Part shown: piece after piece, positions 1 to 64,000 of the stretch
Layout of the letters: each line of letters begins with the position of its first letter
Numbering within the stretch: the stretch's first letter is position 1
Origin: an uncultured Candidatus Saccharibacteria bacterium
GTDB taxonomy: Bacteria > Patescibacteriota > Minisyncoccia > Spechtbacterales > 2-12-FULL-38-22
Direction: 5' to 3'
Assembly (NCBI GenBank): GCA_964393575.1
Contig: CAYMUG010000002.1
Span: forward strand, 341 to 64,340
Length of the DNA stretch: 64,000 bases
Notes under the pieces: model-generated
The model's input: only the letters and a program-made list of their open reading frames with translations
What the model was told of the DNA's origin: nothing
Databases searched by the model: none
Position numbers and translations under genes: made by a program

Positions 1-31
1 AAACATATACTGCGACCGCAGTATATGTTTC
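1..31. repeat. perfect 14-bp inverted repeat (aaacatatactgcg / cgcagtatatgttt)
   Basis: Read directly. It shares the core tatatactgcg with the hairpin at 49520-49543. Confidence 0.5.
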
Positions 32-63
32 AACGACAGTTTTAGGAGATTCTTGATGTATAC

Positions 64-145
64 AATAAAAAAGGGCCTCCGCTGCAACTAATCTGCCGCC
101 TGCCTGCCGACAGGCAGGTAGTAGAAAAAGTTGCGGCGGAGGCCC
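64..145 (-). terminator. long GC-rich stem-loop with a nested inner hairpin and a T-tract on the minus strand, downstream of the 175..798 gene
   Basis: The outer arms gggcctccgctgcaact (73-89) and agttgcggcggaggccc (129-145) differ by one mismatch. The inner hairpin is cctgcctgccgacaggcagg. A-run 66-72 gives T-run on minus. Confidence 0.6.
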
Positions 146-174
146 GGGGCCTCAATCGGCAAAGAGTTAGAGGT

Positions 175-798
175 TCACTTCCGAGTCCGAGCGGACGCCA
201 CACCGATGAAGTCGTCGCGAAGGTCGTCCCATAGGTGGCGGACGAGGAGATTCCACCCATCGAAGAAGCCGACGTTGAAGCGGCAGCCGACCAAGTGCAC
301 GGACGATGTCCTCACGTATACGTTCGGAACGAGACGGATACCCCGAACCTTGGCGTAGGTGGTTAAGAACCACGTTGCTTCGGCCGCGTTTGGAACGCGC
401 TCGTTGCCGTTGAGGAGAGCCTGCTGTTCATCCCACGTCTTGTTGATGGAATTGGGAGCAGGATCCTTGTGGACGACGAGCCACGTTGCCCCGACCGTGT
501 CGGAGCGAGCGAACGTCTGGCGATTGTCCGTGAACCACGGATCGTTCTTACGGTAGAAGAAATCCGTCGAGAGTTCGTGGATGTCCAGAAAGTTCATCTC
601 GTTCGGCGGGCCGGGAAGAACGGCGAAGCCGTTGTCGCGCGCCCACCGGAGCACTTTTTCTTCAGGAAGTGTCCATGCAAGCTCTTCGAGCTGCGTTGCG
701 GTGTACGGGGCGTCATACGCTTCTGCGACCTCCAGTGGTCTAATGAAGTCGTTACCAAGGATGTCGAAAGCTGGCTGAAACGTTGGAATGGTAGCCAT
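175..798 (-). CDS. hypothetical protein (207 aa) encoded in a GC-rich island
   Basis: It is a long ORF with AAGGAG 7 nt upstream of the ATG. Its GC content (~58%) is far above that of the rest of the window. I recognise no domain. Confidence 0.5.
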   Translation of the reverse strand: MATIPTFQPAFDILGNDFIRPLEVAEAYDAPYTATQLEELAWTLPEEKVLRWARDNGFAVLPGPPNEMNFLDIHELSTDFFYRKNDPWFTDNRQTFARSDTVGATWLVVHKDPAPNSINKTWDEQQALLNGNERVPNAAEATWFLTTYAKVRGIRLVPNVYVRTSSVHLVGCRFNVGFFDGWNLLVRHLWDDLRDDFIGVASARTRK

Positions 799-962
799 CG
801 TATTTCTCCTTCCTTTTCTTTGCCGCGTTTAGTTCAGTGCTCGGGTGGTACCGCCTGAGCTTCGGTCTTGTCCTCGCATGAGGCGAGAGATATAGGAACT
901 ATGCTTAATTCTCATATCACCCGCCTCATTTTGAAGTTTAAAGGAACTTTATTGTTTTCTAA

Positions 963-991
963 ATTATATAATATTAAGTCAAGTGTGTCAA
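963..991 (-). promoter_or_regulatory. sigma70 consensus promoter TTGACA-17-TATAAT oriented toward the 175..798 gene
   Basis: On the minus strand: TTGACA(991-986)-17 nt-TATAAT(968-963). Confidence 0.55.
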
Positions 992-1046
992 GCTTTAGAA
1001 ATTACAAAGACAACGCAGATCCGCCCCTCGTTGTCCCAATATCATA

Positions 1047-1084
1047 CAAAAAACTCGGCTCAACCATAGGTTGAGCCGAGTTTT
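1047..1084. terminator. bidirectional rho-independent terminator hairpin (actcggctcaacc-atag-ggttgagccgagt) with A/T flanks
   Basis: Stem-loop between an A-run and tttt. A near-identical copy lies at 23464-23500. Confidence 0.6.
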
Positions 1085-1138
1085 GGTTGTCTTAATGCCC
1101 GATTTATCAGCCATCGTTCATATGTAATCAGTCATATA

Positions 1139-1342
1139 TTATTCCTCTGCTTTATAATGATCTTTCAGGAGCTGGTTAAGCTCTTCTACGTGTTCTTCTT
1201 TATCTTTTTCCATCTTGTCCCAAAATTCCTTACATTGCGCGCAGTCACCGGCATCTTCTTTATAATGGTGTTTTATGCGCCACAAGCTTTTGCTTTCCAT
1301 TGTAAGCTGCTTCATTAGGTTGTAGAGGTGGTTGTGTAACAT
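1139..1342 (-). CDS. small hypothetical protein (67 aa, charged and helical, with a CAQC motif)
   Basis: ORF. The conserved 5' leader motif (tttgtgaggcggagccga...ATG) lies immediately upstream, as for rpmA and mraY. Confidence 0.45.
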   Translation of the reverse strand: MLHNHLYNLMKQLTMESKSLWRIKHHYKEDAGDCAQCKEFWDKMEKDKEEHVEELNQLLKDHYKAEE

Positions 1343-1365
1343 GGTTAGGTCGGCTCCGCCTCACA
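1343..1365 (-). promoter_or_regulatory. conserved 5' leader motif copy (GTGAGGCGGAGCCGA-N-ATG)
   Basis: It matches the leaders upstream of rpmA, mraY, rplI, sodN and sodX. Confidence 0.5.
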
Positions 1366-1427
1366 AAATACTTCAAACACTATAACTATGACTATGACAC
1401 AGCGCTCGTTGCGCGAGCGCATTAATT

Positions 1428-1467
1428 ATCGCGCTTTGCCTGCCGGCAGGCAAAGCGCGATAATGTC
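1428..1467. repeat. perfect 40-bp palindrome attatcgcgctttgcctgcc|ggcaggcaaagcgcgataat
   Basis: Read directly. It belongs to the GCCTGCC...GGCAGGC palindromic element family (also 93-116 and 56055-56100). Confidence 0.7.
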
Positions 1468-1539
1468 ATGGTTATGGTCATTATAATGGTGCGAGCGAAG
1501 CGAGTTGTTAATTATAATCCAATCTTATTATAAAGTTGT

Positions 1540-2523
1540 TTACCTCAGGCGTGAACCTATAATTTGTGGATGGCCTTTTAAAAATTCTTCGGATTTTACA
1601 GGATTTTTGCCCTCAAGTTGCACTTCTTCGGGGACAAAAATACCTTCTCCTGCCTGCACAGCGAATGAATTTTTGTATTTTTTAACAATACCCCGGGAAG
1701 AAGATTTTTTTTGACTTTCAGGGAATTCCGCGCGGCCGTTTAATATTTTAAGTTTTCTATTATTCCAATCAGTATAAATTCCGGGCCAAGGGGTAAAAGC
1801 GCGTAATTTCCTTTCTATAGTTAAGGCGGAACCTGTCCAATCAATTTTTCCGTGGTCACGCAAAATAACACCTGAATACGTAGCGTTTTGATGGTCCTGG
1901 TCCTGAGGGTCTATATTGCCGGAAACCCATTCGGGTATAGTTTCTATGAGCAATTCACCGCCTACGTGCGCTAATACATCACGTAATTCCGGAGCGGTAA
2001 TGTTATCCATTGTTTTATTTTTGTATTTTTGATGGTCGGCATTTGGTAATTCCAAAAGTTGTTGTGCAACTAGCGGTCCGTGGTCTATTTTTTCATCCAT
2101 TAAAATGATACTCACCCCCGTAACTTCATCTCCGTGCAGAATTGTATATTGAATGGGGGAAGGACCACGCCAACGAGGCAAGAGAGAGGGATGAACATTT
2201 AATGTTCCGTGTTCCGGGGCATCTAAAATTTTTTTGGGTAAAATTTTGCCATAATCAGCTACTATAAATAGTGAGTTGTGAGTAGCGATTAGTGAGTGAA
2301 AATCATCATCAAATTTCTCAGGTTGAGTTACTTTTATGCCTTCTTTTTCTGCCGTCAGTTTTACAGGAGGAGAAGTTAACTCCTTTTTTCTGCCGGTAGG
2401 TTTATCGGGCGTGGTCACAACCAAGCCCGGCTTATAACCGTTTTCTATGAGATGTTTTAGAATGATATCGGCAAATTCGGCGGTGCCGAAGAAGATAATG
2501 TTTATTTTATTCGTTTCACTCAT
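1540..2523 (-). CDS. fmt: methionyl-tRNA formyltransferase
   Basis: The N-terminal formyltransferase fold is present (IIFFGT, HPSLLPRWRG), followed by the C-terminal domain. It sits downstream of def. The start is taken at MSETNKIN (2523) rather than at the track's upstream M. Confidence 0.9.
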   Translation of the reverse strand: MSETNKINIIFFGTAEFADIILKHLIENGYKPGLVVTTPDKPTGRKKELTSPPVKLTAEKEGIKVTQPEKFDDDFHSLIATHNSLFIVADYGKILPKKILDAPEHGTLNVHPSLLPRWRGPSPIQYTILHGDEVTGVSIILMDEKIDHGPLVAQQLLELPNADHQKYKNKTMDNITAPELRDVLAHVGGELLIETIPEWVSGNIDPQDQDHQNATYSGVILRDHGKIDWTGSALTIERKLRAFTPWPGIYTDWNNRKLKILNGRAEFPESQKKSSSRGIVKKYKNSFAVQAGEGIFVPEEVQLEGKNPVKSEEFLKGHPQIIGSRLR

Positions 2524-2649
2524 AAAATAGTTACAAGTAACCTGTAACTCGTAACCAGTACAGGAAAGCACCTTCGGTGCTTTGATTTTAGTTCGTTACT
2601 TATTACTTGTTACAGATTACGATTAGAGAAGGGCCGAGGACGGGGTGGT

Positions 2650-3153
2650 TTAGATCCGCTCTGTAAACAGCACTCCGTTTAGATGGTCGGTTTCATGCTG
2701 AAATATACGAGCAAGGAGTCCCGTTGCCTCTACGGTAAATTTGCGTCCATCTTCATTTTGCGCTCTCAGGGTTACTTTATATGATCGGGGAGTAGGGTGA
2801 TATTTGCCTTTAATACTTAAACAACCTTCCTCTACTACCTCTTTATCTTCGCTGTATTCAATAATTTCCGGATTTATATAAACAGAAGGTTGTAGTGGTT
2901 TGAGTAATGATGCAGGAATAAAAATTGTCCTAACTTTAGGCGCGTATTCTTCGGGTATAACAAATACGCTTTTACTTACATTTATTTGAGGTGCAGCTAA
3001 GCCAGCCCCGTCTTCAGCACGCAGGGTTTTTCTCATTTCTTTTATTAAATTTTGAAGGTCAGGACTGTTAAAATCCGTTATTTTTTCTGCGGTTTTATGG
3101 AGAATGGGGTTGGGGTCCTGAACTACCTCCCTGATTTTATTCGTTTCGTTCAT
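2650..3153 (-). CDS. def: peptide deformylase
   Basis: The motifs GAGLAAPQ, EGCLS and HETDH are present. Confidence 0.92.
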   Translation of the reverse strand: MNETNKIREVVQDPNPILHKTAEKITDFNSPDLQNLIKEMRKTLRAEDGAGLAAPQINVSKSVFVIPEEYAPKVRTIFIPASLLKPLQPSVYINPEIIEYSEDKEVVEEGCLSIKGKYHPTPRSYKVTLRAQNEDGRKFTVEATGLLARIFQHETDHLNGVLFTERI

Positions 3154-3205
3154 AAAATAATTTTGAATCGAAAATTAATGAGTCACGCTAAACGTAGCGA
3201 ATTTA

Positions 3206-5134
3206 TTATACCGCATCTTCGGGATCCACGTCTATATCCCAGTCAGAGGGAATTACACGCAGCATCCCGTTTCTTAGTTTTAGGTTTTTATCTTTTCCGG
3301 GCCATTTAATAAGCATATACCAGCTATGTTTACTAGCGACAGTCGGAGAGGGACCCAGTATTTGAATTTTGTTATGCCTCGCGGTAGTTGAATTTTGAGC
3401 TTTCAACTGTTCTATTTGGGTTTCTATTTTTTTCCGCAGAACCTTTGCTTCGTTTTCGGCCTTTTCTGGATTTTTATGGGTGTAACTTAATTTTATAAGC
3501 TGGGAGTAAGGAGGATAATTAAGAGCTTTTCTCTTTTTCAATTCTTCGGAAAAGAATTTTTCAAAATCCTTTTCTTTTGCGTGTTTAAATACATCCATAT
3601 CGGGGTGATACGTTTGTATAATACAATTTTTCTTTGCGATATATTTAAGATGCCACAGTATATTAAATACTTGTTCTTCAGCGTTGTACATAGGAAGGGT
3701 GAGTATTGCATCCTGCATTACCGACGCAGTGATATCAACATCCGGAAGAAGTGAAGGTTTTAAGGCAATATGTGTTCCTATAAGCACGTCCGCCTCATTC
3801 TTAAATGCCCGGAATGCATTATCACGATCTTTTTGAGTGGGTGCAGAATCGGAATCAAGGCGCACTGTTTTTAATTCCGGCATCAGCTTATTTATTTCTT
3901 CAGCAATTTTTTGTGTACCCCCTCCTAATTGTTTAATTCTATAACCTTTACATTTTTCACATACCTGCGGAGGAGTTGTTTTTTTACCACAATGATGGCA
4001 AATAAGCACATGTCCTTTGTGTAATACTAATGCTTTTTCACACTCTGAACATTCTTTGACAAACCCGCAATCTCTGCATACCAAGGCAGACGCCAACCCC
4101 CGTCTGTTTATAAAAAGCAGGGCTTTTTCTCCTGTGTTCATTGTTTTAAGTTGGTTTTGTAGATCTATACTTAGTAAGGAGGTGTTCTTTTCTTTAAGTT
4201 CATTACTCATATCTATGACGCGGGGAGAAACAGTACGGGGCATTTCTTTGTGTATCTCCCATCTTTCTTCATGCGCTTTTTTATATAGTTCCAGAGTAGG
4301 TAAAATATCACCGGTTATAAAATCAGCACCCCTTTTTTCGGCAATTACTCTGCTCACGTATCTTGCATCTATTTTAGGGTGTTGAGTATCCGATTTGTGG
4401 GAAGAATTATTATTTTCATCAAGTATAACAGCACTTAATTTTCTCATAGGAGAGAATATTACCGAGCGTGTACCTGCTAAGTTATTTATTTCTCCTTTGT
4501 ATGATCCTTCCCATAAATTGCGCCACCGGTTGCGCCCGGCATTTTTAGGCAGGGTTTCTACATCTTTTAAAATATTTTTTGCGTTTTTCAGGTTGTAATA
4601 CTCCGGAAAAATTAATAAATTTCCGTCGTCCCCTATATATTTTTTGTAAAGTTTGTTTTTGTGCGGCGATATGATTAGACGTTTTTTAGAAGAGGTTTTA
4701 TTTGTTGCAAACACCGGCTCCGGCAAATCTTCTAACATTTTTAGAAGCGGTTTTGTGGGGGTAGAAAAAAATGGAGGTAACATTCTCTGCATCATAAGTC
4801 CTACCGGTGTATAATAATAGTCCGCCAGATGAACTGCTAAATCCAAAAATTCTTTGCAGAAGATAGGTTTTTTAACTACTGCACGATTAATCTTTTTTAG
4901 TGTAAAACCCGCTTTTCTTATCTCTTGCTTTGCATTTTCCGCCTCCTGCTCTCTGTATATTATACCTTGTATATTTCTTTTACCCACCGGAGCTTCAATA
5001 ATCTGACCTGTATAAAATTTATTCACACTGAAATATGTAAGCATCTGCATGTGGGGGCGCGGTAATTTTGTTAAAGGTATGATTTTATATATATACATAC
5101 GAGCAACGGTATTTCTGTGTTTATATCTTATCAT
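3206..5134 (-). CDS. priA: primosomal protein N' (PriA) homolog with degenerate ATPase motifs
   Basis: The N-terminal 3'-DNA-binding region and the Cys-rich zinc-binding region (CRDCGF..CSECE..CHHCG..CEKCKG) are present and colinear with PriA. Walker A is replaced by SPHKNKL and DEEH by DENN. Confidence 0.8.
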   Translation of the reverse strand: MIRYKHRNTVARMYIYKIIPLTKLPRPHMQMLTYFSVNKFYTGQIIEAPVGKRNIQGIIYREQEAENAKQEIRKAGFTLKKINRAVVKKPIFCKEFLDLAVHLADYYYTPVGLMMQRMLPPFFSTPTKPLLKMLEDLPEPVFATNKTSSKKRLIISPHKNKLYKKYIGDDGNLLIFPEYYNLKNAKNILKDVETLPKNAGRNRWRNLWEGSYKGEINNLAGTRSVIFSPMRKLSAVILDENNNSSHKSDTQHPKIDARYVSRVIAEKRGADFITGDILPTLELYKKAHEERWEIHKEMPRTVSPRVIDMSNELKEKNTSLLSIDLQNQLKTMNTGEKALLFINRRGLASALVCRDCGFVKECSECEKALVLHKGHVLICHHCGKKTTPPQVCEKCKGYRIKQLGGGTQKIAEEINKLMPELKTVRLDSDSAPTQKDRDNAFRAFKNEADVLIGTHIALKPSLLPDVDITASVMQDAILTLPMYNAEEQVFNILWHLKYIAKKNCIIQTYHPDMDVFKHAKEKDFEKFFSEELKKRKALNYPPYSQLIKLSYTHKNPEKAENEAKVLRKKIETQIEQLKAQNSTTARHNKIQILGPSPTVASKHSWYMLIKWPGKDKNLKLRNGMLRVIPSDWDIDVDPEDAV

Positions 5135-5276
5135 ATTTCCACATTGTATTTTGTATACGACATCCTAATATGCTATAATATATTTAAGGAATTACAATTA
5201 ATGTTTACAAGCTCGCTTTACTTGTAGTTTCAACAAGACATTTGCTATTCGGTATAGCGGGCTTACAAATTAATCT

Positions 5277-5507
5277 ATGAGTGTAGTATTTTGGGTACTA
5301 GTAGTCATACTTGTTCTTGCCGCCGGAGCTTATTGGTGGTTCTTCATGCGAAAAGGAGGCGGTAATAAAGAACGTGTAGATTTTAAGGAAGAAGGTAAGT
5401 CTTCTTCACAGGAAGGAAGCCAAAAACAGGACATGGGAGGAGAGAAGAGCTCAACTGATCAAGGAGGTGATGACAACAAACAACAGCCTGGTCAGCCGGG
5501 TATGTAA
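5277..5507 (+). CDS. small membrane protein (one TM followed by a Gly/Gln/Ser-rich tail)
   Basis: ORF with a hydrophobic N-terminus, followed by a terminator. Confidence 0.4.
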   Translation: MSVVFWVLVVILVLAAGAYWWFFMRKGGGNKERVDFKEEGKSSSQEGSQKQDMGGEKSSTDQGGDDNKQQPGQPGM

Positions 5508-5520
5508 TCAGAAATCTTAC

Positions 5521-5552
5521 AAAAAACCCCCGAGTACATCGGGGGTTTTTTG
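5521..5552 (+). terminator. rho-independent terminator (cccccgagtacatcggggg + T-tract)
   Basis: Hairpin followed by a T-run. Confidence 0.7.
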
Positions 5553-5577
5553 TTGGCAAAAAACGTAAAATGGTATA

Positions 5578-6531
5578 ATGTTATATATTATGCCTGATAT
5601 AGCCCCACAAGTTATAGTTGTTGTACTAAACTGGAATAACGCTGAAGATACTTTGCAATGTTTAGAGTCCTTGAAGCAAGTTGAATACCAAAGTTTTAAA
5701 GTTATAGTTGTGGACAACGGTTCTAATGATGATTCTCCTAAGGAAATAAAAAGTTTTCTCTACCAAACAAATGCTTATACTTCAGAATTTATCCAGAACT
5801 CCGAAAATTTAGGGTATGGCGGGGGAAATAATGAAGGGATAAGGATTGCTTTGAGAAAAGGGGCGGAATATGTTTTGATTTTAAATAACGATGTATCAGT
5901 TTCCCCCAGGTTTATCAATAAATTAGTAGAAGTAGCTGAGGCCAGAAAAAAAGCAGGGGTTTTGGCACCCTCTATATATTATAAGCGGGAACCTGAAATT
6001 TTGTGGTACGGAGGCCAAGCGCATATCAATTGGAAGAAGGTAGATAAAGAAATGATTAATATGTCTCTTGAAGGTAAAGAGCTTCCGGAGAATGCGCAGG
6101 TCAGGAGGACTGAATTTGTAACCGGAGCTTGTATGTTTGTAAGGAGAGCGGTTTTTGAAGAAGTAGGATTGTTTAGGGATGATTATTTTTTGTATTTTGA
6201 AGATGCTGATTTTTCTGAACGGGTAAAAAGTTCGGGGTGGAATTTGGTGTGGGTGCCCCATGCTAAAGTATGGCACAAGGTTTCGGCGACCAGTAGGGCG
6301 AGTTTGGGTGCGCCGAATATGAACTATTATAATACAAGAAACTCTATGTTGTTTGTGCGGAGGCATGGACCGGCTTGGGCAGGGTGGTATATACATTTGT
6401 GGGCTTACTTAAAATATATTAAACAAATAACTAAGCTTGTATTTTCCAGAAAATATAACCCGGAAACATCCAGGGCTGTATTAAGAGCAATAAAGGATTA
6501 CTATGGAAACAACTTAGGCAAATATAGTTAA
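5578..6531 (+). CDS. family 2 glycosyltransferase
   Basis: GT-A fold motifs are present (VVVLNWNN, VDNGSNDDS, a DxD-like motif). Confidence 0.8.
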   Translation: MLYIMPDIAPQVIVVVLNWNNAEDTLQCLESLKQVEYQSFKVIVVDNGSNDDSPKEIKSFLYQTNAYTSEFIQNSENLGYGGGNNEGIRIALRKGAEYVLILNNDVSVSPRFINKLVEVAEARKKAGVLAPSIYYKREPEILWYGGQAHINWKKVDKEMINMSLEGKELPENAQVRRTEFVTGACMFVRRAVFEEVGLFRDDYFLYFEDADFSERVKSSGWNLVWVPHAKVWHKVSATSRASLGAPNMNYYNTRNSMLFVRRHGPAWAGWYIHLWAYLKYIKQITKLVFSRKYNPETSRAVLRAIKDYYGNNLGKYS

Positions 6532-6654
6532 GCTCACTCCGTTCCGACTTAACGTAGGAACTCCGTTCACACTATTACAATAACCATAACCATTACATTA
6601 TTGCGCGAAGCGCAATAATTCACAATTCTTGATTCATGATTCTTAATTCTTTTT

Positions 6655-7815
6655 ATGAGCGCAGCGAATAAAATAAAAGTAGCCATAGATTGCCATAAAT
6701 TAGAAGATAAAACCGGAGCCCATAGAGCCGGTATAGGCAGACATCTATACCGTTTTCTTGAAGAGGCATCAAAACAAAAAGAACTTGAAGGCAAATTCAA
6801 ATTTTATTTGTATTTTAAAAGCGGAGTACCAAAAGACATACCTTTTTTGCAGGAGAAAATATTTGTTAACAAAGTAGCAAAACTACCTTTCTTTTTTCCG
6901 TTTTTCCGCCCCTCTTTTAATGTATTTTTTCATATAGCTATACCTATTTTAGCGTTAAAAGACAGAATAGACGTTGCGTTTTTCGCTTCGTTTATGCACC
7001 CCGCATTTTATATAGGCAAAACCGCAGTTGTTTTGACAAACGATATCTACTATGAATCCTCGCAACGCAGTCAACCGCTAAAATACCGCATAGGTTATAA
7101 ACTTTTTGCCACGTGGGCAGCCAAACGAGCTACAACCATAACCACGCAAACATATGCATCACGCAAAGAAATATCCAGATGTTATAATGTGCCTGAAGAT
7201 AAAATTATAGTTGTGCCTTTGGGGGCGGATTTTACAGAATTTACGCCGGAGGATAACGAAAAAGACAACTATATTTTATATGTGGGTCAAGCGTTCCCAC
7301 GTCGACATCTTCGCGAAACTATAAATGCGTTCAGGATTATTGCACCTGAATTTCCTCAACTGAAATTTATTGCAGTAGGATTAGATAAGTATAATCCTCC
7401 CATCATCGATGATTTGGCAAAAAAAACCAACAAAGAACTGGGGGAGGAAAGGGTGATAAGGAAAGAATCTGTTTCCGACGAAGAATTAAAGGAATTATAT
7501 AGAAAGGCACAAACATTTGTATATATTTCTTCTTCGGAAGCAATGGGCTTACCTCCACTTGAAGCCCTCGCTTCCGGCACTGTTCCTGTCGTTGCTGATA
7601 CACCCACTACCAATGAAATATTTGAAGATAAAGCGTTTTTTGTAGAGAATACAGAAAGCCCCCCAGCAATAGCGGAAAAAATAAAGAGATCAATTACAGA
7701 TAATGATAGAAGAAATTATATTCTGCAGAACAAAGATAAGATTTTACAAAAGTACACATGGAAAAAACACACCGATAAAATGTTGGAATTATTTAAGCAT
7801 ACCGTTCAAAAATAA
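6655..7815 (+). CDS. GT1/GT4-type glycosyltransferase
   Basis: The C-terminal EAMGLPPLEALASGTVPVV motif is typical of GT-B retaining transferases. Confidence 0.8.
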   Translation: MSAANKIKVAIDCHKLEDKTGAHRAGIGRHLYRFLEEASKQKELEGKFKFYLYFKSGVPKDIPFLQEKIFVNKVAKLPFFFPFFRPSFNVFFHIAIPILALKDRIDVAFFASFMHPAFYIGKTAVVLTNDIYYESSQRSQPLKYRIGYKLFATWAAKRATTITTQTYASRKEISRCYNVPEDKIIVVPLGADFTEFTPEDNEKDNYILYVGQAFPRRHLRETINAFRIIAPEFPQLKFIAVGLDKYNPPIIDDLAKKTNKELGEERVIRKESVSDEELKELYRKAQTFVYISSSEAMGLPPLEALASGTVPVVADTPTTNEIFEDKAFFVENTESPPAIAEKIKRSITDNDRRNYILQNKDKILQKYTWKKHTDKMLELFKHTVQK

Positions 7816-9413
7816 TGAAAAATCTTTTCACTAAACAAAACATTATATTTTCTGCATCATTAGCACTTGTTGTGTTAACAGGGTTAGGTATTATTCCCCG
7901 TTTTGCCGCGTTTTTAGTTTTAGGTTTGTATCTTTTTTACCTTGTTTTTGCCCCTCTAAACAGAGGAGTGGAAATATTTTTACGCTCAATCCCTATTTTT
8001 ATAGCTTTGCCAATAACCGAGTCCTTCGATAATTTTAATATGTGGCGCTTGCTTTTATTGGTGTTATTTTTGAAATGGGCTTGGGAGGTAAATATTTTTA
8101 GGATGTTGAGACGCGGACTGGATAAGCTTTTATACGGAGGTCTGAATATAAGAAAATATAGCATTGAGTTTTTCGGAATTTTATTTTTCGTATTTGCAGG
8201 TATTTCTGTTTTTGTAGCTTTGGACACAACAGCTGCTGTAAAACGCCTTATTTATCTTGCAAACGGGGCCTTCTTATTTATCATTACAGTTTCATTAATA
8301 AGAAGTAACAAAAATTATCTCAATGGTTTTCTCAAAAATTTTGCTTATTCGGGTATTCTGGTTGTTGTCATAGGGTTTGTACAATTTATTTCCGCTTACT
8401 TTACTCAGCCGTGGATTTTTCATTACTGGTGGGGGCAAGTCGTAAGCTTAAATTTATACGGCAGGGAATGGGCTGATATTGTTACATTTTTCGGAAATAC
8501 ATGGTTTAGTTATTCAGGGGACACTCTGCGTCTGCGAATGTTCAGTATTTTCCCGGACTCTCACTCTTTCCCGTTGTACGTAATTATGACAATACCCGGT
8601 CTTTTGTATATGGTTTCCCGCAAACTATCTGAATTTAAAAATTATATATCAAGCAAAAATTATAAATTTAAGCTCATACGTTTTTTCAAATCAAGGAGGA
8701 ATTTATTTTTTGTTTTCGGTTTTGCCTTGATGAATTTAGCCCTAATTTTATCCGGAACCCGGGGTATCTGGGTAAGCGGACCGTTAGCTGCGCTAACGTT
8801 TTTACTTTTTTGGAAATTTAAAACAGATAAACGCTTCACTAAAGTTGCCACCGCCTGGCTAACTGTGTTTTTAATTATGTTTGCGGCATATTTTCTAATA
8901 GTATCATTTCCGCAATTTCAGGATACGGAATTCAGCTCTTCAGCTACCGTATCCAGAATCAAAAGTATTACTGATTTCGGAGAGATATCCAATAAGGGGC
9001 GTATAAATATATGGCAAAAAACACTAAGCTTTACAGTGAAAAGCCCTGTATGGGGTACCGGTATAGGAAATTATCCGCTTGTTCTCTATGAGCCGCAGTC
9101 GGCTATGCAGGCGGGTGCCAGTGCCCATAATATATATTTGCATATAGCGTCCACTATTGGCATTTTTGGCTTGTTGGCGTTTTTGGGTTATATTTTTGAA
9201 ATTGTACGAAGGGGTATTATATATATAAAAAATAACCCACGCACGCAAGAAGGGTTGTATGCTGCCTTGACCCTTTTTGCGTTAGCGTGGGTGGGGGCAT
9301 ATCTTATGACTGACGCTACGCTTTATGACGGGCGGGCGCTACTTGCTTTTATGGCATTTACGGGCATAATTACAGGCCTCCTGTCTCAGCCCATTAAAAG
9401 AACTAACAACTAA
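7815..9413 (+). CDS. polytopic membrane protein, O-antigen ligase/polymerase-like (Wzy_C)
   Basis: About 12 TM segments and an LSGTRGIW loop motif. Confidence 0.6.
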   Translation: MKNLFTKQNIIFSASLALVVLTGLGIIPRFAAFLVLGLYLFYLVFAPLNRGVEIFLRSIPIFIALPITESFDNFNMWRLLLLVLFLKWAWEVNIFRMLRRGLDKLLYGGLNIRKYSIEFFGILFFVFAGISVFVALDTTAAVKRLIYLANGAFLFIITVSLIRSNKNYLNGFLKNFAYSGILVVVIGFVQFISAYFTQPWIFHYWWGQVVSLNLYGREWADIVTFFGNTWFSYSGDTLRLRMFSIFPDSHSFPLYVIMTIPGLLYMVSRKLSEFKNYISSKNYKFKLIRFFKSRRNLFFVFGFALMNLALILSGTRGIWVSGPLAALTFLLFWKFKTDKRFTKVATAWLTVFLIMFAAYFLIVSFPQFQDTEFSSSATVSRIKSITDFGEISNKGRINIWQKTLSFTVKSPVWGTGIGNYPLVLYEPQSAMQAGASAHNIYLHIASTIGIFGLLAFLGYIFEIVRRGIIYIKNNPRTQEGLYAALTLFALAWVGAYLMTDATLYDGRALLAFMAFTGIITGLLSQPIKRTNN

Positions 9414-9580
9414 TAACCGACAACCCACAACTAACAACTAACAACTAACAACAAATGACAAATGACAAAAGAACAGATTAACAGATTAACATAATAAAAA
9501 TCCTAAATTCTAATACCTAAATCCTAAACAAATTCAAAATTCAAATGTTCTAAATTCTAAACCGTTTTGAATTTTATATT
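9401..9580. repeat. low-complexity intergenic block of short tandem repeats (caactaa x3, caaatga x2, cagattaa x2, ctaaattctaa x2, aattcaaa x2)
   Basis: Read directly. Related short repeats occur at 2600-2625, 28036-28052, 60722-60745 and 60810-60835. Confidence 0.6.
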
Positions 9581-9689
9581 TTAGTCATTTGATATTGTTT
9601 AGAGTTTAGTGTCGTTTTGAAATTAGAATTTTGTGAAAGCAGTAAACCCTGCACCTGTTCCTTCGGAAAGGTGAGGGACAGATAAAATT

Positions 9690-10790
9690 ATGAAAAACCC
9701 GCGGGTTGATATACATCTAATAGTGCAAAACGGAGAGAAGTACATTAGAAAATGCCTGGAACATGTAAAAGTCCAGGGATATTCAAATACAAAGGTTAGA
9801 ATATTTGATAATAACTCCTCAGATAACTCAATAAAAATAGCCAACGAAGTTATACCGGATGCCGAGGTTATTAATTTTGATAGAAATTATAGTTTGGGCG
9901 GAGGTTTTAATCGCAGTTTATATTTTTCCGATGCTCCATATGTTGTTTTACTGAGCGTTGATATTTTTATGCACGGAAATTTTACGGAAAACGCAGTCAA
10001 TGTGATGGAAGGTAAAGATACTGTAGGCGCTCTGCAGGCAAAAATATTTAAGTATGACTGGGATAAAGGTGGTTTTTCGCAAAAACAAAACCCAGAACCC
10101 GTAAAAGATCCGGGTAGAACATCTGTTATTGATACAACGGGAATGCAGATTTTTAAATCAGGACGAGTTATCAATAGAGGGCATGGCGAAGAAGATAAGG
10201 GGCAATATAATACAGCGGGTGCCGTCTTTTGCTATGAAGGCGCTGTCCCTATTTTTCGCAGAAGGGCGCTGGAAGAGGTAAAAATGCAAAAATTCCCGCC
10301 TTTTTACGCTCCATATACTGATAAAAAAGATGCATCAAAATATCCTTATGAATATCTGGACGAAGATTTTGTGTGGTATGCGGATGAGGTTGACTTAGGA
10401 TGGCGAATACGTTTATATGGATGGGAATCCTATTATAGTCCTGATGTAATTGCATGGCACGACAGACAGACAACCAAAAAATTATCAGGAGGACGTATAA
10501 ATTTTATTAAACAACGCAAAACAATACCTATCCGCAAAAGGCGGTTAGATTTTCGCAATTTACGCCTTACGTTTGTTAAAAACGGATTTTGGAGCAACAC
10601 CTTATTAACTCTCCCTTATACATTAAAACGCGAGATAATGCTGTTTGTTTATATTTTATTTTGGGAGAGAGGCACGCTTCGTGCTTATGCGGGAATTTTA
10701 AAAATGATGCCGAAAATATTAAAAAAAAGGGGTGTTATAATGAACTCCAAAAAGATATCCGCTAAAGAAATCAGATATTGGTTTAAATGA
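9690..10790 (+). CDS. family 2 glycosyltransferase
   Basis: N-terminal GT-A motifs are present (DNNSSDNS, a DxD-like motif). Confidence 0.75.
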   Translation: MKNPRVDIHLIVQNGEKYIRKCLEHVKVQGYSNTKVRIFDNNSSDNSIKIANEVIPDAEVINFDRNYSLGGGFNRSLYFSDAPYVVLLSVDIFMHGNFTENAVNVMEGKDTVGALQAKIFKYDWDKGGFSQKQNPEPVKDPGRTSVIDTTGMQIFKSGRVINRGHGEEDKGQYNTAGAVFCYEGAVPIFRRRALEEVKMQKFPPFYAPYTDKKDASKYPYEYLDEDFVWYADEVDLGWRIRLYGWESYYSPDVIAWHDRQTTKKLSGGRINFIKQRKTIPIRKRRLDFRNLRLTFVKNGFWSNTLLTLPYTLKREIMLFVYILFWERGTLRAYAGILKMMPKILKKRGVIMNSKKISAKEIRYWFK

Positions 10791-11875
10791 GTAAAAAAAA
10801 GAAAATTACAATCTCTGCTGTGTTAGCTACTGTCTTACTTCTGGGAATGGGAGCACTGTTTTTACATAGCTCTTCTAATGTTGTGACAGTAAAAGGTAAT
10901 GCTGATGTAGGAAAATATGAGAATTTTAGTGTTGAACAAAAAGACGAGCGTGTTAACGTTCTTGTCTTGGGTATGAGAGGTGCGGGTAACGGCGAAAACG
11001 GAGCACTTTTAGCGGATAGTATTATGCTTTTTAGTTTCGATAAAGAAAAAGAGGAGGCAGCTATGATTTCTGTACCCAGAGATTTATATGTTAAAATTCC
11101 GGAACACCCTAATAAAGAAAAAATTAATTATGCGTATGCGCTGGGTGAACAAAGAAGTCCCGGCGGAGGCGGACTTAGCTTAACGAAAGAAGTTGTTCAA
11201 TATGTTACCGGTGTACATATAGACCATGCTGTAGTTGCTAATTTTGAGGGTTTTGAGGAGGTAGTTGATATAGTAGGCGGAGTGGAGGTTTATCGTGATA
11301 GGCCTTTTTATGAATCACAACAATGGCAGTTTGAAGGAAATCCCAATAGTCCTTATTGGTTTAAACAGCAGAATACTGCAACAAACGACACTTCTTCTTT
11401 GGAAGAAAATGCTACGGGTACATCTTCCGAAAATCCGCCGGAATATTGGGTGTTTCATGTTCCGGCAGGTCGCAGTGTGCTTGACGGAGAATCCGCTCTC
11501 TATTACGTGCGTTCCCGCTTTACGAGTAATGACTTTGAACGCATGGAAAGACAACAAGAGGTCATGAAATCTCTAAAATCAAAGATTTTTTCACTGGGCA
11601 TTTTAAGCAACCCTTCAAAAGTATTTCAGATTTTGGATAGCTTGGGCAGAAATGTTAGAACTGATATGAGTTTGGGAGAAATAAACGAAGTGATTTCTCT
11701 GGCACAACAGCACTCGGATATGGATATCAAATCGATAACGCTGGATACATCCGAAAACGGAATGCTGCGTTCAAAAACATCACCCCAAGGCGCTTACATT
11801 CTTGTGCCTAAAACAGGGGAATTTGATAAAATAAGGGAGGAAATTAAAAATATTTTTAATAACAATCAACAATGA
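10787..11875 (+). CDS. LytR-CpsA-Psr (LCP) family cell-wall polymer phosphotransferase
   Basis: N-terminal TM anchor. The LCP core is present (VLVLGMRG...SIMLFSF...ISVPRDLYV...GFEEVVDIVGGVEV). Confidence 0.8.
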   Translation: MSKKKKITISAVLATVLLLGMGALFLHSSSNVVTVKGNADVGKYENFSVEQKDERVNVLVLGMRGAGNGENGALLADSIMLFSFDKEKEEAAMISVPRDLYVKIPEHPNKEKINYAYALGEQRSPGGGGLSLTKEVVQYVTGVHIDHAVVANFEGFEEVVDIVGGVEVYRDRPFYESQQWQFEGNPNSPYWFKQQNTATNDTSSLEENATGTSSENPPEYWVFHVPAGRSVLDGESALYYVRSRFTSNDFERMERQQEVMKSLKSKIFSLGILSNPSKVFQILDSLGRNVRTDMSLGEINEVISLAQQHSDMDIKSITLDTSENGMLRSKTSPQGAYILVPKTGEFDKIREEIKNIFNNNQQ

Positions 11876-13086
11876 TTTCATCATCTAAAAAATCACGTTT
11901 TTTTCTCGGTTTTGCCGTTATTGTTTTTATACTTTTAGCTTTTGCCGGAGGTTTTCTGATAGGTCAACGACATCCTTCTGATAGTGACAAAAAAGAGCAG
12001 CTTGATTTGAGTAGTATTTTTAACAACGAAGAAGATGTCAAGTTTTCTCTGGTAAGAGATGCATGGGATATTATTCACAATAAATATGTGGACTCGGAAG
12101 AATTGGATGACAGAAAGTTAATTTTTGGTGCAATCAAGGGAATGGTTAAAGAGGTAGATGACCCTTTTACGGTATTCTTTAATAAAGAGGAAACCAAGCA
12201 GTTTGAAAGCAGTGTTAAAGGTAAATTTGGGGGTGTTGGTATAGAAATTACTATGAGAGAAGGCCAGCTCACTGTTGTATCTCCTATACGCGGCACTCCG
12301 GCGTTTGAAGCAGGGGTTGAAGCGGAAGACAAAATTATTAAAATAGATGGTGAAAATACTGAAGGAATAAAATTAGAAGAAGCTGTTTCAAAAATTAGAG
12401 GAGATGAAGGAACCACTGTTGTACTTACAGTAGAGCGCAGCGATGGAGAAGTTCTGGATATTCCTATTGAACGCGATATTATTAAGGTGCCCAACATTGA
12501 TTGGCAAATCCTGGAAGACGGAGTTGCTTATATAGAGATAAAACAGTTTTCCGAACCTACAGCACGTGATTTTAAAAAAGCAGCACAGAATGTACTTGAA
12601 TCAAATGCGGATAAAATTATTATAGATGTGCGCAATAACCCGGGCGGATTTTTGGACAGAGCTATAGATGTTTCAGGTTGGTTCATAGAAAAGGATAAAG
12701 TAGTTGTATATGAAAAAAGAGGTCCGAATAAAAAAATAACACACACCAGCTCAGGACCTAATTCATTTGAGGGTTTTAAAGTAGTGGTATTGCAAAACAA
12801 GGGTTCTGCCTCCGCTTCTGAGATTTTTGCCGGAGCATTACGCGACCATGAAAAAGCAACAATCATCGGGGAAAAAAGTTTCGGCAAAGGGTCTGTGCAA
12901 TCGTTTGAGAATTTAGCAGGAAATACCGGACTTAAAGTGACTATAGCAAAATGGTTTACGCCTTCTAATGAAATAATTAACGATAAAGGTATTACGCCGG
13001 ATATCAAAGTAGAATTGACACAAGAAGATGCTGAGGCAGGGAGAGACCCTCAGAAAAATAGAGCTATTGAATTTTTGAAGAATTAA
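11872..13086 (+). CDS. C-terminal processing peptidase (S41, CtpA-like) with a PDZ domain
   Basis: The motifs GVGIEI, IIDVRNNPGG and GSASASEIFAGAL are present. Confidence 0.85.
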   Translation: MISSSKKSRFFLGFAVIVFILLAFAGGFLIGQRHPSDSDKKEQLDLSSIFNNEEDVKFSLVRDAWDIIHNKYVDSEELDDRKLIFGAIKGMVKEVDDPFTVFFNKEETKQFESSVKGKFGGVGIEITMREGQLTVVSPIRGTPAFEAGVEAEDKIIKIDGENTEGIKLEEAVSKIRGDEGTTVVLTVERSDGEVLDIPIERDIIKVPNIDWQILEDGVAYIEIKQFSEPTARDFKKAAQNVLESNADKIIIDVRNNPGGFLDRAIDVSGWFIEKDKVVVYEKRGPNKKITHTSSGPNSFEGFKVVVLQNKGSASASEIFAGALRDHEKATIIGEKSFGKGSVQSFENLAGNTGLKVTIAKWFTPSNEIINDKGITPDIKVELTQEDAEAGRDPQKNRAIEFLKN

Positions 13087-13096
13087 TTTATCATGT

Positions 13097-14050
13097 TTGT
13101 ATATGAATTTTACCGAAATGTATAAAGAGGCAGTGCGCTTGGGCATGGAAGCGGATCCACGAGGCAGGGAAGCGCCTCAAAAAACACTGCAAGAAAATAA
13201 AAATAAATACGAAGGGTCTTCGGAAAAAGATAAAGAATTTTTTGATACAGAAGGTCTTGAAAATCCCTATCCGGATACAAGGATACTCTATCGCCCGGAA
13301 GAAGATCCTGATATTAAAAAAATAATAGCGGGTATTGATATAGATGCCGGAGAGTTACAGGTTGCAAAAGCTATGCAGGACATAGACGCTGTATTTTCTC
13401 ACCACCCCCGAGGAAAAGCATTGGCTTCTTTAGGCGAAGTTATGCCTATGCAGGCAGAGATATTGAATATGTATGGTGTACCCATAAATGTAGCCGAAGC
13501 TCTTCTTGAAAAAAGAATCTCGGAAGTATCGAGAGGTCTTTCTCCGGGAAACCATTTTCGTTCTGTAGATATTGCCCGTTTACTGCATATGCCTTTTGCA
13601 TGTACTCATACTGTAACGGACAATATGGCGTACCAATTCCTTAAAAAAGAAGTGGAAGATAAAGAACCTGAAAAAGTTGGAGATATTTTTGATATGCTTT
13701 TGGATGTCCCCGAATACAAAAAAGCTGAAAATATGGGTCTCGGTCCTAAATTATTTTCCGGCAAAAAAGAAAATAGAGCAGGCAAAATTGCGGTTACCGA
13801 AGTAACCGGAGGAACTGAAGGCGCTAAAGATATTTATGAAAAAATGGCAAATGCAGGCGTGGGAACAATTATAGCCATGCATCAGTCAGAACAACACAGA
13901 GAAAATGCGGAAAAAGCACACATTAATGTTATAATCTCGGGACATATGAGTTCCGATTCTATGGGTATGAATCAATTATTGGATTATTATGAAAGAAATG
14001 GTATAGGTGTGGTCCCTGCAGGTGGTTTAATAAGAGTATCGCGCAATTAA
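13097..14050 (+). CDS. Nif3-like dinuclear metal-centre protein (tentative)
   Basis: Motifs HHP, CTHTVTDN (AHTxxD-like) and a C-terminal ISGHMSSD (GHY-like) are present. The N-terminus is atypical. Confidence 0.45.
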   Translation: MYMNFTEMYKEAVRLGMEADPRGREAPQKTLQENKNKYEGSSEKDKEFFDTEGLENPYPDTRILYRPEEDPDIKKIIAGIDIDAGELQVAKAMQDIDAVFSHHPRGKALASLGEVMPMQAEILNMYGVPINVAEALLEKRISEVSRGLSPGNHFRSVDIARLLHMPFACTHTVTDNMAYQFLKKEVEDKEPEKVGDIFDMLLDVPEYKKAENMGLGPKLFSGKKENRAGKIAVTEVTGGTEGAKDIYEKMANAGVGTIIAMHQSEQHRENAEKAHINVIISGHMSSDSMGMNQLLDYYERNGIGVVPAGGLIRVSRN

Positions 14051-14135
14051 GCTCACCGCCACCGGCGGTTCGCACATTTGACCATTAACCATTGACAGAT
14101 ATACTTACACCGCAAGCATCAAAGGTCAAAGGTTA

Positions 14136-14165
14136 AATGTTTTTGTGAACGTAGCGAACAAAATT
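14136..14165 (+). promoter_or_regulatory. conserved 5' leader motif copy (GTGAACGTAGCGAACAAAATT-ATG)
   Basis: Same motif family as upstream of rpmA, mraY, sodN and sodX. Confidence 0.5.
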
Positions 14166-14615
14166 ATGAAAGTTATATTATTAAAAGACGTAAAAAATTT
14201 AGGAAAACAGGGTGATGTAAAAGAAGTAAAAAACGGTTACGCCCGCAATTTTCTCATTCCACAGGGTCTGGCCAAAGCTGCCACAAAGAGCGCATTAAAA
14301 CAACACGAAAACGAATTAAAGTTTCGTGAAGAAAAGGGCATGCAAGAACTTAAGGAAGTTGAGAAATTAGCGGAGCAACTGGAGGGTCATGAAGTTATGA
14401 TCAAAGAAAAAGCTAACGAAGAAGGTAAATTATACGCTGCAGTTGACGAGGAAAAGATAAAAGAGGTTCTTGGCAATGAAAACACTACGATAAAAGCGGA
14501 ATGGGTGAAGTTGGACAAAAAAATAAAAGAAACAGGGGAGTATGAGGTTAAATTAGAATTTGACCATGGCATTGAAGCAAATATCAAAGTTATAATAGAA
14601 AAAAAGGAAGAATAG
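14166..14615 (+). CDS. rplI: 50S ribosomal protein L9
   Basis: The N-terminus [32 protein letters not shown] matches L9. The start is taken at the second ATG on the basis of the leader-motif alignment. Confidence 0.85.
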
Positions 14616-14709
14616 AATATAAAATTATTCTCCACCATCCTCGTTAGGTGTGTTTATCTGTTATAATAAAAACACGAGCACGCTTACAATTTTTGAATTT
14701 TAATCATTT

Positions 14710-16353
14710 ATGAAATTTATTTTTGTAACGGGAGGTGTAATGAGCGGAGTAGGAAAAGGTGTTGCTACTTCCTCTATAGGCGCGCTTTTAAAGGCGCGCG
14801 GTTTTAATGTAACACTGGTTAAAATAGACCCTTATATTAATGTGGACGCAGGTACAATGAATCCTATTGAGCATGGCGAGGTTTTTGTGACAGATGATGG
14901 AGTAGAATGCGACCAGGATTTAGGTAATTATGAACGGTTTTTAAACATAAGTTTATCTTCTACTAATTATATGACGACAGGAAGGGTATATAATTCCGTT
15001 ATTAATAAAGAAAGGAACCTGGAATACGGAGGTAAGACAGTGGAAGTGGTGCCTCATATACCCGAAGAGGTTATAAAAAGAATTAAAAAAGCCGGAAAAG
15101 AAAAGAATGCAGATTTTGTTATGGTGGAAGTGGGAGGCACTATAGGAGAGTATCAGAACTTGCTTTTTCTTGAAGCGGCCAGAATGCTTCACCTGAGACA
15201 ACCTAAAGATGTACTTTATGCTTTGATCACCTATCTTCCCCGACCCAAAATGATAGGGGAAATGAAAACAAAACCCACTCAATATGCAGTACGAGCTTTG
15301 AATTCCGCGGGTATACAACCGGATATTATCGTCGCGAGAAGTGAAGAAGAATTAGATACACCCCGAAAGAAAAAAATTGCTACTTTCTGTAATATGGAAG
15401 ACCATGCTATTATTTCCGCGCCGGACATTAAGACCAGTATTTACGAAATTCCTTTAAACTTTGAAAAAGAGGATGTGGGAAAAATCATTTTGAACCGTTT
15501 CGGTATGCGTGAGCGGCCAACCGACCTTTCGGAGTGGCAGAAATTAGTCCGAAAAATTCATACATCCTTAGAAAAAAAGGAAAAAGGCGATACTATTAAT
15601 ATAGGGGTTGCGGGTAAATATTTTGAAACCGGAGAATTTATACTTTCCGACGCCTATCTTTCTGTGATAGAAGCAATTAAACACGCGGCCTGGGATCACA
15701 ATGTGGCTGTAAATATTGATTGGCTGAATGCAGAAGATTATGAGGTGACAAATAAAACCACTAACCTTAAGAAATTATCAAAATATAATGGCATAATAGT
15801 GCCCGGCGGATTCGGAAGTCGCGGCACGGAGGGAAAAATTAATGTGATAAAATATGCGCGGGAAAACAATATTCCGTTTTTGGGTCTGTGTTATGGCATG
15901 CAATTAGCCACCGTAGAATTTGCTCGTAATATTTGCGGTTTAGAGAAAGCGGATTCCACCGAAATAAAAAAAGACGCAAAACACCCTGTTATAGACGTAA
16001 TGCCGGAGCAAAAAGTAAATCTGCGAAAAAAATACTTTGGCGCAACAATGCGCCTCGGAGCTTATAATTGCAACCTAAAGCCGGGCACACTAACCTATAA
16101 AGCTTATCAAAATACTAACAGAGTATCGGAGCGTCATAGGCACAGATATGAATTTAACAATGAATATAAAGATGCCCTAGAGAAGGGAGGGCTTATTTCA
16201 AGCGGCATCAATCCCGAAAAAAATTTAGTGGAAGCTATAGAGGTGCCCGGCCACAAGTTTTTTGTGGGAACCCAGTTTCACCCCGAGTTTAAAAGCAGGC
16301 CGTTCACCCCACACCCTCTTTTTAAAGAGTTTATCAATGCAGCTAAGCGATAA
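14710..16353 (+). CDS. pyrG: CTP synthase
   Basis: An N-terminal synthetase domain and a C-terminal GATase (GLCYGMQ) are present over the full length. Confidence 0.95.
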   Translation: MKFIFVTGGVMSGVGKGVATSSIGALLKARGFNVTLVKIDPYINVDAGTMNPIEHGEVFVTDDGVECDQDLGNYERFLNISLSSTNYMTTGRVYNSVINKERNLEYGGKTVEVVPHIPEEVIKRIKKAGKEKNADFVMVEVGGTIGEYQNLLFLEAARMLHLRQPKDVLYALITYLPRPKMIGEMKTKPTQYAVRALNSAGIQPDIIVARSEEELDTPRKKKIATFCNMEDHAIISAPDIKTSIYEIPLNFEKEDVGKIILNRFGMRERPTDLSEWQKLVRKIHTSLEKKEKGDTINIGVAGKYFETGEFILSDAYLSVIEAIKHAAWDHNVAVNIDWLNAEDYEVTNKTTNLKKLSKYNGIIVPGGFGSRGTEGKINVIKYARENNIPFLGLCYGMQLATVEFARNICGLEKADSTEIKKDAKHPVIDVMPEQKVNLRKKYFGATMRLGAYNCNLKPGTLTYKAYQNTNRVSERHRHRYEFNNEYKDALEKGGLISSGINPEKNLVEAIEVPGHKFFVGTQFHPEFKSRPFTPHPLFKEFINAAKR

Positions 16354-16418
16354 ATTCTACTTACAAAACAAAAAATAACAAGTTGTCTTTGTTAGTCGGT
16401 TCTATTGTAACAACCACT

Positions 16419-16456
16419 AAAAAGGTCGGCTAAACCAATGGTTTAGCCGACCTTTG
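16419..16456. terminator. bidirectional terminator hairpin aggtcggctaaacc-aa-tggtttagccgacct
   Basis: It lies between convergent pyrG and rpmA. A paralogous copy is at 57081-57126. Confidence 0.65.
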
Positions 16457-16482
16457 TTCACCAAGAAAAGATGTAGAGATTG

Positions 16483-16755
16483 TTATAACACTTCTATAAC
16501 CGTTGCTTTTCTTTGAGTGCCGTCAAATTTTGTTTTCCGTATTTTTTTGAAGTGCACTACACCTTGACGCTTTGCATATAAGGTGTCGTCAGCACCTATG
16601 CGTACATTTTGCCCGGGTATATACTTTGTGCCTCTTTGACGCACAAGAATCATTCCTGCTTGTGCTTTTTGACCGCTAAATAATTTTACGCCCAAGCGCT
16701 TAGATGCTGAATCTCTTCCTAGTTTTGTTGATCCTGATGCTTTTGTTTTCGCCAT
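16483..16755 (-). CDS. rpmA: 50S ribosomal protein L27
   Basis: Conserved L27 core ([26 protein letters not shown]). Confidence 0.9.
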
Positions 16756-16885
16756 GATTATTTGTTCGGCTCCGCCTCACAAAAACATTTGACAATTGAC
16801 TTTTAACCTTTGACTGTGCTCGTTTTGCGAGCGCTCGGAAGATCGCGGGACGATTTTGTCAGGAGTCAGGTGTCGAATGTTAGAT
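16756..16885 (-). repeat. copy A of a ~130-bp intergenic leader/promoter element (leader motif + GCGCTCG-N-CGAGCGC palindrome + 4 heptad TGTCA-like repeats)
   Basis: It is about 88% identical to 36047-36172, which lies upstream of mraY. Confidence 0.7.
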
Positions 16886-16937
16886 GTGCTGGTAGAGTGA
16901 GCTTGCCGAAGGATTGTATTAATGCTATTTTATTCTC

Positions 16938-17273
16938 ATGAATTTTTTTGAGAATAATAAAAAAGAATTATTCAATGCGACCCTTATAGGATTAGGGATA
17001 ATTACGGTATTCTCTCTGGGGTATTTTACCGCGAATTTAATTAATGTGCAAAAATCCCCTATAGAAGTTGACCAGTTAGATTATACGGATAAAAACAATA
17101 AAAATCAAGTCCCTAAAGAAGGTAGGGTCGTAGGCAGCGTGAATTCTGATAAATATCATTATACTGACTGTCCCGGCGCCCAAATGATAAATAAAGAAAA
17201 TAAAATATTTTTCGCGAGCGTAAAAGAAGCACAAGACGCGGGATACCAACTTGCTGCAAATTGCAACAAATAA
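16938..17273 (+). CDS. membrane-anchored small protein with a C-terminal YHYTDCP...GYQLAANC metal-binding-like module
   Basis: ORF with an N-terminal TM segment. The Cys/His spacing resembles small Zn-ribbon-like secreted domains. Confidence 0.45.
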   Translation: MNFFENNKKELFNATLIGLGIITVFSLGYFTANLINVQKSPIEVDQLDYTDKNNKNQVPKEGRVVGSVNSDKYHYTDCPGAQMINKENKIFFASVKEAQDAGYQLAANCNK

Positions 17274-17319
17274 TAATCAATAACTAATAATCGCTAACAT
17301 TATAATTTCCAATTGATTG

Positions 17320-17383
17320 AGGGGGTTTTTTATTTTTTGATTTAAATAAAAAACCCCCCGCTTTTTTTGCAGAAAAGCGGGGA
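17320..17383. terminator. tandem bidirectional terminators (ggggg-T/A-ccccc and ccccgc-T7-gcagaaaa-gcgggg)
   Basis: Two stem-loops lie between the convergent genes. Confidence 0.65.
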
Positions 17384-17400
17384 GTGTGAAAAGAACAAAA

Positions 17401-18552
17401 TCAGTCGTAGCACTCTTTTATTTCTTCCTCCGCGGGTTTATTCAAAGGAGTGAAGGTCGCATCTTCTTCAGGATTTGGAGGAGACCAGATATTTGCAGCC
17501 CACCAGTATATACCGTCTATGTATGGCTTCCAGGCATCACAAGATGCCTTATAAAACTTTCTCTGTGCTTCTAAGCTAATCGGTGTTCCGTGGTCCCATC
17601 TCCAGCTATACTGCCACGAACCTCTTTGAGAGGTAGTGCCCATTTCTGATATCACCAGAGGCTTGTTCAGTGCTTGTGCCCTCTCTATCTGCCTCTGTAC
17701 TATTTGGCTCCATTCTTGTCTTATCTTTTGCGGCGAAGACCCTATAGGCGCGTTAAGTTGAAAAAAAGCATCCATAGAGATAAAATCTAAGTCGTTCCAC
17801 GGCATTCCATTCTCTATGTTTCTGTTGACGGAATAAGTCAACTGTCCGCTGAATTTATTTCTTGCGTTTTCAATAAATTCACGCCAGCGGTCTGTATATT
17901 TTTCCATAGATACCAGCTCTGCACCTATGGTGAATATATCCGCGTTTGTTTGTTCGCCGAGTTGGGCGTACTCAAGTAAAAGTTCTTGGTAGTTACCAAA
18001 CCAGTCGTCTATATCTGCAGGTTCAATGGTGCCGCGCCATTCGCCCGTGCCTTCTATGTTTTCTTCATCAATTATAGGACGCAAATTAACTGTGAAGTTT
18101 CTTTCTTTCGCTTTAGTGATAAAAAGTTTTATCGCATTAGTTGAAGGCGTCTTTTCATTGTGCTTCCAAAACTCTGTTCCGTGTAATCCGTCCTGAAACA
18201 CGGGCCAGTTTAAGCTCAAGCTGTTTATTTCCAAGCTTATCAATCTGTCAAAAAGACGGTTCAGTTTTCTATTCAACTCATCCATACCAGAATAGTCCGT
18301 TCCATATAACAATACCGCGATACCTGCGTGGAAGTCACTCTCTTTCTCGCGCGGATCTTTAACTTTTTTTATCGGGATAGAAGTAGGCGTAGGTGTAGGT
18401 GTGGGCGCGATTTTTATACGACCCTTTTTCTCTTCTGTAGATTGTTGCTCGTCGTTTTGCTCGAATTGGCTTTGGCTTCCATCGTCTCTTACCAGAAATA
18501 TTCCACCTACAATGAAAACAACAGCTATAGCTACTAATGCGACTGTTTTCAT
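17401..18552 (-). CDS. membrane-anchored TIM-barrel glycoside hydrolase (GH5/GH26/GH113-like)
   Basis: N-terminal TM followed by a PTPTPTPT linker. A catalytic-Glu-like VISEMG and a WAANIW motif are present. Confidence 0.55.
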   Translation of the reverse strand: MKTVALVAIAVVFIVGGIFLVRDDGSQSQFEQNDEQQSTEEKKGRIKIAPTPTPTPTSIPIKKVKDPREKESDFHAGIAVLLYGTDYSGMDELNRKLNRLFDRLISLEINSLSLNWPVFQDGLHGTEFWKHNEKTPSTNAIKLFITKAKERNFTVNLRPIIDEENIEGTGEWRGTIEPADIDDWFGNYQELLLEYAQLGEQTNADIFTIGAELVSMEKYTDRWREFIENARNKFSGQLTYSVNRNIENGMPWNDLDFISMDAFFQLNAPIGSSPQKIRQEWSQIVQRQIERAQALNKPLVISEMGTTSQRGSWQYSWRWDHGTPISLEAQRKFYKASCDAWKPYIDGIYWWAANIWSPPNPEEDATFTPLNKPAEEEIKECYD

Positions 18553-18561
18553 CTTTTCTCC

Positions 18562-20115
18562 TTACTTGGTTTTGTTGATAACTTCAAAGGAATAGTTTTT
18601 CTTTAAAAAACGCCATATTCCCAAAAAAGCTGAAAATGCCTCCACCGCTGTAAACGCGTAAACGAGCGGAGCCATTATTAAGGTGTCTGTCAGGTTCTTT
18701 AACTTGTGGCTTCTATTACAAATAAGACCCCCGAAGAGCAAAGTCCCTAATCCGAACTTTTTTCTTCTGGTAAATTTCGATACACTTCTGTTGATGCGCA
18801 GTCCCTCGCTGTATGCCCATATAAAATAGGCGAGCGTAAAACTCCAAATTAAAACTACCCAGTTAGATACAGGGGAGGTGTTTCCTATGCCCGTAAAATG
18901 TGATACGAGCAGCACAACTCCCACAAACTGAAACGGACCCAGAGCCCAAGTGATCACGGTGTACATAAGCGGAGCCCGTGTCTTGAAGGGTAGGTCACGT
19001 TTAAAAATAAGGTCTATCAGGCCCGCTGCCCATCGCCTTCTCTGACGGACAAAATCTCTAATAGTGTCAGGAGAAGCTCCGTAAGAAAATGAATTTAGCG
19101 CTTTAGACTTTCCCGGATATTTCCGGGAAAACTCAAGTCCAAAATAAGCATCTTCTACGAGGGTACTACCGAAATCCCATCCGATTTCTTCTTCTATGTC
19201 TGCTCTAATCAGAAGATGCTCTCCGTGTAAACCCGCAAGAGGGGTGCCAAAATCTTCAGTAAACAAACCGAATCGGCTTTTGTCATCCATCGGCCGCACG
19301 CTATCAGCCATGCGACAAAATCTTGATGCAGAAAGTTCTTTGGGAAAAGTCAGAATTCCCTGAGCCAAGTACTTTAATCCGTGGTACTTATCTATGAACT
19401 CTGCTATGGACGCGACTGTATCTGCGCCTACATGTGTATCATCATCCAGATGATACACATATGTGTCCTTTGTATGAAGGTTGAGTTCACGCCTAATAAG
19501 TATCCCGAAATGAGAAGCTCGAGCTTTAGCATTTGTATTTCGGGGAGTTTTATAGTCATGGGGAATAGTAATAACACGGATATTTTCAGAAAAGTGTAGA
19601 GAAGCAATCCATATTTTTAGTTCCTCTCTATACTCCGCTTTTTCTTCAACAAGGATATGAACTTCCCAATCATTTATATTGTTGGGAGCATGTTTTACAA
19701 CAGATTCGACCACTCTTTGAAGAGCGGGAAAAGTGTCTTTTCGGCAAACAGTCGGCACTAAGAATATAACCCTTTTTTCAGTTACTCCGCTATACGAAGA
19801 TACCTCAACATCATCATTTCTTGCCACCCTTATAAAACCTATCAAAGCGACAGGGCAATACAGCGACCAAACGAAAGTAAGGTACCAGTTCAAAAACGTG
19901 TTTTCCGGAGTTGCGATGTAAAATGAAATCGCTACTGCGATTAGGTATAAAATCAGAAACTTATATACATTTAAGCCTAAAACACGTTGGTTATCCTGTA
20001 TATCTGAAGCGGGTATTGCCGGATTCGCTGCTTGAGCCACGCTACGCCTCCTTATTTTTGCTGGGAAAGTCGGAAGGTTTGCGTTGTTAATGTGCAGACA
20101 ATGACGATAACACAT
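18562..20115 (-). CDS. processive family 2 glycosyltransferase (cellulose/chitin-synthase-like, multi-TM)
   Basis: D,D,D motifs and QRRRW (QxxRW) are present, flanked by TM segments. The true start may lie internal to the track ORF. Confidence 0.75.
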   Translation of the reverse strand: MCYRHCLHINNANLPTFPAKIRRRSVAQAANPAIPASDIQDNQRVLGLNVYKFLILYLIAVAISFYIATPENTFLNWYLTFVWSLYCPVALIGFIRVARNDDVEVSSYSGVTEKRVIFLVPTVCRKDTFPALQRVVESVVKHAPNNINDWEVHILVEEKAEYREELKIWIASLHFSENIRVITIPHDYKTPRNTNAKARASHFGILIRRELNLHTKDTYVYHLDDDTHVGADTVASIAEFIDKYHGLKYLAQGILTFPKELSASRFCRMADSVRPMDDKSRFGLFTEDFGTPLAGLHGEHLLIRADIEEEIGWDFGSTLVEDAYFGLEFSRKYPGKSKALNSFSYGASPDTIRDFVRQRRRWAAGLIDLIFKRDLPFKTRAPLMYTVITWALGPFQFVGVVLLVSHFTGIGNTSPVSNWVVLIWSFTLAYFIWAYSEGLRINRSVSKFTRRKKFGLGTLLFGGLICNRSHKLKNLTDTLIMAPLVYAFTAVEAFSAFLGIWRFLKKNYSFEVINKTK

Positions 20116-20146
20116 CTAATGTATAAAGTCAAATATGTACACATTG

Positions 20147-20175
20147 TTGACATTATTAATCGTAGGGTATATAAT
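20147..20175 (+). promoter_or_regulatory. sigma70 consensus promoter TTGACA-17-TATAAT upstream of the adhesin gene
   Basis: TTGACA 20147-52 and TATAAT 20170-75. Confidence 0.55.
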
Positions 20176-20229
20176 TAAGTGTCTTTAACAGTGCACGTTT
20201 AGTATTAAAAGTTAAAATTAAAGTAAAAT

Positions 20230-22617
20230 ATGTTTAATATGTTTAATAAGAATCGCAACCAAGTTTCAAATAGTGTTTTTTCTATTCCTTCTTCGGGATA
20301 TGAGGAAAAACGCGCACAAGGAATTAGAAAATTAAAAAACATTCCGGCAAAATCTTACCTAGCATTCGCTTTCAGTATTTTGTTTGTAGGAATTTCATTT
20401 ATGCCCGCGGTAAGCGGACTTACTGTATTTGCTGAAAATACACATACAATATCCGGAACTGTCTTTGAAAAGACGGATTCAGGTGACTTAGAAGGACTTG
20501 AGGATTGGACCGTAAAACTAATAGGTTATAACGAGGTGCGTGAAGCTGTGACCGGAAGTAATGGCGGTTATAGTTTTGCAGGTCTAACAGAGGGGGATTA
20601 TAAGGTTTGCCAAGTAAGAAAAATGGGTTGGCAAAAGATTGACTTTGATTCAACCGCTCCGGACCTCGGAAATTGTCATAATGTTACTATACACAGCAAA
20701 AACAAAACTGATGCTAACTTCTTTAATGAGTCCACCGATGCTGATAGTTTTAGTAACGCCCGCTTAACGGTAATAACTCATGTTGTTAATGATAGCGGAG
20801 GACAGAATGAGGCCTCTGATTTTACTACACAAATCGTGGGTAATCCCGGAACAAACAAAGCTATTGACGGTGCATCTGTGCCCGGCACAGAAATTACTGT
20901 TGAACCGGGGGAATACCACATAGATTCAACCTCAAATAATAATTACACCAAATTTTTGTTTGGCTGCTCCGAGAGAGAGCTCGGAGAAGGTGAGCACGGA
21001 ATGTGTGTTATCATTCAAAACGACATAGATACTGTATGTCCTCTGGAAAACAAGGAGAATAGAACCATAATTGGGTTTCCCGAAAGTTGGCATTTTAGTC
21101 ACCTTAATGCACGACATCCTGAAAATAATTCCAGAGGCCCGCTTGACCTTTTCAATCGACCTGAAAATGGTCTGTATGATGTAACAATGGTTTCCTTTGA
21201 CAACCACGATGAGAAGTCCGGACAACACCAACCTGAAGAACAATGGTTTTTCAAGGCATTTGATAAAAATGGAAATTCTGTGTTTACCTCTGATTCAATA
21301 GATGATCTTCCTGAAAACCAAAATCGGCTTACACAACAGGTCCACACTGATGTAGAGATTACCTCTGAAGTTCATTCTGTTTCTGTGCATCATAAACTTC
21401 CCGTTGATTCCGGCAATAATATAAACAGCATCAGTCCGCTTTGTATTGCCTTTGATAAAACAGATAGTACAGAGGAAGAACCTGAGGAAGAACCTGAGGA
21501 AGATGCCCACCTTACTCTTCACAAAACGGTAGTAAATGATGATGAAGGAGAAGCTACAGCGGATGACTTCCAATTATTTATTGACGGTGATTCCGCAGAC
21601 AGTGGCGAAGCGGTGGAGCTTGAGCCCGGAACATACACCGCAAGCGAAAACAGTGTAGAAGGTTACGCAGCTTCAGGCTGGACAGGAGATTGTTCTACAA
21701 ACGGAACGGTTACTCTCTCTGAGGGTGAGAATGCTCACTGTAGCATAACGAATAACGATATTCCCTCTGACAGCCCTCCCGCTGTAACCGGCTCTCCTAA
21801 CCTCACCCTTAATAAGAATGTTGTGCCGACAAGTACCAGCGCAGGAGAGGAAATTGAATTTACTATAACGATTGAAAATGAAGGTAACTCTGAAGCCGAG
21901 AACGCGATTCTTGAAGACACACTTCCGGAAGGGTTTACATTTCAGGAAACAGGGAGTGATTCAAGAGAATGGACACTCGGAGATATAGCTGCCGGCGGAG
22001 GTACGCGCGTAATTAACGCCGATGTCAGGATTGCAGAAGATGTAAATGCGGGGAATTACACTAACAATGCCAGTGTTGATGCTGATAATCATGCTGCGAT
22101 TGAAGATACAGCAGAAGTTAGTGTTACCTCTTCTTCCGAAGGAGAAGTTTTAGGTGAAGAGGCATCTCCTGTATTGGAAATCGTAAAAAGCGCGAACAAA
22201 GATTTTGTTAATCCCGGAGGCACCATTACGTTTACCGTGGCTGTTACAAACAGCGGTGAAGCTCCGGCCGAAAATCTGGTAGCAGGGGACACTCTTCCCG
22301 ACGGATTCCGTGATGCGAACGGAAATAAAGTTATAACTTTTGAAAAAGACCGACTTGATCCCGGAGAAACTTTCCAAGAGTCGTTTGTGGTAAGTGTGTC
22401 CGCAGACGCTGAAGCGGGTGAACAAACCAATGAAGCTTCCGCAGAAGCGGATAACCACGACACGGTTAAAACCACCGAAGATATTACCGTAAGGAAAGGA
22501 GCTGTGTTGGGCAAAACAGGAGTTTCTCCTATTGCTCTTACTTTATGGGTTGCAGCTTCTCTCTCATTAGTGTTCGGTGTATTTCAGGTACGAAGAACTC
22601 TTGCATCTGTAGCGTAA
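20230..22617 (+). CDS. large cell-surface adhesin-like protein (Cna-B/SdrD-like domain, paired-Cys beta-sandwich repeats, DUF11-like repeats) with a C-terminal sorting signal LGKTG-TM-RRT
   Basis: The N-terminus is signal/TM-like. ISGTVFEKTDSGDLEGLEDWTVKL matches Cna-B. LTLNKNVVPTSTSAGEEIEFTITIENEG matches DUF11. The tail reads VLGKTGVSPIALTLWVAASLSLVFGVFQVRRT. Confidence 0.75.
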   Translation: MFNMFNKNRNQVSNSVFSIPSSGYEEKRAQGIRKLKNIPAKSYLAFAFSILFVGISFMPAVSGLTVFAENTHTISGTVFEKTDSGDLEGLEDWTVKLIGYNEVREAVTGSNGGYSFAGLTEGDYKVCQVRKMGWQKIDFDSTAPDLGNCHNVTIHSKNKTDANFFNESTDADSFSNARLTVITHVVNDSGGQNEASDFTTQIVGNPGTNKAIDGASVPGTEITVEPGEYHIDSTSNNNYTKFLFGCSERELGEGEHGMCVIIQNDIDTVCPLENKENRTIIGFPESWHFSHLNARHPENNSRGPLDLFNRPENGLYDVTMVSFDNHDEKSGQHQPEEQWFFKAFDKNGNSVFTSDSIDDLPENQNRLTQQVHTDVEITSEVHSVSVHHKLPVDSGNNINSISPLCIAFDKTDSTEEEPEEEPEEDAHLTLHKTVVNDDEGEATADDFQLFIDGDSADSGEAVELEPGTYTASENSVEGYAASGWTGDCSTNGTVTLSEGENAHCSITNNDIPSDSPPAVTGSPNLTLNKNVVPTSTSAGEEIEFTITIENEGNSEAENAILEDTLPEGFTFQETGSDSREWTLGDIAAGGGTRVINADVRIAEDVNAGNYTNNASVDADNHAAIEDTAEVSVTSSSEGEVLGEEASPVLEIVKSANKDFVNPGGTITFTVAVTNSGEAPAENLVAGDTLPDGFRDANGNKVITFEKDRLDPGETFQESFVVSVSADAEAGEQTNEASAEADNHDTVKTTEDITVRKGAVLGKTGVSPIALTLWVAASLSLVFGVFQVRRTLASVA

Positions 22618-22679
22618 AATAACTTCTCACTTTAGTTCAGGAGCAGGAAAAATTGATTCTACTCTCCTGAATTTTCCCT

Positions 22680-23432
22680 ATGGACTTAATACCGATTGAC
22701 TTCGCTCCTTCTTATGAGGCGGGGTTGGATACAAAAAAGATTTTATATCTAAAATCACACAGATATAAACCCAACAAAAAACGGGTGAAGCTTTCGGTGT
22801 GGCTAGGAGTTATTTTGGTTACATTAAGCGCCGCTGCTTATCCGGTTATGCCTATGGTTATGTACAAAATTAACCCGCCTGAAGTTTCAGAAACAGAAAC
22901 TTTGCCCGCCACATACACAGCAAATGACGGAGAAAATAGTGTAAACACGAGTAGGGCAGAGGAGACCGGCAGCAGTAACCGCACACCCGAAAGTCGTAAT
23001 ACTGCCTCTGCCGCAACCACTCAAGAGAGAACCAATCGTCTTGTAATTCCTAAAATAGATGTAGATATAGAAATTATAGGGGGCAATAATGCCGAATATG
23101 CATGGAGCAAAGGAGCATGGCATCAACCGGGAACTTCTTCTCCGGACAATGGCGGTAATATGGCGTTAAGTGCTCACAGGTTTCGTTATCAACCCCCTCA
23201 CACAGAAACTTTTTATCTCTTGGATAAACTGGAGACAGGCGACCACTTTTTCATTTATTGGGAAGGAAAAGTTTATAAATATAAGGTTAAAAAAGAAGAG
23301 GTGGTAAGCCCTTACGCAACTGAAATTCTTGAACCCACAGAAGAACCTGTTGCAACCCTTTATACGTGCGCCCCTCTTTTTTCCACTGAAAACCGCCTGT
23401 ACGTACGGGGAGAGTTGATGAGTATTAATTAA
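22680..23432 (+). CDS. sortase family transpeptidase
   Basis: N-terminal TM. The His motif GNMALSAHR, the catalytic TLYTCAP (TLxTC) and a downstream Arg (RLYVRGEL) are present. Confidence 0.8.
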   Translation: MDLIPIDFAPSYEAGLDTKKILYLKSHRYKPNKKRVKLSVWLGVILVTLSAAAYPVMPMVMYKINPPEVSETETLPATYTANDGENSVNTSRAEETGSSNRTPESRNTASAATTQERTNRLVIPKIDVDIEIIGGNNAEYAWSKGAWHQPGTSSPDNGGNMALSAHRFRYQPPHTETFYLLDKLETGDHFFIYWEGKVYKYKVKKEEVVSPYATEILEPTEEPVATLYTCAPLFSTENRLYVRGELMSIN

Positions 23433-23463
23433 ATCCGCGACTTTTGTAATACATTTAGTACTC

Positions 23464-23500
23464 AAAAACTCGGTTCAATCTATAGGTTGAGCCGAGTTTT
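23464..23500. terminator. terminator hairpin actcggttcaatc-tata-ggttgagccgagt (paralog of 1047-1084)
   Basis: The stem is nearly identical to the copy at 1053-1081. Confidence 0.6.
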
Positions 23501-23587
23501 GTGTTTATATATAACACTCATATAAAACTATGGCTGATGCAATTAAATATGTAGACACAGGAAAAAATTTGTGTTATTATAAATACA

Positions 23588-24601
23588 ATGAAGGGGTTTA
23601 AAAAATTTTTAAGTAAAGCGTTTATACCGGGGGCGGAAAATAATTTTACACCTTCCGCGTTTAGTATAAACGCTTTTATTGTTTACGGGATTCTTGTAAT
23701 GCTGACTATGGGTGTTTTGACGCAGGGTTTATTTATAGATTCTTTTTTAGCTAATATTACGCGCAACCTTGTCGTCCAAGAAGTTAATCCCGTAAGAAAT
23801 AATTTAGACCTCCCGGAACTACAGGAAAACCCCGCTCTTTCCAGGGCGGCACAAATGAAAGCTGAAGATATGATACGCCGCGATTACTTTTCGCACACAG
23901 GTCCGGCAGGGGAGGAGCCCTGGGTGTGGTATGAGAAAACCGGTTATGATTTTTCTTTAGCGGGGGAAAATTTAGCTATAGATTTCAATGACCCCTCTCT
24001 TTTAATGGATGCATGGCTTGATTCACCGAGCCACGCGCGTAATATTTTAAACAGTTATTTTGAAGATATAGGTATAGGGGTAGCAAGAGGGGAGTTCAGG
24101 GGTAGAAACACAACGGTGGTTGTGATGTTCTTAGGTAAAGAAGTAGGCAGCACCCGAACCGCCTCTGCCGAAGAGGAAACCGCACCCGAAGAAAATAGTC
24201 CTCCTGAAAATAACGAGGATATAGCGGGTGAAACCTCTAACGAAGAGCCTCAACAAAGTGAAACCGAAGTGACCCCTGTCACAAAAGACCCGCAAATTGT
24301 GCCGGCTGAAGAGTTGGTTATAGCCAAAAAAGCGGATTCCAAAGTATTACAGACCGGCAAAGAAACCTTAGTAGGAGAGGAAGTACAAAAATTACAAAAG
24401 CGCCTGGAGAATCCCGAAAAAAGTGCTAAAAATGAAATAATATCCGGAACCCCGGAAACAGTTAGAGCAATCTTCTCCGTTTTCTTTACAGGGCTGTTTT
24501 TCTGGTTGATTGCTGCCGCATTTATATACAAAACAAGCACATACTTTTACTTACCCCGCATTCTTCTTTTAGCTGCTATGACAATTGTTTTGTGGATATA
24601 A
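23588..24601 (+). CDS. CAP/SCP/PR-1 domain protein with N- and C-terminal TM segments
   Basis: The CAP core is present (FSHTGP...GENLA...DAWLDSPSHARNIL...IGIGVA). Confidence 0.75.
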   Translation: MKGFKKFLSKAFIPGAENNFTPSAFSINAFIVYGILVMLTMGVLTQGLFIDSFLANITRNLVVQEVNPVRNNLDLPELQENPALSRAAQMKAEDMIRRDYFSHTGPAGEEPWVWYEKTGYDFSLAGENLAIDFNDPSLLMDAWLDSPSHARNILNSYFEDIGIGVARGEFRGRNTTVVVMFLGKEVGSTRTASAEEETAPEENSPPENNEDIAGETSNEEPQQSETEVTPVTKDPQIVPAEELVIAKKADSKVLQTGKETLVGEEVQKLQKRLENPEKSAKNEIISGTPETVRAIFSVFFTGLFFWLIAAAFIYKTSTYFYLPRILLLAAMTIVLWI

Positions 24602-24627
24602 ATATGACAAATTTTTAATATAATTTT

Positions 24628-24656
24628 AAACCCGCGCTGTTTCGCGCGGGTTTTTT
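24628..24656. terminator. terminator hairpin aaacccgcgc-tgtttc-gcgcgggttt + T6
   Basis: A near-identical copy at 25094-25121 points to local duplication. Confidence 0.6.
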
Positions 24657-25005
24657 AGGAACCTTTATATTTACCTCTTAATTTGTTTATAATTTTTCTT
24701 AGTTTTTCTGTTGTTTTGTAATATAGTTCTTTTATGGCTTGTGCTATAATCACACACAGCCCACCGAGAATAACCGCAACCAGTCCGGCAGCAAACAAAA
24801 TGCCTGAGGTATTATAGCTTATCTCCTCGCCATTGATAAGCGTAATCACGCCTGCAACTAACACGCTAAGTAAAGTATCATCGCTTATCTCTACCCCCAA
24901 GAATAGCATGGATAAATAAGTTAACTCTTTCCATACCTCAAAAAATAACAGTATATAAATCAGAAGAAGTACCACAATTATTAATCTGCACATCCACCGA
25001 ACCAT
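24655..25005 (-). CDS. small membrane protein, divergent member of the tandem two-TM paralog array
   Basis: Hydrophobic helices and a C-terminal IxELYxK-like motif are shared with the neighbours. Confidence 0.5.
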   Translation of the reverse strand: MVRWMCRLIIVVLLLIYILLFFEVWKELTYLSMLFLGVEISDDTLLSVLVAGVITLINGEEISYNTSGILFAAGLVAVILGGLCVIIAQAIKELYYKTTEKLRKIINKLRGKYKGS

Positions 25006-25093
25006 CCAACCTCCTTTTGTAGAAGAACTAATTATATGATATCAACTATATTGTCACTTTGCCATACAGACAGACCACCTTTTAAAAAATTTT

Positions 25094-25121
25094 AAACCCG
25101 CACTGTTTCGCGCGGGTTTTT
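25094..25121. terminator. duplicate of the aaacccgcrc-tgtttc-gcgcgggttt hairpin
   Basis: It differs from 24628-24653 at one position. Confidence 0.55.
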
Positions 25122-25149
25122 AAGAGCGTTTAGTTTATTTATTAGTTTT

Positions 25150-25416
25150 TCAGCGTTCCAGTTTCTCTCTTATTTTGCTGTATATTGTTTTTGCCGTAAA
25201 CGCTATGCCTGCAATCATCGCAAACAGCATAACAGCGGCAGTAAAAGCCATTACTATTGCTACAGTGACACTCATAGCATCATGTACTTCTGTGGGTCTA
25301 TAATATACGAAAATGTAACTCAGCGCTCCCCAGGTGCCGAGAAATAACATTATAAAGAACAAGGTGAATCCGGTGGCTATGAGGGCGCTGCCTATCGATT
25401 CATACGTTTTACGCAT
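25150..25416 (-). CDS. small two-TM membrane protein (paralog array member C)
   Basis: The motifs LGTWGALSYI and MIAGIAFTAKTIYSKI are shared with 25409..25921. Confidence 0.55.
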   Translation of the reverse strand: MRKTYESIGSALIATGFTLFFIMLFLGTWGALSYIFVYYRPTEVHDAMSVTVAIVMAFTAAVMLFAMIAGIAFTAKTIYSKIREKLER

Positions 25417-25921
25417 CTAATCTCCTCTCTATCGTGTTATAGATTGCTTTTGCTACTGCTACTATAATTACAAACAGCACAATAGTCGTAAAACCAGTTA
25501 CACCTATGGCTAACATTATACCTGAAAAACCACCACTTATATCTATACCCAAGGATAAGAAGTAACCCCAGACGCTGAAAAACAATATTATGGGAATCAA
25601 AGTCAATACAGCAGCTATCACTCTGCGCATTCGATAGGGCATCCAAACATTAAGTTCCGGCACTCTTCTAATTTCTTCCATGATAAAGCTATATATTACC
25701 TCTGCCGTGAACGCAATACCCGCAATTAACCCAATCAGCACAGCAATAGCAGCCAACCCCATTCCTATTGAGAAGATTACCCCCACAGCATCATATACCT
25801 CTACGGGTCCGTGCGATGCAAGAATATAAGTCAGCGCTCCCCATAGGCCGAGGAGTAAAAATACGATGAGCGCAGTGAGTGCCGTAGCTGTCAGCTTGCG
25901 CTTGAGTATACCCACATACAT
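25409..25921 (-). CDS. membrane protein made of two tandem copies of the two-TM module
   Basis: Internal repeat: LGLWGALTYI...LIAGIAFTAEVIYSFI, then SVWGYFLSL...VAVAKAIYNTIERR. Confidence 0.55.
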   Translation of the reverse strand: MYVGILKRKLTATALTALIVFLLLGLWGALTYILASHGPVEVYDAVGVIFSIGMGLAAIAVLIGLIAGIAFTAEVIYSFIMEEIRRVPELNVWMPYRMRRVIAAVLTLIPIILFFSVWGYFLSLGIDISGGFSGIMLAIGVTGFTTIVLFVIIVAVAKAIYNTIERRLDA

Positions 25922-25954
25922 CTACATTCTCCTTTTTGTTGAAGAACGTGTTTC

Positions 25955-26191
25955 TTACTCCCCGAAATAAATTGCCTCATAGAGTTCTTTTGTTAATCTT
26001 GCTGCAACATAAACCAAAAGAGACAACATAATAGTGACAATCAAACTCAATACAATCGCAACGAAAATGACCGCGAAAGTATACGCTTCTCCTTCGAAAT
26101 ACATGTAAATGTTATAAGCGAGTACTCCCCAGATACCCAAAAATGACAGTGCAGACATAAGGGCGAGTGCAGCGGATACCTTTTTGCGCAT
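25955..26191 (-). CDS. small two-TM membrane protein (paralog array member A, first gene of the operon)
   Basis: The motif LGIWGVLAYNIY is present. AAGGAG lies 6 nt upstream. Confidence 0.55.
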   Translation of the reverse strand: MRKKVSAALALMSALSFLGIWGVLAYNIYMYFEGEAYTFAVIFVAIVLSLIVTIMLSLLVYVAARLTKELYEAIYFGE

Positions 26192-26227
26192 CCCGTCTCC
26201 TTTTCTGTTGGCAAACTAACTGGAATG

Positions 26228-26256
26228 ATTATAATCACTTTCAAGTGTACTGTCAA
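26228..26256 (-). promoter_or_regulatory. perfect sigma70 consensus promoter TTGACA-17-TATAAT driving the small-membrane-protein array
   Basis: On the minus strand: TTGACA (26256-26251)-17 nt-TATAAT (26233-26228). Confidence 0.6.
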
Positions 26257-26259
26257 ATT

Positions 26260-27210
26260 TTATTCTTCTCCGTTTTCACCGTGGAGTTTTTTGTGTATTT
26301 CTTTCAGGCGCTTGTTGGTTACGTGGGTGTAAACCTGGGTTGTAGCTATATTTTTATGACCCAAAAATTCCTGTACTGTTCGCAGGTCAGCCCCTTTAGA
26401 GAGTAGGTCGGTGGCAAATGTGTGGCGCAGAACATGCGGGGTAACATTAACCGGCAGAGCTGCCATTTTAGCGTAACGATTAATCGCGTTTTGTATGTAA
26501 CGCGGAGACAGGCGCTTGTCTTTGTTTTTAGAGCGATAGTTTATAAATAGCGGTTTTTCCATATCCGTGCGGGTGTTGTCATATTCTTTCATCCATTTTA
26601 AAGCTCTGGGTGAAAAGAACACCGTACGGGGTCTCTCGCCCTTGCCGGTTATATTAAGCTCCAGTGTATTTTCAACCTGCCTCAAGTTAATTTGTTCCCG
26701 GTCCAAATTCACAAGTTCCGCAATACGCATTCCCGTAGAAAACAACACTTCCATAATAGCACGATCCCGCAGGCCTGCGCGTGTATTGGTGTCCGGCATT
26801 GAAAGAAGCTTTTCTACTTGCTCCCCGGTTAAAAATTTAACGGAATCTTTGTCCGTTCCCTTGGGCAGCTTTATTTTAGTTGAGGGGAGGGAGTTTATAT
26901 CACGGTCGGCAAAATAATCCAAAAGGGCTCTTAGCGATACAAGATAGTAATTCTGTGTTTTTCGGGAGAGATTTTGATTGTCCCGTGTTTTATATTTGCG
27001 CGCAAGGAACAACCTATAATTCCATACCTCCTCTGCCGTTAGCTGGTGGGGGAGTAAATCTTCTTTTTTCTCGTCCCGCAGCCATTTTTTAAAAGTTTCC
27101 AGGTATCTTTGATAGTTTTCCTGGGTTTTATTACTCAAACCTTTTTCTATTTCACAGTAATCCAGAAAATCAGGTATATGTTGCATAATTGTTTTTTTTG
27201 ATTTTTGCAT
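26260..27210 (-). CDS. tyrosine recombinase, XerC/XerD family
   Basis: An N-terminal core-binding region is present, together with R...HVLRHTFAT...LGHKNIATTQVYTHV catalytic motifs. The start is taken at MQKSKK. Confidence 0.8.
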   Translation of the reverse strand: MQKSKKTIMQHIPDFLDYCEIEKGLSNKTQENYQRYLETFKKWLRDEKKEDLLPHQLTAEEVWNYRLFLARKYKTRDNQNLSRKTQNYYLVSLRALLDYFADRDINSLPSTKIKLPKGTDKDSVKFLTGEQVEKLLSMPDTNTRAGLRDRAIMEVLFSTGMRIAELVNLDREQINLRQVENTLELNITGKGERPRTVFFSPRALKWMKEYDNTRTDMEKPLFINYRSKNKDKRLSPRYIQNAINRYAKMAALPVNVTPHVLRHTFATDLLSKGADLRTVQEFLGHKNIATTQVYTHVTNKRLKEIHKKLHGENGEE

Positions 27211-27355
27211 AAGGGGAGTAGAAGAATTAGTTATATGAATAGGTTCGCACAATATAGGTAAAGCGAATTATGTACTTCTTTTTATTATATATACACACTT
27301 TTTTATAGTCAAACCCTATTTATCCTTAAATATATTTATAGATAATATAATAATT

Positions 27356-27499
27356 CGCTTTACCTATGCGCAGGTTTTGCGCAACTTTCCTATTAAAGGT
27401 TCGCAAGAATCTGCGCTTCGTTATTCATTCTGTGCCTATTCTATTAACATTTTTAAAGAAACGCTTTACCTGACGCAAATTGCGCAATTTTCCTATTTA
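27356..27499. repeat. two ~40-bp direct repeats (cgctttacct..gcgca..ttgcgcaaYtttcctatt), each containing the palindrome TTGCGCAA, upstream of the recombinase gene
   Basis: Copies at 27356-27395 and 27462-27499. Confidence 0.55.
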
Positions 27500-27541
27500 T
27501 TACGGGGTATGTATCCTATATTTGCCATTTTAAGCGTCTTT

Positions 27542-27865
27542 TTAGCCGTCTTCGCCCCATAGGCGCTCCCAGGCATTAACTAAGTCATGAAAGGCATTAT
27601 ATCGCGCCTCCAGGGTGTTTTTTACTGCTTCAACCTTATGGATGGCCTGCAGGTACTTGTTTTTGGCGAAATTTGTAGTTTTGTGAAATATATCTTTACC
27701 AAATTGAAAAATATATGAAAACTTTTGACGTGTCCAGTTTTTAAATTTGTTTATCTTTAACAAGCCAACTTTATCGGTTACATTTTCAGTTGTTTTGCCG
27801 GGCAAAACTAAAAATATAATCAACGCAATCAGAGCCAATGCAATAATTTTATTTAAAATAGCCAT
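27542..27865 (-). CDS. small membrane-anchored hypothetical protein
   Basis: ORF with an N-terminal TM segment. Confidence 0.4.
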   Translation of the reverse strand: MAILNKIIALALIALIIFLVLPGKTTENVTDKVGLLKINKFKNWTRQKFSYIFQFGKDIFHKTTNFAKNKYLQAIHKVEAVKNTLEARYNAFHDLVNAWERLWGEDG

Positions 27866-27950
27866 TACCTACCCTATTAAATTTAAACCTTGACAAATTA
27901 TAAATTATGTTATTTTGTAAAAACACCCCGTTTCTTTTTTACATTATAAC

Positions 27951-27980
27951 AAAAAACCGGCGCAATATGCGCGGTTTTTT
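27951..27980 (-). terminator. terminator hairpin aaccggcgcaatatgcgcggtt flanked by A/T runs
   Basis: It lies downstream of the M23 peptidase gene. Confidence 0.55.
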
Positions 27981-28066
27981 GTATTTTTAAGTATTATATT
28001 TGAATTTAGAATTTCGGGTTTGTTTGCGTCCTTGGGGTTACCGATTACCGATTACTTGTTTCTTAC

Positions 28067-29365
28067 TTAAGGAAGATAATTACCCGGATTAAGTGTTGCA
28101 CCTATGGGCAAAATTCCTTCAATACTACTCTGTTGAGTCCTGAAAGTATCTGCGGCGTATACCATAAAATGCAGGTGTGGGCCGGTACTCAATCCGCTGC
28201 TCCCCATATAACCTACAACATCCCCTTCTTCAACCTGTTCTCCGCGGCCTGTTACGGCTATATCCGCCATATGAGTATATGCAGTAATCAACCCGTTAGG
28301 ATGTTCTATGGCTACCCAATTTCCGTAAGCATAGGGCGCCTCCCCTGTTGCCTTCACAACTCCACTATCTGCAGCACGCAAGGCGGTTCCATAGGGAGCT
28401 CCCATATCAATACCATTATGAAATCCTCCCGCGCCATCGTTGCATGAAGGATAGTATTTTCGCGCAAAAGAGCTTGTGTTACATCCGTATCCTTGAGTTA
28501 GATACCACTGATTCTCTATAGGCCATTTCAGAAGTCCAGGTCTTGCTTCAGGTATTGCGCTGGGATCAAGTGCAAATCTGAGTTGTTGCTCTAACTCAAA
28601 GATCTCCTGGCGTATTTGTTTTTGTTTCCTCTGAGCTTCTGTTAGAAGTTCTTTATATTCGGATGCTTCTCTTCTGGTTTGTGCCAATAAACTTCTATGC
28701 GAAAGACGCCGCCTCTCCAAAACAATTTTTTGATTCCGAAGTGTGTTCTGCTCTTCTTCAAGTTGTGCTTGTTCTTTTTCCAATCGCTTTTTAGCTTGCT
28801 CAAGTTCGACCTTAAGCTTTTTGAGATTGAGGAGTTCTTTATGAACCGTTTCCTGAATGTTCTTGCTTGCCTGTACTTGGTTGAAGAAATTTGAAAAATC
28901 CTCATACTTAAATACGAGTTCAATCACGCTCTGGTCATCTGTGCGGTAAATTTGTTGTAATAGAGTTTCTATCTGAAGCTTCTTTTTTTCAACTTCTTTA
29001 GTTTTTTCTTCTATTTTTAAATTTACTTTTCTTATAGCCAATCGTGTTGATTGCATTTTCTCCTTTTTTACAGCTATTTGTGACTCCATCACTGCAACAT
29101 CCTGATTAAACTGTTCCACTTTTTCTTCCAATGAGCTGGCGCGATGACGGGTTTGATTATAATTTTCTCTTTGCTTTTTAGCTTCTTTTTTCAACTGTTC
29201 AAGGCGTTCTTCCTGTTGTTTTATTTTTTCCTCAAGATCATCAACGGTGTTTGTCTCTTTATGTTCACTCGCTGAAACCAACCCTCCGAATATCAGAAAG
29301 ATGGTTGCGGCCATAGCCGATAATGCTAACGTGAATGTTTTATTTTTTGTGATTAATTTAGTCAT
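28067..29365 (-). CDS. M23/LytM-family peptidase with an N-terminal coiled coil (EnvC-like murein hydrolase activator)
   Basis: A long coiled coil is followed by HNGIDMGAPYGT...HLHFMVY. Confidence 0.85.
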   Translation of the reverse strand: MTKLITKNKTFTLALSAMAATIFLIFGGLVSASEHKETNTVDDLEEKIKQQEERLEQLKKEAKKQRENYNQTRHRASSLEEKVEQFNQDVAVMESQIAVKKEKMQSTRLAIRKVNLKIEEKTKEVEKKKLQIETLLQQIYRTDDQSVIELVFKYEDFSNFFNQVQASKNIQETVHKELLNLKKLKVELEQAKKRLEKEQAQLEEEQNTLRNQKIVLERRRLSHRSLLAQTRREASEYKELLTEAQRKQKQIRQEIFELEQQLRFALDPSAIPEARPGLLKWPIENQWYLTQGYGCNTSSFARKYYPSCNDGAGGFHNGIDMGAPYGTALRAADSGVVKATGEAPYAYGNWVAIEHPNGLITAYTHMADIAVTGRGEQVEEGDVVGYMGSSGLSTGPHLHFMVYAADTFRTQQSSIEGILPIGATLNPGNYLP

Positions 29366-30912
29366 ATATTTTTTTCAGCTTTTTCCCCGGCGAGACGAAG
29401 ACGATCAAGAGTTTCCTCTTTACCTATAACTGCCATAATTTCAAAAGGACCCGGGGAAGCCTTCCTGCCGGTAAGCGCGGCACGGAGAGGCCAGAGAAGC
29501 TTACCCCTGTCCCCTGCTTCATTAGCGTGTTCCATTAATACTTCTTCAATGTGTTCTGTTTTTTCCCATTTTTCTTCAGGCATCTCTTTTATTATAACAT
29601 TTAAATTATCCAGCACCTCACGTAATTCCTCAACACTCGTATCCTTCCAGAAGAGAAGGTTTGCTTCATAGTCGGGCTTCTTAAATACAAACTCAACTGC
29701 CTCAGGCACTTCAGATAAAGTTTGTACCCTTTCTTGTTCCATGCTTACAACTTTTTTTAGCCACTCAAAATTCTTTTCTCCATATATTTCCGTTTGGAAT
29801 TTGTCATTTGTAAGATGAATAAGACCTGCATCTGCTAAATAAGGCAAAGACATCGCAGTGAAATCAGATAGCTCTAAATTCCTAATATAGTTCCCATTCA
29901 TCCAGTTAAGTTTTTTAATATCAAATACAGCTCCGGTTTGTTGGATATCTTCAACTGCGAATTCTTCTATAGTTTCTTCGCGCTCCATCAATTCTTTTTG
30001 GTCGTCTTTCGGATGCCATCCCAGCAAAGCGAGGAAATTAAACATAGCATCGGGAAGATACCCCCCATTCCGATATTCGGACACTGATGTCGCTCCATGG
30101 CGCTTGGAGAGCTTGCTTTTGTCGGGACCTAATATGAGGGGAATGTGCATATATTCGGGGATAACAACATTTTCCCGGCTGTCGGGTACTTCAATCCATT
30201 TAGACATCTCTTCTTCTGCTTGTTCCAAACGGGAAACCCCCATCGCCTCTCGTACCAGCATTTGTTTCGGTGTATTTGAAATATGGTCTTCTCCCCTAAT
30301 AATATGTGTAATATTTTGTTTATAATCATCAACCGCTACTGCAAAATTATATAAAGGCCTATCTAAGCTTTTTGCGATAGAAAAGTCACCAAGCAATTTC
30401 GAGTCAAAATCAATCCATCCTCGCACCCGGTCATAAAAGGATATAGTTTCTGTAAAATCGTTTTTCAACCTGATAATTGAACGTGTTACTTTGTCCTCAT
30501 CCCCTCTTACATCCTCGTCACGGTACTCGCATATGTGGTGTGGTGATTCTTTTCTCTCCATTTGCTTTTCTTTCTCTTTATACAATTCATCCTGTGTATG
30601 CCAGCAGTAAAAAGCGTTTCCCTTTTCCAGCATTTCCTGAAGAAAACTTTTATACATATCTATATGATCACTTTGCCGCAAAATATCCCCGTCCCACTCC
30701 AGGCCTAGCCACTTAAATCCTTCTAAAATATCTTCCTCCCACCGTTTTTCTGAACGTTCTGTGTCAGTATCTTCAATACGCACCAAAAACTCAGCTCCGT
30801 ATTTTTTCGCAAAAATATAGTTGAATAACGCGGTTCTTGCGGTACCCACATGAAGCGGGCCTGTGGGTGAAGGCGCCATGCGCACTTTTGATTTTAAGTT
30901 TTTTTCTGTCAT
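29362..30912 (-). CDS. gltX: glutamyl-tRNA synthetase
   Basis: The class I motifs HVGTART (HIGH-like) and KLSKRHG (KMSKS) are present. Confidence 0.92.
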   Translation of the reverse strand: MTEKNLKSKVRMAPSPTGPLHVGTARTALFNYIFAKKYGAEFLVRIEDTDTERSEKRWEEDILEGFKWLGLEWDGDILRQSDHIDMYKSFLQEMLEKGNAFYCWHTQDELYKEKEKQMERKESPHHICEYRDEDVRGDEDKVTRSIIRLKNDFTETISFYDRVRGWIDFDSKLLGDFSIAKSLDRPLYNFAVAVDDYKQNITHIIRGEDHISNTPKQMLVREAMGVSRLEQAEEEMSKWIEVPDSRENVVIPEYMHIPLILGPDKSKLSKRHGATSVSEYRNGGYLPDAMFNFLALLGWHPKDDQKELMEREETIEEFAVEDIQQTGAVFDIKKLNWMNGNYIRNLELSDFTAMSLPYLADAGLIHLTNDKFQTEIYGEKNFEWLKKVVSMEQERVQTLSEVPEAVEFVFKKPDYEANLLFWKDTSVEELREVLDNLNVIIKEMPEEKWEKTEHIEEVLMEHANEAGDRGKLLWPLRAALTGRKASPGPFEIMAVIGKEETLDRLRLAGEKAEKNI

Positions 30913-30920
30913 AGTATTTT

Positions 30921-32030
30921 CTATTTTATATTCTTCAGTATCACCTCCGCAATCTTAAATGCGGACTGCGGGGTTGCAAACCTTTGTGCTGCTTTGGACA
31001 TTTCTTCAAGTTTTTCGGTATTGTCGGTTAGTTTTTTAATTTCTTGTAAAAATATATTTGTTGAAAGATTAGATGTACTTAGCGTTATACACGCTCCTGC
31101 ATTTTGATACGTTTGTGCATTTTTTTCCTGGTGTCCGCCAGCGGAACTTTCTAAAGGCAGTATTATAGAGGGTTTGCCTGCTGATGCAATTTCATATATA
31201 CTGCCGGCGCCCGCTCTACTTATGACGATATCGGAAAGTGCAAAAATGTTTTTGAGATCTTCTTCTTCAAAAAATGGTTGGATGTGCCAACTTGCCGCCT
31301 CTTGTTTACTAAGCTTATCTTCGCCTGCTTTTTTAATTTTTGAATAATGTTTTTCCCCTGTCTGATGAAATATTTCGTAGCGGTTAGTTAATTCTTTAAG
31401 CGTTGCAAATATAAGCGAATTTATCGGTGTAGCACCCTGGCTTCCGCCCAGCACGAGTACTGTTTTTTTGTTTGATTTTACATTATACTTTTCCCTTACT
31501 TTTGCAGCCGAACCTCCGGACATATTTCTTACAGGATTACCCAAGTATTCTGTTTTTTCAGACGGAAATTCCGGATAAGACCCCGGGAAAGATACTACAA
31601 CCACACGGGCAAATTTTGCAAGTATCGTATTTGTCATACCGGCTTTGCTGTCGGATTCATGTAATATAATTGGAATTCCAAAAAGTCGCGCTACCATTAC
31701 TGTGGGAAAGCTACCATATCCGCCTTTAGAAAATATTATATCGGGCCTGATCTGAACCAGGTATATATATGCCTGAAAAAACCCGAATAGTGTTTTAAGC
31801 GCGTCCGGTATATTTTTGATCGAAAAATATCTTCTTATTTTACCTGTGATTAAATTCTTTATATTTATACCCTCAATTTTTAACTTGCTATTATGAGGGT
31901 TGCGCGGTCCTATAAATATTAGTTCAACATTGGCTTCTTTTTTTAATTCGCGGGCCACTGCAATCAAAGGAAATATATGACCTCCCGTACCCCCTCCTGC
32001 GAATACTATTTTTAATGGTTTGTTTTTCAT
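30921..32030 (-). CDS. murG: undecaprenyldiphospho-muramoylpentapeptide beta-N-acetylglucosaminyltransferase
   Basis: Contains FAGGGTGGHIFP, a GT28 fold and dcw cluster context. Confidence 0.9.
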   Translation of the reverse strand: MKNKPLKIVFAGGGTGGHIFPLIAVARELKKEANVELIFIGPRNPHNSKLKIEGINIKNLITGKIRRYFSIKNIPDALKTLFGFFQAYIYLVQIRPDIIFSKGGYGSFPTVMVARLFGIPIILHESDSKAGMTNTILAKFARVVVVSFPGSYPEFPSEKTEYLGNPVRNMSGGSAAKVREKYNVKSNKKTVLVLGGSQGATPINSLIFATLKELTNRYEIFHQTGEKHYSKIKKAGEDKLSKQEAASWHIQPFFEEEDLKNIFALSDIVISRAGAGSIYEIASAGKPSIILPLESSAGGHQEKNAQTYQNAGACITLSTSNLSTNIFLQEIKKLTDNTEKLEEMSKAAQRFATPQSAFKIAEVILKNIK

Positions 32031-32069
32031 ATTTATAGCGAATTACATGATGCGGGTATATTTTATATA

Positions 32070-33158
32070 TTAACGTGATTTAGAAAGCTGCAGAAGAAAT
32101 CCTGAAGCTGCAAGCATAATAGCAAGTGAAGAACTTCCGTAGCTTATAAAAGGCAGTGTTACTCCCGTTAAAGGAAATAGGCCTATAGTTGAGGCAATAT
32201 TTATAAACGCCTGTAAAAAAATCCATGTAACTATTCCTGTTGCTGCAAATCTGGCGAAATTATCTTTAGCCGAGAGTGATATCTTTATTCCCCGCCAAGC
32301 TATTATAATATACAGTAGAATTACTATTAATGCTCCTATAAAACCGGTTTCTTCAGCGAGTATAGCAAAAATGGAATCATTCATAGCAAGGGGTATAAAT
32401 TCTTTTTGTGTTCCCATAAACGGACCAACCCCGAAAATTTGGCCGGATCCTACAGCGATCAAAACTTGATTTATTTGGTAACCCAATCCCAATGGATCGC
32501 TTTCCGGCTTTAAAAAAGCCAGTATTCTATTCATTCTGTATGATGAACCCTGTACAACAACAAAGAAACCGCCCACCCCCAACATTACGAGAGAAGATAT
32601 ATACTTCAAAGAAGCACCTGCTGTAAAGTACATAATTCCTCCTATGATAACAATAATACCGAGAGCGCTGACATTGGGCTGCAATAAAAGTAACATACTT
32701 AAAATACCCATAAATATCAGAACAGACACAAAAGATTCTTTGTTTTTCAGATTTTTTTCTCTTGAAGCCAGCCATGCTGCCATATAAACAATGAAGGTAA
32801 ACTTTACTAATTCTGACGGCTGGAAAGTCGCAAAATGTAAATCTATCCATCTTTGTGCGCCGCTGGTTTGCACGCCTAATCCCGGGACAAACACAATCAC
32901 TAAAAATATTAAAGAAATAAAAAATATAAAAGGCGCTAATTTTTGTATCTTTTTGTATGGTATTAAATATAACGCAAGCGCACCCACACCTCCTAATAGA
33001 AACCCAAAAAAAGCTTGGTGCATGAAATACCCGTATATGTTACCAAAATCCTCTTTGCTCTGTGGTATAGAAGCGGAAAGCAAAGTAATAGCGCCTATCA
33101 ATATTAGCGCCCCCAGGACAATTGCTAAAATTTTATCCGGTTTTTGCTTTTTTGGCAT
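32070..33158 (-). CDS. ftsW: SEDS-family peptidoglycan glycosyltransferase (FtsW/RodA)
   Basis: A 10-TM SEDS fold, adjacent to murG. Confidence 0.8.
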   Translation of the reverse strand: MPKKQKPDKILAIVLGALILIGAITLLSASIPQSKEDFGNIYGYFMHQAFFGFLLGGVGALALYLIPYKKIQKLAPFIFFISLIFLVIVFVPGLGVQTSGAQRWIDLHFATFQPSELVKFTFIVYMAAWLASREKNLKNKESFVSVLIFMGILSMLLLLQPNVSALGIIVIIGGIMYFTAGASLKYISSLVMLGVGGFFVVVQGSSYRMNRILAFLKPESDPLGLGYQINQVLIAVGSGQIFGVGPFMGTQKEFIPLAMNDSIFAILAEETGFIGALIVILLYIIIAWRGIKISLSAKDNFARFAATGIVTWIFLQAFINIASTIGLFPLTGVTLPFISYGSSSLAIMLAASGFLLQLSKSR

Positions 33159-33321
33159 ACCGATTTCTAAAGAGTGCGACAGTTGATTGAAAAATCAAGC
33201 ACTCTGATTCGACGGAGAATGTTTACACTAAATATGACCTTCAATAAAAAACAAGGCGTTTTTATGCCGCCTACTTATATGCCCTACTCCGCCGGTTGAT
33301 TTTTTTATAATTAAAATCCAT

Positions 33322-34875
33322 CTACGTTCTTTTAAGTACCTGACCTGCCATATTTTTTATCTCTTCGTTGCGAACAGCAATTTTACCGTTGACGATAACG
33401 TGCTTTATGCCTTCGGGGTATTGATACGGATTTTCAAAATTTGCTTTATCCTGCAGTGTATCAGGGCTGAAAATAACAAGATCAGCGTAGTTCCCTTCCT
33501 TTATTATGCCCCGATTTTTTAATTTAATTTTTTCGGCAGGCTTGCCTGTAATTTTTGCTATAGCATCTTCCCAGCCAAGAAGCTCTTTTTCTTTGACGTA
33601 TTCTCGTAAAAATTTAGGCATAGCGCCGAAATATCGGGGATGTACAGACATATCTTTTAATTGTGATTTGGGTTTAATACCTACACTATCAGAGCTAACA
33701 AATGAATCACTGTGTCTAATTCCCTCCTCTACGTTTTCCTCGCTTAAGTTAGGAGTAAATACTATTATACGATTTTCAGAAGCTAAAATTAATTCTATGG
33801 CGATTTGCTCAGGGGACTTCTCCTGATTAGATGCAATTTCTTTTAAAGTTTTTCCGGAATAAGTATTATCTATATCCCCCATAGCAACTATCATATCTCC
33901 TATAGAATAAGGGCTTTCCTGCATTTCTTCTACTATTCTCTTTTGATGTTTTTCATTGCGCAGATATTTAAATATACTCTTATTGCCTTCTTCTGCTACC
34001 CAAGCGGGAAGAAATCTATATAAAACAGAGGCGGTTATAGAATAAGGATAGAGGTCAAAATTAACATTATACTTTCCTGATATAGCGCCTATTACATCTT
34101 CATATTCGTGCCAATAGTTTTTTCCGGCTACCTTCAGGTGCGAAAGTTGCATATTAACACTCGATTTTTCCGCTACCTCAAGTTGTTCGTTTGCAGCGCT
34201 CTTAAACGAATCCGACTCATTTCTTATGTGGCAGGAATAAAGGGCATTGTATTTTGAGACAAGCTCTGCTATTTTTTCCAGCTCATTGCGGTCTGCCGGT
34301 CGTCCGTGTGCGTATCCCAATCCCAAAGAAACACCGAAAGCCCCTTCTTCAAGAGCGCGCTCCATCATTAAAAGCATTTTTTTTGTTTCAACATCGGTAA
34401 GGATACGATGCTCGTCTCCTGCAAAAGCTCTGCGTATTGTAGAATGACCGGCCAACGTAGCTAAATTTATACCGAAAGAGTGTTGTTCTAATTCCTGAAG
34501 ATATTCTTCTAAAGAATTCCAGTTTACGTTTATTTTTTGCGGGTTTCCCCACTTTTGTATAGAATTTACAAAAACTCCGTCCACAAGCGGAGCCAGCGAA
34601 GAGCCGCAATTACCCATTAATGCTGTAGTGATACCCTGCCTCAGTAAATTTTCCTGTGCGGGATTATCAAAAATAGTTATAAAAGCATCAGAATGGTTTA
34701 AAATATCAACAAAACCCGGAGAAACAATACAGTTTTCCGCATCAATTATCTCTTCGTTGGATCTTTCGCGTAAATTGCCTATGTTTATTATCTTACTTCC
34801 CTCTATGCGTAAATCCGCCTGATATTTTTCCTTGCTTCCGCTACCATCTATAATTGTTCCTTTTTTGATAAGCAT
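33322..34875 (-). CDS. amidohydrolase family protein (N-acyl-D-amino-acid deacylase-like)
   Basis: The metal-binding SPGFVDILNHSD motif and the Amidohydro_3 architecture are present. Confidence 0.65.
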   Translation of the reverse strand: MLIKKGTIIDGSGSKEKYQADLRIEGSKIINIGNLRERSNEEIIDAENCIVSPGFVDILNHSDAFITIFDNPAQENLLRQGITTALMGNCGSSLAPLVDGVFVNSIQKWGNPQKINVNWNSLEEYLQELEQHSFGINLATLAGHSTIRRAFAGDEHRILTDVETKKMLLMMERALEEGAFGVSLGLGYAHGRPADRNELEKIAELVSKYNALYSCHIRNESDSFKSAANEQLEVAEKSSVNMQLSHLKVAGKNYWHEYEDVIGAISGKYNVNFDLYPYSITASVLYRFLPAWVAEEGNKSIFKYLRNEKHQKRIVEEMQESPYSIGDMIVAMGDIDNTYSGKTLKEIASNQEKSPEQIAIELILASENRIIVFTPNLSEENVEEGIRHSDSFVSSDSVGIKPKSQLKDMSVHPRYFGAMPKFLREYVKEKELLGWEDAIAKITGKPAEKIKLKNRGIIKEGNYADLVIFSPDTLQDKANFENPYQYPEGIKHVIVNGKIAVRNEEIKNMAGQVLKRT

Positions 34876-34940
34876 TACATCTAAAAAGATTAATTATTTT
34901 TATTATACCAAACTTTATACATTCTACCCAATGCTGTAGA

Positions 34941-34980
34941 TAAAATAAACGACCCTCCGACTTGAGTCGGAGGGTCTGTA
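34941..34980 (-). terminator. terminator hairpin gaccctccgac-ttga-gtcggagggtc
   Basis: It lies downstream of mraY. Confidence 0.6.
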
Positions 34981-35002
34981 TTTATGACACAATAGTTATT
35001 AT

Positions 35003-36046
35003 TTAACCTACAAGACCTATTATAATACCAAGTCCTGCGAATACTGCCGATATCACCCAAAAACGCATTACTATTTTGGGTTCACTCCATCCTATGGCCT
35101 GGAAATGATGATGTATGGGCGTGCTCTTAAATAATTTTTTATTAAATACTTTTCTCCAAAATATTTGCAGTATTACAGATGCCGATTCTAAGACCAAAAC
35201 AAATCCGATAAGCGGAAGTACAAATACCTGGTTGGTTAACATAGCAATAACTCCTAATGTTACACCTAAAGACATACTTCCTGTATCTCCCATAAAAAAT
35301 CGTGCCGGGGGTATATTAAACCAAAGAAATGCTAAGAGTGCACCTGCGACAACTATTGTAAAAGCGGCTAATTGGAACATCCCTGCTGCAAATGCAAGGA
35401 TGCCGTAACTTGCAAAAGCAATCATAAGCACACCGCCTGAAAGGCCGTCCAGCCCGTCTGTTTCATTGGTTGAAAAACTGGTTGCGAAAATTATAAATAT
35501 AAAGAAAGGTATATACCAGATACCTATACTAAAGTCTCCTGCAAACGGTATGTGTATTATATCCCAATCAAGTTTAGCCCAGAACCACCATGCCCCCACG
35601 CCGGCAATCAGAGTATATAAGAGCGCCCTTTGTTTCATGCTTATCCCCCCTCCTACCGGACCAAGTTTAAAAATACCCAATAAATCGTCAGCGAGACCTA
35701 CAATTGCAGCAGCAAAAAGTGCGGTTAATGGCAAATATGTTTCTCCTCTATCCAGAAAATTAAACTCTGCCAGGGCGGACCCAGGAAATACTTTATTAAT
35801 TAACCAGAATATTAATACGAGTATACCTACGGTGCCCCATATTAAAATACCACCCATTGTGGGTGTACCTGCTTTGTGTTTGTGCAACTTAGCAAATATA
35901 GGCGCATTAACGCTTTGTCTGATCTGTTTTCCCAGGTTGTATTTATATAGAAAATGCGTTAGTAGAGGAGTAGAAAAAAGAGCAACTACGAACGCAATGG
36001 TCCCCAGCCCGAACATTCGGGCTAATTCAACAATTTGAAGCTCCAT
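35003..36046 (-). CDS. mraY: phospho-N-acetylmuramoyl-pentapeptide transferase
   Basis: MraY TM topology with GLADDLLG. The start is placed at MELQIVE on the basis of the leader-motif alignment. Confidence 0.9.
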   Translation of the reverse strand: MELQIVELARMFGLGTIAFVVALFSTPLLTHFLYKYNLGKQIRQSVNAPIFAKLHKHKAGTPTMGGILIWGTVGILVLIFWLINKVFPGSALAEFNFLDRGETYLPLTALFAAAIVGLADDLLGIFKLGPVGGGISMKQRALLYTLIAGVGAWWFWAKLDWDIIHIPFAGDFSIGIWYIPFFIFIIFATSFSTNETDGLDGLSGGVLMIAFASYGILAFAAGMFQLAAFTIVVAGALLAFLWFNIPPARFFMGDTGSMSLGVTLGVIAMLTNQVFVLPLIGFVLVLESASVILQIFWRKVFNKKLFKSTPIHHHFQAIGWSEPKIVMRFWVISAVFAGLGIIIGLVG

Positions 36047-36172
36047 AGATTTGTTCGGCTTCGCCTCCAAAAACATTTAACAATTGACTTTTAACTTTTG
36101 ACTGCGCTCGCTTTGCGAGCGCCCGGAAAATCGCAAAACGATTTTGTCAGGAGTCAGATGTCAAATGTCAGC
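36047..36172 (-). repeat. copy B of the ~130-bp leader/promoter element
   Basis: It matches 16756-16885, sharing the leader motif, the GCGCTCGCTTTGCGAGCGC palindrome and the heptads TGTCAGG/AGTCAGA/TGTCAAA/TGTCAGC. Confidence 0.7.
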
Positions 36173-36187
36173 TGGGCGGAGCGAGCT

Positions 36188-37369
36188 TTATTCTTTCCAG
36201 ATATACGCCTTTTTTACCCAGTTTAAAAGATTTCGTGTGGCTTCCACTCTATCCTTAGCGTTAAGCGTGGCTACTACCAAGTACTTTTGTTTATTGGGGG
36301 TTTCAGAAAGTACAGTCATAGAAGGACCAGCTTCTTCCGTAAATCCTGTTTTTCCGGCAACTACACCATCGTAAGCATCCAATAGTGCGTTTAAGTTTAT
36401 CCAATAGTGCGTAATATCTTTATTGCTTACTTCCACCGTGGCGTTGGGTTGATTTAAAATCTCCCGTAGCACCTCGTTCTCCCATGCGGCGTACATAATC
36501 TGTGCCACCTCATGGGCTGTAGATATATTTTTTTCGTTTAAACCGGTAGGATCTTCAAAGGAGGTGTTCGTGAGGTTTAACTCTCCTGCTTTTCTGTTCA
36601 TTAATTCTACAAAAGACGGACCTCCTCCGGAGTTATTATTTTCGTCATAATAAGTTTGGAGGGCAACACCGGCATCATTACTGCTTTCAAGGAGTAATGC
36701 TTGCAAAAGTTGTTTTGTGGTCAGCTTTTCACCCTCTATTAACCCCGCTGAATTTCCTCTTGTTTCTATTGCCTCTTCCTGTACTGTTATTTGTTCGTTA
36801 AGATCTAAATTATCCACTACTACCATTGCCGTTACAAGCTTAGAGATGCTGGCAATAGGTCTTGGTTCAGAAATATTTTTACCATACAAAATTCTTTTAG
36901 AGGGAACATCCATGGCAATTGCTGATTCTGCATTTATATCTTTAAACTTTACCCCCCAATTTCTTGCCGGTAAAAGTTCGGGCCGTGAATTAGCTCTTAT
37001 AAAACCCGTAAGAGAAGTTCTGATTTCAGTTGTTTGAGGTAAAAATGCCGGTTTTGTTTTGTATTGTTCCAGGAACTTTTCTCTTTCAGTAAGGCGCAGA
37101 CCTGATAAATGCACCTTCTCTCCTTCCGATTGTTTTTCTCCCGCCCCTTCTTCTGCCTGAGGAGCAACCCTAAGAGATGCAGCCCAATCTTTAACTGTTT
37201 GGTTGCCGTAATACAAAAACCCTAATAACAAAAGCGGAAAAATAACAGCAACAGTAATAATGCTGGCCTTTTTTCTGTGCCTTTTTATGATGTTTGTACT
37301 TTCTCTTACACGGCTTTTTACGAATCTGGCCCGTGCATCAGCTGAATATTTAAGTTTTTTTGTGTCCAT
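36188..37369 (-). CDS. D-alanyl-D-alanine carboxypeptidase (S11, PBP5/6-like)
   Basis: SISKL (SxxK), SGN-like and KTG motifs, with an N-terminal TM. Confidence 0.8.
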   Translation of the reverse strand: MDTKKLKYSADARARFVKSRVRESTNIIKRHRKKASIITVAVIFPLLLLGFLYYGNQTVKDWAASLRVAPQAEEGAGEKQSEGEKVHLSGLRLTEREKFLEQYKTKPAFLPQTTEIRTSLTGFIRANSRPELLPARNWGVKFKDINAESAIAMDVPSKRILYGKNISEPRPIASISKLVTAMVVVDNLDLNEQITVQEEAIETRGNSAGLIEGEKLTTKQLLQALLLESSNDAGVALQTYYDENNNSGGGPSFVELMNRKAGELNLTNTSFEDPTGLNEKNISTAHEVAQIMYAAWENEVLREILNQPNATVEVSNKDITHYWINLNALLDAYDGVVAGKTGFTEEAGPSMTVLSETPNKQKYLVVATLNAKDRVEATRNLLNWVKKAYIWKE

Positions 37370-38774
37370 TGTTATTTTTATCTTTTACTATTTTAAGCCC
37401 CAATTCTCTTAATTGTTCCGTGCTAACTTCATCGGGAGCATCCATAACCGAAGTTTTAGCAGCTCCTGTCGTGGGAAATGGAACAACCTCTCTAATGCTT
37501 GCCTCTCCCATCATAGCCATCAACCATCGGTCACTAGCGGCAATTCCTCCGTGAGGAGGTACACCGTACTTAAATGCCTCAAGTAAATGTCCGAATTTTT
37601 CCAGGGTTTCCTCTTTGGTGTGCCCCAAAACTTCAAAAACCTTATGAAGAATCTCGGGCTTGTGCGTCCTTACGCTTCCGCCGAACACCTCAGATCCATT
37701 TAGTACAAGGTCATATTGTTCGGCTTTAATATTTAAAATATCCTCTTCATTATCGGAATCTAATTTATTTATATCACTTTTATTGATTCCCGTAAACGGA
37801 TGATGTGTGGAGCTAATTGAACCATCATCAAGTTTTTCAAACATAGGAAAATCCGTGATCCACACATAAGCAAGAGGGTCGTTATCTGCGGAACTTTTTC
37901 TTAAATCAGGAGAATCGGTGCCGTACTTTTCCATTGCCTCTGTATATGTAAGTCGCGGGAAAGGTTTTTCAGCTATTTTTTTACCTATTATCTCTTCTGA
38001 GACAAAGATAACAAGTTCTTCCGTTAACTGTAAAATTTCCTCCTGACTATAAAAAGCAACCTCAATATCAAGCTGCTCAAATTCAAGTAATCTATCCTGC
38101 CGCAGGTCTTCATCGCGGAAATTTCGTGCGAATTGAAAATACTTCTCTACCCCCGCAATCATCAACAGCTGTTTATATTGCTGGGGTGACTGCGGAAGCG
38201 CGTAAAACTCCCCGGGGTAATGCCTGCTCGGTACTAAAAAATCACGCGCGCCCTCCGGTGTGGATTTAGTTAATATAGGTGTATCCACATAGGTAAAACC
38301 TCTCTCGCGCAAAAATTCAGAAACCCCCGCCTTATATTCCTGACGAAGACGCAGCATTTCCCGAAGACGAGGACGGCGTAAATCCAAATATCTGTACTTT
38401 AGCCGCTTTTCTTCTTCTATATCGTAACCGTCTGTATCTAAAGGAAAAGGCGGGGTTTCCGCTTCATTGATAACTTCTAAGTCCTCTACGTTTATCTCAT
38501 ACTCTCCTGTTTTAATGTCTTTATTTACCATATTTTCAGGCCTCTTTTTTACCTCGCCTTGTACTCTTACAACCCACTCCTCGCGTATTGAATCAGCGGC
38601 CTCGTATGCATTATCTTCTTTGGGGGTTACAACAAGCTGCGCCATGCCTTCTTTATCGCGCAGATCAAGAAAAATAAGCTTGCCATGATCACGACGGGAA
38701 TCCACCCATCCCGCAAGCGTAACTTTCTCGCCTTCCCGTTCTGTAATTTGGTTTGTATATATACGGTTCTCCAT
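37350..38774 (-). CDS. aspS: aspartyl-tRNA synthetase, bacterial-type but lacking the GAD insertion domain
   Basis: An OB anticodon domain and the class II motifs FRDEDLRQDR and GGIAASDRWLM are present. HHPFT follows motif 2 after only about 60 residues. Confidence 0.9.
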   Translation of the reverse strand: MENRIYTNQITEREGEKVTLAGWVDSRRDHGKLIFLDLRDKEGMAQLVVTPKEDNAYEAADSIREEWVVRVQGEVKKRPENMVNKDIKTGEYEINVEDLEVINEAETPPFPLDTDGYDIEEEKRLKYRYLDLRRPRLREMLRLRQEYKAGVSEFLRERGFTYVDTPILTKSTPEGARDFLVPSRHYPGEFYALPQSPQQYKQLLMIAGVEKYFQFARNFRDEDLRQDRLLEFEQLDIEVAFYSQEEILQLTEELVIFVSEEIIGKKIAEKPFPRLTYTEAMEKYGTDSPDLRKSSADNDPLAYVWITDFPMFEKLDDGSISSTHHPFTGINKSDINKLDSDNEEDILNIKAEQYDLVLNGSEVFGGSVRTHKPEILHKVFEVLGHTKEETLEKFGHLLEAFKYGVPPHGGIAASDRWLMAMMGEASIREVVPFPTTGAAKTSVMDAPDEVSTEQLRELGLKIVKDKNNNGHKKT

Positions 38775-38800
38775 TATTATTTGTCATTAGTCATTTATTA

Positions 38801-40375
38801 TTAGTTATCGGTTGTCTCCTCATTATGCGGTTGTTTTTCCGGAATTTCAATGATGATCGTGGTTCCTTCTCCCTTTCCCTCACTTTCCGCTTGTATTGTG
38901 CCGTTATGACCTTCTATTAACATTTTAGCAACATACATTCCCAAGCCGGTTCCGCTGGCTTGTTTTTCTTCTCCTCTGCCCCGCTGAAAACTTTCAAAAA
39001 GATTTTCTTTATCTTCCTTAGTAAGCCCTATTCCTGTATCCTGTACATAGATTTGCACGGTATTTTTAAATTCATCTCTCTTAATGCGCAGTGACACCCC
39101 TCCTTCCTCAGTGTATTTTATAGAGTTGTCCACTAAATTGCCTACCACCTGCTCTATTTTTTCACTGTCCACCTCTACTTCCACCGGTTCCTCCGGCTTG
39201 TTCCAGGTGAAGCTAAGCCCTTTTTCTTCTGCAGGTTTTTTCATTTCACCGACTACAGTATCTATAATTGCGCGTAAGTCCTGTTTTTTAAAGTTAAACT
39301 TAAGTGTGCCCTTCTCGGCACGGGACAAGTTCAAAAAATCTTCCACAAGACGTTGCATATTTTCATTGGAGTGGTACATATTATTTACGACACGCAACTG
39401 CTCTTTGCTTAGCTTTCCGAAGTCGCCCTCGCGAAGCATTGAAATGTATCCCTTCAATACCGTAATCGGGGAACGTAGTTGATGAGAAGCAATAGATAAA
39501 AATTCGGATTTCTTTTCGGATACTTCCTGTAGAGCATTTATTTCTCTTAATGTGCTTCTTACAAGTAAAATACTGATAATAATTACCAATATAAAGAGTC
39601 CTCCGTCAACCAAATATTCTCTGGGTGTATCAGCCAACAGCGCGTTAATGAGAAACACAATAATAAGAAGTGCTGCAAATAACTCTGTAGCTATAACTTT
39701 TATATTGAATAACTGATGTTTGAATATCGCATAAGCAATAGAGGCAACAAATATTAAAACGGATACATTAGCCACCCAATTCAATTCAAAAAAGCCGAAA
39801 TGCGGAGGATATAGGTTGGTAAAAACGGACACCAGAATTGCCAGTGTTGTTCCCACCAAAACATATAAAGCCTGGAGTTTTTTTATACCGGAACTCCGGG
39901 TGTAATATTTATATAAAATCAAAATCCCGGCAGGAAAAAATGTTGAAAAATATAATATATATATCCACGAACCCCAGCCGAAATTTATTATATTTTGTCC
40001 ATTTTCTATATATTCCCCTCCCCTGATTAATACATCCGGCCATATGAATATTACAAGCAGAGGTAAAAAAATAAGAGTTAAAAATATTTTTTGTTTTTTA
40101 GAAATCTTTTCTTTGGTAAATGAAAGGGTGAAATATACATATAATATCGGGATAAGCGAAGCGGTTGTATACAAAATGTGAGCCCAATAAGCTACTGCTT
40201 GGCCTGAATCAGCCGATTGGAAAAACAGCATACTCACAGACCAAGCTATAATAAACAAATCCATTACAAAAAAAACTCTTGCTGATTCTTCTTTTCTGTT
40301 TTTTATAAATGTAACAACTGCCAAAACTGCAATCGCAAAAGTTGCTACACTGATTGTAATGTTAATCAAACTCAT
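38801..40375 (-). CDS. sensor histidine kinase with an N-terminal multi-TM sensor domain
   Basis: About 8 TM segments, followed by an H-box (SIASHQLRSP) and an HATPase (GTGLGMYVAK). Confidence 0.85.
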   Translation of the reverse strand: MSLINITISVATFAIAVLAVVTFIKNRKEESARVFFVMDLFIIAWSVSMLFFQSADSGQAVAYWAHILYTTASLIPILYVYFTLSFTKEKISKKQKIFLTLIFLPLLVIFIWPDVLIRGGEYIENGQNIINFGWGSWIYILYFSTFFPAGILILYKYYTRSSGIKKLQALYVLVGTTLAILVSVFTNLYPPHFGFFELNWVANVSVLIFVASIAYAIFKHQLFNIKVIATELFAALLIIVFLINALLADTPREYLVDGGLFILVIIISILLVRSTLREINALQEVSEKKSEFLSIASHQLRSPITVLKGYISMLREGDFGKLSKEQLRVVNNMYHSNENMQRLVEDFLNLSRAEKGTLKFNFKKQDLRAIIDTVVGEMKKPAEEKGLSFTWNKPEEPVEVEVDSEKIEQVVGNLVDNSIKYTEEGGVSLRIKRDEFKNTVQIYVQDTGIGLTKEDKENLFESFQRGRGEEKQASGTGLGMYVAKMLIEGHNGTIQAESEGKGEGTTIIIEIPEKQPHNEETTDN

Positions 40376-41525
40376 ATCTGTGTTGTATTAACCGAAAAAC
40401 ATTTTCCAGAGTTTTATTTTTTATTACACCTGTATAATTCTGGTATTCTCCTATTTGAAAATCAGAATTTTTAAATAATTTATCTAATTCCTCTATCTTT
40501 GAAAAATCGAGACGACCCAGAGAAAAATGTTTGTCGGTTTTTTGATTGATGGTTAGCAAGACAACTTCGGCAAGACATGAAAAAAGATCGTGTTCGCCGG
40601 CAAGTTCTATATTTGGCTTTACAGTAGTGTTGGGAGAATAAATTATCCCTGCCTCTGTTACAACAATGTCTTTTCTTTGGTTAATTACATCGGGATCAAC
40701 ATCAGAAGGTTGGGCATCGTCCACAACTATTGTGCCCGAACTTAAATTTTCTTTATGCAAAACAAATTTCTCCGCATTAGTAGCTGTAATGATAATATGT
40801 GCTTCTTTTATTTTATTAATATCAAAATGCGTGCTGATTTTTGTTCCCGGGTTTTGTTTTTTTAAACTATCTCTAAGTGCTTTGACTGTTTTTTCTTTAC
40901 GTTTTACGTCAAACAGCATCAACCGATTGAATTTATAATTTGCCAAGAATCTTGAAACATTATTACCCACAGAACCTGCAGCACCAACCACCGCCACATT
41001 AAGCTTTTCTTTCTTTAATTCTCCGCGTTGAATTAAAGAAAGCGTTGTTTCTGCGACCGCCTTAACAGTGGCCGGGTACCCGTTTGTCAGTGAAACAGGA
41101 GATTTCTTTTTTAACGCGGATCCTCCTTTTGTAACCGAGGGAGTAAGAGCGCCTAACCCCGCAATTCTTGCTTCCATCTTAGACCCCAAACGTAATGCCC
41201 TGTGTATCTTTCTCGTAGCAAGGCGGCGGTTTTTTAATATCTGTTCAGGCAAAAGCATAATACCAACGGTCCATCCTGTATATATTGTGTCATTATAGTA
41301 AGCTTTGATTCTATGAACTCTAATCGGCCACATTAACCTGGCTAAAAAATGCAGGAGAAAATCAGGAAATGTTTTAAGCATAGGAAAATGTTTTTCAATA
41401 TCTTTTCTGTGCCTCGGATGGATTATAAAGATAAAATCCGCGCGTTTTGATGGCGCCCGTTTTAACCCATACTCTATAAATAAATCCTCTAAGTTGGTTT
41501 TGAAAAATTTAATAATCTGTTTCAT
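40362..41525 (-). CDS. acyl-ACP/acyl-CoA reductase-like (AAR family) Rossmann-fold oxidoreductase
   Basis: It is colinear with cyanobacterial AAR. VGAAGSVGNNVSRFL provides the NAD(P) site. The conserved Cys sits in FSCLAEVVLL. Confidence 0.5.
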   Translation of the reverse strand: MKQIIKFFKTNLEDLFIEYGLKRAPSKRADFIFIIHPRHRKDIEKHFPMLKTFPDFLLHFLARLMWPIRVHRIKAYYNDTIYTGWTVGIMLLPEQILKNRRLATRKIHRALRLGSKMEARIAGLGALTPSVTKGGSALKKKSPVSLTNGYPATVKAVAETTLSLIQRGELKKEKLNVAVVGAAGSVGNNVSRFLANYKFNRLMLFDVKRKEKTVKALRDSLKKQNPGTKISTHFDINKIKEAHIIITATNAEKFVLHKENLSSGTIVVDDAQPSDVDPDVINQRKDIVVTEAGIIYSPNTTVKPNIELAGEHDLFSCLAEVVLLTINQKTDKHFSLGRLDFSKIEELDKLFKNSDFQIGEYQNYTGVIKNKTLENVFRLIQHRYEFD

Positions 41526-42203
41526 CTATATATTTGATAATTCTTCCACGCTTTTCCATACTTGAGCGCTGATTTGCTTGTAATCTTCTTCAGAAGAGTG
41601 AGTATATTTGAAAGGTACTCCGACCTTTATTGTAATATTCCTTTTTCGGAAAATTACTTCCTTCAACCTCATATTGATTCCGCCTTGAATATAAACAGGG
41701 ATAACTAAAGGATTGCTATGTTTAATAAGATAACCAACACCTCGTCTTGCCTTTCGTTTGCGCCCACGATTAGTTTTTGTTCTGCGTCCTTGCGGAAACA
41801 TACCCACCACGCCGTTGTTATGTAAAATTTGCAGCGATTCCTGCAATGCACTCTCTATGCCTATTCTCTTATCTAATTTTAAACTTCCATATATCCATAT
41901 TATTTGACCCTTAACAGGCACTCTAAACAATTTATCGTGAGCAAGATGCCTAACAGGAAATAGGTTCGGAAAAGCAACACTCAGCATAAAAGGGTCCGCC
42001 CAGCTTACATGGTTTGATATTATAAGTACAGGTTGCCTGCCCTCTTTTAACTTTTTAGTTGTGGACTCATCTTCGTATACCGCTTTCCAGTTTAAAAAAA
42101 ATCGAAAAATTCCCCGCGAGATCCTCCAGGTGGTTTTATACATAAATTTTGCTATCCAATATCTCATCTTTCGCAAACCTATTATTTTCTTACATTTTAC
42201 CAC
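41526..42203 (-). CDS. plsC: 1-acyl-sn-glycerol-3-phosphate acyltransferase family protein
   Basis: The NHVSWAD (HxxxxD) and FPQGRRT motifs are present. Confidence 0.8.
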   Translation of the reverse strand: MVKCKKIIGLRKMRYWIAKFMYKTTWRISRGIFRFFLNWKAVYEDESTTKKLKEGRQPVLIISNHVSWADPFMLSVAFPNLFPVRHLAHDKLFRVPVKGQIIWIYGSLKLDKRIGIESALQESLQILHNNGVVGMFPQGRRTKTNRGRKRKARRGVGYLIKHSNPLVIPVYIQGGINMRLKEVIFRKRNITIKVGVPFKYTHSSEEDYKQISAQVWKSVEELSNI

Positions 42204-42450
42204 AAACTATCCTAAAATTTTATCTGAAAATAGGGTTTTTGTTTGAAGTAAATTGTTTATCGTATGAATAGTTCCTCTATATTCCTCCTATATTAGTACT
42301 GCCTGTCAGATATTTTCATATTGATATATATAAATACCTTCTTAGTGGCATCTTTAACAAGCTATTGAGCTATTACGAGTATATTGACAAATATCTCTCG
42401 TTACCATTAAGATGATGGGGTGCCCTGTATGCGGACCTTAGGAGCGTGTC

Positions 42451-42606
42451 ATGAGCGAAAACACCGCACACGAGACCGGTTCTACGGAGAACACCCTTCC
42501 TATTCTTTTCAACGTTGCCGAAAGGGCGACTGATGTTTCCGTAGAATCTAAGCGTTTCGGAAGCGAAAAAGACACATTCTTAAACGGCAGCAGCGATACG
42601 GTGTAG
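42451..42606 (+). CDS. candidate graspetide (microviridin-like RiPP) precursor peptide, 51 aa; not in the supplied ORF track
   Basis: ATG preceded by AGGAG at a 6-nt spacing. The leader-like stretch TLPILFNVAERA is followed by a Thr/Ser/Asp/Glu/Lys-rich tail (TDVSVESKRFGSEKDTFLNGSSDTV). It sits immediately upstream of the ATP-grasp ligase. Confidence 0.5.
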   Translation: MSENTAHETGSTENTLPILFNVAERATDVSVESKRFGSEKDTFLNGSSDTV

Positions 42607-42709
42607 TAAACACTTAAGTACCTTTAAATAACGTGACATAGGAGGGGGTGCGGTAAATGCCGCGCCCCCAATATATGTACGGCAACCGAATGCGGAAAGG
42701 AGGGTACAG

Positions 42710-43693
42710 ATTATACTTATTATTTCTCACCACGAAGACACACATACTCTTCATGTATGCGAATTATTAGATAGTATTTACGGCGTCGAATACTGCGTAC
42801 TGGATTACAAGGAATATCCCGCTAACTTAAATATATCTTATGTTTTTGGGGCAAATAACAAAAACCTTCTCATTGAAATAGACCAAAATCGCACAATTGA
42901 ATTAAAGGATATTCGTTCTGTGTGGTTTAGAAGGCCTACATCCCCCCTCGCCTCTAACAAGGTTGAAGATAGAAATATACGTCAATATATAGAACAAGAA
43001 TCGAATGTTATGCTGTCTAATTTGATTCACGCAATACCCGGACAAAGATGGATTAGCAACCCAATCAATATGGAGCAGGCAGCGTATAAACCATATAACA
43101 TCAGAGTGGCTCAAGAGATTGGTTTTGAAATTCCTGAAACAATTATTTCCAATTCTCCGGAAGGTGTAGAGAAATTTATGCACAACCTGAACTTAGAATA
43201 TGTTGCACTAAAACCCGTGGAAACACCCTGGATTAAGTCAACTGACAATTCCTTTTTATTTTTTACAAAAAAAATACATAAAAACCGGATTTCGGAATGG
43301 CGAAAACAAATACAAGTTTGTCCGGTTATACTACAGGAATATATAGAAAAAAGCGTGGAGTTGCGCATTACTGTAATAGACAACCAGGTTTTTCCATGCG
43401 CGATACACTCTCAACGATCAGAACTCACCAAAGAAGACTGGCGAAAATATGACATTGACAACACGCCGCACGAAACATTCCAACTTCCGGAAGATATAAA
43501 ACAAAAATGCGTCGCCTTGCTAAAAAATCTCGGGATTAGGTTTGGATGTATTGATATGATTTTAACCCCTGAGAATCGATATGTGTTTTTGGAGATAAAT
43601 CCCGCCGGACAATGGCTTTGGATTGAAGAATTAACCGGTCTTTCCATTTCTAAAACTCTTACACACGCATTGGTTTATCCAACTGAAGCGTAA
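42710..43693 (+). CDS. ATP-grasp ribosomal-peptide maturase (MdnC/MvdD microviridin-ligase family) with a non-ATG start
   Basis: A pre-ATP-grasp domain (ILIISHHEDTHTLHV...SVWFRRP) is followed by the ATP-grasp fold. The reading frame is open from 42632. A strong AGGAGG is followed 6 nt later by ATT at 42710. No ATG, GTG or TTG occurs in frame before the GTG at 42920. Confidence 0.75.
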   Translation: MILIISHHEDTHTLHVCELLDSIYGVEYCVLDYKEYPANLNISYVFGANNKNLLIEIDQNRTIELKDIRSVWFRRPTSPLASNKVEDRNIRQYIEQESNVMLSNLIHAIPGQRWISNPINMEQAAYKPYNIRVAQEIGFEIPETIISNSPEGVEKFMHNLNLEYVALKPVETPWIKSTDNSFLFFTKKIHKNRISEWRKQIQVCPVILQEYIEKSVELRITVIDNQVFPCAIHSQRSELTKEDWRKYDIDNTPHETFQLPEDIKQKCVALLKNLGIRFGCIDMILTPENRYVFLEINPAGQWLWIEELTGLSISKTLTHALVYPTEA

Positions 43694-43698
43694 AGTGC

Positions 43699-43727
43699 CT
43701 AACCTGTCTCATCGACAGGTTTTTTAT
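43699..43727. terminator. terminator aacctgtc-tcatc-gacaggtt + T6
   Basis: It lies between convergent genes. Confidence 0.7.
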
Positions 43728-44254
43728 TATTGTTTATTTTTTATCTCTTTAATGTATTCATCTAATGAATTGAAGCCCATTTTTTTACGGCGAACATCAA
43801 CATTCTCTTTGTCTTCAATGGGAAGAGGTTTTACCTCTCCGTCCTCTGTTTTTGTAAATTGCGTGCCATAGAGTTGCCTATCCCCGGAATTGACACGTAC
43901 TCTATCTTCCAAATATGCAATTAGTTTTTGCTCTACCTCATCTTTGGGTTCTTTTTTCATTAAATTTAGAGCTTTCTTTTGAAACCTTACATCATCAGCG
44001 TGCTGAGTTAATAGCCAGGCATTTGTAGACGCTTCTTTGCCCACTTTAGATATTGTAGGCCACTCAATTTGGTTAATAATTTCCTTTACTTTTTTGGTGT
44101 GTTCTCGCGCAATATTTTGTATTTTTTTCATACATTCTTCAGTCATGCCTTTTTCTCTGCATTCCGCACGCATATTTTGATCTTTTTCAGCCATATTGTT
44201 TAATTGTTTAGCGATTTTTTGATACTCCATACGAATAACAGAACTTTGCAACAA
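43727..44254 (-). CDS. hypothetical cytoplasmic protein (175 aa)
   Basis: ORF. I recognise no domain. Confidence 0.45.
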   Translation of the reverse strand: MLQSSVIRMEYQKIAKQLNNMAEKDQNMRAECREKGMTEECMKKIQNIAREHTKKVKEIINQIEWPTISKVGKEASTNAWLLTQHADDVRFQKKALNLMKKEPKDEVEQKLIAYLEDRVRVNSGDRQLYGTQFTKTEDGEVKPLPIEDKENVDVRRKKMGFNSLDEYIKEIKNKQ

Positions 44255-44315
44255 AAATTTTAATTACGAATTCATTTTATGTATATCTGACGATATTTTC
44301 AATGTTTAATACGGA

Positions 44316-44341
44316 AAATCGCCCGCATTTGCGGGCGATTT
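44316..44341 (-). terminator. terminator aaatcgcccgc-attt-gcgggcgattt
   Basis: It lies downstream of the MMPL gene. Confidence 0.6.
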
Positions 44342-44348
44342 ATAATTA

Positions 44349-46640
44349 TTATTTAGTTGAAGTTAAAGGAGCGGTTAAAATGGAAGCACAAAATGAAAAC
44401 GCAATAATTGCCATACCAAGAATACCATAAGTTGCAAAAAGCGGCATAGGTGCCGTGGCAAGAACAGCGAATCCTATAATGCTTGAAATTGCCGCAGCAA
44501 GTGAAGCAAGCCCTGTTCCTTTACCGACAACCTCAAAAAGTGCATTATTCCTGTATCCCTTTTCACGGGATCGTTTAAAACTATAAGTAATATGCAGCGA
44601 GTAATCCACGCCAATGCCAAGTCCAACAGCAGCGATGGTCGCGGTGATGAAATTCAAATCAAAACCGAACCAGCCCATAAACCCGTATGTCCAAACAACA
44701 ACAAGAACCATCGGAATAAGTGTTTTAACGCTGAATCTGAACGATCCTGATACAGTCCAAAGCAGGAAAAGGATAATTCCTACCGCGAGAGCACCTGTTT
44801 TGATAGGTTCATTGGTTACCGCATTCAAACTCGCCTCACGGGTAAACGGCGGACCTGTAATTCCGTAATCAATAGTAACGCGACGAAGCGGCCTCAGATC
44901 CCGCTCAAGTTGTTTCCGGGCAGCGGTTACATTCTTGAGTTCTTTTGTGTCCAAAATTTCAATGCCAATACGCATTGCTTCGTTTCCATCCTCTACTTCC
45001 GTAATATCAGGTTTTCCGTACGGCATCACCAGGTTTTCATTGCTATCACGACCTAAAAACGGATTTTCTTTAAGATTATCAAGAGTAGCACCAATAGCAT
45101 TTTGTGATTCCTTGCGGCGGAGATCTTTGCCGTAGGCGTAGATAAAGGCCTCTTCGCCGCGTCTATCTCCCAGATGATCATCCACCAAATCCAAACTTTG
45201 TACAAAATTGGAATCCTGCATTAAGAAGTCGCTGGGACCAATGCTGCGTTCAACACGCGAAATACCGAAAACACTTACAACCGTTAATCCCGCTAAGGCG
45301 AGGATAACGATAAAACGAAAACGATAAATAGTTTTAAAAACAGGAGCAATCGAAAGAGCTGTCAGTTGCTTACGGGGTCGCTCTTTTTGCTTATCGCGAA
45401 TAACAAGAATAATCGGCATAACTATACCCATAATAAAAAATGCCGCAAATGCGGAAAAGATACCCGTAAAAGCGAAGGAGCGAATTGCCTCAACATTTGA
45501 AATACCGTTAGCACCGAAGGCAACAGCATCGGTTACAGCAGCAAGTAAAAGTATTGCGCCTATATCAATAAAAGCACGGCGGAGCGCTGCTCTATCTCGC
45601 AACAACAAAGAGCGTTCCTGTTCATACCGACGAATCACATACAGGTAAGAATCAATACCGAGCGCCATAAAAGCCATTGGTAAAATAACCTTTGTTGTGA
45701 TTGATGGTTTTATGAGGCCTGCGGTAATTCCGGGAAAACCCATAATCCAAACAAGCAATGCAGATAGTCCGACAAATGCTATAAATCCGATTCGCAGAGA
45801 ACGCATTAAGAGGCCGGTCAGCACGGCAAGAGCCGCCAATAAACCTACATTTCTGAGAAGGATCGGGGTTGAAAAGCCCTCTTCTTCAGCTTCAAGGTTT
45901 AGGTCTATACCTACGCCCAAGAGATTATACTCTTCTCCGTATAGATGTTTTTCAATCTCGCGGTTAAACTTTTCTTTTTGCAAAATATCTTCGGTGCCTC
46001 CGAGGGTTCTCCGGAAATAACCGCCGCCAAGCTTATTACTATCCGCCCGGATAAAAAATTCATATAACGGCGAAACCCACTTCTCATCAGTTTTATATGC
46101 CTGTGAAGAAAGCCGGAGATGAAAAAAGTCCGCATGAGCGTTATCGGCATTCAGAATACTTCCAATAACTTGTTCCACCTTCGCGGGAGATGCGGACTCA
46201 AGAGATGTGCCTTGGCGGTGCAATTTCGCATCAACCGCATCCGCTATAGTGTAAAAACCCAGGGTACCGGTTTTTCCGATTTGAGGGTCACGGAACGGAA
46301 CTAAAAACTCTTGCCCCAGCTCAGAATTACGCAAAGCATCCAGTTTATCTTTAAGTTCCGCTAAGGTTTTTTTCGTAAGAACATTTCCCTCTTTTTCGTT
46401 AAAAAGCTCATACGGAACCGCGTAAATCTCGGGAGGAAATTGCTTATCAACTTTTTCCTGCAAGTCAAAAACACGTCCCGGAGGATCCGTTGATGCTTCT
46501 TCTTGGTTACCGCTAATGCCTAATAATGCACCATAACCAAACAGTACAGTTAGTCCGAAAAATATTGCTATAATAAACTTACGGAGTCTCCATATTTTTC
46601 GCATGTATCCCCCGTTTCTTGTTTGTAAAAGAGCGTCCAT
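44349..46640 (-). CDS. MMPL/RND-superfamily membrane transporter
   Basis: Two 6-TM bundles with large extracytoplasmic loops and an SSD-like region. Confidence 0.8.
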   Translation of the reverse strand: MDALLQTRNGGYMRKIWRLRKFIIAIFFGLTVLFGYGALLGISGNQEEASTDPPGRVFDLQEKVDKQFPPEIYAVPYELFNEKEGNVLTKKTLAELKDKLDALRNSELGQEFLVPFRDPQIGKTGTLGFYTIADAVDAKLHRQGTSLESASPAKVEQVIGSILNADNAHADFFHLRLSSQAYKTDEKWVSPLYEFFIRADSNKLGGGYFRRTLGGTEDILQKEKFNREIEKHLYGEEYNLLGVGIDLNLEAEEEGFSTPILLRNVGLLAALAVLTGLLMRSLRIGFIAFVGLSALLVWIMGFPGITAGLIKPSITTKVILPMAFMALGIDSYLYVIRRYEQERSLLLRDRAALRRAFIDIGAILLLAAVTDAVAFGANGISNVEAIRSFAFTGIFSAFAAFFIMGIVMPIILVIRDKQKERPRKQLTALSIAPVFKTIYRFRFIVILALAGLTVVSVFGISRVERSIGPSDFLMQDSNFVQSLDLVDDHLGDRRGEEAFIYAYGKDLRRKESQNAIGATLDNLKENPFLGRDSNENLVMPYGKPDITEVEDGNEAMRIGIEILDTKELKNVTAARKQLERDLRPLRRVTIDYGITGPPFTREASLNAVTNEPIKTGALAVGIILFLLWTVSGSFRFSVKTLIPMVLVVVWTYGFMGWFGFDLNFITATIAAVGLGIGVDYSLHITYSFKRSREKGYRNNALFEVVGKGTGLASLAAAISSIIGFAVLATAPMPLFATYGILGMAIIAFSFCASILTAPLTSTK

Positions 46641-46780
46641 ATCATACCAAAATTAAACAAAAAATCAACAAAACAGCACTGCTTATCTAAGGGGTTGCAT
46701 ATAATACACTCATCTCATTAAAAAACAAATTGAATAACATTATTTACAACCTCCCTTGTCGCTTATTATATACACCTACA

Positions 46781-46808
46781 TTGACATTGTATATATATAG
46801 GGTATAAT
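46781..46808 (+). promoter_or_regulatory. sigma70-like promoter TTGACA-16-TATAAT
   Basis: TTGACA 46781-86 and TATAAT 46803-08. Confidence 0.5.
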
Positions 46809-46854
46809 AAAAAAAGTAACATACACCACCACAGCAAACTAAGGAGGTAAGACA

Positions 46855-47292
46855 GTGAATGATCCACCGAAAGCAGATCCCAAATCCTCTTATGATCATG
46901 GTTTTTTGAAAATTGCAGCTGTAATCCTTAACAACCATCCTCTTCCGTGGACAATTGAACGTGATTGGACTTGTGAAGTACATGCATCTGATGGTGCGAT
47001 AGTAGCAAAATGCGACAGAAATAAAGAAGAAAAAGCGGAGAATATCATCAGTTGTGCTAAAAGATTATCCAATAACCAGACTATACCTATAAGTCTGATA
47101 CACAGTTTGGACGATTTAGTTTTTGAGGTTTTCATACATCATAAACCACCATGGGAATATGATTCTGAAACGGGAAATTTGTTCGCGTCAGACGGGGTTC
47201 TAATAGCAGCTAATCTATCCGATGGTTGCGCAAGAGCTCTTTGTTACTGGGCTCAAGAGATGCAATATAAGTTAAGCAATTTTAATACATAA
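46855..47292 (+). CDS. hypothetical protein (145 aa)
   Basis: ORF preceded by AAGGAGG, with a GTG start. Confidence 0.45.
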   Translation: MNDPPKADPKSSYDHGFLKIAAVILNNHPLPWTIERDWTCEVHASDGAIVAKCDRNKEEKAENIISCAKRLSNNQTIPISLIHSLDDLVFEVFIHHKPPWEYDSETGNLFASDGVLIAANLSDGCARALCYWAQEMQYKLSNFNT

Positions 47293-47318
47293 GAGACGAC
47301 ATCCTAAAGTTGGTGGTT

Positions 47319-47355
47319 AACACCCTCACAACATTCGTTGTGAGGGTTGTTTTTG
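47319..47355 (+). terminator. terminator caccctcacaac-attc-gttgtgagggtt + T-tract
   Basis: Hairpin followed by a T-run. Confidence 0.65.
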
Positions 47356-47385
47356 TCTATAATTTCAATAAGCAACTAAAAACTA

Positions 47386-47414
47386 TTGACAAATTATTTT
47401 TAATATATTATAAT
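47386..47414 (+). promoter_or_regulatory. perfect sigma70 promoter TTGACA-17-TATAAT upstream of GC-rich island 2
   Basis: TTGACA 47386-91 and TATAAT 47409-14. Confidence 0.55.
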
Positions 47415-47456
47415 TAGGTAACTCAGTTGGTACGTTGACAAAAGAAAGGAGCAGGG

Positions 47457-48416
47457 TTGCCTAAAGTTCCCGCTCCCGTTGTTGTGGCGATCGTTATTTC
47501 AATTCTCGCGCTATGCGGTGCGGGATTTGTTGTTTTTAAGAAGAACGCTGAAGCCGAACAAGCTCGACTTCAGAATCAGCTTGAGCATTCGCAATCTCGA
47601 GCTGATACTTTGAAAAGCACTGTTGACGATATCTCCCCAAAGGTGAAGTCACTAAAAACCCGCGCCGAAGAGGCCGAAGAGTTAGAAAAAGAGAACTCCC
47701 GACTAAGGAAGGAGCTTAACAAAGAGAGAACAACCACGGAAACAACACAAACCAGAACGGAAGAAGAAGAGGAGAAGGAAGAGGAAGAGGTTTCTGAAAC
47801 ACCTTCCTCTTCATCGCCCAACCCCTCGCCTACACCGGAACCCAATCGGGTTCGCGGTCATGGCGAAAAGATGGTTTTGACGTTTGATGATGGAGGTGCG
47901 CCAAATAAAGTCACGGCCATTCTGAACATTCTGAACAATAAAAATGTTCAAGCTGTGATGTTCCTGAACGGAAGATGGGCACACGCCCATCCCGACTTAG
48001 TTCGCCGTATGCGAGCCGAGGGACATATCGTAGCAAACCATACTTGGTCTCACGCGAAGCTCACCGAACTTCCCGATGAGGAAGTTCGGAGGGAAATCCG
48101 GCGTGGCGCGCAGGAAGGTTCGGATCTGTTCCGCCCTCCGTACGGAGCCATTGATGCCCGTGTTCGCGGCATTGTGCAAAGCATGGGTCTTCGGACTATG
48201 CTCTGGGACATTGACACCCGCGACTGGGACAACACCTCGGCAGACGAGATTACCCGGATCACACTGAATAACGCCCGGCCGGGAGCTGTAGTGCTTCTGC
48301 ATCTCCACGGAGAACATACCGCAGAAGCGTTGCCGCGCATGATCGACGGTCTGCGCAATCAGGGCTATACATTTGGCCTTCCCGCCCCCGAGAAGGAGGA
48401 AAGTAATGCTACGTAA
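47457..48416 (+). CDS. polysaccharide deacetylase (CE4/NodB) with N-terminal TM, coiled coil and an acidic/Pro-rich linker
   Basis: The NodB motifs TFDDG, HTWSH and RPPYG are present. The gene is GC-rich. Confidence 0.8.
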   Translation: MPKVPAPVVVAIVISILALCGAGFVVFKKNAEAEQARLQNQLEHSQSRADTLKSTVDDISPKVKSLKTRAEEAEELEKENSRLRKELNKERTTTETTQTRTEEEEEKEEEEVSETPSSSSPNPSPTPEPNRVRGHGEKMVLTFDDGGAPNKVTAILNILNNKNVQAVMFLNGRWAHAHPDLVRRMRAEGHIVANHTWSHAKLTELPDEEVRREIRRGAQEGSDLFRPPYGAIDARVRGIVQSMGLRTMLWDIDTRDWDNTSADEITRITLNNARPGAVVLLHLHGEHTAEALPRMIDGLRNQGYTFGLPAPEKEESNAT

Positions 48417-48696
48417 AAAGTTGGTAGCTGCCATACTGATGGCCGTACTCGCAACAGCGAGTGCTGCCTCAGCAGCCCATGAGGTAATTGAGGCAAGCGA
48501 CCTCCGGGAAGAGAATACTCAACTTCAGGATGAAGTTGAATCACTTTCCGAGGAGCGTGAAACCCTTGAACGCTTCGCTCGGCTCCAAGAAAAACACGAA
48601 GAGCTGAGCGGGAAAGCGAAGAAAACCGACCAGAAAGTGCGAGATCTGAAAGAGAAAAAAACAGGGCTTACGCGAGCATTGGAGGAGCACCGATGA
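48406..48696 (+). CDS. small membrane-anchored coiled-coil protein
   Basis: ORF with a TM segment and heptad repeats. GC-rich. Confidence 0.45.
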   Translation: MLRKKLVAAILMAVLATASAASAAHEVIEASDLREENTQLQDEVESLSEERETLERFARLQEKHEELSGKAKKTDQKVRDLKEKKTGLTRALEEHR

Positions 48697-49442
48697 GAAA
48701 CGAATTTTTCGCTAGAGTCAATTTCTTCGTTGGCTTTACTGCAATCACGGCGATCATTGTCGCCGTTAGTGCCGCTTTGCTCCTCGTCACGAACGTCGAG
48801 GAGCCCCAACAGGCCAATGCTCAGCTAAAAGAGCAGAAGGCCGAGCTCTCTAGCAGCGTCAGCGAGATGCGCGAAAAGCATAAGGTGAGCGGGAAGCCTT
48901 CCCTCTCTCCTCAGGTTTCTGAACTCGAGGAGGGGGTTCAGAGACTTCGCTCGGAGGTCGGTACTCTTTCGGGGAAAAAGAAAAACCTCGAAAAAGAGGT
49001 TGCCGGACTTCGTGAGAATGTGCGCGAAGCCCGGGAAGCCCGGGAAGCCAGAGAAGCCGAAGAGAGGCAATCCCAATCCCGCCAGAGTCAGAGCGCTCAT
49101 AGCGGTCGCACTCCGGCAAGTGCGCGGGCACTCGGCCGCCAGATGGCCGCCCAACGAGGTTGGGCAGGCCGTCAGTGGCCATGCCTGAATGAGCTCTGGA
49201 GACGGGAAAGTGGATGGCGCTATAACATCCAAAACCATACCCACCGGCGCCAAGGTCGAGCTATAGAAAACTCGGCCTACGGAATCCCGCAGGCGTTACC
49301 TGGCAGGAAAATGGCCAGCCACGGCGGCGACTGGCGCACCAACCCACGTACACAGATAGCGTGGGGGTTGGACTACATCGCCGACCGTTATGGAACGCCG
49401 TGCAACGCACTGGCATTCCATAACCGAAAAAACTGGTACTGA
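48693..49442 (+). CDS. membrane-anchored coiled-coil protein with a C-terminal lysozyme-like (SLT/GH23-like) transglycosylase domain
   Basis: C-terminal W.CL..LW.RESGW...N......SAYGIPQA...WGLDYI..RYG.PC resembles actinobacterial SLT-type domains. Encodes REAREAREA in its coiled-coil region. GC-rich. Confidence 0.5.
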   Translation: MRNEFFARVNFFVGFTAITAIIVAVSAALLLVTNVEEPQQANAQLKEQKAELSSSVSEMREKHKVSGKPSLSPQVSELEEGVQRLRSEVGTLSGKKKNLEKEVAGLRENVREAREAREAREAEERQSQSRQSQSAHSGRTPASARALGRQMAAQRGWAGRQWPCLNELWRRESGWRYNIQNHTHRRQGRAIENSAYGIPQALPGRKMASHGGDWRTNPRTQIAWGLDYIADRYGTPCNALAFHNRKNWY

Positions 49443-49452
49443 CGCTCCAGAA

Positions 49453-49549
49453 GAGAGGGGGAGTCGGTACTCAGGTGAGTACCGACTCCCCCTCTCGACC
49501 TGTTCTTTAGTAAAAAGGTCCCCGCAAGTTATATACTGCGGGGTTTTTT
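49453..49549 (+). terminator. strong 19-bp-stem GC hairpin (49453-49494) followed by the terminator ccccgc-aagttatatact-gcgggg + T6
   Basis: Read directly. Confidence 0.6.
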
Positions 49550-49666
49550 ATTTTGTAATAGTCATCGTCATAGTGATTTTATGTCAGTGTCAGTGTTGGT
49601 GCCTGCCATCTGCCATTGGTCATAATGGTTTTACGTCATCGTCATAGTCACAGTCATAGTGGTTTC

Positions 49667-50746
49667 TCACATCCCTCTCTTCCAGATCCTGTACTTGTCT
49701 ACCGCCCAACTCAACCAATATTTATAATTTAATTTATAATCCCGCGCGTGAAGGTAGTCAGTTCTAAACCCGCCGAATCCTTTTTTGAACAAAGTAAGAC
49801 CGTACCAGGGATGGCTTTTATTTTCCTCGTCTTTTGCAATACCCCAAAAGTTATAATATTGTTTACCTTTATTTTTAGCGTCCGTAATCGCACTCCACTG
49901 CACAAGGTGTGAGGCGGGAATTTTTTTATATTTTTCGTTTGTTGTATTCGCGCCATGGTGGTAATAAGCGCTGTGCCCGTAAAAAACAATAATAGCAGAT
50001 GCAACGGGGGTATCATTGTAATAACCTATATAAATCCCTATACCCTCTTCACCGAAATGATTGATTTGCGCTCTTATAAACTTTTCCGAAAATGGCGTAA
50101 ACCCGTGTTTATGCGCGGTTTCGTTGTATAATTTTAGAAAATCTTTAATCAAATCATCTGAAGTACCGCTTTTTACTTCCACCCCCTCTTTTTTAGCGCG
50201 TCTTACAAGGTTTCGCGTATTCTTGCGCATTTCCGCCATAAGTCCGTCTTCGGACTTAGATAAATCTATTGTCCAGGTAGTTTCAGCATGCATATAAATG
50301 GGTGCTGAACGATATCCCAATTCTTCAAATATCTCTCTGTTTTCTTCCGTATCTTTCAATAAAGGGCTTACTCTTATAAAACTTGTGTTTTCAGATTTTC
50401 CTAATTGTATAAAATAATCCGTAACTGTTTTTAGAATTTGAAATTTGTAATTTGAAATTTGTTTGTTACTTGTTATTTGGGATTTGAAATTTCCGTGTTC
50501 GCTTTGGGCGAACACGGGCCCGTGTGGAACAAATAAAAAATTACCGCGCCGCGCGTGCACTTTTACAACCATAGCAGCCGCTATAAGTTCTTCGTTTTTG
50601 TAAATACCTAAACGCCACACCTTATCCCCTAACCCGTGATTTAACTCTCCCCACGCCCACGAGTGTAGAAAAGAATGTTGCGTGCAGGATGTAATAAAAC
50701 CATCCCATCGTTCTTTATTTTCTATTTCTTTTATCTCCAAATCCAT
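49667..50746 (-). CDS. FemAB-family peptidoglycan interpeptide-bridge aminoacyltransferase
   Basis: FemABX fold signatures are present (SFLHSWAWGEL, FLFVPHGPV, a C-terminal GNAT-like half). Confidence 0.75.
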   Translation of the reverse strand: MDLEIKEIENKERWDGFITSCTQHSFLHSWAWGELNHGLGDKVWRLGIYKNEELIAAAMVVKVHARRGNFLFVPHGPVFAQSEHGNFKSQITSNKQISNYKFQILKTVTDYFIQLGKSENTSFIRVSPLLKDTEENREIFEELGYRSAPIYMHAETTWTIDLSKSEDGLMAEMRKNTRNLVRRAKKEGVEVKSGTSDDLIKDFLKLYNETAHKHGFTPFSEKFIRAQINHFGEEGIGIYIGYYNDTPVASAIIVFYGHSAYYHHGANTTNEKYKKIPASHLVQWSAITDAKNKGKQYYNFWGIAKDEENKSHPWYGLTLFKKGFGGFRTDYLHARDYKLNYKYWLSWAVDKYRIWKRGM

Positions 50747-50753
50747 TAAAATT

Positions 50754-51995
50754 TTAAAAATTTGAAAGTAATAATTTAACCAACCTGCCCGCGTCTTTTT
50801 CTTTTGTTCTTATATTTGTCGGCAGATTTAATATTTCGGATGCCGAGCGCTCTGCGTTCTCGGTGTTGCCTTTATAGTTTACCGCCTGTTTTTCCGTTCC
50901 CTCGGGCGCGATAACCTCTTTATACCAATCCCCTAAAATAAACCCTTTTTCTTTCGCGAGTTCTTTAATTTTTTCGGGATTCTTATGCATTACGGGATAC
51001 CTTAGAAATATACTTCCTTTGCTATAATATTCCGGAATCTTAAAACCTTTTTTGTCTTTCAGGGCATCTTCATAAATACGGGCAAGTTTTTTTCGGTGAG
51101 AATTCAATTTATCCAGCTTATGAAACTGGTTCAGAGCAAGACAGGAAAGTGCATTCGGCATTTTGGCGGGGAAATAACTTGGTTTCTCCGCGCTTTTTTC
51201 CTGTTTGCTTACCGCAACACTTAACAACCGTAGTTTTTGAAGTGCAAAGAGTAAGTATTTGCCCAAAAAATTATATGTAGCCAGGATAAAGGGCGAGAGA
51301 ATAGGATGAAGCACTTGTTGTATTGTCCACAACATCGCGGGATAACTTAATTTTGCGAATTCGTCGTCCAATTCATTCTGTATTTCGCTTTTATTTGCTA
51401 TAACCGCCCCGCCATACACAGAGGAAATAACTTTGTCCCGGCCGAAACTAAAAAAAGCGGCATCCCCCATTGTTCCGACTTTTTTACTTTTATTTTCACT
51501 GTCCGCAGGCACATACTCCGCCCCGAGGGCGTGCGCACAATCCTCTATTACGGGCACCCCGTGAGCGTGTGCTATAGAGAGAATTTTTTCCATTTGAGCC
51601 GGGATACCGAAGGTGTGCTGTACAATAATTGCTTTTGTGTTATCCGTTATCTTTTTCTCAATGTCCTCGGGAAGAATGTTAAAACTCTTATCTATATCCG
51701 CGTAAACCGGTTTAGCTCCCGCCCACACAATCGGGTTTGCAACAGCGTTACATGTAAATGACTGAAGTATAACTTCATCGTCATCACCTATCTTCATCGC
51801 GCGCAAGAGTACATATAACGCGCTGCGCCCGCTATTGAAAAGCCATACTTTTTCCGTATTAAAATATGCAGCAAAACTATTTTTTAATCTTTCAGAGCAA
51901 CTCCCCTTATTCCAAGCGAATGGAGATGAAAAAATTTTTAATGCCTCAGCGACATCATCTTTTTCAATATTAGGTGAGAGAGAAATGTGAACCAT
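50754..51995 (-). CDS. DegT/DnrJ/EryC1/StrS-family PLP-dependent aminotransferase
   Basis: Family motifs are present (SGRSAL, IIVQHTFG, SFGRDKVIS). Confidence 0.85.
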   Translation of the reverse strand: MVHISLSPNIEKDDVAEALKIFSSPFAWNKGSCSERLKNSFAAYFNTEKVWLFNSGRSALYVLLRAMKIGDDDEVILQSFTCNAVANPIVWAGAKPVYADIDKSFNILPEDIEKKITDNTKAIIVQHTFGIPAQMEKILSIAHAHGVPVIEDCAHALGAEYVPADSENKSKKVGTMGDAAFFSFGRDKVISSVYGGAVIANKSEIQNELDDEFAKLSYPAMLWTIQQVLHPILSPFILATYNFLGKYLLFALQKLRLLSVAVSKQEKSAEKPSYFPAKMPNALSCLALNQFHKLDKLNSHRKKLARIYEDALKDKKGFKIPEYYSKGSIFLRYPVMHKNPEKIKELAKEKGFILGDWYKEVIAPEGTEKQAVNYKGNTENAERSASEILNLPTNIRTKEKDAGRLVKLLLSNF

Positions 51996-52004
51996 AATTT
52001 GAGA

Positions 52005-53630
52005 TTAATCAAGCGTGAGCCCGTTTACTATATTTTGCGGCACGCGATTCTCTATGAGTATGATATCACCCTTATCAGTTAGTTCCTGTGCCTTTCTCAG
52101 GGCTTTATGCGCGTCGGGTATCGCAAAAATAGATCCTTTATCCATACCTACATCTATAGCTTCTTTATACATAACTTTAAAGTAATCAGTAGAAGTTAGA
52201 ATAAAATAATCGCATATTGATGCAACCTCAGAGGCAATTCGTTTATGCACTCTCTCAGCTGCATCTCCTAGTTCTATAAGTGGACGTAAAATACATATTT
52301 TGTTATTGCCATTCATTGTGCGCAACACAGAAAGCGCTGACAGAACTCCGTGCATATTAGCGGTATAAGAATCGTCCAGTACGGTTGACTCTTTAATACC
52401 CTTTCTGGTGCGTAAAGCGTGCCGGCGGGGTTTAAACTCGGCTAATTTTTTCTGTATCTCATCAAAGGGCACGTCCAGCTCACGCGCTACGGTAACCGCT
52501 CCCATAATATTTATTGCGTTATGCTCTCCCAAGAGTGAGCTTTTTAGGGTGTATTCACGGCTATCCCCTTTTTCTTTTACTTTAATTTCAAGTCCCTGCG
52601 CAGTAGACGTGACTTTTTCAGCAAGAACTTTTTGTTTCGAGATGTCTATCGTAGGGTCTGTAGTATATACCCGCTTGGGAGTATTACATTGCCGAAAAAG
52701 AGACAAAGTATATTTATTATTGCCGTTAAATACAGCTAAGCCCTTCTCCGGAAGCGCCTCTATAAGTTCATATTTTCCTTCTTGTATATTTTTAAAATTA
52801 CCGAACAGAGAAATATGCTGATTGCCAATACCGGTAAGAACACCTATTTGGGGTTGTGCGGTTTCCGCGCTTTTTTTAATTTCCCCTTTTTTATAAGCGC
52901 CCATTTCCGCTATAAATACCTCGTGCTCCTGTTTTAAATTTTTTAATATTACTTTTGCTATACCTATCTCGGCATTTACATTTTCCGGGGTTTTTATAGT
53001 TTTAAACTGCCCACTGAGTAAAGAATATAGCAGATCTTTCATTGTACTTTTCCCGTAGCTTCCGGTTATGCCTATAACAAGCAAATTTTTCATTTTTCCC
53101 CTTTTTTCTGCAGCACGTTTTAATGTGCGGTTTTTGAGAAGCGCGGCAAGCGGATGTGTTGCCAGGACTGCCAATGACACCCCCGCGAATAAAAGGATAT
53201 CCGCCGCTATAAACCACACAAGAAGAAATTCTTGGGCGTATATAAAAACAGCAGCAGTACCTCCGGCATACAACAAAATAACTCCTGCGAAAACCAATAT
53301 CGCCCGAAAAGTAAACTTCGGTATTTTTATTTTCTTTTTTTGTAGTGCCTGCAGTGTGCGTACACCAAAAAAACTATAAAAAAAGAGAATGACAGCAAGA
53401 GCAGCTGATTGGGCAACACTAAAAGGGAGAGATGCTAAAATCAGCATTCCGAGAAGCCAGGTAAGTCGTTTGTTCAAAATAAGTTTTTTAGAAGAAGGTT
53501 CCTGAAAATGAACACGCATTCTATCCGCACGGTATTCCTTAACCTGCCATAAATATATCCAAAAAAGAGCGTTTCTTAGCAGGACAACACTCCAGAGTAG
53601 AAATATTATAAAAAGTATAATAAATGACAT
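52005..53630 (-). CDS. murF: UDP-MurNAc-tripeptide--D-Ala-D-Ala ligase-like Mur ligase fused to an N-terminal ~150-aa multi-TM domain
   Basis: The GITGSYGKST P-loop and a C-terminal DDSYTAN are present. The N-terminus carries 4-5 TM helices. Confidence 0.75.
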   Translation of the reverse strand: MSFIILFIIFLLWSVVLLRNALFWIYLWQVKEYRADRMRVHFQEPSSKKLILNKRLTWLLGMLILASLPFSVAQSAALAVILFFYSFFGVRTLQALQKKKIKIPKFTFRAILVFAGVILLYAGGTAAVFIYAQEFLLVWFIAADILLFAGVSLAVLATHPLAALLKNRTLKRAAEKRGKMKNLLVIGITGSYGKSTMKDLLYSLLSGQFKTIKTPENVNAEIGIAKVILKNLKQEHEVFIAEMGAYKKGEIKKSAETAQPQIGVLTGIGNQHISLFGNFKNIQEGKYELIEALPEKGLAVFNGNNKYTLSLFRQCNTPKRVYTTDPTIDISKQKVLAEKVTSTAQGLEIKVKEKGDSREYTLKSSLLGEHNAINIMGAVTVARELDVPFDEIQKKLAEFKPRRHALRTRKGIKESTVLDDSYTANMHGVLSALSVLRTMNGNNKICILRPLIELGDAAERVHKRIASEVASICDYFILTSTDYFKVMYKEAIDVGMDKGSIFAIPDAHKALRKAQELTDKGDIILIENRVPQNIVNGLTLD

Positions 53631-54406
53631 TATTTTTCCCCTTTAATAAACAAAGAAATTTGTTTGGCAATTTCTTTCGGCGCCTTCAGGTTAATAGCAT
53701 GAGGCATATCAGGAAACACGTGCATATGGGATAAAGGTATAGTTTGGTGTAACAAAAAACCATCCGAAACCGGAGTAAGTACGTCCTTATCCCCCCATAA
53801 AATAAGTGTATGTGTTTTTATATGGGGTAAGTACGCTTTTAATTCTTCCGCTATAACCCTCTTTAGTATTTCTTTCATTTTAGGGCTCGCTTTTTTGTAA
53901 TCCTTTCGTGATGCAAACCGATGCCATATTTTTTTTACCGGTTCTTTGAATACAGAAAGCCCGGGCTTTGAAAACACCCAATCCCCCATTTTAGTCAAAG
54001 CTATAAAAAGCCGTGTTTTTACGTCTTTATGTCTTATTACTCCTGCCGCACTCATAAGCACTAAAGCGCGCAATTCTCTTGCGTTTTTTTGGGCGTATTT
54101 TATTGCTATTCTGCCCCCGAAAGAGTGCCCTGCCAGAACAAATTGATGTAAGTTAAGCGCTTTGGCAAAATTTCGGACAAACTCCATATAATCAGAAAGA
54201 TTCCATATGTCTTCGGGTTCATCTGTTTGTCCGAAACCGGGCAAGTCGGGCACTATAACTCTGAATCCTCTATCAACCAGATGTTTCTGAGTTTCTCTCC
54301 AGGATTCCGTGGAGGCAGACCAGCCGTGTAGTATTAAAATAGGCACGCCTTCACCTTCTTCAACATAAAATACGTTTAATCCCTGTATCTCTTGGTTTTT
54401 TTCCAT
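53630..54406 (-). CDS. alpha/beta-hydrolase fold protein
   Basis: The HGWS oxyanion motif, the GHSFGG nucleophile elbow and a C-terminal His are present. Confidence 0.75.
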   Translation of the reverse strand: MEKNQEIQGLNVFYVEEGEGVPILILHGWSASTESWRETQKHLVDRGFRVIVPDLPGFGQTDEPEDIWNLSDYMEFVRNFAKALNLHQFVLAGHSFGGRIAIKYAQKNARELRALVLMSAAGVIRHKDVKTRLFIALTKMGDWVFSKPGLSVFKEPVKKIWHRFASRKDYKKASPKMKEILKRVIAEELKAYLPHIKTHTLILWGDKDVLTPVSDGFLLHQTIPLSHMHVFPDMPHAINLKAPKEIAKQISLFIKGEK

Positions 54407-54555
54407 CTACTGTATTTTAAACCAAGCCCACACAAAGTACAAGGAGTGATTCACAAACTGCCATATTGCCATATTGATGCCCGCCGCCCGCTTCGCCGAA
54501 CGAGGCGAACAGGCGCGCTGAGGTAATTTAATAATATAGCAATGTGGTAATTTAT

Positions 54556-55098
54556 TTAGCTATGCCATTTTTCTTCCGCCCTGCCTTCTTTGTGGTTCAG
54601 ATAACGCGCGAGAGTAAAAAAGACATCGGAAAGCCGGTTTACATATGACTGCACCATTTGTTGTTGAAGATCCAAAGAAACGATTCTCCTCTCTGCACCC
54701 CTCGCCTTAGTACGGCACAAATGTATAAGTGAGGCGGCTTTGGTGCCTCCGGGTAAAATAAAATTTGTCAGCTCCGGTAAATCTTTTTCAAATTGCTTGA
54801 TAGTTTTTTCCAAAAATTCAACACGGTCTTCTGTTAGTTCGGGGGCGGGACTTGAATCTTCTGAGTCAGGTGCAACCCCTAAGCTGCTTTGTGCGGTAAA
54901 AATATCGCGTTGTATTTCTTTCAAAGTTTCATTTACTTCGGAATATTGAATAAAAGAATTAGCAACTCCTAAAAAACTGTTTAGTTCATCTAAAGCACCA
55001 AGCGCATGAAAACGCTCGGAATTTTTAGAGAACTTTTTTCCCATAGCTCCGAATAAATTGGTCTTCCCGTTATCACCTTGTCCGATATTTGGTTTCAT
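54556..55098 (-). CDS. PduO-type ATP:cob(I)alamin adenosyltransferase family protein
   Basis: MKPNIGQGDNGKTNLFGA...DELNSFLG matches the MMAB/PduO family. The start is taken at MKPNIG. Confidence 0.75.
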   Translation of the reverse strand: MKPNIGQGDNGKTNLFGAMGKKFSKNSERFHALGALDELNSFLGVANSFIQYSEVNETLKEIQRDIFTAQSSLGVAPDSEDSSPAPELTEDRVEFLEKTIKQFEKDLPELTNFILPGGTKAASLIHLCRTKARGAERRIVSLDLQQQMVQSYVNRLSDVFFTLARYLNHKEGRAEEKWHS

Positions 55099-55123
55099 AA
55101 TTACAACGAATCGGTTTTTCTTG

Positions 55124-55435
55124 TTACTTATTACTATCAATTACCTTCCCCACAATATCAAGACGGGTTACGGGGCCAAAGTGCCTGCTGTCAGTGCTGT
55201 TTTTGTAATTATCTCCTTCTACAAAATACTGTGATCCGCTTTTACGAACTATCCTTTTCATCATTCGAATAGTTTTATTTCCGGGATGTTTAATTACAAC
55301 TACATCGCCTACGTCGGGTTTTGTAAATAAATAAGCAAGGCGACTTACTAACACTTCATCCCCCTGCTTATATTCGGGTTCCATACTTTTACCCTTAACC
55401 GTATAACGAAAGATTGGAGAAAATTTAGAGGCCAT
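55124..55435 (-). CDS. sodX: S26 signal-peptidase-like NiSOD maturation protease
   Basis: GKSMEP (Ser), a KR motif and GDNYKNSTDSRHFG are present. It lies immediately downstream of sodN. The start is placed at MASKFS (55435), which is preceded by the leader motif. Confidence 0.65.
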   Translation of the reverse strand: MASKFSPIFRYTVKGKSMEPEYKQGDEVLVSRLAYLFTKPDVGDVVVIKHPGNKTIRMMKRIVRKSGSQYFVEGDNYKNSTDSRHFGPVTRLDIVGKVIDSNK

Positions 55436-55466
55436 TGTTTTGTTCACTGCGTTCACAAAATCGTAA
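55436..55466 (-). promoter_or_regulatory. conserved 5' leader motif copy (GTGAACGCAGTGAACAAAACA-ATG)
   Basis: Leader motif family. Confidence 0.45.
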
Positions 55467-55499
55467 CCCGTATTACTTATTACGGCGAGCGTAGTAAAC

Positions 55500-55955
55500 T
55501 TATTTAGCTTGATTCTCCATATTTTTACGGACCGCATCGTAATCATATCCTTCTTTTGTGCGTGCAAATGCTTCACCTACTTCATCCACACACTCAAGAA
55601 GATGTTGCGCATCTTTTTCTTCTACCGTTTTTTTTGCCTGGCCGGCGGCCTTTGTAGCCCTCCAGAATAAATCGTGAATATCGGTTCCCCCCGCTTCTTC
55701 CAGATGATGCGGTTTAAAGTAATCCGTCCAAAGAACCCACAAGTGATGCTTAACGTATTCTGCTCTTTCCTCTTTAATTAAAAGCGCGCGTTGCTTTTCT
55801 ACATCACTTTCAGAATTATGATAAATTTTAACCGCATTATAGACGCTTTGCGCTTCAATGCGTGCCTGTGCGGGATCATATACTCCACAGAAAAGGTCGC
55901 AATGAGCATACACATCTCCTGCGTCTATTAGTTTTGAGATAAGATTCTTAAACAT
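55500..55955 (-). CDS. sodN: nickel superoxide dismutase precursor (leader + HCDLFCGVY Ni-hook)
   Basis: HCDLFCGVYDPAQARIEAQSV...HHLWVLWTDYFKP aligns along NiSOD. The leader peptide precedes His1. Confidence 0.85.
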   Translation of the reverse strand: MFKNLISKLIDAGDVYAHCDLFCGVYDPAQARIEAQSVYNAVKIYHNSESDVEKQRALLIKEERAEYVKHHLWVLWTDYFKPHHLEEAGGTDIHDLFWRATKAAGQAKKTVEEKDAQHLLECVDEVGEAFARTKEGYDYDAVRKNMENQAK

Positions 55956-55985
55956 AATTTTGTTCACTGCGCTCACAAAGTAATA
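55956..55985 (-). promoter_or_regulatory. conserved 5' leader motif copy (GTGAGCGCAGTGAACAAAATT-ATG)
   Basis: Leader motif family. It is nearly identical to the rplI leader. Confidence 0.45.
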
Positions 55986-56150
55986 ATGCGAATGATGCTA
56001 ATTTTTATGCGAATGATACGAATTGTTTTTGGTTTAATTCGCGGCATTCGCATGCCTGCCTGCAAAAGCGAGGCGGCGGGCAGGCATTCGTGTCATACAA
56101 TTCATGATATTCGCATTATTATAAAGCGAGCGAAGCAAGTATTAATTATA
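55986..56150. repeat. composite palindromic intergenic element (outer IR taataatgcgaat.../...attcgcattatta; inner GCCTGCC...GGCAGGC palindrome; 3' block related to 1470-1515)
   Basis: Read directly. Confidence 0.55.
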
Positions 56151-56166
56151 AAAATTGAGGTATAGT

Positions 56167-56400
56167 TTATGACTCAAGTAAATCTTCTAAGGCCTCTTTA
56201 TCAAAACCAATGAGGACTTTTTCTCCGACCTGAATAACGGGAACTCCCATTTGACCTGATTTATCTATCATCTCCTGTCGCGCTTCCTGATCCTGAGTTA
56301 CATCCTTCTCATTATACTCAATTTCGTTTTCTTTAAAGTACTCTTTTGCCATTTTGCAGTAATGGCATGTTGGTGTAGTGTATATGGTAACTTGTGACAT
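56167..56400 (-). CDS. glutaredoxin-like thioredoxin-fold protein (CHYC active site)
   Basis: YTTPTCHYCKMAK...GVPVI is present. Confidence 0.7.
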   Translation of the reverse strand: MSQVTIYTTPTCHYCKMAKEYFKENEIEYNEKDVTQDQEARQEMIDKSGQMGVPVIQVGEKVLIGFDKEALEDLLES

Positions 56401-56555
56401 TTTAATGTTTGTTAATTATAAGCTTTTTCAATTCTAACACATCTTTAATTTTAACGTAACAGCAGTTGAAAACTTATTCAAATATCAAACAACAGAATAA
56501 CCCGTTTTTGTTAATCTGTTCTTTTGTTATTACTATTTTCTAATTTCTGCAAGCC

Positions 56556-57047
56556 TTGGCAATGTCGCAAAAAGGAGTTATAATTAAAAGCACTATGGTA
56601 CAACTTACAAAAGAGGGATACAAAAAATTAAAACAGGAATTAAAACAATTACAGAATGAAGAAAAACCCAAAGTTGCAAAAGCTCTTGAAGAAGCAATAG
56701 CAGAAGGTGATTTATCGGAAAATGCTGCCTATGAAGAGGCTAAAGAAAAACAAGCAAAGCTTGAGGCAAAAATAAGCGAATTGAAACAAAAATTATCCAC
56801 GGCTGAAATAGTGGAAGAAGAAACAGGTGGCACAGCCGGCGTAGGAAGCACAATAAGAGTAAAAGACGAAAATGGCTCTGAGAAAACGTTTAAGATAACC
56901 GACAGCGAAGAAAGTAATCCTATGGAAGGAAAAATTTCTTACGATTCACCGTTAGGAAAAGCGTTTATAGGGCACCAAGAAGGAGAAAAAGTTAAGGCAA
57001 ATACCCCCGGCGGTGAAAAGCAGTTTGAAGTTCTGGAAGTGAAATAA
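56556..57047 (+). CDS. greA: transcription elongation factor GreA
   Basis: An N-terminal coiled coil and a C-terminal FKBP-like domain are present. The start may be the internal M at 56595. Confidence 0.85.
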   Translation: MAMSQKGVIIKSTMVQLTKEGYKKLKQELKQLQNEEKPKVAKALEEAIAEGDLSENAAYEEAKEKQAKLEAKISELKQKLSTAEIVEEETGGTAGVGSTIRVKDENGSEKTFKITDSEESNPMEGKISYDSPLGKAFIGHQEGEKVKANTPGGEKQFEVLEVK

Positions 57048-57080
57048 GTGTAAGAGATTTAAATTTTGGGATATTACCTA

Positions 57081-57126
57081 AAAAAGGTCGGCTAAATCAT
57101 AGATTTAGCCGACCTTTTTTATTTTT
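57081..57126. terminator. bidirectional terminator aggtcggctaaatc-atag-atttagccgacct + T-tract (paralog of 16419-16456)
   Basis: Read directly. Confidence 0.65.
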
Positions 57127-57157
57127 AGTTGAGTGCCGGCAACCTCACAAACCAAAG

Positions 57158-57478
57158 TTATATGCCTAATATCTCTTTAACTTCGGATAAAATTTCTTCG
57201 GGCACCGGCTCCTTTTCCGGCGCCTTTCCGGGATAACGCCATGCTGTAATTATTCTACATCGCCGATTTTTTGTAAGCTGATACATCACCCATATTTCCT
57301 GATATTTTTTTGATTGAGCGGGACGCATCACGGCAATTGTATTTGCAACAATACCCTGTTCCGTCCGCTTAGGAAAACGAATGACACGCTTTATCAGCTG
57401 CGGAGAAAGTCGGTAGTAGCGCATTTTGTATTGAGCATGATTTGTCCACTGGTATTTTGAAGGTAACTTTGAAGGCAT
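57158..57478 (-). CDS. hypothetical protein (106 aa)
   Basis: ORF. Confidence 0.4.
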   Translation of the reverse strand: MPSKLPSKYQWTNHAQYKMRYYRLSPQLIKRVIRFPKRTEQGIVANTIAVMRPAQSKKYQEIWVMYQLTKNRRCRIITAWRYPGKAPEKEPVPEEILSEVKEILGI

Positions 57479-57479
57479 A

Positions 57480-57737
57480 TTATATAACGTTTCCGCGCTC
57501 TTTGTTTAAAAGTTGCATTTTCCGGTTTAATCCCCTGTTGTAACCTCCGACACTACCGTCGGAACGAATAACCCTGTGACAGGGAATGCGCGGGTTGGTG
57601 TTTTTATTTAAAATATTTCCCACAACCCGGAATGCTTTGGGGTTCCCCGCCCGCCTCGCAACTTCTTTATATGTTAAAACCTCTCCTTTGGGTATCCCGG
57701 AAACTACTTGTAAAACTTTGTGACTAAACGAAGGCAT
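57480..57737 (-). CDS. methylated-DNA--protein-cysteine methyltransferase, DNA-binding/catalytic domain only (85 aa)
   Basis: The PCHRV active-site motif is present. Confidence 0.75.
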   Translation of the reverse strand: MPSFSHKVLQVVSGIPKGEVLTYKEVARRAGNPKAFRVVGNILNKNTNPRIPCHRVIRSDGSVGGYNRGLNRKMQLLNKERGNVI

Positions 57738-57745
57738 ATAACTAT

Positions 57746-58540
57746 TTATATGAACGCTGCGCTTATTGCAAGCAATCCGAAAAACAAAACAAAATAAGCA
57801 AAGTTTATTTTTTGAGCCAGTTTTAACAGCGCATGAATTGTTAAAAGCCCGAAGAGAAACGAGGATCCAAGAGCTACAAACACGGGTAATGTAAATTTAA
57901 ATTCGGAAAAATTTAATATTATATTCCCCGCAAGGACCACGGGTAAGCTCATAAGAAAACTTAAACGCAAAGAAAGAACTTCGTTTACCCTGCTTAATAA
58001 CAGGGCTGAAGTAGTCATACCCGACCTGGATATGCCGGGCAATACAGAAAAACCCTGAGCAATGCCCGTAAAAATCCAATCCTTCGCATTAATATTGTCT
58101 TTCCCGCGCAACCCCTTCTTTTTTGATACAAATTGAATGAAGGCGGTAAATAAAAGTGCAATTCCGACCAACAACATTATAGAATTACCTGTAAAAGCAA
58201 ACTCTCTTTCTGCGACACTTATTCCCCATAAAATGATACTCGCAATAATTCCTGTAACAATAGTTCCTCCTATTAAAAATCTGAGTACAGCTTTTGTTTC
58301 CGGATCCGCATGTTTAAACATAAAAAGAGATCGCGTAAGACGCCATACTTCTCTGCGAAAGTATACCAAAGCTGAAAAAAATGTTCCCATATGTAAAAAC
58401 AGTGCAACTCTTATTGCCTCCTCAAGTGATATAGGTTTGTTAAACAACTTGACCCGAATCAACGTTAAAATACCCTCCGAACTAATAGGAAGCCATTCTG
58501 TAATACCCTGAACTATGCCAAGAATTAACTGTTCCAACAT
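57746..58540 (-). CDS. uppP: undecaprenyl-diphosphatase
   Basis: BacA/UppP motifs and 8 TM segments. Confidence 0.9.
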   Translation of the reverse strand: MLEQLILGIVQGITEWLPISSEGILTLIRVKLFNKPISLEEAIRVALFLHMGTFFSALVYFRREVWRLTRSLFMFKHADPETKAVLRFLIGGTIVTGIIASIILWGISVAEREFAFTGNSIMLLVGIALLFTAFIQFVSKKKGLRGKDNINAKDWIFTGIAQGFSVLPGISRSGMTTSALLLSRVNEVLSLRLSFLMSLPVVLAGNIILNFSEFKFTLPVFVALGSSFLFGLLTIHALLKLAQKINFAYFVLFFGLLAISAAFI

Positions 58541-58546
58541 ACTTGC

Positions 58547-59104
58547 TTATTCCTGCTCTTGTTTGAGATTAAATTTATCAATCATATTATAAACAGCGCC
58601 TTCAGGAGTTAAGTCGGAAGACCACAACTCAAATGACTGAATTTTAAAGTTATATCCTTCGGGGGTTTTGCTTTTAAACTTAAACCGGGACGCAATTCCG
58701 GGATCCTTAAATCTGGCTATGGTTGCATGCGGAATTATACTTTTGTGTGTATTCAAATTTTGCGGAATAAACTGACTCAGGCGATCGCCGGAAAGGTTTA
58801 CCAAATTTTTAAACTCCTCGGGCGCAGAAAATACAGTCCAAATCATACTCGGTGGACGATTCGGAGGAGCATATATTATCTCTCGCAGTTCAAGAGTAAA
58901 TTCATTAATACCGGAAGCTACATCCGCGAGGGTATTTTTTATTCCATCTATTTTTTCATATTCTACATCTCCTAAAAACTGTAACGTTATATGCAGGTTT
59001 TTGTCGGAAGTCCATCGTATATTGTAATTTTCTCCCTCCTTTTTGAATTCCGATATATAGTTTTTTATCTCTTCCGGTATTGGTATGGCTGTAAATAATC
59101 TCAT
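58547..59104 (-). CDS. RNA 2',3'-cyclic phosphodiesterase (2H phosphoesterase, LigT/ThpR)
   Basis: Two H-x-T/S-x motifs are present (HITLQF, HATIAR). Confidence 0.8.
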   Translation of the reverse strand: MRLFTAIPIPEEIKNYISEFKKEGENYNIRWTSDKNLHITLQFLGDVEYEKIDGIKNTLADVASGINEFTLELREIIYAPPNRPPSMIWTVFSAPEEFKNLVNLSGDRLSQFIPQNLNTHKSIIPHATIARFKDPGIASRFKFKSKTPEGYNFKIQSFELWSSDLTPEGAVYNMIDKFNLKQEQE

Positions 59105-59156
59105 GCCATAGTTCTCGGCGAGGCGTTGAGTGTAACGAAACGCCGAGACTTTAGAA

Positions 59157-59354
59157 TTATGAGCACCCTGAGGAGCGCAGCGACGAAGGATTGCATTCTC
59201 CTTCTATAGGCAAAGCGCGGTCTTCATATGCATCTTCTTTGTCTTCGGGGCGAACAAAATCGGCACGATCCGTATTTTCAAACGCATCAATTATACGTTG
59301 GTTTTTTAAATGCCCCGCATCAACTAACGACTGCACCATCTCCTTATTGCTCAT
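59157..59354 (-). pseudogene. N-terminal remnant of protein-L-isoaspartate O-methyltransferase (pcm)
   Basis: FVRPEDKEDAYEDRALPIEGE matches the Pcm N-terminus. The ORF stops before the SAM-binding motif. Only about 50 bp separate it from the next gene. Confidence 0.45.
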
Positions 59355-59899
59355 TTTTTCTTATATAACCTCTCCGGCTCAGCTGCCCTGAAACGAAGAG
59401 GTTTATCCGCCCACTCACCTGCATAGTCTATTCCTACTCTGGCCAAACGTTCAATATTATTTTTTTCCGCTTCCGCGCTTCCCTCTTCAAACCATACCCC
59501 TATTTCTTTGCTTGCGGGTTTTCCGTTAATACTTTTATCTATATTAAAGTGTTTTGTGAGTTTCCCGGGGCCGTTATATTCCTCTATACCTCTTATTAAA
59601 ACCGCAGATGGATACTCTATTTTATCCGTAACTACATTAAGCATCCAATGCACTCCGTAAATCAGATATACATAAAAATTACCCGGATTTCCGAACATAA
59701 CTTCTGTACGTTCGGTTCTTCCGCGCGAGGCATGAGAAGCCTTGTCCTCCGGGCCGACATATGCTTCGGTTTCGGTAATAATTCCGCGTAATTCTTCCGG
59801 GTCTTGTTTTTTTACTAAATATTTTCCTATTAAATCGTGGGCCACCGCTTCAGCGGGTCGTGCGAAAAACGAAGATTTTAAAATGTTCTCGGTATTCAT
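59351..59899 (-). CDS. DNA-3-methyladenine glycosylase (AAG/MPG family)
   Basis: LIGKYLV...ITETEAYVGPEDKASHA...YGVHWMLNVV is present. Confidence 0.85.
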   Translation of the reverse strand: MNTENILKSSFFARPAEAVAHDLIGKYLVKKQDPEELRGIITETEAYVGPEDKASHASRGRTERTEVMFGNPGNFYVYLIYGVHWMLNVVTDKIEYPSAVLIRGIEEYNGPGKLTKHFNIDKSINGKPASKEIGVWFEEGSAEAEKNNIERLARVGIDYAGEWADKPLRFRAAEPERLYKKK

Positions 59900-60181
59900 T
59901 TAGTATTCTATACTAAACTCTTCAAACTCTTTAACCTTTCCTTCATCAAAAGAAATATTTTCCACCTTTGCAAGACGGGACCCTTCTTTTGCCCATTCAA
60001 GAAGACGATTTAACTCCTCTTCTTTTCCCTCAGCTTCAATATATACAGAACCGTCTTCTTGATTGCTCACATAACCCGTTATCCCCAAACGTTCAGCCTG
60101 TTTTTGGGTTTCGGCACGGAAAAACACGCCTTGCACCTTTCCATAAACACTTATGTTGTAATGTTTTTTATTTTCTTGCAT
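59900..60181 (-). CDS. acylphosphatase
   Basis: VQGVFFR and GYVSNQEDGSV are present. Confidence 0.85.
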   Translation of the reverse strand: MQENKKHYNISVYGKVQGVFFRAETQKQAERLGITGYVSNQEDGSVYIEAEGKEEELNRLLEWAKEGSRLAKVENISFDEGKVKEFEEFSIEY

Positions 60182-60218
60182 AAGTTGACATCTCCGTTTT
60201 TTTAGATTATCCGCTTAT

Positions 60219-60734
60219 TTACTTTGGATGAGATAAATTAAATACCGCCACACCAAAAGCAACGCTGACGTTTAATGACTTTTTTTCGCCCTTCATCGGT
60301 ATTTCCAGCACCTTGTCCGCTCTCTTTAAAATTCCCGGGGTCAACCCTTTAACTTCATGACCCACAACAAGAGCGATTTTTTTAAGTTCTTCGCGGGTAG
60401 GTTTGACTTTAAAATACGGAACAGAGTTTTTACTTGTCTCTAACGCATAAATACGGAAACCCTCTTTTTTGAGATTATCAAGGAGTATATGGGTTTTTGC
60501 TCCACGGGGAGAGCTTGTTGAGCTGCCCCGCTCCCATTCTACGTAATTTTCAGCCCCCAGAGAAACTTTGGTAAACCTGATGCGGGGTTTGCCTAGTTCA
60601 TCGTAAGGGGCGGGTGTGTGTCCGCACAAGTATATTTTTTCTACGCCGGCTCCGTCAGCAGTGCGAAAAATTGAACCCGTGTTATGCATACTTCTTAAAT
60701 TGTGTAATACCACAATCATACTTACAAATGACAA
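60219..60734 (-). CDS. SpoU/TrmH-family RNA 2'-O-methyltransferase
   Basis: SPOUT motifs are present (NTGSIFRTA, LVVGHEVKG, N.SVA.G). Confidence 0.8.
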   Translation of the reverse strand: MSFVSMIVVLHNLRSMHNTGSIFRTADGAGVEKIYLCGHTPAPYDELGKPRIRFTKVSLGAENYVEWERGSSTSSPRGAKTHILLDNLKKEGFRIYALETSKNSVPYFKVKPTREELKKIALVVGHEVKGLTPGILKRADKVLEIPMKGEKKSLNVSVAFGVAVFNLSHPK

Positions 60735-60926
60735 ATGACTTATGACAAGCTACCATAAACTGTAATGCGTAATATGTAACAAGACCGAAGCGCCGAAGGC
60801 GCTTCCCGTACGGATTACTAGTTACAGATTACAGATTACGATTTTGTTTGATTATTCTCTTATTTTATATACTAACATATAAAACGAAAGCGGCCCGAAG
60901 AAGATCGGACCGCGTAAGTACTTGGA

Positions 60927-61721
60927 CTAATTAAGCTTTTCATTGAACTCATAAAGCTTTTTGTTGAACACTGTATTTTTAAAACGTTCACCTTCGCCTT
61001 GAGTTTCAAAAACAGATACGCCGCAATTTACCGGTTTTTGTGATTTATTGCTAACATACTCCAAAAACGTAGTTTCATCCCACCATTCCAAAACCGCTCG
61101 TACGGCAAGTATTACAGTAAAATGTGAGATAACTAAAATGTTTTTACCGGCAAATTCTCGATTTATACGTTCAAGGAACATTTGCACCCTGTCAAGCAAT
61201 TCGGGAACGTTTTCTCCGCGGGGAAATTTATAATAATACATTCCATCCCTCTCCCGTCTTAGCCGCTCTTCAGGATTAAGGGCAAAAAACACCCTGAATG
61301 CACCGAATGTGCCGTACTCATGAGCGTCGCCCGTACTCTGTTCACGCATAGCTTGAGCGGGTAGATAGGGTGCAGATTCTGACCCTAAAAGAGGCCAGAA
61401 TGTTTGCATAACCGCAAAAGTTTGGCAAGCCCGCACATAAGGAGATACAAATACTACCTCCGGAGGTTCAATTATTTCTTGTAACACCACACCTGTTTTT
61501 TGCGCCTGTCGCTTTCCTTCAGGGGTAAGGTGTATTTTTTGATCTGCAACGTTTGTTCCGTACACTTTCTTTAGTTCTGCAGCCTTTTTTCTTGTGGATT
61601 TAGAATCCGGATCGGCCTCATATTCTCTTACAAATTTCTGATATAAGTCGGAATTAGTAGCTATTCTATCTGTGAAGTTAAGGTACGATTCAGCATGCCG
61701 AATTAACGTTAGTTGCGACAT
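60927..61721 (-). CDS. histidine phosphatase superfamily protein (phosphoglycerate-mutase-like)
   Basis: An N-terminal LIRHAES (RHG-type) motif is present. Confidence 0.7.
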   Translation of the reverse strand: MSQLTLIRHAESYLNFTDRIATNSDLYQKFVREYEADPDSKSTRKKAAELKKVYGTNVADQKIHLTPEGKRQAQKTGVVLQEIIEPPEVVFVSPYVRACQTFAVMQTFWPLLGSESAPYLPAQAMREQSTGDAHEYGTFGAFRVFFALNPEERLRRERDGMYYYKFPRGENVPELLDRVQMFLERINREFAGKNILVISHFTVILAVRAVLEWWDETTFLEYVSNKSQKPVNCGVSVFETQGEGERFKNTVFNKKLYEFNEKLN

Positions 61722-61835
61722 TATACCTCCTTCGGTCGGCAGGTTAATTGTATAATTTATAACACAAAGCGAACAAAAATTCCAGATTTGCCGTACTATT
61801 TTAATTTAGCGAAAAATATAGTAAAAAGAAAGAAT

Positions 61836-63809
61836 ATGTCTGAACAAAAAAAATCCGAAAAATCAAATAAACACCCTCCTCATATAGTTGAAGGAATACT
61901 TACAGTTGCCCAAAACGGCGTGGGGTATGTGGACACAGGAGAAGAGGAAAAGGAAGATATTCAAATTCAACCACACCTATTAAACACAGCTTTAAACCAA
62001 GATGAGGTGCGTGTTGCTATACTGCCAAAAAGTGAGGATGATACCAGAACTCAGGGAGAGGTTATAAAAGTGTTAAAACGCGCAAAAGATGAATTTATAG
62101 GCACTATAGATAAGAAAAATCCTGAAAAAAATTTTGCCTTTGTTGTACCCGATAACCCTCGTATGCAAACGGATATTTTTATTCCTGACGCGCGCTCCGA
62201 AGAGATAAAGCACAACCACAAAGCACTGGTAAAAATTACCGACTGGGGGTCCCCTAAAAAAAATCTTTCCGGAGAAATAGTAAAAGTTCTCGGCAAAAAA
62301 GGACGGCATGAGGTAGAAATGCAGGCCATTCTTTTGGGAAGCGGCTATCCTGCTGACTTTTCCGAAGAAGCTACCAAAGAGGCGAAAATAATACAAAAAG
62401 AGGCCAAACCTATTTCTCAAAAAGAAAAGGATCTGCGTACAAACCTTACTGATTTAACTATTTTTAGTATAGACCCGGAAGACGCCAAAGACCTTGATGA
62501 TGCCCTTTCGGTTAAAAAAATAGAGGATAATCTGTTTGAAGTTGGAATACATATAGCTGATGTAACTCATTATGTAAAAGAAGGCACTGCTATTGATGTA
62601 AACGCCAAGGATAAAGGCAACTCTGTATACTTAGTGGACAGGACAGTGCATATGCTGCCCGAAGAACTTTCTGCGGATGTATGCAGCTTAAATCCGGGTG
62701 AAGAAAAATTGGCTTTTTCCGCAATATTTAAAGTTGACAAACAAGGCCACATTAAAAACAGATGGTTCGGCAAATCCGTTATAAATTCTAAGGCAAGATT
62801 TTCTTATGAAGAAGCGCAAAAAGCCATAGATACAGGCAAAGGAAAATACGCCGAAGAATTGCGGATCTTAAATGAAATAAGCAAAAATCTGCAAAAACAA
62901 AAAGAAGAACGCGGGGCACTAACCTTTGAACAGCCGGAAATAAAATTTGAATTTGATTCTAAGGGCAAGCCAATCCGTGTTTTGGAGAAAAAACTTCTCC
63001 CGGCACACAAATTAATTGAAGAATTTATGGTTATGGCTAACCGCGAAGTAGCTAAATATATTTATCAACAAGCTAAGAATAAAAGGAGTTTGGGTTTATA
63101 TCGTATTCACGAACCTCCGGAGAAAAAGAATGTAATTGAGCTTATCGGTTTTCTGAACGCTTTAGGCTACGATTTTCAACCCCCAAAAAGCGAAAATATA
63201 TCTTCAAAAAAACTAAATGAATTGTTTAAAGCGGTAGAGGGAAAAAGTGAAGAGTACCTGGTGGAAACTATGGCTATGCGGGATATGGAAAAGGCGGTGT
63301 ACTCCCTTGAGGCAAAAGGACATTACGGCCTGGCGTTGGAGCATTATACGCATTTTACTTCCCCAATACGCAGATACGCGGATATGATGGTACATAGGAT
63401 TTTACATGGTTACCTGGAAGAAAAACCCGTAAGCGCCAAGAAAGCTAAAGATTATAAAAAAATTACGGAAAACCTAAATCGAAAAGAAGCCAATGCACAA
63501 GAGGCAGAACGGGACTCTATAAAGTACAAACAAGTGGAATATATGCTTCAACATAAAGGGGAAACATTTAAAGGAGTTGTAGCCGGAGTATTTAAGTGGG
63601 GTATATTTGTACAGGAAAATACCACCAAAGCCAGCGGCCTCGTTAAAATTTACGACATGGAGGATGATTACTATGTTCTGGACAAAGAAAATTATGCGCT
63701 TCGGGGCACACACACCAATAAAAAATACACTATAGGAGATGAGATTAAAATAAAAGTTGTAGGCGGAGATACGGAGCAGAAAATATTAGATTACAAAATT
63801 GTTTCATAA
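61836..63809 (+). CDS. rnr: ribonuclease R (RNB family)
   Basis: Cold-shock-like domains are followed by an RNB domain (DPEDAKDLDDALS) and a C-terminal S1. The start is taken at MSEQKK. Confidence 0.9.
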   Translation: MSEQKKSEKSNKHPPHIVEGILTVAQNGVGYVDTGEEEKEDIQIQPHLLNTALNQDEVRVAILPKSEDDTRTQGEVIKVLKRAKDEFIGTIDKKNPEKNFAFVVPDNPRMQTDIFIPDARSEEIKHNHKALVKITDWGSPKKNLSGEIVKVLGKKGRHEVEMQAILLGSGYPADFSEEATKEAKIIQKEAKPISQKEKDLRTNLTDLTIFSIDPEDAKDLDDALSVKKIEDNLFEVGIHIADVTHYVKEGTAIDVNAKDKGNSVYLVDRTVHMLPEELSADVCSLNPGEEKLAFSAIFKVDKQGHIKNRWFGKSVINSKARFSYEEAQKAIDTGKGKYAEELRILNEISKNLQKQKEERGALTFEQPEIKFEFDSKGKPIRVLEKKLLPAHKLIEEFMVMANREVAKYIYQQAKNKRSLGLYRIHEPPEKKNVIELIGFLNALGYDFQPPKSENISSKKLNELFKAVEGKSEEYLVETMAMRDMEKAVYSLEAKGHYGLALEHYTHFTSPIRRYADMMVHRILHGYLEEKPVSAKKAKDYKKITENLNRKEANAQEAERDSIKYKQVEYMLQHKGETFKGVVAGVFKWGIFVQENTTKASGLVKIYDMEDDYYVLDKENYALRGTHTNKKYTIGDEIKIKVVGGDTEQKILDYKIVS

Positions 63810-64000
63810 TCCGCCTAAAACCCAACCCGCATTCGGTTTTTTGATGACCTGTATTACTTTACCGTTAATTATAAAATTATCGTCCGGGTGTAGGTATATA
63901 GGCGCATAGTTTTGCGTGCTTTCCGAAACAAGAATAACGCGGCGCTCTTCTTTTATAACTCTCTTAATTGCAGCTACTTCATCCACCGCAGCTACCACAT
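63804..64000 (-). CDS. C-terminal end of an unidentified protein that continues beyond the window
   Basis: The open frame runs to the window edge. Confidence 0.3.
   Translation of the reverse strand, partial: VVAAVDEVAAIKRVIKEERRVILVSESTQNYAPIYLHPDDNFIINGKVIQVIKKPNAGWVLGGL

Follow-up and report, generated by a model that had tools for sequence, protein, structure and literature searches.

The window analysed here, a 64-kb stretch of DNA from a Candidatus Spechtbacteria/Spechtbacterales-like host (Parcubacteria group, Patescibacteria), contains a single PriA-like gene, an uninterrupted open reading frame on the minus strand (3206..5134) that encodes 642 amino acids as called. The true start is probably M13 (MYIYKIIPL, nt 5098), because homologues begin there, which would give a protein of 630 residues. 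Directly downstream on the same strand lies def, encoding peptide deformylase (2650..3153), followed by fmt, encoding methionyl-tRNA formyltransferase (1540..2571). The order priA-def-fmt recurs in Spechtbacterales and at other loci whose PriA lacks the catalytic helicase motifs (L001-L005 and L007; hereafter motif-less), and likewise at canonical PriA loci of Chloroflexota and Armatimonadota. The gene is thus the PriA orthologue of its host, located in the ancestral priA-def-fmt position. Rfam and tRNA scans of the window returned no match, and the placement of the host derives from GTDB loci and from those homologues that carry names.

Over its whole length, the protein scores 292.1 bits against the curated equivalog model TIGR00595 'priA' (cutoff, 230.35), and the PriA chains of E. 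coli and Klebsiella match it at E ~1e-44. All lineage-specific PRK05580 sub-models run against it scored under their own cutoffs, and a Pfam scan of the protein detected neither a DEAD nor a Helicase_C domain. Its AF2 model (pLDDT 87.2, pTM 0.87) retrieves the solved PriA chains in Foldseek with E-values of 1e-31 to 1e-42 and TM scores of 0.70-0.77, followed by Mfd and RecQ with far weaker scores; on the basis of this model, the two RecA-like lobes of the SF2 helicase core are predicted to still fold. With canonical PriA (E. coli and Klebsiella pneumoniae; 4nl4, 6dgd, 8fak) the protein shares the 3′ DNA-binding domain (3′BD), the C-terminal domain (CTD), and both RecA-like lobes, of which lobe 2 carries the two-zinc cysteine-rich insertion; motifs Ib, IV, and IVa and a portion of motif V are also common to both. 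The fold is the same (TM 0.72-0.77), and the priA-def-fmt neighbourhood is one seen in many phyla. The sequence-only reading had described it as colinear with PriA, which holds for the 3′BD, the lobes, the eight-cysteine region, and the CTD but not for the winged-helix domain, the latter being replaced by a 75-residue gap opposite E. coli residues ~108-182. In E. coli PriA, the winged-helix domain contacts parental duplex DNA. The engineered winged-helix-deletion PriA 6dcr, which is in effect a laboratory version of this absence, ranks with the closest structural matches of the AF2 model. Intact compact PriAs of candidate phyla also do without the domain, which is therefore not universal to the PriA family.

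A second difference from canonical PriA lies in the nucleotide site, in which all four catalytic motifs, I (GxxGxGKT), II (DEEH), III (SAT), and VI (QxxGRxGR), are missing. Motif I (Walker A; 4646..4675, residues 154-163; this and all further features lie on the minus strand) is reduced to the remnant IISPHKNKLY, with the glycine-rich loop deleted. The string SPHKNKLYKKY (residues 156-166), singled out in the sequence-only reading, indeed occupies the position of GVTGSGKTEVY, although the gapped alignment IIS---PHKNKLY, in which the loop is 3-4 residues shorter, is preferred over the ungapped one. With respect to E. coli, G224 is deleted, G227 and G229 are replaced by S and H, T231 is replaced by N, and K230 corresponds to K157. 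In the AF2 model, this segment forms a strand (151-155), a 3-residue loop, and a helix (159-164). Motif II (4406..4429, residues 236-243) reads VILDENNN, with DENN instead of DEEH. The alignment of VILDENNNSSHK (residues 236-247) with E. coli VVIDEEHDSSYK agrees with what had been read at this site and pairs D319, E320, E321, and H322 with D239, E240, N241, and N242, respectively.

The sequence-only reading had reported the loss of motifs I and II; both losses are real, and the damage extends further, to motif III, the C-terminal part of motif V, and motif VI. Motif III (4289..4321, residues 272-282) is FITGDILPTLE versus the canonical GSATPS. Motif V (3710..3787, residues 450-475) retains its N-terminal part, VLIGT, and has lost the nucleotide-facing part (KPSLLP versus KGHHFP in E. 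coli). The remnant of motif VI (3629..3661, residues 492-502, ILWHLKYIAKK) is devoid of QxxGRxGR, carries a 5-residue deletion, and has lost both arginines. An intact GxGKT elsewhere, which would have contradicted this picture, does not occur, as no [GA]x4GK[ST], DExH/D, or GRxGR string is present anywhere in the protein or in the remaining reading frames of its strand. On the opposite strand, a loose P-loop match (ANTGSGKS) falls where there is no long open reading frame and is ascribed to chance. Motif Ia (4583..4618, residues 173-184) is degenerate as well (LLIFPEYYNLKN versus LLLVPEISLTPQ in a canonical PriA), even though this motif normally contacts DNA, an observation that, like the missing winged-helix domain and the departures in the aromatic-rich loop described next, counts against the explanation favoured below.

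The DNA- and zinc-binding parts are retained. The 3′BD (4775..5062, residues 25-120) is recognized by Pfam PF17764 (PriA_3primeBD) with 42.4 bits against a cutoff of 22.7 and combines the universally conserved Y34 and G43 with residues conserved specifically in the motif-less clade (P20, L21, P25, Q30, F35, and K69). The DNA-contacting motif Ib (4448..4480, residues 219-229, LAGTRSVIFSP), motif IV (4088..4120, residues 339-349, LLFINRRGLAS), and motif IVa (3902..3931, residues 402-411, QLGGGTQKIA) are all present. The equivalent of the aromatic-rich loop (motif IIa; 4352..4405, residues 244-261, SSHKSDTQHPKIDARYVS), the function of which is taken from PMC5175346, keeps P253, A261, and the K..P[KR]xxAR pattern and departs from its own clade at position 251, with I in place of the F or Y of relatives, and in lacking W249. 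The cysteine-rich region (CRR; 3944..4078, residues 353-397) contains eight cysteines in four CxxC pairs (C353, C356, C362, C365, C379, C382, C392, and C395) that show no variation in alignments A1-A3 and are likewise 100% conserved across 138 motif-less proteins, a pattern consistent with two zinc sites; the Pfam PriA zinc ribbon remains sub-threshold (21 bits versus 26). The CTD (3221..3511, residues 542-638) matches Pfam PF18074 (PriA_C) with 30.1 bits against a cutoff of 26.9 and ends with a conserved W632 and a DVDP motif (P638). Descent and architecture, as judged from the sequence, make the protein a PriA, though apparently not a PriA helicase.

The degeneracy is shared by relatives, which was one of the checks proposed in the sequence-only reading. 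It occurs in all Spechtbacterales relatives compared and in all seven of the closest GTDB loci, and of the 150 cluster representatives (50% identity) nearest to the protein, 119 are without motifs I, II, and VI, such that at least 119 clusters at this identity have an erased ATP site. When 10 of the motif-less clusters were looked up, three carried names, two of them taxonomic, Spechtbacteria and Parcubacteria group. As a measure of conservation, the frequency of the most common residue in each column was averaged and compared between 108 canonical PriAs and 138 motif-less proteins. The canonical set has values of 0.72-0.96 for motifs I, II, III, V (C-terminal part), and VI; in the motif-less set these motifs reach 0.32-0.51 and have thus drifted to the level of the all-column background (0.45). 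Values of 0.65-0.76 persist in the motif-less proteins for motifs Ib, IV, IVa, and V (N-terminal part), with the GTRSA segment of motif Ib at 0.76 versus 0.85 in canonical PriA.

These patterns make it very improbable that the protein has kept ATPase or helicase activity by means of a non-canonical nucleotide site, formed by K157, D239, and E240 or by the second, weak site proposed for PriA. The three residues do align with E. coli K230, D319, and E320, which leaves a slight chance of residual nucleotide binding, but none of them is conserved among relatives, which have R, K, or N at the K157 position and ENEN, DNEN, EKEN, or DGEN at motif II, just as the ATP-motif columns as a whole show no more than background conservation. 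The glycine-rich loop is physically deleted, T231 has become N, and the protein has neither H322 nor motif III nor either of the motif VI arginines. In E. coli PriA, the single K230R change suffices to abolish ATPase activity (PMC5778457, PMC4504706).

That the gene is decaying into a pseudogene, or that assembly or sequencing produced an artefact, has a negligible probability, and nothing beyond the motif loss itself speaks for it. This explanation is ruled out by the intact 642-codon open reading frame, a second assembly, the clade-wide loss common to the at least 119 clusters, and the 44 columns, including the eight cysteines, in which the same residue is at least 80% conserved in both the canonical and the motif-less group; the high-confidence AF2 model also argues against it. 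The independent Logan assembly of run SRR9010616 yields an identical 642-aa protein. Because this assembly is identical and relatives share the degeneracy, the sequencing errors raised as a concern in the sequence-only reading are excluded. Among Spechtbacterales, PriA identity is 39-47%, compared to 39-51% for Fmt and 42-45% for the neighbouring glycosyltransferase; PriA does not behave like a decaying gene, since it diverges at about the rate of these two proteins. The closest relative is 47% identical, a distance at which synonymous sites are saturated.

The reading that accounts best for these observations, and one that is held with good though not full confidence, is that of a PriA pseudohelicase that would recognize forks and nucleate helicase reloading without unwinding DNA. 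The nucleotide pocket appears to have been dismantled, with a short, glycine-free P-loop, loss of the histidine and second glutamate of DEEH, a changed motif III, and deletion of motif VI along with its arginine fingers, so that ATP binding or hydrolysis, translocation, and unwinding are most likely absent. Selection, in turn, seems to have kept the parts with which E. coli PriA recognizes an abandoned fork and encloses the template of the lagging strand. These would include the 3′BD, which by analogy with E. coli PriA would hold the nascent leading-strand 3′ end; a DNA-contacting set made up of motifs Ib, IV, IVa, the N-terminal part of V, and, in modified form, the aromatic-rich loop; and the two-zinc CRR and the CTD. 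In fork-bound PriA, the CRR, HD2, and the CTD together form the ssDNA pore (PMC10175261). The protein may first bind forks or D-loops in an ATP-independent manner and then recruit the replicative helicase DnaB, either directly or via other partners. The support for fork binding and DnaB contact comes from the conservation of the 3′BD, motifs Ib, IV, IVa, and V (N-terminal part), the CRR, and the CTD.

Such a scheme would mirror the behaviour of both E. coli PriA K230 mutants and D. radiodurans PriA. The Deinococcus precedent invoked in the sequence-only reading is genuine, as D. radiodurans PriA has been experimentally shown to be a pseudohelicase that binds ssDNA, forks, and DnaB and is devoid of ATPase and helicase activity (Lopper, Boone and Morrow 2015, PMC4504706). 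The two cases embody the same concept, restart scaffolding without unwinding, in a PriA orthologue with motifs I and II off consensus. However, the GKT lysine is changed to arginine in Deinococcus-Thermus, whereas the present protein has decayed more radically, having lost its entire glycine-rich loop together with motifs III, V (C-terminal part), and VI. It further differs from that of D. radiodurans in being compact (~630 aa), in lacking the winged-helix domain, and in belonging to the Patescibacteria/Parcubacteria. Taxonomy and the position of intact compact PriAs beside the motif-less block in a neighbour-joining (NJ) tree lead one to expect that the loss occurred independently of that in Deinococcus-Thermus. 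The tree was computed with an FFT-NS-2 alignment and a numpy NJ implementation and should be read as a rough guide only, since long-branch attraction could make the fast-evolving motif-less proteins look more monophyletic than they are.

The laboratory counterpart is the ATPase-dead E. coli PriA K230R/A/D (priA300), which still assembles primosomes; priA300 (K230R) supports restart via the PriA-PriB pathway (PMC5778457), and PriA K230A has been used in DnaB-loading assays (PMC10175261). Unlike the present protein, these mutants and the winged-helix-deletion PriA carry point or domain changes in an otherwise intact enzyme and depend on PriB and DnaT, neither of which is expected in the host. 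The PriB-docking residues S481, T482, and H483 are not conserved, as anticipated outside PriB-bearing bacteria. Relative to canonical PriA, helicase or translocase activity would not be expected, because Walker A, DEEH, SAT, QxxGRxGR, and the winged-helix domain are all absent. The earlier proposal of an ATPase-dead PriA with retained DNA- and zinc-binding parts is supported by sequence, predicted structure, and comparison, with the loss of ATPase activity and the loader role being what we infer from them.

The closest intact relatives, at 27-30% identity, are the compact canonical PriAs of Peribacteria, Peregrinibacteria, Torokbacteria, and CPR2 (L008-L011, L013, P0018, P0194). They too are compact (~650-690 aa) and lack the winged-helix domain, but they keep GxTGSGKT, DEEH, GSATPS, and QVxGRxGR, evolve more slowly, and have no def-fmt within 6 kb downstream. 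The occurrence of such canonical compact PriAs in other Patescibacteria and Parcubacteria lends some weight to an alternative, unlikely on balance, in which the protein is a neofunctionalised extra copy that protects or blocks forks or acts as a regulator, while a canonical PriA encoded elsewhere in the genome carries out restart. The genome is viewed here through 64 kb only, and the motif-less clade both shows conserved positions peculiar to it and evolves faster, with a median corrected distance of 1.45 versus 1.19 for canonical PriAs, both of which could suit an extra copy. Against this, the gene sits in the ancestral priA-def-fmt position, as does the canonical PriA of other phyla, and a GTDB scan built on the 10-sequence alignment A3 gave a single locus for each motif-less genome, with the reservation that a divergent copy might escape its patterns. 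When the intact compact PriA P0194 served as the query, no Spechtbacteria appeared among the named canonical matches, which is weak evidence given that few were named. Candidate-phyla genomes are small and seldom keep paralogues, which also weighs against an extra copy.

A pseudohelicase form of PriA is already known from D. radiodurans; what is new is that a whole candidate-phyla clade, rather than a single gene, carries the trait. Judging from the sequences, this appears to be the second natural case, after Deinococcus, of a PriA with an erased ATP site, and one common to a large candidate-phyla group. Literature searches combining PriA with candidate phyla, Patescibacteria, or pseudohelicase yielded no earlier description of the motif-less clade, and the work joining PriA and Patescibacteria names priA merely as a neighbour gene, in phylum UBP6. 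A further motif-less group is probable in Nitrospirota. It seems somewhat likelier than its opposite that motor loss is the normal state of PriA across a large Parcubacteria-type radiation of candidate phyla and, independently, in Nitrospirota. If so, restart in these phyla would proceed without fork remodelling by PriA, and clade-specific surfaces of the dead core and the 3′BD could dock a novel helicase-loading partner.

The motif-less proteins would also provide natural replicates for the old question of what PriA helicase activity is for and what the minimal restart function comprises, with the 3′BD, motifs Ib, IV, and IVa, part of V, the zinc region, and the CTD indicated as the indispensable surfaces. 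They point to reduced-genome bacteria in which helicase reloading must manage without PriB, DnaT, or fork unwinding. As they are annotated 'primosomal protein N'', they would be miscounted as helicases in metabolic and repair inventories. Transitional sequences (P0205, P0250, P0168, and P0233) suggest an order of decay in which motifs I and VI were lost first and DEEH last.

The priA homologue is a single unbroken open reading frame of 642 codons on the minus strand (3206-5134), and its nearest named relatives belong to Candidatus Spechtbacteria/Spechtbacterales, within the Parcubacteria group of Patescibacteria. Its homologues all start at the position of codon 13 (MYIYKIIPL, nt 5098), which is likely the true start. 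The protein is PriA: it scores 292 bits against the curated equivalog TIGR00595 (cutoff 230), and Pfam places the PriA 3′ DNA-binding domain (3′BD, residues 25-120) and C-terminal domain (CTD, 542-638) above threshold, with the PriA zinc ribbon scoring just under it and no DEAD or Helicase_C domain found. The E. coli and Klebsiella PriA chains of solved structures match residues 193-638 with an E-value of about 1e-44. An AlphaFold2 model computed from a 25-sequence alignment (mean pLDDT 87.2, pTM 0.87) has exclusively PriA structures as its top PDB matches (8fak, 6dcr, 6dgd, 4nl4, and 4nl8; TM 0.70-0.77), with Mfd, RecQ, and WRN next, their E-values trailing by over 20 orders of magnitude. The sequence-only reading had called the protein colinear with PriA, which holds for all but one domain: alignment to MG1655 PriA leaves the winged-helix domain unmatched across a 75-residue gap, and an engineered winged-helix-deletion PriA (6dcr) ranks among the best structural matches. 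Intact compact PriAs from elsewhere in the candidate phyla lack this domain as well, so its loss is not specific to proteins without helicase motifs I, II, and VI (hereafter motif-less, as opposed to canonical PriAs with ATP-site motifs).

To judge from the alignment, the ATP site is gone, and the proposed abolition of the Walker A and DEEH motifs is borne out. In E. coli PriA numbering, motif I (GVTGSGKT, 224-231) is shortened to S-P-H-K-N after a deletion of 3-4 residues, with G224 deleted, G227S, G229H, K230 matched by K157, and T231N. Motif II (DEEH, 319-322) reads DENN, motif III (GSATP) reads GDILP, the nucleotide-facing half of motif V (KGHHFP) reads KPSLLP, and motif VI (QVAGRAGR) is reduced to H-L-(5-residue gap)-K, with both arginine fingers lost. 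A P-loop NTPase requires an eight-residue loop at the P-loop position; the model has a strand (151-155), a three-residue turn, and a helix (159-164). A pattern search of the whole protein for [GA]x4GK[ST], DExH/D, and GRxGR finds none, so no intact GxGKT lies elsewhere in it and the claim stands. The strict P-loop string GxxGxGK[ST] is likewise absent from all six frames of the 64-kb window, in which the target is the sole PriA-like gene.

Sequencing error is ruled out as a source of these changes, since an independent Logan assembly (run SRR9010616) carries a protein identical over all 642 residues, with unchanged neighbors, and relatives carry the same degenerate strings. The closest homologues (P0002-P0010, 37-47% identity) have no precomputed DEAD or Helicase_C hits in a search of 5.8 billion proteins, and their alignment displays the same degeneracy at the motif positions. 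Relatives do share the degeneracy, a check that the sequence-only reading had suggested. In a GTDB scan of one genome per species, motifs I, II, and VI are all absent from four Spechtbacterales loci and from Parcubacteria GW2011_GWA2_38_13b (curated), a "Saccharibacteria"-labelled MAG, and a Patescibacteria MAG, and are all kept in Peribacteria, Peregrinibacteria, and some other Patescibacteria loci. When 1.84 billion cluster representatives are scanned exhaustively with HMMER, 15,037 PriA-like proteins are recovered. Among the nearest 150, each representing one 50%-identity cluster, the three motifs are all missing in 119 and all present in 19. The other 12 have at least one motif without a strict match, some being true intermediates (e.g., DEEH only) and others departing from the strict Walker A pattern by very little. 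A P-loop-like string occurs in one of 145 motif-less sequences (CHYCGKT) and is rejected as chance because it sits within the zinc finger.

In a rough neighbor-joining tree, the motif-less candidate-phyla proteins form one large block adjoining the intact compact PriAs, with transitional forms between block and intact PriAs (P0205, with GVTSSGKT and QACGRTAR; P0168 and P0233, with DEEH only). Long-branch attraction could yield the same picture, so no number of losses is claimed. Seven sequences that keep DEEH and motif VI (L012 and L065, both "bacterium" MAGs, and P0207, P0086, P0238, P0209, and P0165) carry single substitutions of a Walker A glycine or miss a strict match; the variants GVTASGKT, GVTSSGKT, GVTNSGKT, and EVTGSGKT may mark an early phase of this decay or may simply be tolerated. 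Walker A and motif VI are also absent from all eight Nitrospirota/Nitrospira loci returned by the GTDB scan (L020, L029, L037, L041, L046, L055, L056, and L064; further proteins P0098, P0099, P0108, P0033, P0041, and P0039), with strings such as APWEQRVIRL, IEGDEDPA, and EAVSVARP. These PriAs are longer, with residues covering the winged-helix region in P0099 at least, and in the tree they group apart from the candidate-phyla block, possibly as another independent pseudohelicase lineage.

Downstream on the minus strand, the target is followed by peptide deformylase (def, 2650-3153) and methionyl-tRNA formyltransferase (fmt, 1540-2571), the classical priA-def-fmt arrangement. This order is kept in motif-less loci L001-L005 and L007 and recurs at canonical priA loci in other bacteria, among them Chloroflexota and Armatimonadota, which places the motif-less gene in the ancestral priA position. 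This position speaks against the idea that a second, intact PriA is encoded elsewhere and that the target is an extra copy, which we consider improbable. Two weak observations point the same way: the pattern-based GTDB scan returns one locus per motif-less genome, and an intact compact PriA query matches Patescibacteria, Parcubacteria, Torokbacteria, and CPR2 but nothing named Spechtbacteria, such names being sparse. Across a comparison set (L001-L005, L007, L012, L014, L016, L017, and L019), def/fmt lie downstream of motif-less candidate-phyla genes and canonical Chloroflexota and Armatimonadota priA genes. Neither occurs within 6 kb downstream of intact compact candidate-phyla PriAs (L008-L011 and L013; Peribacteria, Peregrinibacteria, and others); the motor-keeping lineage lost this synteny and the motor-losing lineage retained it. 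Divergent and upstream of priA lie a 76-aa ORF (5277-5507, plus strand) with one predicted membrane helix and a Gly/Ser/Gln/Asp-rich tail and a glycosyltransferase/cell-envelope gene block. The small ORF has a counterpart at the same place in L001 (48% identity), and gene calling in the independent assembly (L068) picks it up too.

Conservation, expressed as the mean frequency of the commonest residue per column, differs sharply between 108 canonical and 138 motif-less candidate-phyla-type PriAs. Against a background over all columns of 0.51 and 0.45, respectively, the ATP-site motifs fall to background in the motif-less group: motif I (0.96 to 0.44), II (0.94 to 0.47), III (0.92 to 0.51), the C-terminal part of V (0.72 to 0.37), and VI (0.86 to 0.32); motif Ia also falls (0.84 to 0.36). 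Most DNA-contacting motifs hold, with values of 0.85 and 0.76 for Ib (GTRSA), 0.86 and 0.75 for IV (FINRRG), 0.79 and 0.71 for IVa (GxGTQ), and 0.88 and 0.65 for the N-terminal part of V (LIGTQ); the aromatic-rich loop scores 0.62 and 0.55. All eight cysteines are 100% conserved in the 138 sequences, and the IQT, RxxxxYPPF, and DVDP signatures are conserved as much as in real helicases or more. The group has conserved residues of its own, mostly in the 3′BD (P20, L21, P25, Q30, F35, and K69), along with W249 (aromatic-rich loop) and W632 (CTD). PriA divergence among Spechtbacterales is about equal to that of Fmt and the neighboring glycosyltransferase. Read from these comparisons, the pattern is characteristic of a functional protein minus one activity; a pseudogene is rejected given this unaccelerated divergence and the conserved cysteines and DNA-contacting motifs.

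Experimental work on E. coli frames what such a protein could do. A change at K230 by itself is enough to abolish the ATPase, translocase, and helicase functions of PriA. Even so, priA300 cells come close to wild type and their mutant protein can still assemble primosomes, the PriA-PriC route and certain special substrates being the only cases that require helicase activity (PMC5778457; PMC4504706). PriA K230A is the version used in in vitro DnaB-loading assays, and cryo-EM of fork-bound PriA reveals the nascent leading-strand 3′ end held by the 3′BD, the aromatic-rich loop of lobe 1 wedged at the junction, and the cysteine-rich region, lobe 2, and CTD closing into a pore around lagging-strand ssDNA (PMC10175261). 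The target retains these fork-contacting elements, the aromatic-rich loop only in modified form, and has lost the motifs that serve nucleotide only, which suggests an ATP-independent fork-binding role. Its observed orthology, fold, motif loss, and conservation pattern thus agree with the earlier interpretation of an ATPase-dead PriA that probably acts as a loader only. The protein would bind abandoned forks or D-loops structure-specifically without consuming ATP and, by analogy, may serve as a landing pad for DnaB reloading, either directly, as the reported interaction of D. radiodurans PriA with DnaB might suggest (PMC4504706; PMC5778457), or via partners encoded outside the window. Clearing a duplex lagging arm would be beyond it, so restart would be confined to forks already exposing ssDNA or would rely on another helicase.

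The Deinococcus precedent cited in the sequence-only reading is real: a PriA pseudohelicase is experimentally established for D. radiodurans and noted in 17 Deinococcus-Thermus species (PMC4504706). The functional concept is the same, and the target is a clean natural example of this known kind rather than a new mechanism. The two differ in lineage (Patescibacteria versus Deinococcus-Thermus), in degree (P-loop and motif VI deleted versus a K-to-R change and a poor motif II), and in architecture, the target being compact and without the winged-helix domain; we infer an independent origin of the motif loss. A 2018 review treats Deinococcus as the sole exception (PMC5778457), and full-text literature searches turned up no account of a motif-less PriA from candidate phyla, Patescibacteria, or Nitrospirota. 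The main value lies in scale: the PriA motor has been dispensed with across a large uncultured radiation and probably in Nitrospirota too, which contradicts the textbook statement that helicase motifs are conserved everywhere except Deinococcus. Motif-less PriAs also map the indispensable parts of PriA.

Elsewhere, the 64 kb contain no rRNA, tRNA, or other Rfam family. A GC-rich island (47700-49500; GC 0.48-0.61 versus about 0.39 elsewhere) harbors a polysaccharide deacetylase (47457-48416), a short ORF (48373-48696), and a coiled-coil ORF (48693-49442), and could stem from horizontal acquisition or from an assembly/binning chimera. The left end (1-1100) is GC-rich too (0.47 over the first 2 kb); a 207-aa ORF at 175-798 (minus strand) has no match in a Pfam search. 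A tyrosine recombinase with Phage_integrase and N-terminal SAM-like domains (26260-27252, minus strand) could be XerC/D-like or an integrase.

Follow-up and report, generated by a model that had tools for sequence, protein, structure and literature searches.

Several families of small repeats are known to lie next to bacterial genes. The Correia elements of Neisseria (CREE/NEMIS) are 100-160 nt long, non-coding and bounded by terminal inverted repeats. They occur as many dispersed intergenic copies, present or absent between related genomes, and lie beside gene starts. When transcribed, they form a long hairpin, and they affect or could affect the expression of the adjacent gene (PMC2649163, PMC2229807, PMC10969869). 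REP sequences and REPINs, which RAYT transposases mobilise, consist of extragenic, multi-copy imperfect palindromes of 20-30 nt. Two inverted units enclose a spacer and form a larger hairpin, usually downstream of genes or between convergent genes (PMC8049555). Likewise, putative mobile promoters are homologous segments situated before unrelated genes (PMC3488235). At the level of a single hairpin, the closest likeness is the GCGNAGC mini-hairpin. Its GNA triloop is closed by C-G and has a sheared G.A pair, and inverted repeats and an A/T tract lie on its flanks (PMC13037366, PMC4496689). In the promoters of the N4 virion RNA polymerase (vRNAP), such a triloop hairpin lies on the template strand, centred near -11 and read by the phage polymerase, with a template A tract between the hairpin and +1 (PMC4496689).

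We studied a short motif that precedes several genes in a window of 64,000 nt, the whole stretch of DNA analysed here. The window belongs to a Spechtbacterales-like Patescibacterium. The Patescibacteria (Candidate Phyla Radiation) are ultra-small bacteria whose tiny genomes leave almost no DNA between genes. To our knowledge, little has been reported on their expression signals or on their non-autonomous mobile DNA. We show that the motif belongs to a family of small intergenic repeats, imperfectly palindromic and non-coding, of which it is the terminal palindrome nearest the gene. A full-text literature search found no description of such elements in the Candidate Phyla Radiation, and a literature search by the motif sequence gave no match.

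The initial annotation had described near-identical leaders abutting six start codons. All six are real. They were recovered as exact or near matches, with a gap of 2-5 nt to the ATG of rplI, sodN, sodX, rpmA, mraY and a 67-aa ORF, and with almost none in shuffled sequences. The short form, GTGARCGYAGYGAAC, is exact at 14145-14159(+), 55962-55976(-) and 55442-55456(-); it was matched in 0/100 dinucleotide shuffles. The form longer by 2 nt, GTGAGGCGGAGCCGAAC, is present at 16764-16780(-) with 0 mismatches, at 1348-1364(-) with 1 and at 36053-36069(-) with 3 (shuffle mean 0.08). Together, the 3+3 copies of both forms stand against 0-0.08 expected, and the shuffles rule out a chance origin.

The list of six was nevertheless incomplete. 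A profile search of the window gave nine copies, and 9/9 were sense-oriented at a gene start. The three additional full copies, at GT4, def and fmt, had been overlooked because their GTG is replaced by an ATG that is the start codon itself. Also missed was a copy preceding a GT2 gene, which is split after GAAC by the insertion of a GC-rich hairpin of 36 nt. So the 64 kb window contains ten copies, nine start-adjacent and one split, where chance predicts 0. The identities of the motif-bearing genes were checked with Pfam. Two other sites had been taken for partial copies. The one reported at 3178 is indeed motif-related, but it is actually the inverted motif AACGTAGCGAAT at 3191-3202(+), the left inverted repeat of the def element. 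The one before rnr consists of the 3' half GCGAACAAAAAT and no more than that half. The table gives the coordinates of all these features.

Table. Copies of the motif and of the elements that carry it in the window
Feature	Position	Strand	Description
rplI motif, short form	14139..14165; core 14142-14162	+	Ends 3 nt before ATG at 14166
rplI whole element	14049..14165	+	Left box AAGCTCACCGCC (14049-14060) overlaps TAA stop of NIF3-like gene
rplI element interior			Periodic AT-rich arms forming a long hairpin; motif at right end
sodN motif	55956..55982; core 55959-55979	-	Ends 3 nt before ATG at 55955
sodN whole element	55956..56141	-	Left box CTTGCTTCGCTCGC (56126-56139); GC-rich palindrome, periodic arms
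sodX short element (64 nt)	55436..55499	-	Fills sodN-sodX spacer
sodX motif core	55439-55459	-	Ends 3 nt before ATG at 55435
rpmA element	16756..16904	-	Left box AAGCTCACTCTACC (16891-16904)
rpmA long-form motif core	16761-16783	-	Ends 5 nt before ATG at 16755
mraY element	36047..36188	-	Fills spacer; left box AAGCTCGCTCCGCC (36175-36188) abuts upstream stop codon
mraY degenerate long-form motif core	36050-36072	-	ATG at 36046
67-aa ORF element	1343..1506	-	Left box ACTCGCTTCGCTCGC (1491-1505)
67-aa ORF long-form motif core	1345-1367	-	3' stem decayed; ATG at 1342
GT4 element	6530..6675	+	Fills GT2a-GT4 spacer; left box AAGCTCACTCCG (6530-6541) overlaps upstream TAA stop
GT4 ATG-variant motif core	6652-6672	+	Own ATG at 6655 is GT4 start; +5 residues compared with orthologues
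def mini-element (52 nt spacer)	3133..3205	-	Left inverted repeat 3191-3202
def ATG-variant motif core	3136-3156	-	Own ATG at 3153 is def start
fmt ATG-variant motif	2503..2529; core 2506-2526	-	Own ATG at 2523 is fmt start
fmt upstream flank			GTTACNN heptamer-repeat hairpin precedes motif
Split copy before GT2 gene	9630..9689	+	TTTGTGAAAGCAGTAAAC, hairpin insert 9648-9683, AAAATT; ATG at 9690
rnr doubtful remnant	61769..61780	+	3' half GCGAACAAAAAT only; downstream of TGTATAAT -10 box

The core of the motif is as the initial annotation gave it, and the conserved unit is longer. It is an imperfect palindrome of 25-27 nt, (T)ATTT[G/A]T-GA-N(C/T)-GNA-(G/A)N-GA-A[C/T]AAAT, which takes in (T)ATTT on the upstream side and AAAT on the downstream side. 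An exact heptamer (GCGCAGC, GCGGAGC or GCGAAGC) occurs in several copies. Folding predicts the same hairpin for every copy, with a T tract on its 5' side and an A tract on its 3' side. Across 19 copies, 93.6% of the cells are paired, and 5 of the 9 pairs present both-sided changes. These compensatory changes (for example, GTG..AAC versus ATG..AAT) consist of G-C/A-U at 4-18, A-U/G-C/C-G/G.U at 8-14 and C-G/U-A at 9-13. The covariation score was 0.301, compared with 0.137 in shuffles (0/500) and at most 0.06 with the partners slid. The check by covariation and folding that had been proposed for the leaders came out in favour of a common hairpin. Because the patterns used to retrieve copies outside the window already prescribe much of the motif, part of the conservation among these copies reflects ascertainment. 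A generic stem-GA-xx-GNA-xx-GA-stem descriptor gave 8 matches, against 1.5 expected. The mini-hairpin is thermodynamically weak (-1 to -8 kcal/mol in nearest-neighbour models).

A known RNA family was discarded as the identity of the element. Rfam gave no match in the window at the gathering score and none at E<=1 for two elements, and on 18 related loci it returned only tRNAs. A terminator was rejected as well: with the T tract ahead of the hairpin and the A tract behind it, the order is reversed. Canonical terminators are present elsewhere in the genome.

The motif is not a free-standing leader but the inverted-repeat end of larger elements. They measure 52-211 nt, are situated wholly between stop and start codons, and contain no ORF. 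Their left end carries the inverted motif, (T)TAA-GCTCGCTYCGC(TCGC), often in overlap with the upstream gene's stop codon. These left boxes (AAGCTCGCTYCGC...; in def, AAATTCGCTACGTT) are reverse complements of the core of the right motif, the repeats being imperfect, and both pair with each other in the folds of the whole element. The interior has variable AT-rich arms, with periodic repeats of 6-8 nt that pair among themselves, and optional nested GC-rich hairpins. The right end is the motif described above. The ugd-type copies conserve it without an obvious left box.

The regions upstream of rpmA, mraY, the 67-aa ORF and rplI can be aligned over ~150 nt. The rpmA and mraY elements share 87% identity over 110 nt, and those of the 67-aa ORF and GT4 share 83% over 46 nt of their 5' halves. 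The internal arms are wholly different between most copies, unlike those of young MITE families. Both flanks are rich in AT: the left one reads (A)ATTAA and the right one AAAATTA. No target-site duplication was established across them: a possible AATTA repeat at rplI is not consistent elsewhere, and the relatives are too diverged for an empty-site reconstruction. Concerning the long hairpin, the comparison of sense and antisense energies shows no G.U signature of selection on the sense RNA. The antisense strand folds more stably in 10/15 elements and the sense strand folds no better, so we rejected this kind of selection.

The nearest relatives by L9 are Ca. Spechtbacterales, with 50-55% identity. 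In syntenic relatives, the element is missing at rplI, rpmA, GT4, def and fmt, and the gene junctions there are much shorter or overlapping. For the orthologues of window genes, the motif was absent from five syntenic relative loci and from the three closest L9 contigs. The motif was expected to be conserved upstream of orthologues, and for the window genes this expectation fails in the nearest relatives examined. Other Spechtbacterales carry the same element before groES, groEL, surA, ugd, other ORFs and tRNA-Glu. The 5' ends of these ORFs and of the tRNA gene lie 0-6 nt from the motif; one copy ends 2 nt short of the tRNA-Glu gene. The groES-groEL site is filled in the related loci L150, L149 and L153, and empty in L148 (83% identical GroEL), L151 and L152. 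These data show that the family multiplied in Spechtbacterales-type Patescibacteria. A first genome-wide pattern was too degenerate: many of the matches listed, in unrelated phyla, were coding or fortuitous, with M-[SN]-E-x-N-K N-termini. Viral contigs gave no match to the motif.

The elements interrupt ancestral operons and have no canonical terminators of their own. Spacers in the relatives are 0-50 nt long. In all co-directional cases the right end, and never the left one, faces the downstream gene, and even in long spacers the element stays on the start-codon side. One of the explanations offered initially was the end of a mobile, promoter-bearing repeat. Its mobile part fits the data best, given the inverted-repeat end, the unrelated genes, the 87% identity over 110 nt and the filled and empty sites. 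Its promoter-bearing part is unsupported. We infer the mobility of the element from its distribution, because the Pfam scan of the window proteins (64 kb) gave neither a transposase nor a RAYT (Y1 transposase) gene. It gave only a XerC/D-like recombinase, at 26260-27252, which is syntenic.

At L149 and L153, a promoter with a CIRCE operator stands on one side of the element and the groES ATG on the other. Since the promoter and CIRCE are upstream, we read the element at these two loci as a transcribed leader and not as a promoter. CIRCE, the HrcA operator, was discarded as the identity of the motif; its sequence is different and it is separately present upstream of groES in relatives.

The motif also modifies gene starts. 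In def, fmt and GT4, it supplies the ATG and 4-5 extra N-terminal residues, and the ancestral ATG position aligns with the final AAA of the motif. In these three genes and in the relative locus L030, the start codon lies inside the 5' arm of the hairpin. The motif-bearing genes lack a Shine-Dalgarno (SD) sequence. The duplex energy of the short form with the 16S 3' tail is only -0.4 to -1.9 kcal/mol. The long form has a GGAG, situated 12-14 nt upstream of the start and not at the 5-10 nt of an SD. The initial annotation proposed that the motif overrides SD placement. Its genes do lack an SD, but this says little, because about three quarters of the window genes lack one with or without the motif. 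A split SD drawn closer by the hairpin was discarded, since the spacing varies between copies.

Our preferred reading, to which we give a probability of about 0.55, is that the motif is the end of a palindromic repeat element, forms an RNA hairpin with an A-rich tail, and is kept in the polarity that leaves the start open. The element would be transcribed within a 5' leader or an intercistronic RNA. Its right end would fold into a compact hairpin with an A/U stem of 5-7 bp, tandem G.A/A.G pairs, 2-3 bp more and the C-G-closed GNA triloop. This hairpin would finish 0-6 nt before the gene or, in def, fmt and GT4, hold the AUG in its 5' arm. A single polarity may survive because the right end leaves an open, A-rich, SD-less start context, normal in these genomes, and can also donate a start codon, while the GC-rich left end would occlude the start. 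When the element was flipped in silico, the energy needed to open the start region increased in 7/9 cases (mean 2.8 to 4.0 kcal/mol). The motif would then function as an RNA hairpin, possibly by insulating the start region or by stabilising the 5' UTR, and the element would be copied to new sites. The copy adjacent to a tRNA is not explained by a role related to translation.

A translation-initiation or leader RNA element had been suggested initially. The first half of this proposal is weakened by the tRNA-Glu copy and by the SD-less norm, and the second half is possible in the form of a leader RNA hairpin. In its strict version, the motif would be a dedicated initiation signal that substitutes for the SD, or would encode the N-terminus M-[NS]-[AEV]-[ATV]-N-K-I from an in-frame [A/G]TG. 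The GTG is in frame with the ATG in three short copies, the ATG variants begin there, and the motif genes are SD-less. However, so are most genes here regardless of the motif, the long variants at rpmA and the 67-aa ORF are out of frame, and the homology of L9 and GroEL starts only at the downstream ATG. In addition, the first base of [A/G]TG and the C/T at the third position of the "N" codon vary together, which is structural and not coding, and one copy precedes a tRNA. We consider this version extremely improbable, and both the SD substitute and the coded peptide were rejected. A portable promoter is also unlikely. In this case, the right end would be an outward-facing core promoter, and transcription would begin at the [A/G]TG, inside the motif or immediately behind it. 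It would give leaderless mRNAs for the ATG variants, leaders of 0-25 nt for the others, and a short pre-tRNA leader. The tight distance of 0-6 nt to the 5' ends of ORFs and one tRNA agrees with it, as does the T-A-T kept directly 5' of TTT, which yields a TATTTT similar to a -10 box, followed seven nt later by a Y-R step (C9-G10). Interrupted ancestral operons would need new promoters, and both the Correia elements and the putative mobile promoters are precedents (PMC2649163, PMC3488235). Nevertheless, the -35 signal is at background level in both candidate registers (22-36% with at least 4/6 matches versus 14% in the background, and no TG extension). This lack of -35 enrichment led us to reject a sigma-70 promoter whose -10 would be TATTTT or would lie 6 nt before the [A/G]TG. 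The conserved A-T of the TATTTT-like hexamer on the 5' side is accounted for by stem pairing with the downstream A-T, and with a -10 box there, transcription would begin beyond the ATG required by def, fmt and GT4. An internal promoter in L149 and L153 would bypass the canonical promoter and CIRCE, and canonical TTGACA/TATAAT promoters exist elsewhere in the window. A consensus scan of the window gave 58 promoter-like sites, a rate similar to that of shuffles (48).

The same 0-6 nt spacing, common to ORFs and one tRNA, would suit an RNA processing signal. Here the hairpin and its A-rich tail would direct the cut of a putative endonuclease (RNase E/G/Y- or III-like) beside the gene, and would separate cistrons into near-leaderless mRNAs and a trimmed pre-tRNA. 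The ends of the elements coincide with the stop and start codons of the neighbouring cistrons, and the long helices between the terminal repeats are plausible RNase III substrates, as for Correia elements (PMC2649163, PMC2229807). Against it, a cut after the motif would sever the start codon of def, fmt, GT4 and L030, and the sense helices are no better than the antisense ones; we find it very unlikely. The equal or better antisense folds would agree with a site that works as DNA, without any role as RNA. The palindrome would then be the binding or cleavage site of a putative transposase or recombinase, or a shared operator, and it would be found next to start codons simply because a genome with such tiny spacers tolerates insertions there. 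The palindrome is present at both ends and inverted, as transposase sites would be, GNA-triloop hairpins of the GCGNAGC type are exceptionally stable in single-stranded DNA (PMC13037366), and with spacers as short as those of the relatives any insertion ends near a start. But neutral tolerance does not predict the strict polarity, nor the start-codon side in long spacers. The ugd-type copies retain the right motif without a recognisable left box, the transposase was not found among the window proteins, and the conserved GA/GA steps are non-complementary, unlike a duplex operator. We regard a site acting only as DNA as quite unlikely. Likewise, the binding site of a common regulator, another of the initial proposals, does not seem probable, because the GA/GA steps kept in the half-sites fit a single-strand hairpin and the set of genes is patchy between relatives.

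In a bolder and unlikely reading, the right end would be a portable module, a conserved hairpin that fixes where the functional downstream RNA begins, either through directed processing or through unconventional initiation. Wherever the hairpin lands, near-leaderless mRNAs and a trimmed pre-tRNA would result. By copying one small cassette, a streamlined Patescibacterial genome could then rewire operons such as groES-groEL and def-fmt, as well as the GT and dcw clusters, so that their units are controlled separately.

The element family brings spacers of 0-50 nt to 50-200 nt, breaks up classical operons, groES-groEL for example, and rewrites N-termini through donated start codons. One of its ends is under apparent constraint right at gene starts. 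This offers a tractable case of selfish repeats that become parts of the 5' UTR, or are filtered into them, in SD-poor genomes. The defined hairpin, with its tandem G.A pairs and GNA triloop, could be tested for effects on initiation, stability and processing. For annotation, the element explains mis-called starts (GTG versus ATG, with extensions of 4-7 residues) and marks the true 5' ends of genes.

Compared with the known systems, the motif shares with the GCGNAGC and N4 hairpins the closed GNA triloop with sheared G.A and the flanking inverted repeats and A/T tract. In N4 the loop belongs to the template strand. In our elements, the sense strand of housekeeping genes of the cell bears both the GNA loop and the A tract, and the search of viral contigs gave no copy of the motif. 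An N4-type promoter was therefore rejected (loop on the wrong strand; PMC4496689). The putative mobile promoters resemble the rpmA and mraY case, where similar upstream segments (87% over 110 nt) precede non-homologous genes. Unlike them, promoter activity is disfavoured here, and in relatives the element is downstream of the promoter and CIRCE.

Like REPs and REPINs, the family is extragenic and multi-copy, with an imperfect palindrome in the 20-40 nt range as its unit and two inverted units that form a larger hairpin. However, every copy adjoins the 5' end of the gene that follows it rather than lying in a 3' untranslated or convergent region, the spacers are much longer and more variable, and no RAYT gene was seen in the window. 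The elements also have the traits of MITEs: they are small and non-coding, with terminal inverted repeats, dispersed copies (some near-identical), and filled and empty orthologous sites.

The Correia elements are alike in all the traits given at the beginning. There is no sequence relation between the two families, and the TA duplication or IHF site of Correia elements was not shown for the window element. Compared with them, the window element has a strict polarity, with one end 0-6 nt from the start codon. That end is a GA/GNA mini-hairpin that can supply the start codon. The arms are hypervariable, with periodic repeats, and the host is a Patescibacterium.

The motif is a real, highly non-random and covarying palindrome. 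It makes up the right-hand inverted repeat of a family of MITE/REPIN-like elements that is confined to Spechtbacterales-type Patescibacteria. The initial annotation placed six copies at gene starts in the window. Exact and mismatch-tolerant matching recovered all of them; none of 100 dinucleotide-preserving shuffles matched the short form, and 0.08 matches were expected for the longer one. Read directly, the sequence has an ATG 2-5 nt after the end of each copy. Pfam identifies the genes behind the motif as rplI, sodN, an S26-type sodX peptidase, rpmA and mraY, and the L9 and L27 profiles start at residue 1-2 of the ATG-initiated proteins. Mismatch-tolerant and repeat searches found three extra full copies (GT4 glycosyltransferase, def, fmt). 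These had been missed because their GTG is an ATG serving as start codon. Another copy, before a GT2 gene, is split. Every window copy sits at a gene start and reads in the sense direction. A profile run against the window recovered six short copies at E<1e-4 and, weakly, amid chance-level matches (E = 5.5-35), the split copy, rpmA and orf67 (a 67-aa ORF); it missed the long-form mraY copy. Two reported partial copies were reinterpreted. The sequence at 3178 is present, but it belongs to the def element as its left inverted repeat, and the one at rnr is merely a 3' half-motif behind a TGTATAAT -10 box. The window also holds, in a Patescibacterial genome, a nickel superoxide dismutase (sodN) and its maturation peptidase (sodX), each gene preceded by its own motif copy.

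Coordinates of the motif, its element and related repeats (window positions unless a locus, L, from another genome or metagenome contig is named)
Feature	Position	Sequence or remark
Short motif: rplI, sodN, sodX	14145-14159 (+); 55962-55976 (-); 55442-55456 (-)	GTGARCGYAGYGAAC
Long motif: rpmA, orf67, mraY	16764-16780 (-); 1348-1364 (-, 1 mismatch); 36053-36069 (-, 3 mismatches)	GTGAGGCGGAGCCGAAC
ATG variant, GT4 glycosyltransferase	6652-6672	
ATG variant, def	3136-3156	
ATG variant, fmt	2506-2526	
Split motif before GT2 gene	9630-9689	interrupted by 36-nt GC-rich hairpin
Left box, rplI		TAA-GCTCACCGCC
Left box, GT4		TAA-GCTCACTCCG
Left box, mraY		TAAA-GCTCGCTCCGCC
Left box, orf67		ACTCGCTTCGCTCGC
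Left box, sodN		CTTGCTTCGCTCGC
Left box, def		AAATTCGCTACGTT
GC-rich hairpin insertions splitting motif	9648-9683; L149:9951-9994; L149:~4275-4300	after GAAC or GTGAGCG
GC-rich palindrome module	1436-1460; 56040-56075 (-); L149:9825-9850	TGCCTGCC(N)GGCAGGCA
Tandem repeats, 6-8 nt period	9427-9560; 2585-2640; 60740-60830; 6560-6650	
Similar repeats elsewhere	L125:1-720; L073:2540-3990	related metagenome contigs; goat-rumen 'Clostridia' MAG
sodN and sodX	55124-55955 (-)	
Same-design hairpin	59123-59143 (+)	GC-rich stem GCGTT/AACGC
Terminator-like hairpins	1048-1087, 16419-16458, 23464-23503, 57081-57120; 24614-24658, 25080-25124	AAAAAGGTCGGCTAAACC...GGTTTAGCCGACCTTT; AAACCCGCGC...GCGCGGGTTTTT
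CIRCE upstream of groES	L149:9330-9400; L153:9455-9490; L150:9500-9540	TTAGCA...N9...TGCTAA
23-nt core, Methanimicrococcus	L019, L021, L034, L038, L040, L048, L067, L076	T run after core
23-nt core, Treponema	L004, L017, L033, L091, L101	
23-nt core, Flavobacteriaceae	L009, L015, L023, L056, L103, L107, L140	
23-nt core, Nanoarchaeota-type	L005, L010, L051, L083	
23-nt core, further loci	L007, L020, L099, L112, L131, L135, L143	
TATTTTATGA-CTGAAAG-GAATAAAAT	L073:2513-2535, 3768-3790; L092:~3204; L079:~3498	before paralogous zinc-ribbon genes (MKxCPxC)

The core of the motif stands as first described, and the full conserved unit is longer: (T)A-TTT[G/A]T-GA-N(C/T)-GNA-(G/A)N-GA-A[C/T]AAA-AT, which is imperfectly palindromic. 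Positions 1-5 form pairs with 17-21. G.A at 6/16 and A.G at 7/15 never vary, pairs 8-14 and 9-13 form, and the loop is a C-G closed GNA. Over 19 copies, of which the window supplied six and related loci thirteen, 93.6% of cells hold standard pairs and 5 of 9 pairs show changes on both sides. Pair 4-18 is G-C or A-U, pair 9-13 is C-G or U-A, and pair 8-14 occurs as A-U, G-C, C-G and G.U. The covariation score was 0.301, compared with 0.137 for shuffles (0/500) and no more than 0.06 with slid partners, in a set that came partly from patterns fixing some columns; pair 8-14 was free in every search, and the 4-18 covariation is visible among window copies alone. The G4-to-A change that makes the ATG variants goes with C18-to-T, so its signature is structural rather than coding. 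In the long variants the motif does not share the frame of rpmA or orf67; therefore, it is not in essence a coding sequence for an N-terminal peptide. Several copies contain exact GCGCAGC, GCGGAGC or GCGAAGC. The literature describes these heptamers as DNA mini-hairpins of extraordinary stability (PMC13037366). Nearest-neighbour energies of the motif hairpin are modest (-1 to -8 kcal/mol). One more hairpin built to this plan (5-bp stem, GA, GT-GTA-AC, GA, stem), with a different, GC-rich stem, lies between two minus-strand genes, antisense to them.

The motif is part of a longer element. Sequences preceding rpmA, mraY and orf67, and more distantly rplI, can be aligned over ~150 nt; rpmA and mraY are 87% identical across 110 nt, and a 46-nt 5' stretch is common to the orf67 and GT4 elements (83% identity). 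When all stop-to-start spacers were printed, a recurrent left box appeared directly after, or overlapping, the upstream stop codon. It is the reverse complement of the motif core and pairs with the motif in whole-element folds. The arms between both ends are AT-rich, with 6-8 nt periodic repeats that are copy-specific yet mutually pairing. Some elements nest GC-rich palindromes such as TGCCTGCCGGCAGGCA and GCGCTCG...CGAGCGC. Imperfect tandem repeats of this period are abundant in intergenic DNA, with units varying by spacer (e.g. ACAACTA, AATGACA, GTAATCT, GTTACAG, ATTCTTG, GTCAAAG); inside an element they make both arms of a long hairpin, and similar ones occur in other genomes (Table). GC-rich hairpins split independent motif copies at a near-identical place, which suggests a second small element targeting the first. 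One GC-rich module recurs within elements of the window and one relative, and looks like a sub-module that moves or recombines on its own. Families of near-identical, bidirectional terminator-like hairpins are distinct from this element.

The polarity of the element is strict. In all co-directional cases, the left box is on the side of the upstream stop codon and the motif on that of the downstream gene. Between the motif AAA and the gene 5' end there are 0-6 nt in 22 of 23 cases, or else motif positions 4-6 provide the ATG. Even in long spacers (orf67, sodN, and groES and surA of L149, a related locus), the element remains on the start-codon side. Sense positions within 6 nt of a start make up ~0.3% of the window and ~3% of its intergenic DNA, so this placement is not neutral. 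Flipping the element in silico raised the opening energy of the -4..+13 start region in 7 of 9 cases (mean 2.8 to 4.0 kcal/mol). The result modestly favours the idea that initiation tolerates only the right end, which is A-rich and locally self-contained.

The closest L9 orthologues belong to Candidatus Spechtbacteria/Spechtbacterales (50-55% identity), so the source of the window is a relative of that order on a deep branch. The same succession of genes, priA-GT2-GT4-wzy-GT2-lytR-ctpB-(NIF3)-rplI-(pyrG)-rpmA, is kept in five syntenic loci of three relatives. Conservation of the motif upstream of orthologues does not hold: it is missing at these genes in all five loci, and also from the closest L9 contigs (55%). 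The relatives have short or overlapping junctions there. The divergent rpmA/orf106 gap is 182 nt in the window versus 28 nt in relatives, and the GT2a-GT4 junction is a 123-nt gap versus a 4-nt overlap. The element interrupts ancestral operons. It also donates start codons: the motif encodes 4-5 additional N-terminal residues of GT4, def and fmt, whose ancestral ATG aligns with the last AAA of the motif.

Chance or coding matches predominate among the matches listed in a first, over-degenerate scan of species-representative genomes; also among them is a Spechtbacterales GT2 gene (L030) with the same architecture. A stricter scan of metagenome contigs gave 24 loci. About half show periodic repeats, the motif, 0-4 nt and the ATG of a long ORF. 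The motif-bearing loci include groEL (L128), five ugd orthologues beginning MNI(C)IIGTGYV and three other ORFs, and one copy ends 2 nt upstream of tRNA-Glu(CUC). The groEL-bearing organism is a member of Spechtbacterales (GroEL 83% identical to Ca. Spechtbacteria RIFCSPLOWO2_12_FULL_38_22). Among groEL loci fetched irrespective of the motif, three groES-groEL sites are filled (L150, L149, L153) and three are empty (L148 and L151, both with 83% identical GroEL, and L152). The L149 copy is split and shares its AAGCTCGCTCCGCC left box and TGCCTGCCGGCAG module with the window; the L153 copy is reduced to TTTGC-GAA-GCAAA. In L149, groES, surA and dnaJ are also preceded by copies. The family is therefore multi-copy, Spechtbacterales-wide, patchy at each site and nesting other small hairpins, which is the behaviour of a non-autonomous repeat element.

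What the element does at gene starts was weighed against several readings. A T-A-T is kept just upstream of the motif (A at -2 in 21/27 copies, T at -1 in 25/27), and this A-T pairs with the downstream A-T. Taking TATTTT as a -10 box would put the start downstream of the ATG needed by def, fmt and GT4, and at neither plausible register does a -35 signal rise above background. The groES ATG of L149 and L153 is separated by the entire inserted element from a canonical promoter with CIRCE, the HrcA operator. An outward promoter would bypass HrcA control, so the element is a transcribed leader at least there. The hairpin promoter of phage N4 has its GNA loop on the template strand (PMC4496689); here the loop is on the sense strand, and the motif was in none of the viral contigs searched. 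A terminator does not fit a T tract before the hairpin and an A tract after it, and the real terminators of this genome are canonical.

Nor is the motif likely to substitute for a Shine-Dalgarno sequence. Only ~14 of 56 genes have a strong one, so SD-less A/U-rich starts are the norm. Several starts lie 7-10 nt past a -10 box (e.g. 23588 and 5578), suggesting that leaderless or near-leaderless mRNAs are common in the window. The tRNA-Glu copy argues against a purely translational role and keeps alive the idea that the motif defines the gene 5' end, by processing or initiation. We rate this idea lower, given that in the ATG variants the start codon falls within the hairpin. Known RNA families gave no match. 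Selection on the sense RNA for a long helix was not seen, and the antisense folds better in 10 of 15 elements.

Similar hairpins exist in other contexts. The 23-nt core TTTGTGA-NCGNAGN-GAACAAAAT forms multi-copy families in unrelated phyla, none of them in Rfam. In flavobacteria and DPANN archaea it caps the tip of longer hairpins, and CPR/DPANN MAGs have a 'gaagt...ttgg' family. Convergent adoption of a very stable hairpin cap may explain this recurrence, as may a repeat-element end that is widespread. Heptamer repeats followed by TATTTTATGA-CTGAAAG-GAATAAAAT, 4 nt and an ATG occur in a 'Clostridia bacterium' MAG (RGIG1642) and in a Ca. Enterocola MAG, an architecture like that of the window despite the distant taxa.

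The element must be transcribed in L149 and L153, and probably is in the window too. The hairpin and its A-rich tail may act on RNA, through start-site accessibility and possibly stability or processing. The elements probably spread by transposition or recombination; no transposase turned up among the window proteins scanned with Pfam, and no clear target duplication was found. The closest known systems are the Correia/NEMIS-type MITEs and REPINs (PMC2649163, PMC2229807, PMC8049555, PMC10969869), together with 'mobile promoters' (PMC3488235). The Spechtbacterales element works like them. However, it differs in sequence, host, strict start-abutting polarity and its GA/GNA mini-hairpin end.

Follow-up and report, generated by a model that had tools for sequence, protein, structure and literature searches.

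The ~130-bp element that precedes rpmA and mraY in the 64-kb window (the whole stretch of DNA analyzed here) is best explained, with a probability of roughly 60%, as one family (family A, three copies in the window) of a lineage-specific, dispersed, mosaic palindromic repeat of the REP/BIME/REPIN or MITE kind, carried inside the mRNAs of a Parcubacteria/Spechtbacterales-like CPR genome. We conclude that the regions upstream of rpmA and mraY are alike because they hold two repeat copies of common descent and not because the genes form a regulon, and that the two genes probably do not share a growth-control switch. Comparison of orthologous loci shows that the copies appear as additions to operon spacers and 5′ leaders that relatives have empty.

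A sequence-only reading of this DNA had paired 16756-16885 with 36047-36172, and the likeness is real: in a global alignment, 111 of 130 columns were identical (85%, or 88% of ungapped columns), as compared with a mean of 48% and a maximum of 62% for random 126-nt windows, and a repeat finder reported the pair over 110 nt at 87%. The sub-motifs described there (the palindrome, four heptads and the leader) were each found in both copies, but the outer boundary had been drawn too short, as homology extends to AAGCTCRC at ~16904 and 36187. The TTGTCAA/TTGTTAA motif was also present, although it belongs to a second, mirrored four-heptad array. The two arrays are complementary to each other, which makes the whole element a dyad, ~145 nt long in each of copies 1 and 2 and built around two GC-rich hairpins, of which only half the symmetry had been noticed. 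The parts of the two copies are as follows.

16760..16904, minus strand: family-A copy 1, within the putative rpmA 5′ leader (start codon ATG at 16755)
16760..16785, minus strand: copy 1 terminal hairpin, UUUUU-GUGA-GGC-GGA-GCC-GAAC-AAAU, stopping 8 nt short of the ATG
16789..16816: copy 1 gene-proximal arm (plus-strand letters TTGACAA TTGACTT TTAACCT TTGACTG), which pairs with 16857-16884 in folds
16816..16834: copy 1 central hairpin 1 (the palindrome of the sequence-only reading), GTGCTCG-TTTT-GCGAGCGC
16842..16854: copy 1 central hairpin 2, ATCG-CGGGA-CGAT, extended in copy 2 and grown to 40 nt in copy 3
16857..16884: copy 1 distal arm (plus-strand letters TGTCAGG AGTCAGG TGTCGAA TGTTAGA)
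16885..16904, minus strand: copy 1 far-end motif, AAGCTCACTCTACCAGCACA, a degenerate inverted leader copy that pairs with the leader complement on the plus strand
36050..36187, minus strand: family-A copy 2, spanning the whole spacer from the S11 peptidase stop codon (36188-36190) to the mraY ATG (36046)
36053..36068, minus strand: copy 2 terminal hairpin, G-GA-GGC-GAA-GCC-GA-AC, with one U deleted
36077-36104: copy 2 mirrored heptad array, counterpart of 16789-16816 in copy 1
36104-36122: copy 2 palindrome, GCGCTCGC-TTT-GCGAGCGC
36127-36145: copy 2 second hairpin, AAAATCG-N5-CGATTTT
36145-36172: copy 2 distal heptads, TGTCAGG AGTCAGA TGTCAAA TGTCAGC (reported by TRF as period 7, 3.9 copies, 36145-36171)

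The leader motif is exact at 16766-16778 and 1350-1362 and has one mismatch at 36055-36067; the far end repeats it in inverted, shortened and imperfect form (GCTCCGCC / GGCGGAGC; 8 bp in copy 2) and so falls short of a clean terminal inverted repeat. An exact look-up of the MraY protein returned one 2.6-kb Logan contig, from the same organism. Logan contig L081 breaks off inside the copy 2 palindrome, which speaks for a dispersed repeat.

A partial third copy had been proposed at 1343-1420, before a 67-aa ORF. The copy exists, but with a different extent and with likeness at the level of modules.

1346..1505, minus strand: family-A copy 3, before the 67-aa ORF (ATG at 1342)

Its overall identity to copies 1 and 2 (58-60%) is inside the range of random windows, and what it has in common with them is the leader (19 nt identical) and the GCGCTCG..CGAGCGC palindrome. 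Hairpin 2 (ATCG..CGAT) is expanded in copy 3 into a 40-nt perfect palindrome (1425-1464), and the far end, GCGAGCGAAGCGAG (1491-1504), is flanked by TTAACA and CATTAT/TATAAT.

Approximately ten more spacers in the window follow the same plan: a stop codon is followed by GCTCRC, then by heptad arms whose sequence varies, by GC hairpins and, at the gene side, by a terminal hairpin and the ATG. The following elements belong to this class or resemble it in part.

2503..2649, minus strand: element before fmt, GTAAC/GTTAC arms around AAAGCACC-TTCG-GGTGCTTT; 37.1 bits; the fmt start codon is the ATG of the terminal hairpin (2523)
3132..3208, minus strand: minimal element before def; 30 bits; ATTCGCTACGTT right after the priA stop complements AACGAAACGAAT right after the def ATG (3153)
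6529..6677, plus strand: element before a glycosyltransferase gene, whose start codon is the hairpin's own ATG (6655); 40.2 bits
9414..9689, plus strand: long spacer composed of several arrays (period 7/8) and their mirrored counterparts, plus a degenerate hairpin, GTGAAAGCAGTAAAC
14048..14165, plus strand: element before rplI, TAA-GCTCAC, TTGACCA TTAACCA TTGACAG ... CAAAGGT CAAAGGT TAAATGT, hairpin GTGAACGTAGCGAAC, ATG; 37.3 bits
54440..54555, minus strand: octamer-armed GC-rich hairpin (TGCCATAT twice), with no terminal hairpin
55436..55500, minus strand: short element between sodN and a signal-peptidase gene; 38 bits
55956..56166, minus strand: element between glutaredoxin and Ni-SOD genes, with a GCCTGCC..GGCAGGC module as in copy 3
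60735..60860, minus strand: heptad-armed hairpin with no terminal hairpin, GTAAT/GATTAC arms around GAAGCGCC-TTCG-GGCGCTTC

TGTCA heptads were found in family A only. The heptad letters differ between elements (TTGACnn, GTAACnn, ATAACnn, GATTACA, AGCTnnn), and the inverted, mostly complementary layout is kept. Letters that vary within a conserved layout suggest pairing between strands more than recognition by a single DNA-binding protein and do not support the earlier suggestion that the heptads are iterons or operators for a single regulator. The two arrays of the 6529-6677 element are mutually non-complementary, which indicates that the heptads are not explained by pairing alone. Growth-linked co-regulation of ribosomal and cell-wall genes, which the sequence-only reading had also suggested, fits poorly with a class that precedes fmt, def, a glycosyltransferase gene, rplI, sodN, a signal-peptidase gene and the 67-aa ORF as well.

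Sequences of the same class also occur in other metagenomes, so that the alternative of a local duplication whose sub-motifs are found nowhere else does not hold. GCTCRC directly follows a stop codon in at least six cases: 6529, 14048 and 36190 in the window, two sites in L207 (one per strand, of which the mraY-junction site alone was inspected) and one in L137. TAG-CTCAC accounts for two further cases, both in L154 and read by eye. The mraY junction of L207 holds a same-class element with different arms, the GCCTGCC..GGCAGGC module is common to 1438, 56054 and L207, and L154 has a same-class element before tuf. L137 and L187 form a second subfamily pair, alike by eye and located before different genes in other metagenomes. 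When metagenomes were scanned with the leader pattern of family A, only ~10 of 120 loci proved informative, and most matches were due to chance in GC-rich coding DNA. A tRNA/tmRNA scan found none.

The orthologous spacers of relatives are short and empty, which identifies the copies as lineage-specific insertions. The spacer upstream of rpmA is 182 nt here versus 44-50 nt in four relatives (L272-L275), and that upstream of mraY is 141 nt versus 43 nt (L082) and 24 nt (L084). Similar differences were found for the grx-sodN spacer (211 nt versus 5 nt in L084), the sodN-lepB spacer (~65 nt versus 11 nt in L084) and the rplI upstream spacer (115 nt versus 19 nt in L275). Of the possibilities raised originally, a dispersed, MITE-like repeat is thus the one that agrees with the data, with 85-88% identical copies at unrelated loci and both orthologous sites empty in relatives. 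A target-site duplication was sought at copies 1 and 2 and none was seen: there is no direct repeat at the homology boundaries AAGCTC... and ...GAACAAAT, where the flanks of the relatives are too diverged to give the exact insertion point. A Pfam scan of ten unassigned ORFs in the window found no transposase, RAYT, HUH, Y1 or N4-like polymerase. The copies may have arisen instead by growth in place, through slippage and gene conversion.

The position of the elements relative to transcription signals was examined by scanning 16400-17000 and 35950-36300. No sigma-70 −35/−10 pair (16-18 bp spacing) was found inside copies 1 or 2 in these regions, and the only match in 16400-17000 was a single site outside copy 1.

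16927..16954, minus strand: promoter-like site before rpmA, outside the repeat, TTCTCA-16-TAAAAT

Because this site lies upstream of the element, the repeat would sit within the rpmA transcript, as 5′ UTR. Neither copy 1 nor copy 2 contains an intrinsic terminator (a GC stem plus a T run). In copy 3 and the sodN element, the far-end motif lies between the two boxes of a −35/−10-like pair. TAAAAT or TATAAT is found 6-19 nt before the rpmA ATG in L272, L274 and L275, as read by eye, the scanner having been run on the window only. Classic T-run terminators are present elsewhere in the window.

On the repeat reading, we propose that the element would be transcribed within mRNA, whether it is placed between two co-directional genes or, as at rpmA, below a promoter-like site, and that it would bring no terminator of its own. 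Self-folding would then place the upstream stop codon or promoter and the start codon about as close together as in an uninterrupted spacer, and the terminal hairpin may provide the local setting in which translation starts, in a genome whose genes mostly have no Shine-Dalgarno sequence (SD-like sequence in only ~9 of 61 genes). Any effect on expression would act through mRNA structure (stability, processing or translation coupling); neither a promoter common to the genes nor a regulator bound to the heptads would be involved.

The elements have MFE z-scores of −4 to −8 relative to shuffled sequences, and the predicted consensus fold of copies 1 and 2 is Y-shaped. Copy 1 folds better on the antisense (plus) strand (−55 versus −37 kcal/mol), sites that differ between family-A copies give 7-8 wobble pairs on the antisense strand and 2 on the sense strand, and the more stable strand among nine elements was antisense in four, sense in two and tied in three. 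By these folding predictions the mRNA strand is not favoured. Comparison of two or three copies revealed no compensatory change in the family-A stems.

The terminal hairpin (23-29 nt) consists of an AU stem, tandem G.A pairs, a GC stem of 2-4 bp and a GNA triloop, with the consensus UUUU-R-U-G.A-A.G-[2-4 bp]-GNA-...-G.A-A.G-A-Y-AAAA. It lies 5-12 nt (typically 6) from the ATG or contains the start codon, and its inner stem is 2, 3 or 4 bp long depending on the copy. In copy 1 it was predicted as a separate hairpin by RNAalifold, and this 17-mer variant scored 16.6 bits (model R1). Structured matches in the window numbered 6, as compared with 0.18 expected from shuffles, and all 6 strong covariance-model matches, together with the three family-A variants, are on the sense strand beside a start codon. 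In an alignment of 19 hairpin sequences, 96.7% of cells were paired and 13 cells were changed on both sides; none of 500 shuffles reached the observed covariation, and slid controls were 43-64% paired. A scan of viral contigs gave the following counts at positions specified without bias as R/Y: pair 1-15 was AT in 11 cases, GC in 3 and mixed in 0, and pair 5-11 was AT in 7, GC in 5, GT in 2 and AC in 0; a control set whose letters at positions 6-10 were different had 10 mixed pairs of 28. The terminal hairpin, which is small and well supported, is backed by covariation.

The hairpin has a sharp distribution. Its covariance model matched only L154 and L187 in 1.4 Mb of other loci, and it was absent from the relatives found by an MraY scan of genome collections (identity 63% or less); it also occurs in phage contigs, in arrays within non-coding regions. 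Rfam gave no gathering-score match in the window and none at E ≤ 5 at any element, and at gathering score nothing at the hairpins of phage or CPR loci among 13 related loci.

Four candidate identities for the hairpin were considered and rejected. A Shine-Dalgarno role for the GAGG/GGAG of the family-A leader is incompatible with an ATG 14 nt or more away and with other variants that have no such sequence, and the hexamers that could form a −10 box of a leaderless promoter right before the hairpin are the last arm heptad and have no conserved A at position 2. A hammerhead-like core (UGA-stem-GAAA) has neither the catalytic C3 nor G5, and Rfam is silent. A conserved N-terminal peptide (MSAANKI) was set aside because the motif is out of frame with the ATG at four genes (rpmA, orf67, L187 and L154 tuf) and mostly non-coding in phages, which makes it a nucleotide-level motif. 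We consider it possible, though doubtful, that the terminal hairpin is an undescribed structured nucleic-acid signal common to one CPR lineage and diverse phages, which in the bacterium would let a mobile palindrome live in operons as a portable translation-start module or a DNA-read signal. The hairpin would in that case occupy the docking place of the Shine-Dalgarno helix or mark a site where processing restores an mRNA with a short leader; alternatively, it may be read as DNA, in the style of N4 hairpin promoters.

We considered the possibility that the elements are instead host-evolved cis-acting RNA devices made in place, either stem-loops for RNase III-type processing or stabilization, or switches in which a ribosome at the upstream stop codon would melt a GCUCAC:GUGAGC closing helix and free the start-codon hairpin, giving translational coupling. 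The far-end GCTCRC directly behind stop codons in the cases listed above, the tight hairpin-ATG distance, the same orientation to genes throughout and the presence of elements in highly expressed operons, such as before tuf in L154, are consistent with this explanation. However, the nearly identical family-A copies at unrelated sites and the L137/L187 pair require duplication to new sites, copy 1 has no upstream co-directional gene, relatives do without the element, and the sense strand is not the better folder. We therefore regard an RNA device made in place as unlikely.

Another explanation is that the functional form is single-stranded or extruded DNA, such as the hairpins of HUH/RAYT-type transposases, priming signals or N4-type hairpin promoters. 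Mini-hairpins with a GNA triloop are far more stable as DNA than as RNA; those of the d(GCGNAGC) type have extraordinary stability in DNA form and occur both in N4 hairpin promoters (GCGGAGC) and in the ssDNA priming sites of G4 and ssiA (PMC13037366). The arrays of the same hairpin in phage non-coding regions, the lack of a target-site duplication, as for single-strand transposons, and arms with no consistent preference for the mRNA strand are also in line with a DNA form. Nevertheless, this explanation is distinctly unlikely, as none of the ten window ORFs scanned encodes a HUH, RAYT or N4-like polymerase protein, the G.A hairpin is always on the sense strand by a start codon, which is hard to explain through transposition alone, and of the two inverted copies, both of which are kept in REPINs, the outer one is degenerate here.

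Least probable is the promoter or operator cassette of the sequence-only reading, with TGTCA/TTGAC heptads as iteron-like regulator sites for growth-linked control: TTGACA-like hexamers do repeat in the proximal arm, copy 3 and the sodN element have promoter-like pairs around the far end, and the omega repressor of pSM19035 (ribbon-helix-helix) has operators of tandem 7-bp repeats in direct and inverted arrays, but copies 1 and 2 contain no −35/−10 pair, the rpmA promoter-like site is upstream of the insertion, close relatives express both genes without the element and have TAAAAT/TATAAT near the rpmA ATG, the heptads vary by element, the class precedes unrelated genes, and the arrays are always inverted partners around GC hairpins.

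The dispersed-repeat reading can be compared with several known systems. Like REP/BIME/REPIN sequences of Enterobacteria and Pseudomonas, the elements are short, extragenic, imperfect palindromes that are dispersed as mosaics of modules, and REP/BIME/REPIN sequences often occupy a similar position between co-directional genes of operons, with which they are co-transcribed. A REPIN consists of two inverted hairpin units around a spacer, and the terminal hairpin, core and inverted degenerate partner agree with that arrangement. Unlike REP or REPIN sequences, however, the elements have no GTAG at the hairpin foot (the conserved flanks are UGA/GAA) and no RAYT/Y1 among the ten ORFs scanned; they have tandem-heptad arms, the start codon adjoins the inner unit or lies within it, and the orientation to genes is fixed. 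In common with MITEs they are short, non-coding and present in three copies in 64 kb, two of them 85-88% identical at unrelated loci, but the target-site duplication expected of MITEs was not seen at copies 1 and 2. Correia elements/NEMIS of Neisseria, ERIC/IRU, RUP and BOX are 100-160 bp long with inverted ends, occur in many copies near genes and are transcribed with them; the long hairpins formed by palindromic MITEs of the Correia type can serve as substrates for RNase III, and these MITEs can change the expression of neighbours. In Correia elements the terminal inverted repeats measure 26 bp and are accompanied by a TA duplication and an IHF site, whereas the elements here have unequal ends and no known parent insertion sequence, and no duplication was seen.

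Rickettsia palindromic elements are absorbed into reading frames, and the hairpin here likewise gives the first codons of three genes (MSAANKI, MNETNKI, MSETNKI); those elements are in-frame inside genes, whereas ours, with no sequence similarity to them, are at gene starts and in spacers. The terminal hairpin is like d(GCGNAGC) and N4 promoters in its GC clamp, GNA triloop (GCGGAGC or GCGAAGC in family A) and occurrence in non-coding phage DNA, but its U/A stem and additional tandem G.A step set it apart, as does its place beside cellular start codons. This likeness is a lead, not a test; we know of no N4-like polymerase in this lineage. Finally, the omega operators of pSM19035 and plasmid iterons likewise place 7-bp units in tandem before genes, in both direct and inverted arrays, but they follow one consensus per regulator and overlap promoters, whereas here the consensus varies by element, the arrays are complementary hairpin partners and copies 1 and 2 show no promoter overlap.

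These results have consequences for annotation. The likeness upstream of rpmA and mraY should not be taken for a regulon, and gene callers are misled by GTG or ATG codons in the terminal hairpin: the recorded mraY product (P0001), for example, carries 10 extra N-terminal residues (357 aa versus 347 aa). With its covariation, sharp lineage distribution, phage counterparts and no Rfam family, the terminal hairpin is a defined target for probing and for a binding-protein search. CPR/Patescibacteria genomes are regarded as streamlined, and a literature search found no description of dispersed palindromic repeats in this group. In these 64 kb, self-folding elements that relatives do without have swollen roughly a dozen operon spacers 3- to 40-fold, which bears on the tolerance of selfish or structural DNA inside the essential operons of small genomes.

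Upstream of rpmA and mraY, 111 of 130 alignment columns were identical between the two repeats that a sequence-only reading had pointed out (85%, or 88% without the four gap columns), compared with a mean of 48% and a maximum of 62% for random windows of the same length. A repeat finder, independent of this alignment, recovered the pair as family D1 (110 nt at 87%), and each copy has the leader motif at its gene-side end as well as the palindrome and the four heptads. The heptad array of copy 1 (TGTCAGG AGTCAGG TGTCGAA TGTTAGA, 16857-16884) is accompanied by two features missed by that reading, a mirror array (TTGACAA TTGACTT TTAACCT TTGACTG, 16789-16816) and an additional small hairpin (16842-16854), and the unit, which we call family A, is therefore a dyad with two central hairpins. 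The proposed third copy holds for its modules: 19 identical leader nucleotides and the palindrome GCGCTCG..CGAGCGC, together with an ATCG..CGAT hairpin enlarged to a perfect 40-nt palindrome. Its extent had to be revised, and its overall identity (58-60%) is no higher than chance.

16760-16904, copy 1, before rpmA, ~145-nt dyad with two central hairpins
36050-36187, copy 2, before mraY, ~145-nt dyad with two central hairpins
1346-1505, copy 3, before a 67-aa ORF, modules in common, not overall sequence

Assemblers break at repeats, and a Logan assembly of the same organism ends exactly within the palindrome of copy 2.

When all spacers of the window were read, the same plan was seen about ten more times:

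2503-2649, same-plan spacer
3132-3208, same-plan spacer
6529-6677, same-plan spacer
9414-9689, same-plan spacer
14048-14165, same-plan spacer
54440-54555, same-plan spacer
55436-55500, same-plan spacer
55956-56166, same-plan spacer (sodN element)
60735-60860, same-plan spacer

Toward the downstream gene, elements of this class begin with GCTCRC, frequently right after the upstream stop codon, and continue with an arm of 2-5 tandem units (chiefly of 7 nt), one or two perfect GC-rich hairpins, the complementary arm and the conserved motif TTTT-RTGA-..-GAAY-AAAA, which is followed by the ATG. Of 54 tandem-repeat rows, 12 have period 7, and these are almost all intergenic; the elements fold far better than shuffled sequences (z of -4 to -8). 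A GCCTGCC..GGCAGGC module is common to copy 3, the sodN element and L207 (a contig of a Spechtbacterales relative); modules are exchanged between elements. The plan also occurs in the metagenome contigs L137, L154 (for example upstream of tuf) and L187, and the L137 and L187 elements, closely alike by eye, precede different genes. REP/BIME/REPIN elements and palindromic MITEs are defined by just such a mosaic, dispersed and palindromic composition.

Two other kinds of repeat were noted in the window. Period-6 arrays (TGTCAG x2.5 and GTCATA x4.3, 49582-49660) lie at a convergent gene junction beside a GC-rich island, the TGTCAG unit being similar to the family-A heptad core. A second family consists of 40-nt bidirectional terminator-like hairpins, AAAAAGGTCGGCTAAACC..GGTTTAGCCGACCTTTTT, at gene ends (D2, I2; 1048-1087, 16419-16458, 23464-23503 and 57081-57120).

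Gene order around rpmA and mraY is kept in relatives, so that spacers could be compared site by site.

Spacer lengths here and in contigs of relatives
Small divergent ORF to rpmA: 182 nt here; 49 in L272, 49 in L273, 44 in L274, 50 in L275
S11 peptidase to mraY: 141 nt here; 43 nt in L082, 24 nt in L084
Glutaredoxin to Ni-SOD: 211 nt here; 5 nt in L084
Ni-SOD to signal peptidase: ~65 nt here; 11 nt in L084
Upstream gene to rplI: 115 nt here; 19 nt in L275

From these spacer comparisons, we conclude that the copies of the element are insertions. Neither a target-site duplication, at the boundaries of copies 1 and 2, nor a transposase, among the ten unassigned window ORFs scanned, was found. As read from their sequences, the relatives carry TAAAAT/TATAAT 6-19 nt before the rpmA ATG, and the rpmA leader in relatives seems very short or absent. 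Here a promoter-like TTCTCA-16-TAAAAT is retained (16954-16927), separated from the ATG by ~22 nt plus the 145-nt element. The mraY junction of L206 has an unrelated 126-nt spacer, and that of L207, again after the S11 peptidase gene, has a 290-nt spacer (3243-3532) with an element of the same class and different arms: TAA-GCTCGC, AGCT-based heptad arms, the GCCTGCC..GGCAGGC module and the hairpin GTGAGGCGGAGCGAAT, with more hairpins between this and the ATG. The L207 element is either an independent insertion or the product of fast turnover at one site.

The leader motif is itself a hairpin: UUUU-R-U and A-Y-AAAA make up a U/A stem, on which stand two G.A pairs in tandem and then a GC stem, capped by a GNA triloop. 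The inner stem varies in length, from 2 bp (15-mer form) through 3 bp (family A) to 4 bp (one L154 copy). A strict structural pattern gave six matches in the window versus 0.18 in shuffles; at other loci the rate was 0.3-1.3 per 100 kb, always without the U/A flanks. When viral contigs were scanned with positions 1, 5, 11 and 15 left free as R or Y, the 14 distinct sites had A-U (11) or G-C (3) and no mixed combination at pair 1-15, and A-U (7), G-C (5) or G-U (2) and no A-C at pair 5-11. In a wider scan with positions 6 and 10 also free, the sites lacking C6-G10 (n = 28), which served as an internal control, included 10 mixed 1-15 combinations; pair 6-10 changes from C-G to U-A between homologous phage sites of L209 and L248. 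An alignment of 19 sequences, which the search pattern had largely predetermined and which included two hand-picked rows, pairs in 96.7% of cells (slid controls, 43-64%) and has 13 cells changed on both sides, a result reached by none of 500 shuffles. A covariance model found six strong window matches (30-40 bits), each located at a start codon in sense orientation, including def and fmt, both outside the seed; in 1.4 Mb of other loci it matched only L154 (three), L187 and, as a borderline case, L001. The GTG-type copies have an ATG 5-12 nt further on, typically 6, and in the three ATG-type copies (def, fmt and 6655) the start codon is the hairpin's own ATG and the closing pair is A-U instead of G-C.

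Public gene calls give MraY an N-terminal extension of 10 residues (MFLEAKPNKS; 357 versus 347 aa; 36046-36076), the extended ORF reaching back through the terminal hairpin of copy 2, and rplI, sodN and the signal-peptidase gene run the same risk of over-extension from the GTG of the hairpin. In phage contigs, the hairpin lies within long non-coding stretches, at times as arrays, and no Rfam family covers it there. L222 has six sites in 83-nt tandem units and L225 three in 473-nt repeats; L212, L216, L219, L223 and L224 were noted as well. In a group of 135-163-kb phages from one sample, a single non-coding region carries three of the hairpins, one of them a variant with a GNRA tetraloop (ACGAGC-GAUA-GCGAGU). 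Tandem ~22-nt units, each one GAG(G)CGNAG(C)CGA-type hairpin, directly follow a stop codon in two metagenome contigs of higher GC (0.47-0.49), L205 (~11770-11860) and L192 (~3056, minus strand).

The element is thus a dyad with a conserved, strand-specific terminal hairpin, inserted upstream of the start codon with a promoter or a stop codon on its other side. It is probably transcribed as part of the mRNA, and folding would then bring its two ends together: the start codon would lie about as near to the stop codon or to promoter-proximal RNA as in the uninterrupted spacers of relatives, and the terminal hairpin would supply the immediate upstream context of the ATG. Such joining of the ends would explain how essential operons can tolerate these insertions in a genome mostly without Shine-Dalgarno sites. 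By analogy with REP and Correia elements, the element might plausibly act on the stability or processing of the mRNA, or on translational coupling. Several observations do not fit this picture. The antisense strand is the better folder in family A, with 7-8 wobble pairs at sites differing between copies 1 and 2 versus 2 on the sense strand; across nine elements neither strand was favoured consistently, and the two arrays of 6529-6677 do not pair. The hairpin may instead be read at the DNA level, because mini-hairpins with a GNA triloop have a far higher stability in DNA than in RNA and are known in ssDNA priming sites and phage N4 hairpin promoters (PMC13037366).

The idea of a promoter or operator cassette is not supported. 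Consensus scans found no -35/-10 pair and no stem-plus-T-run within copies 1 and 2, ordinary T-run terminators being present elsewhere in the window (repeat families D2 and D11), and the promoter-like site of rpmA lies upstream of the element. Rfam had no match for the elements at gathering score or at E<=5. Unlike copies 1 and 2 of family A, some class members may carry a promoter, since in both the sodN element and copy 3 the far-end motif lies between the two boxes of a -35/-10-like pair. The suggestion that the heptads act as iterons is not supported, as their sequence varies between elements (TTGACnn, GTAACnn, ATAACnn, GATTACA and others), and neither is growth-linked co-regulation.

Among the genes of the window are fmt, def, priA, rplI, pyrG, rpmA, mraY and aspS. 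MraY has a 100% identical counterpart on a 71,140-nt NCBI/Logan contig and shares 64-71% identity with proteins labelled Candidatus Spechtbacterales or Spechtbacteria; in the genome collection, the species representatives that match it best are MAGs of Parcubacteria/Paceibacterota (<=63%). The source is accordingly an uncultured CPR bacterium. A Shine-Dalgarno-like sequence (GGAG/GAGG type, -8 to -13) precedes only ~9 of 61 genes, and most starts are preceded by A/T-rich sequence. Two GC-rich islands (1-1000 and 47457-49647; 0.51-0.54 versus ~0.39 elsewhere) are probably acquired DNA. The first has a minus-strand ORF (175-798) with no Pfam match; the second encodes coiled-coil ORFs along with a polysaccharide deacetylase. 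Classic Shine-Dalgarno sites, which most window genes lack, precede three of the four ORFs of this second island (47457, 48693 and, adjacent to it, 46855). Gene orientation changes from minus to plus at ~5.3 kb (5135-5577) and from plus to minus between ~16 and 24 kb, where cumulative GC skew is maximal (16-24 kb); these switches could be replication landmarks or a mere consequence of gene strand. Between divergent genes, 716 nt (42204-42919) lack a long ORF, have a middle that is GC-rich by eye and gave no Rfam match.

The alternative of a MITE-like repeat is borne out in kind by a mosaic, dispersed, palindromic class whose members appear as insertions relative to related genomes. We put the probability that the element is a dispersed palindromic repeat at roughly 0.6, and hold any specific molecular function to be less probable than that. 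Dispersed palindromic repeats are of an already known kind; this one stands apart as a new variant through its occurrence in a CPR host, its arms built of heptads, its constant orientation and a start-codon hairpin with counterparts in phages.
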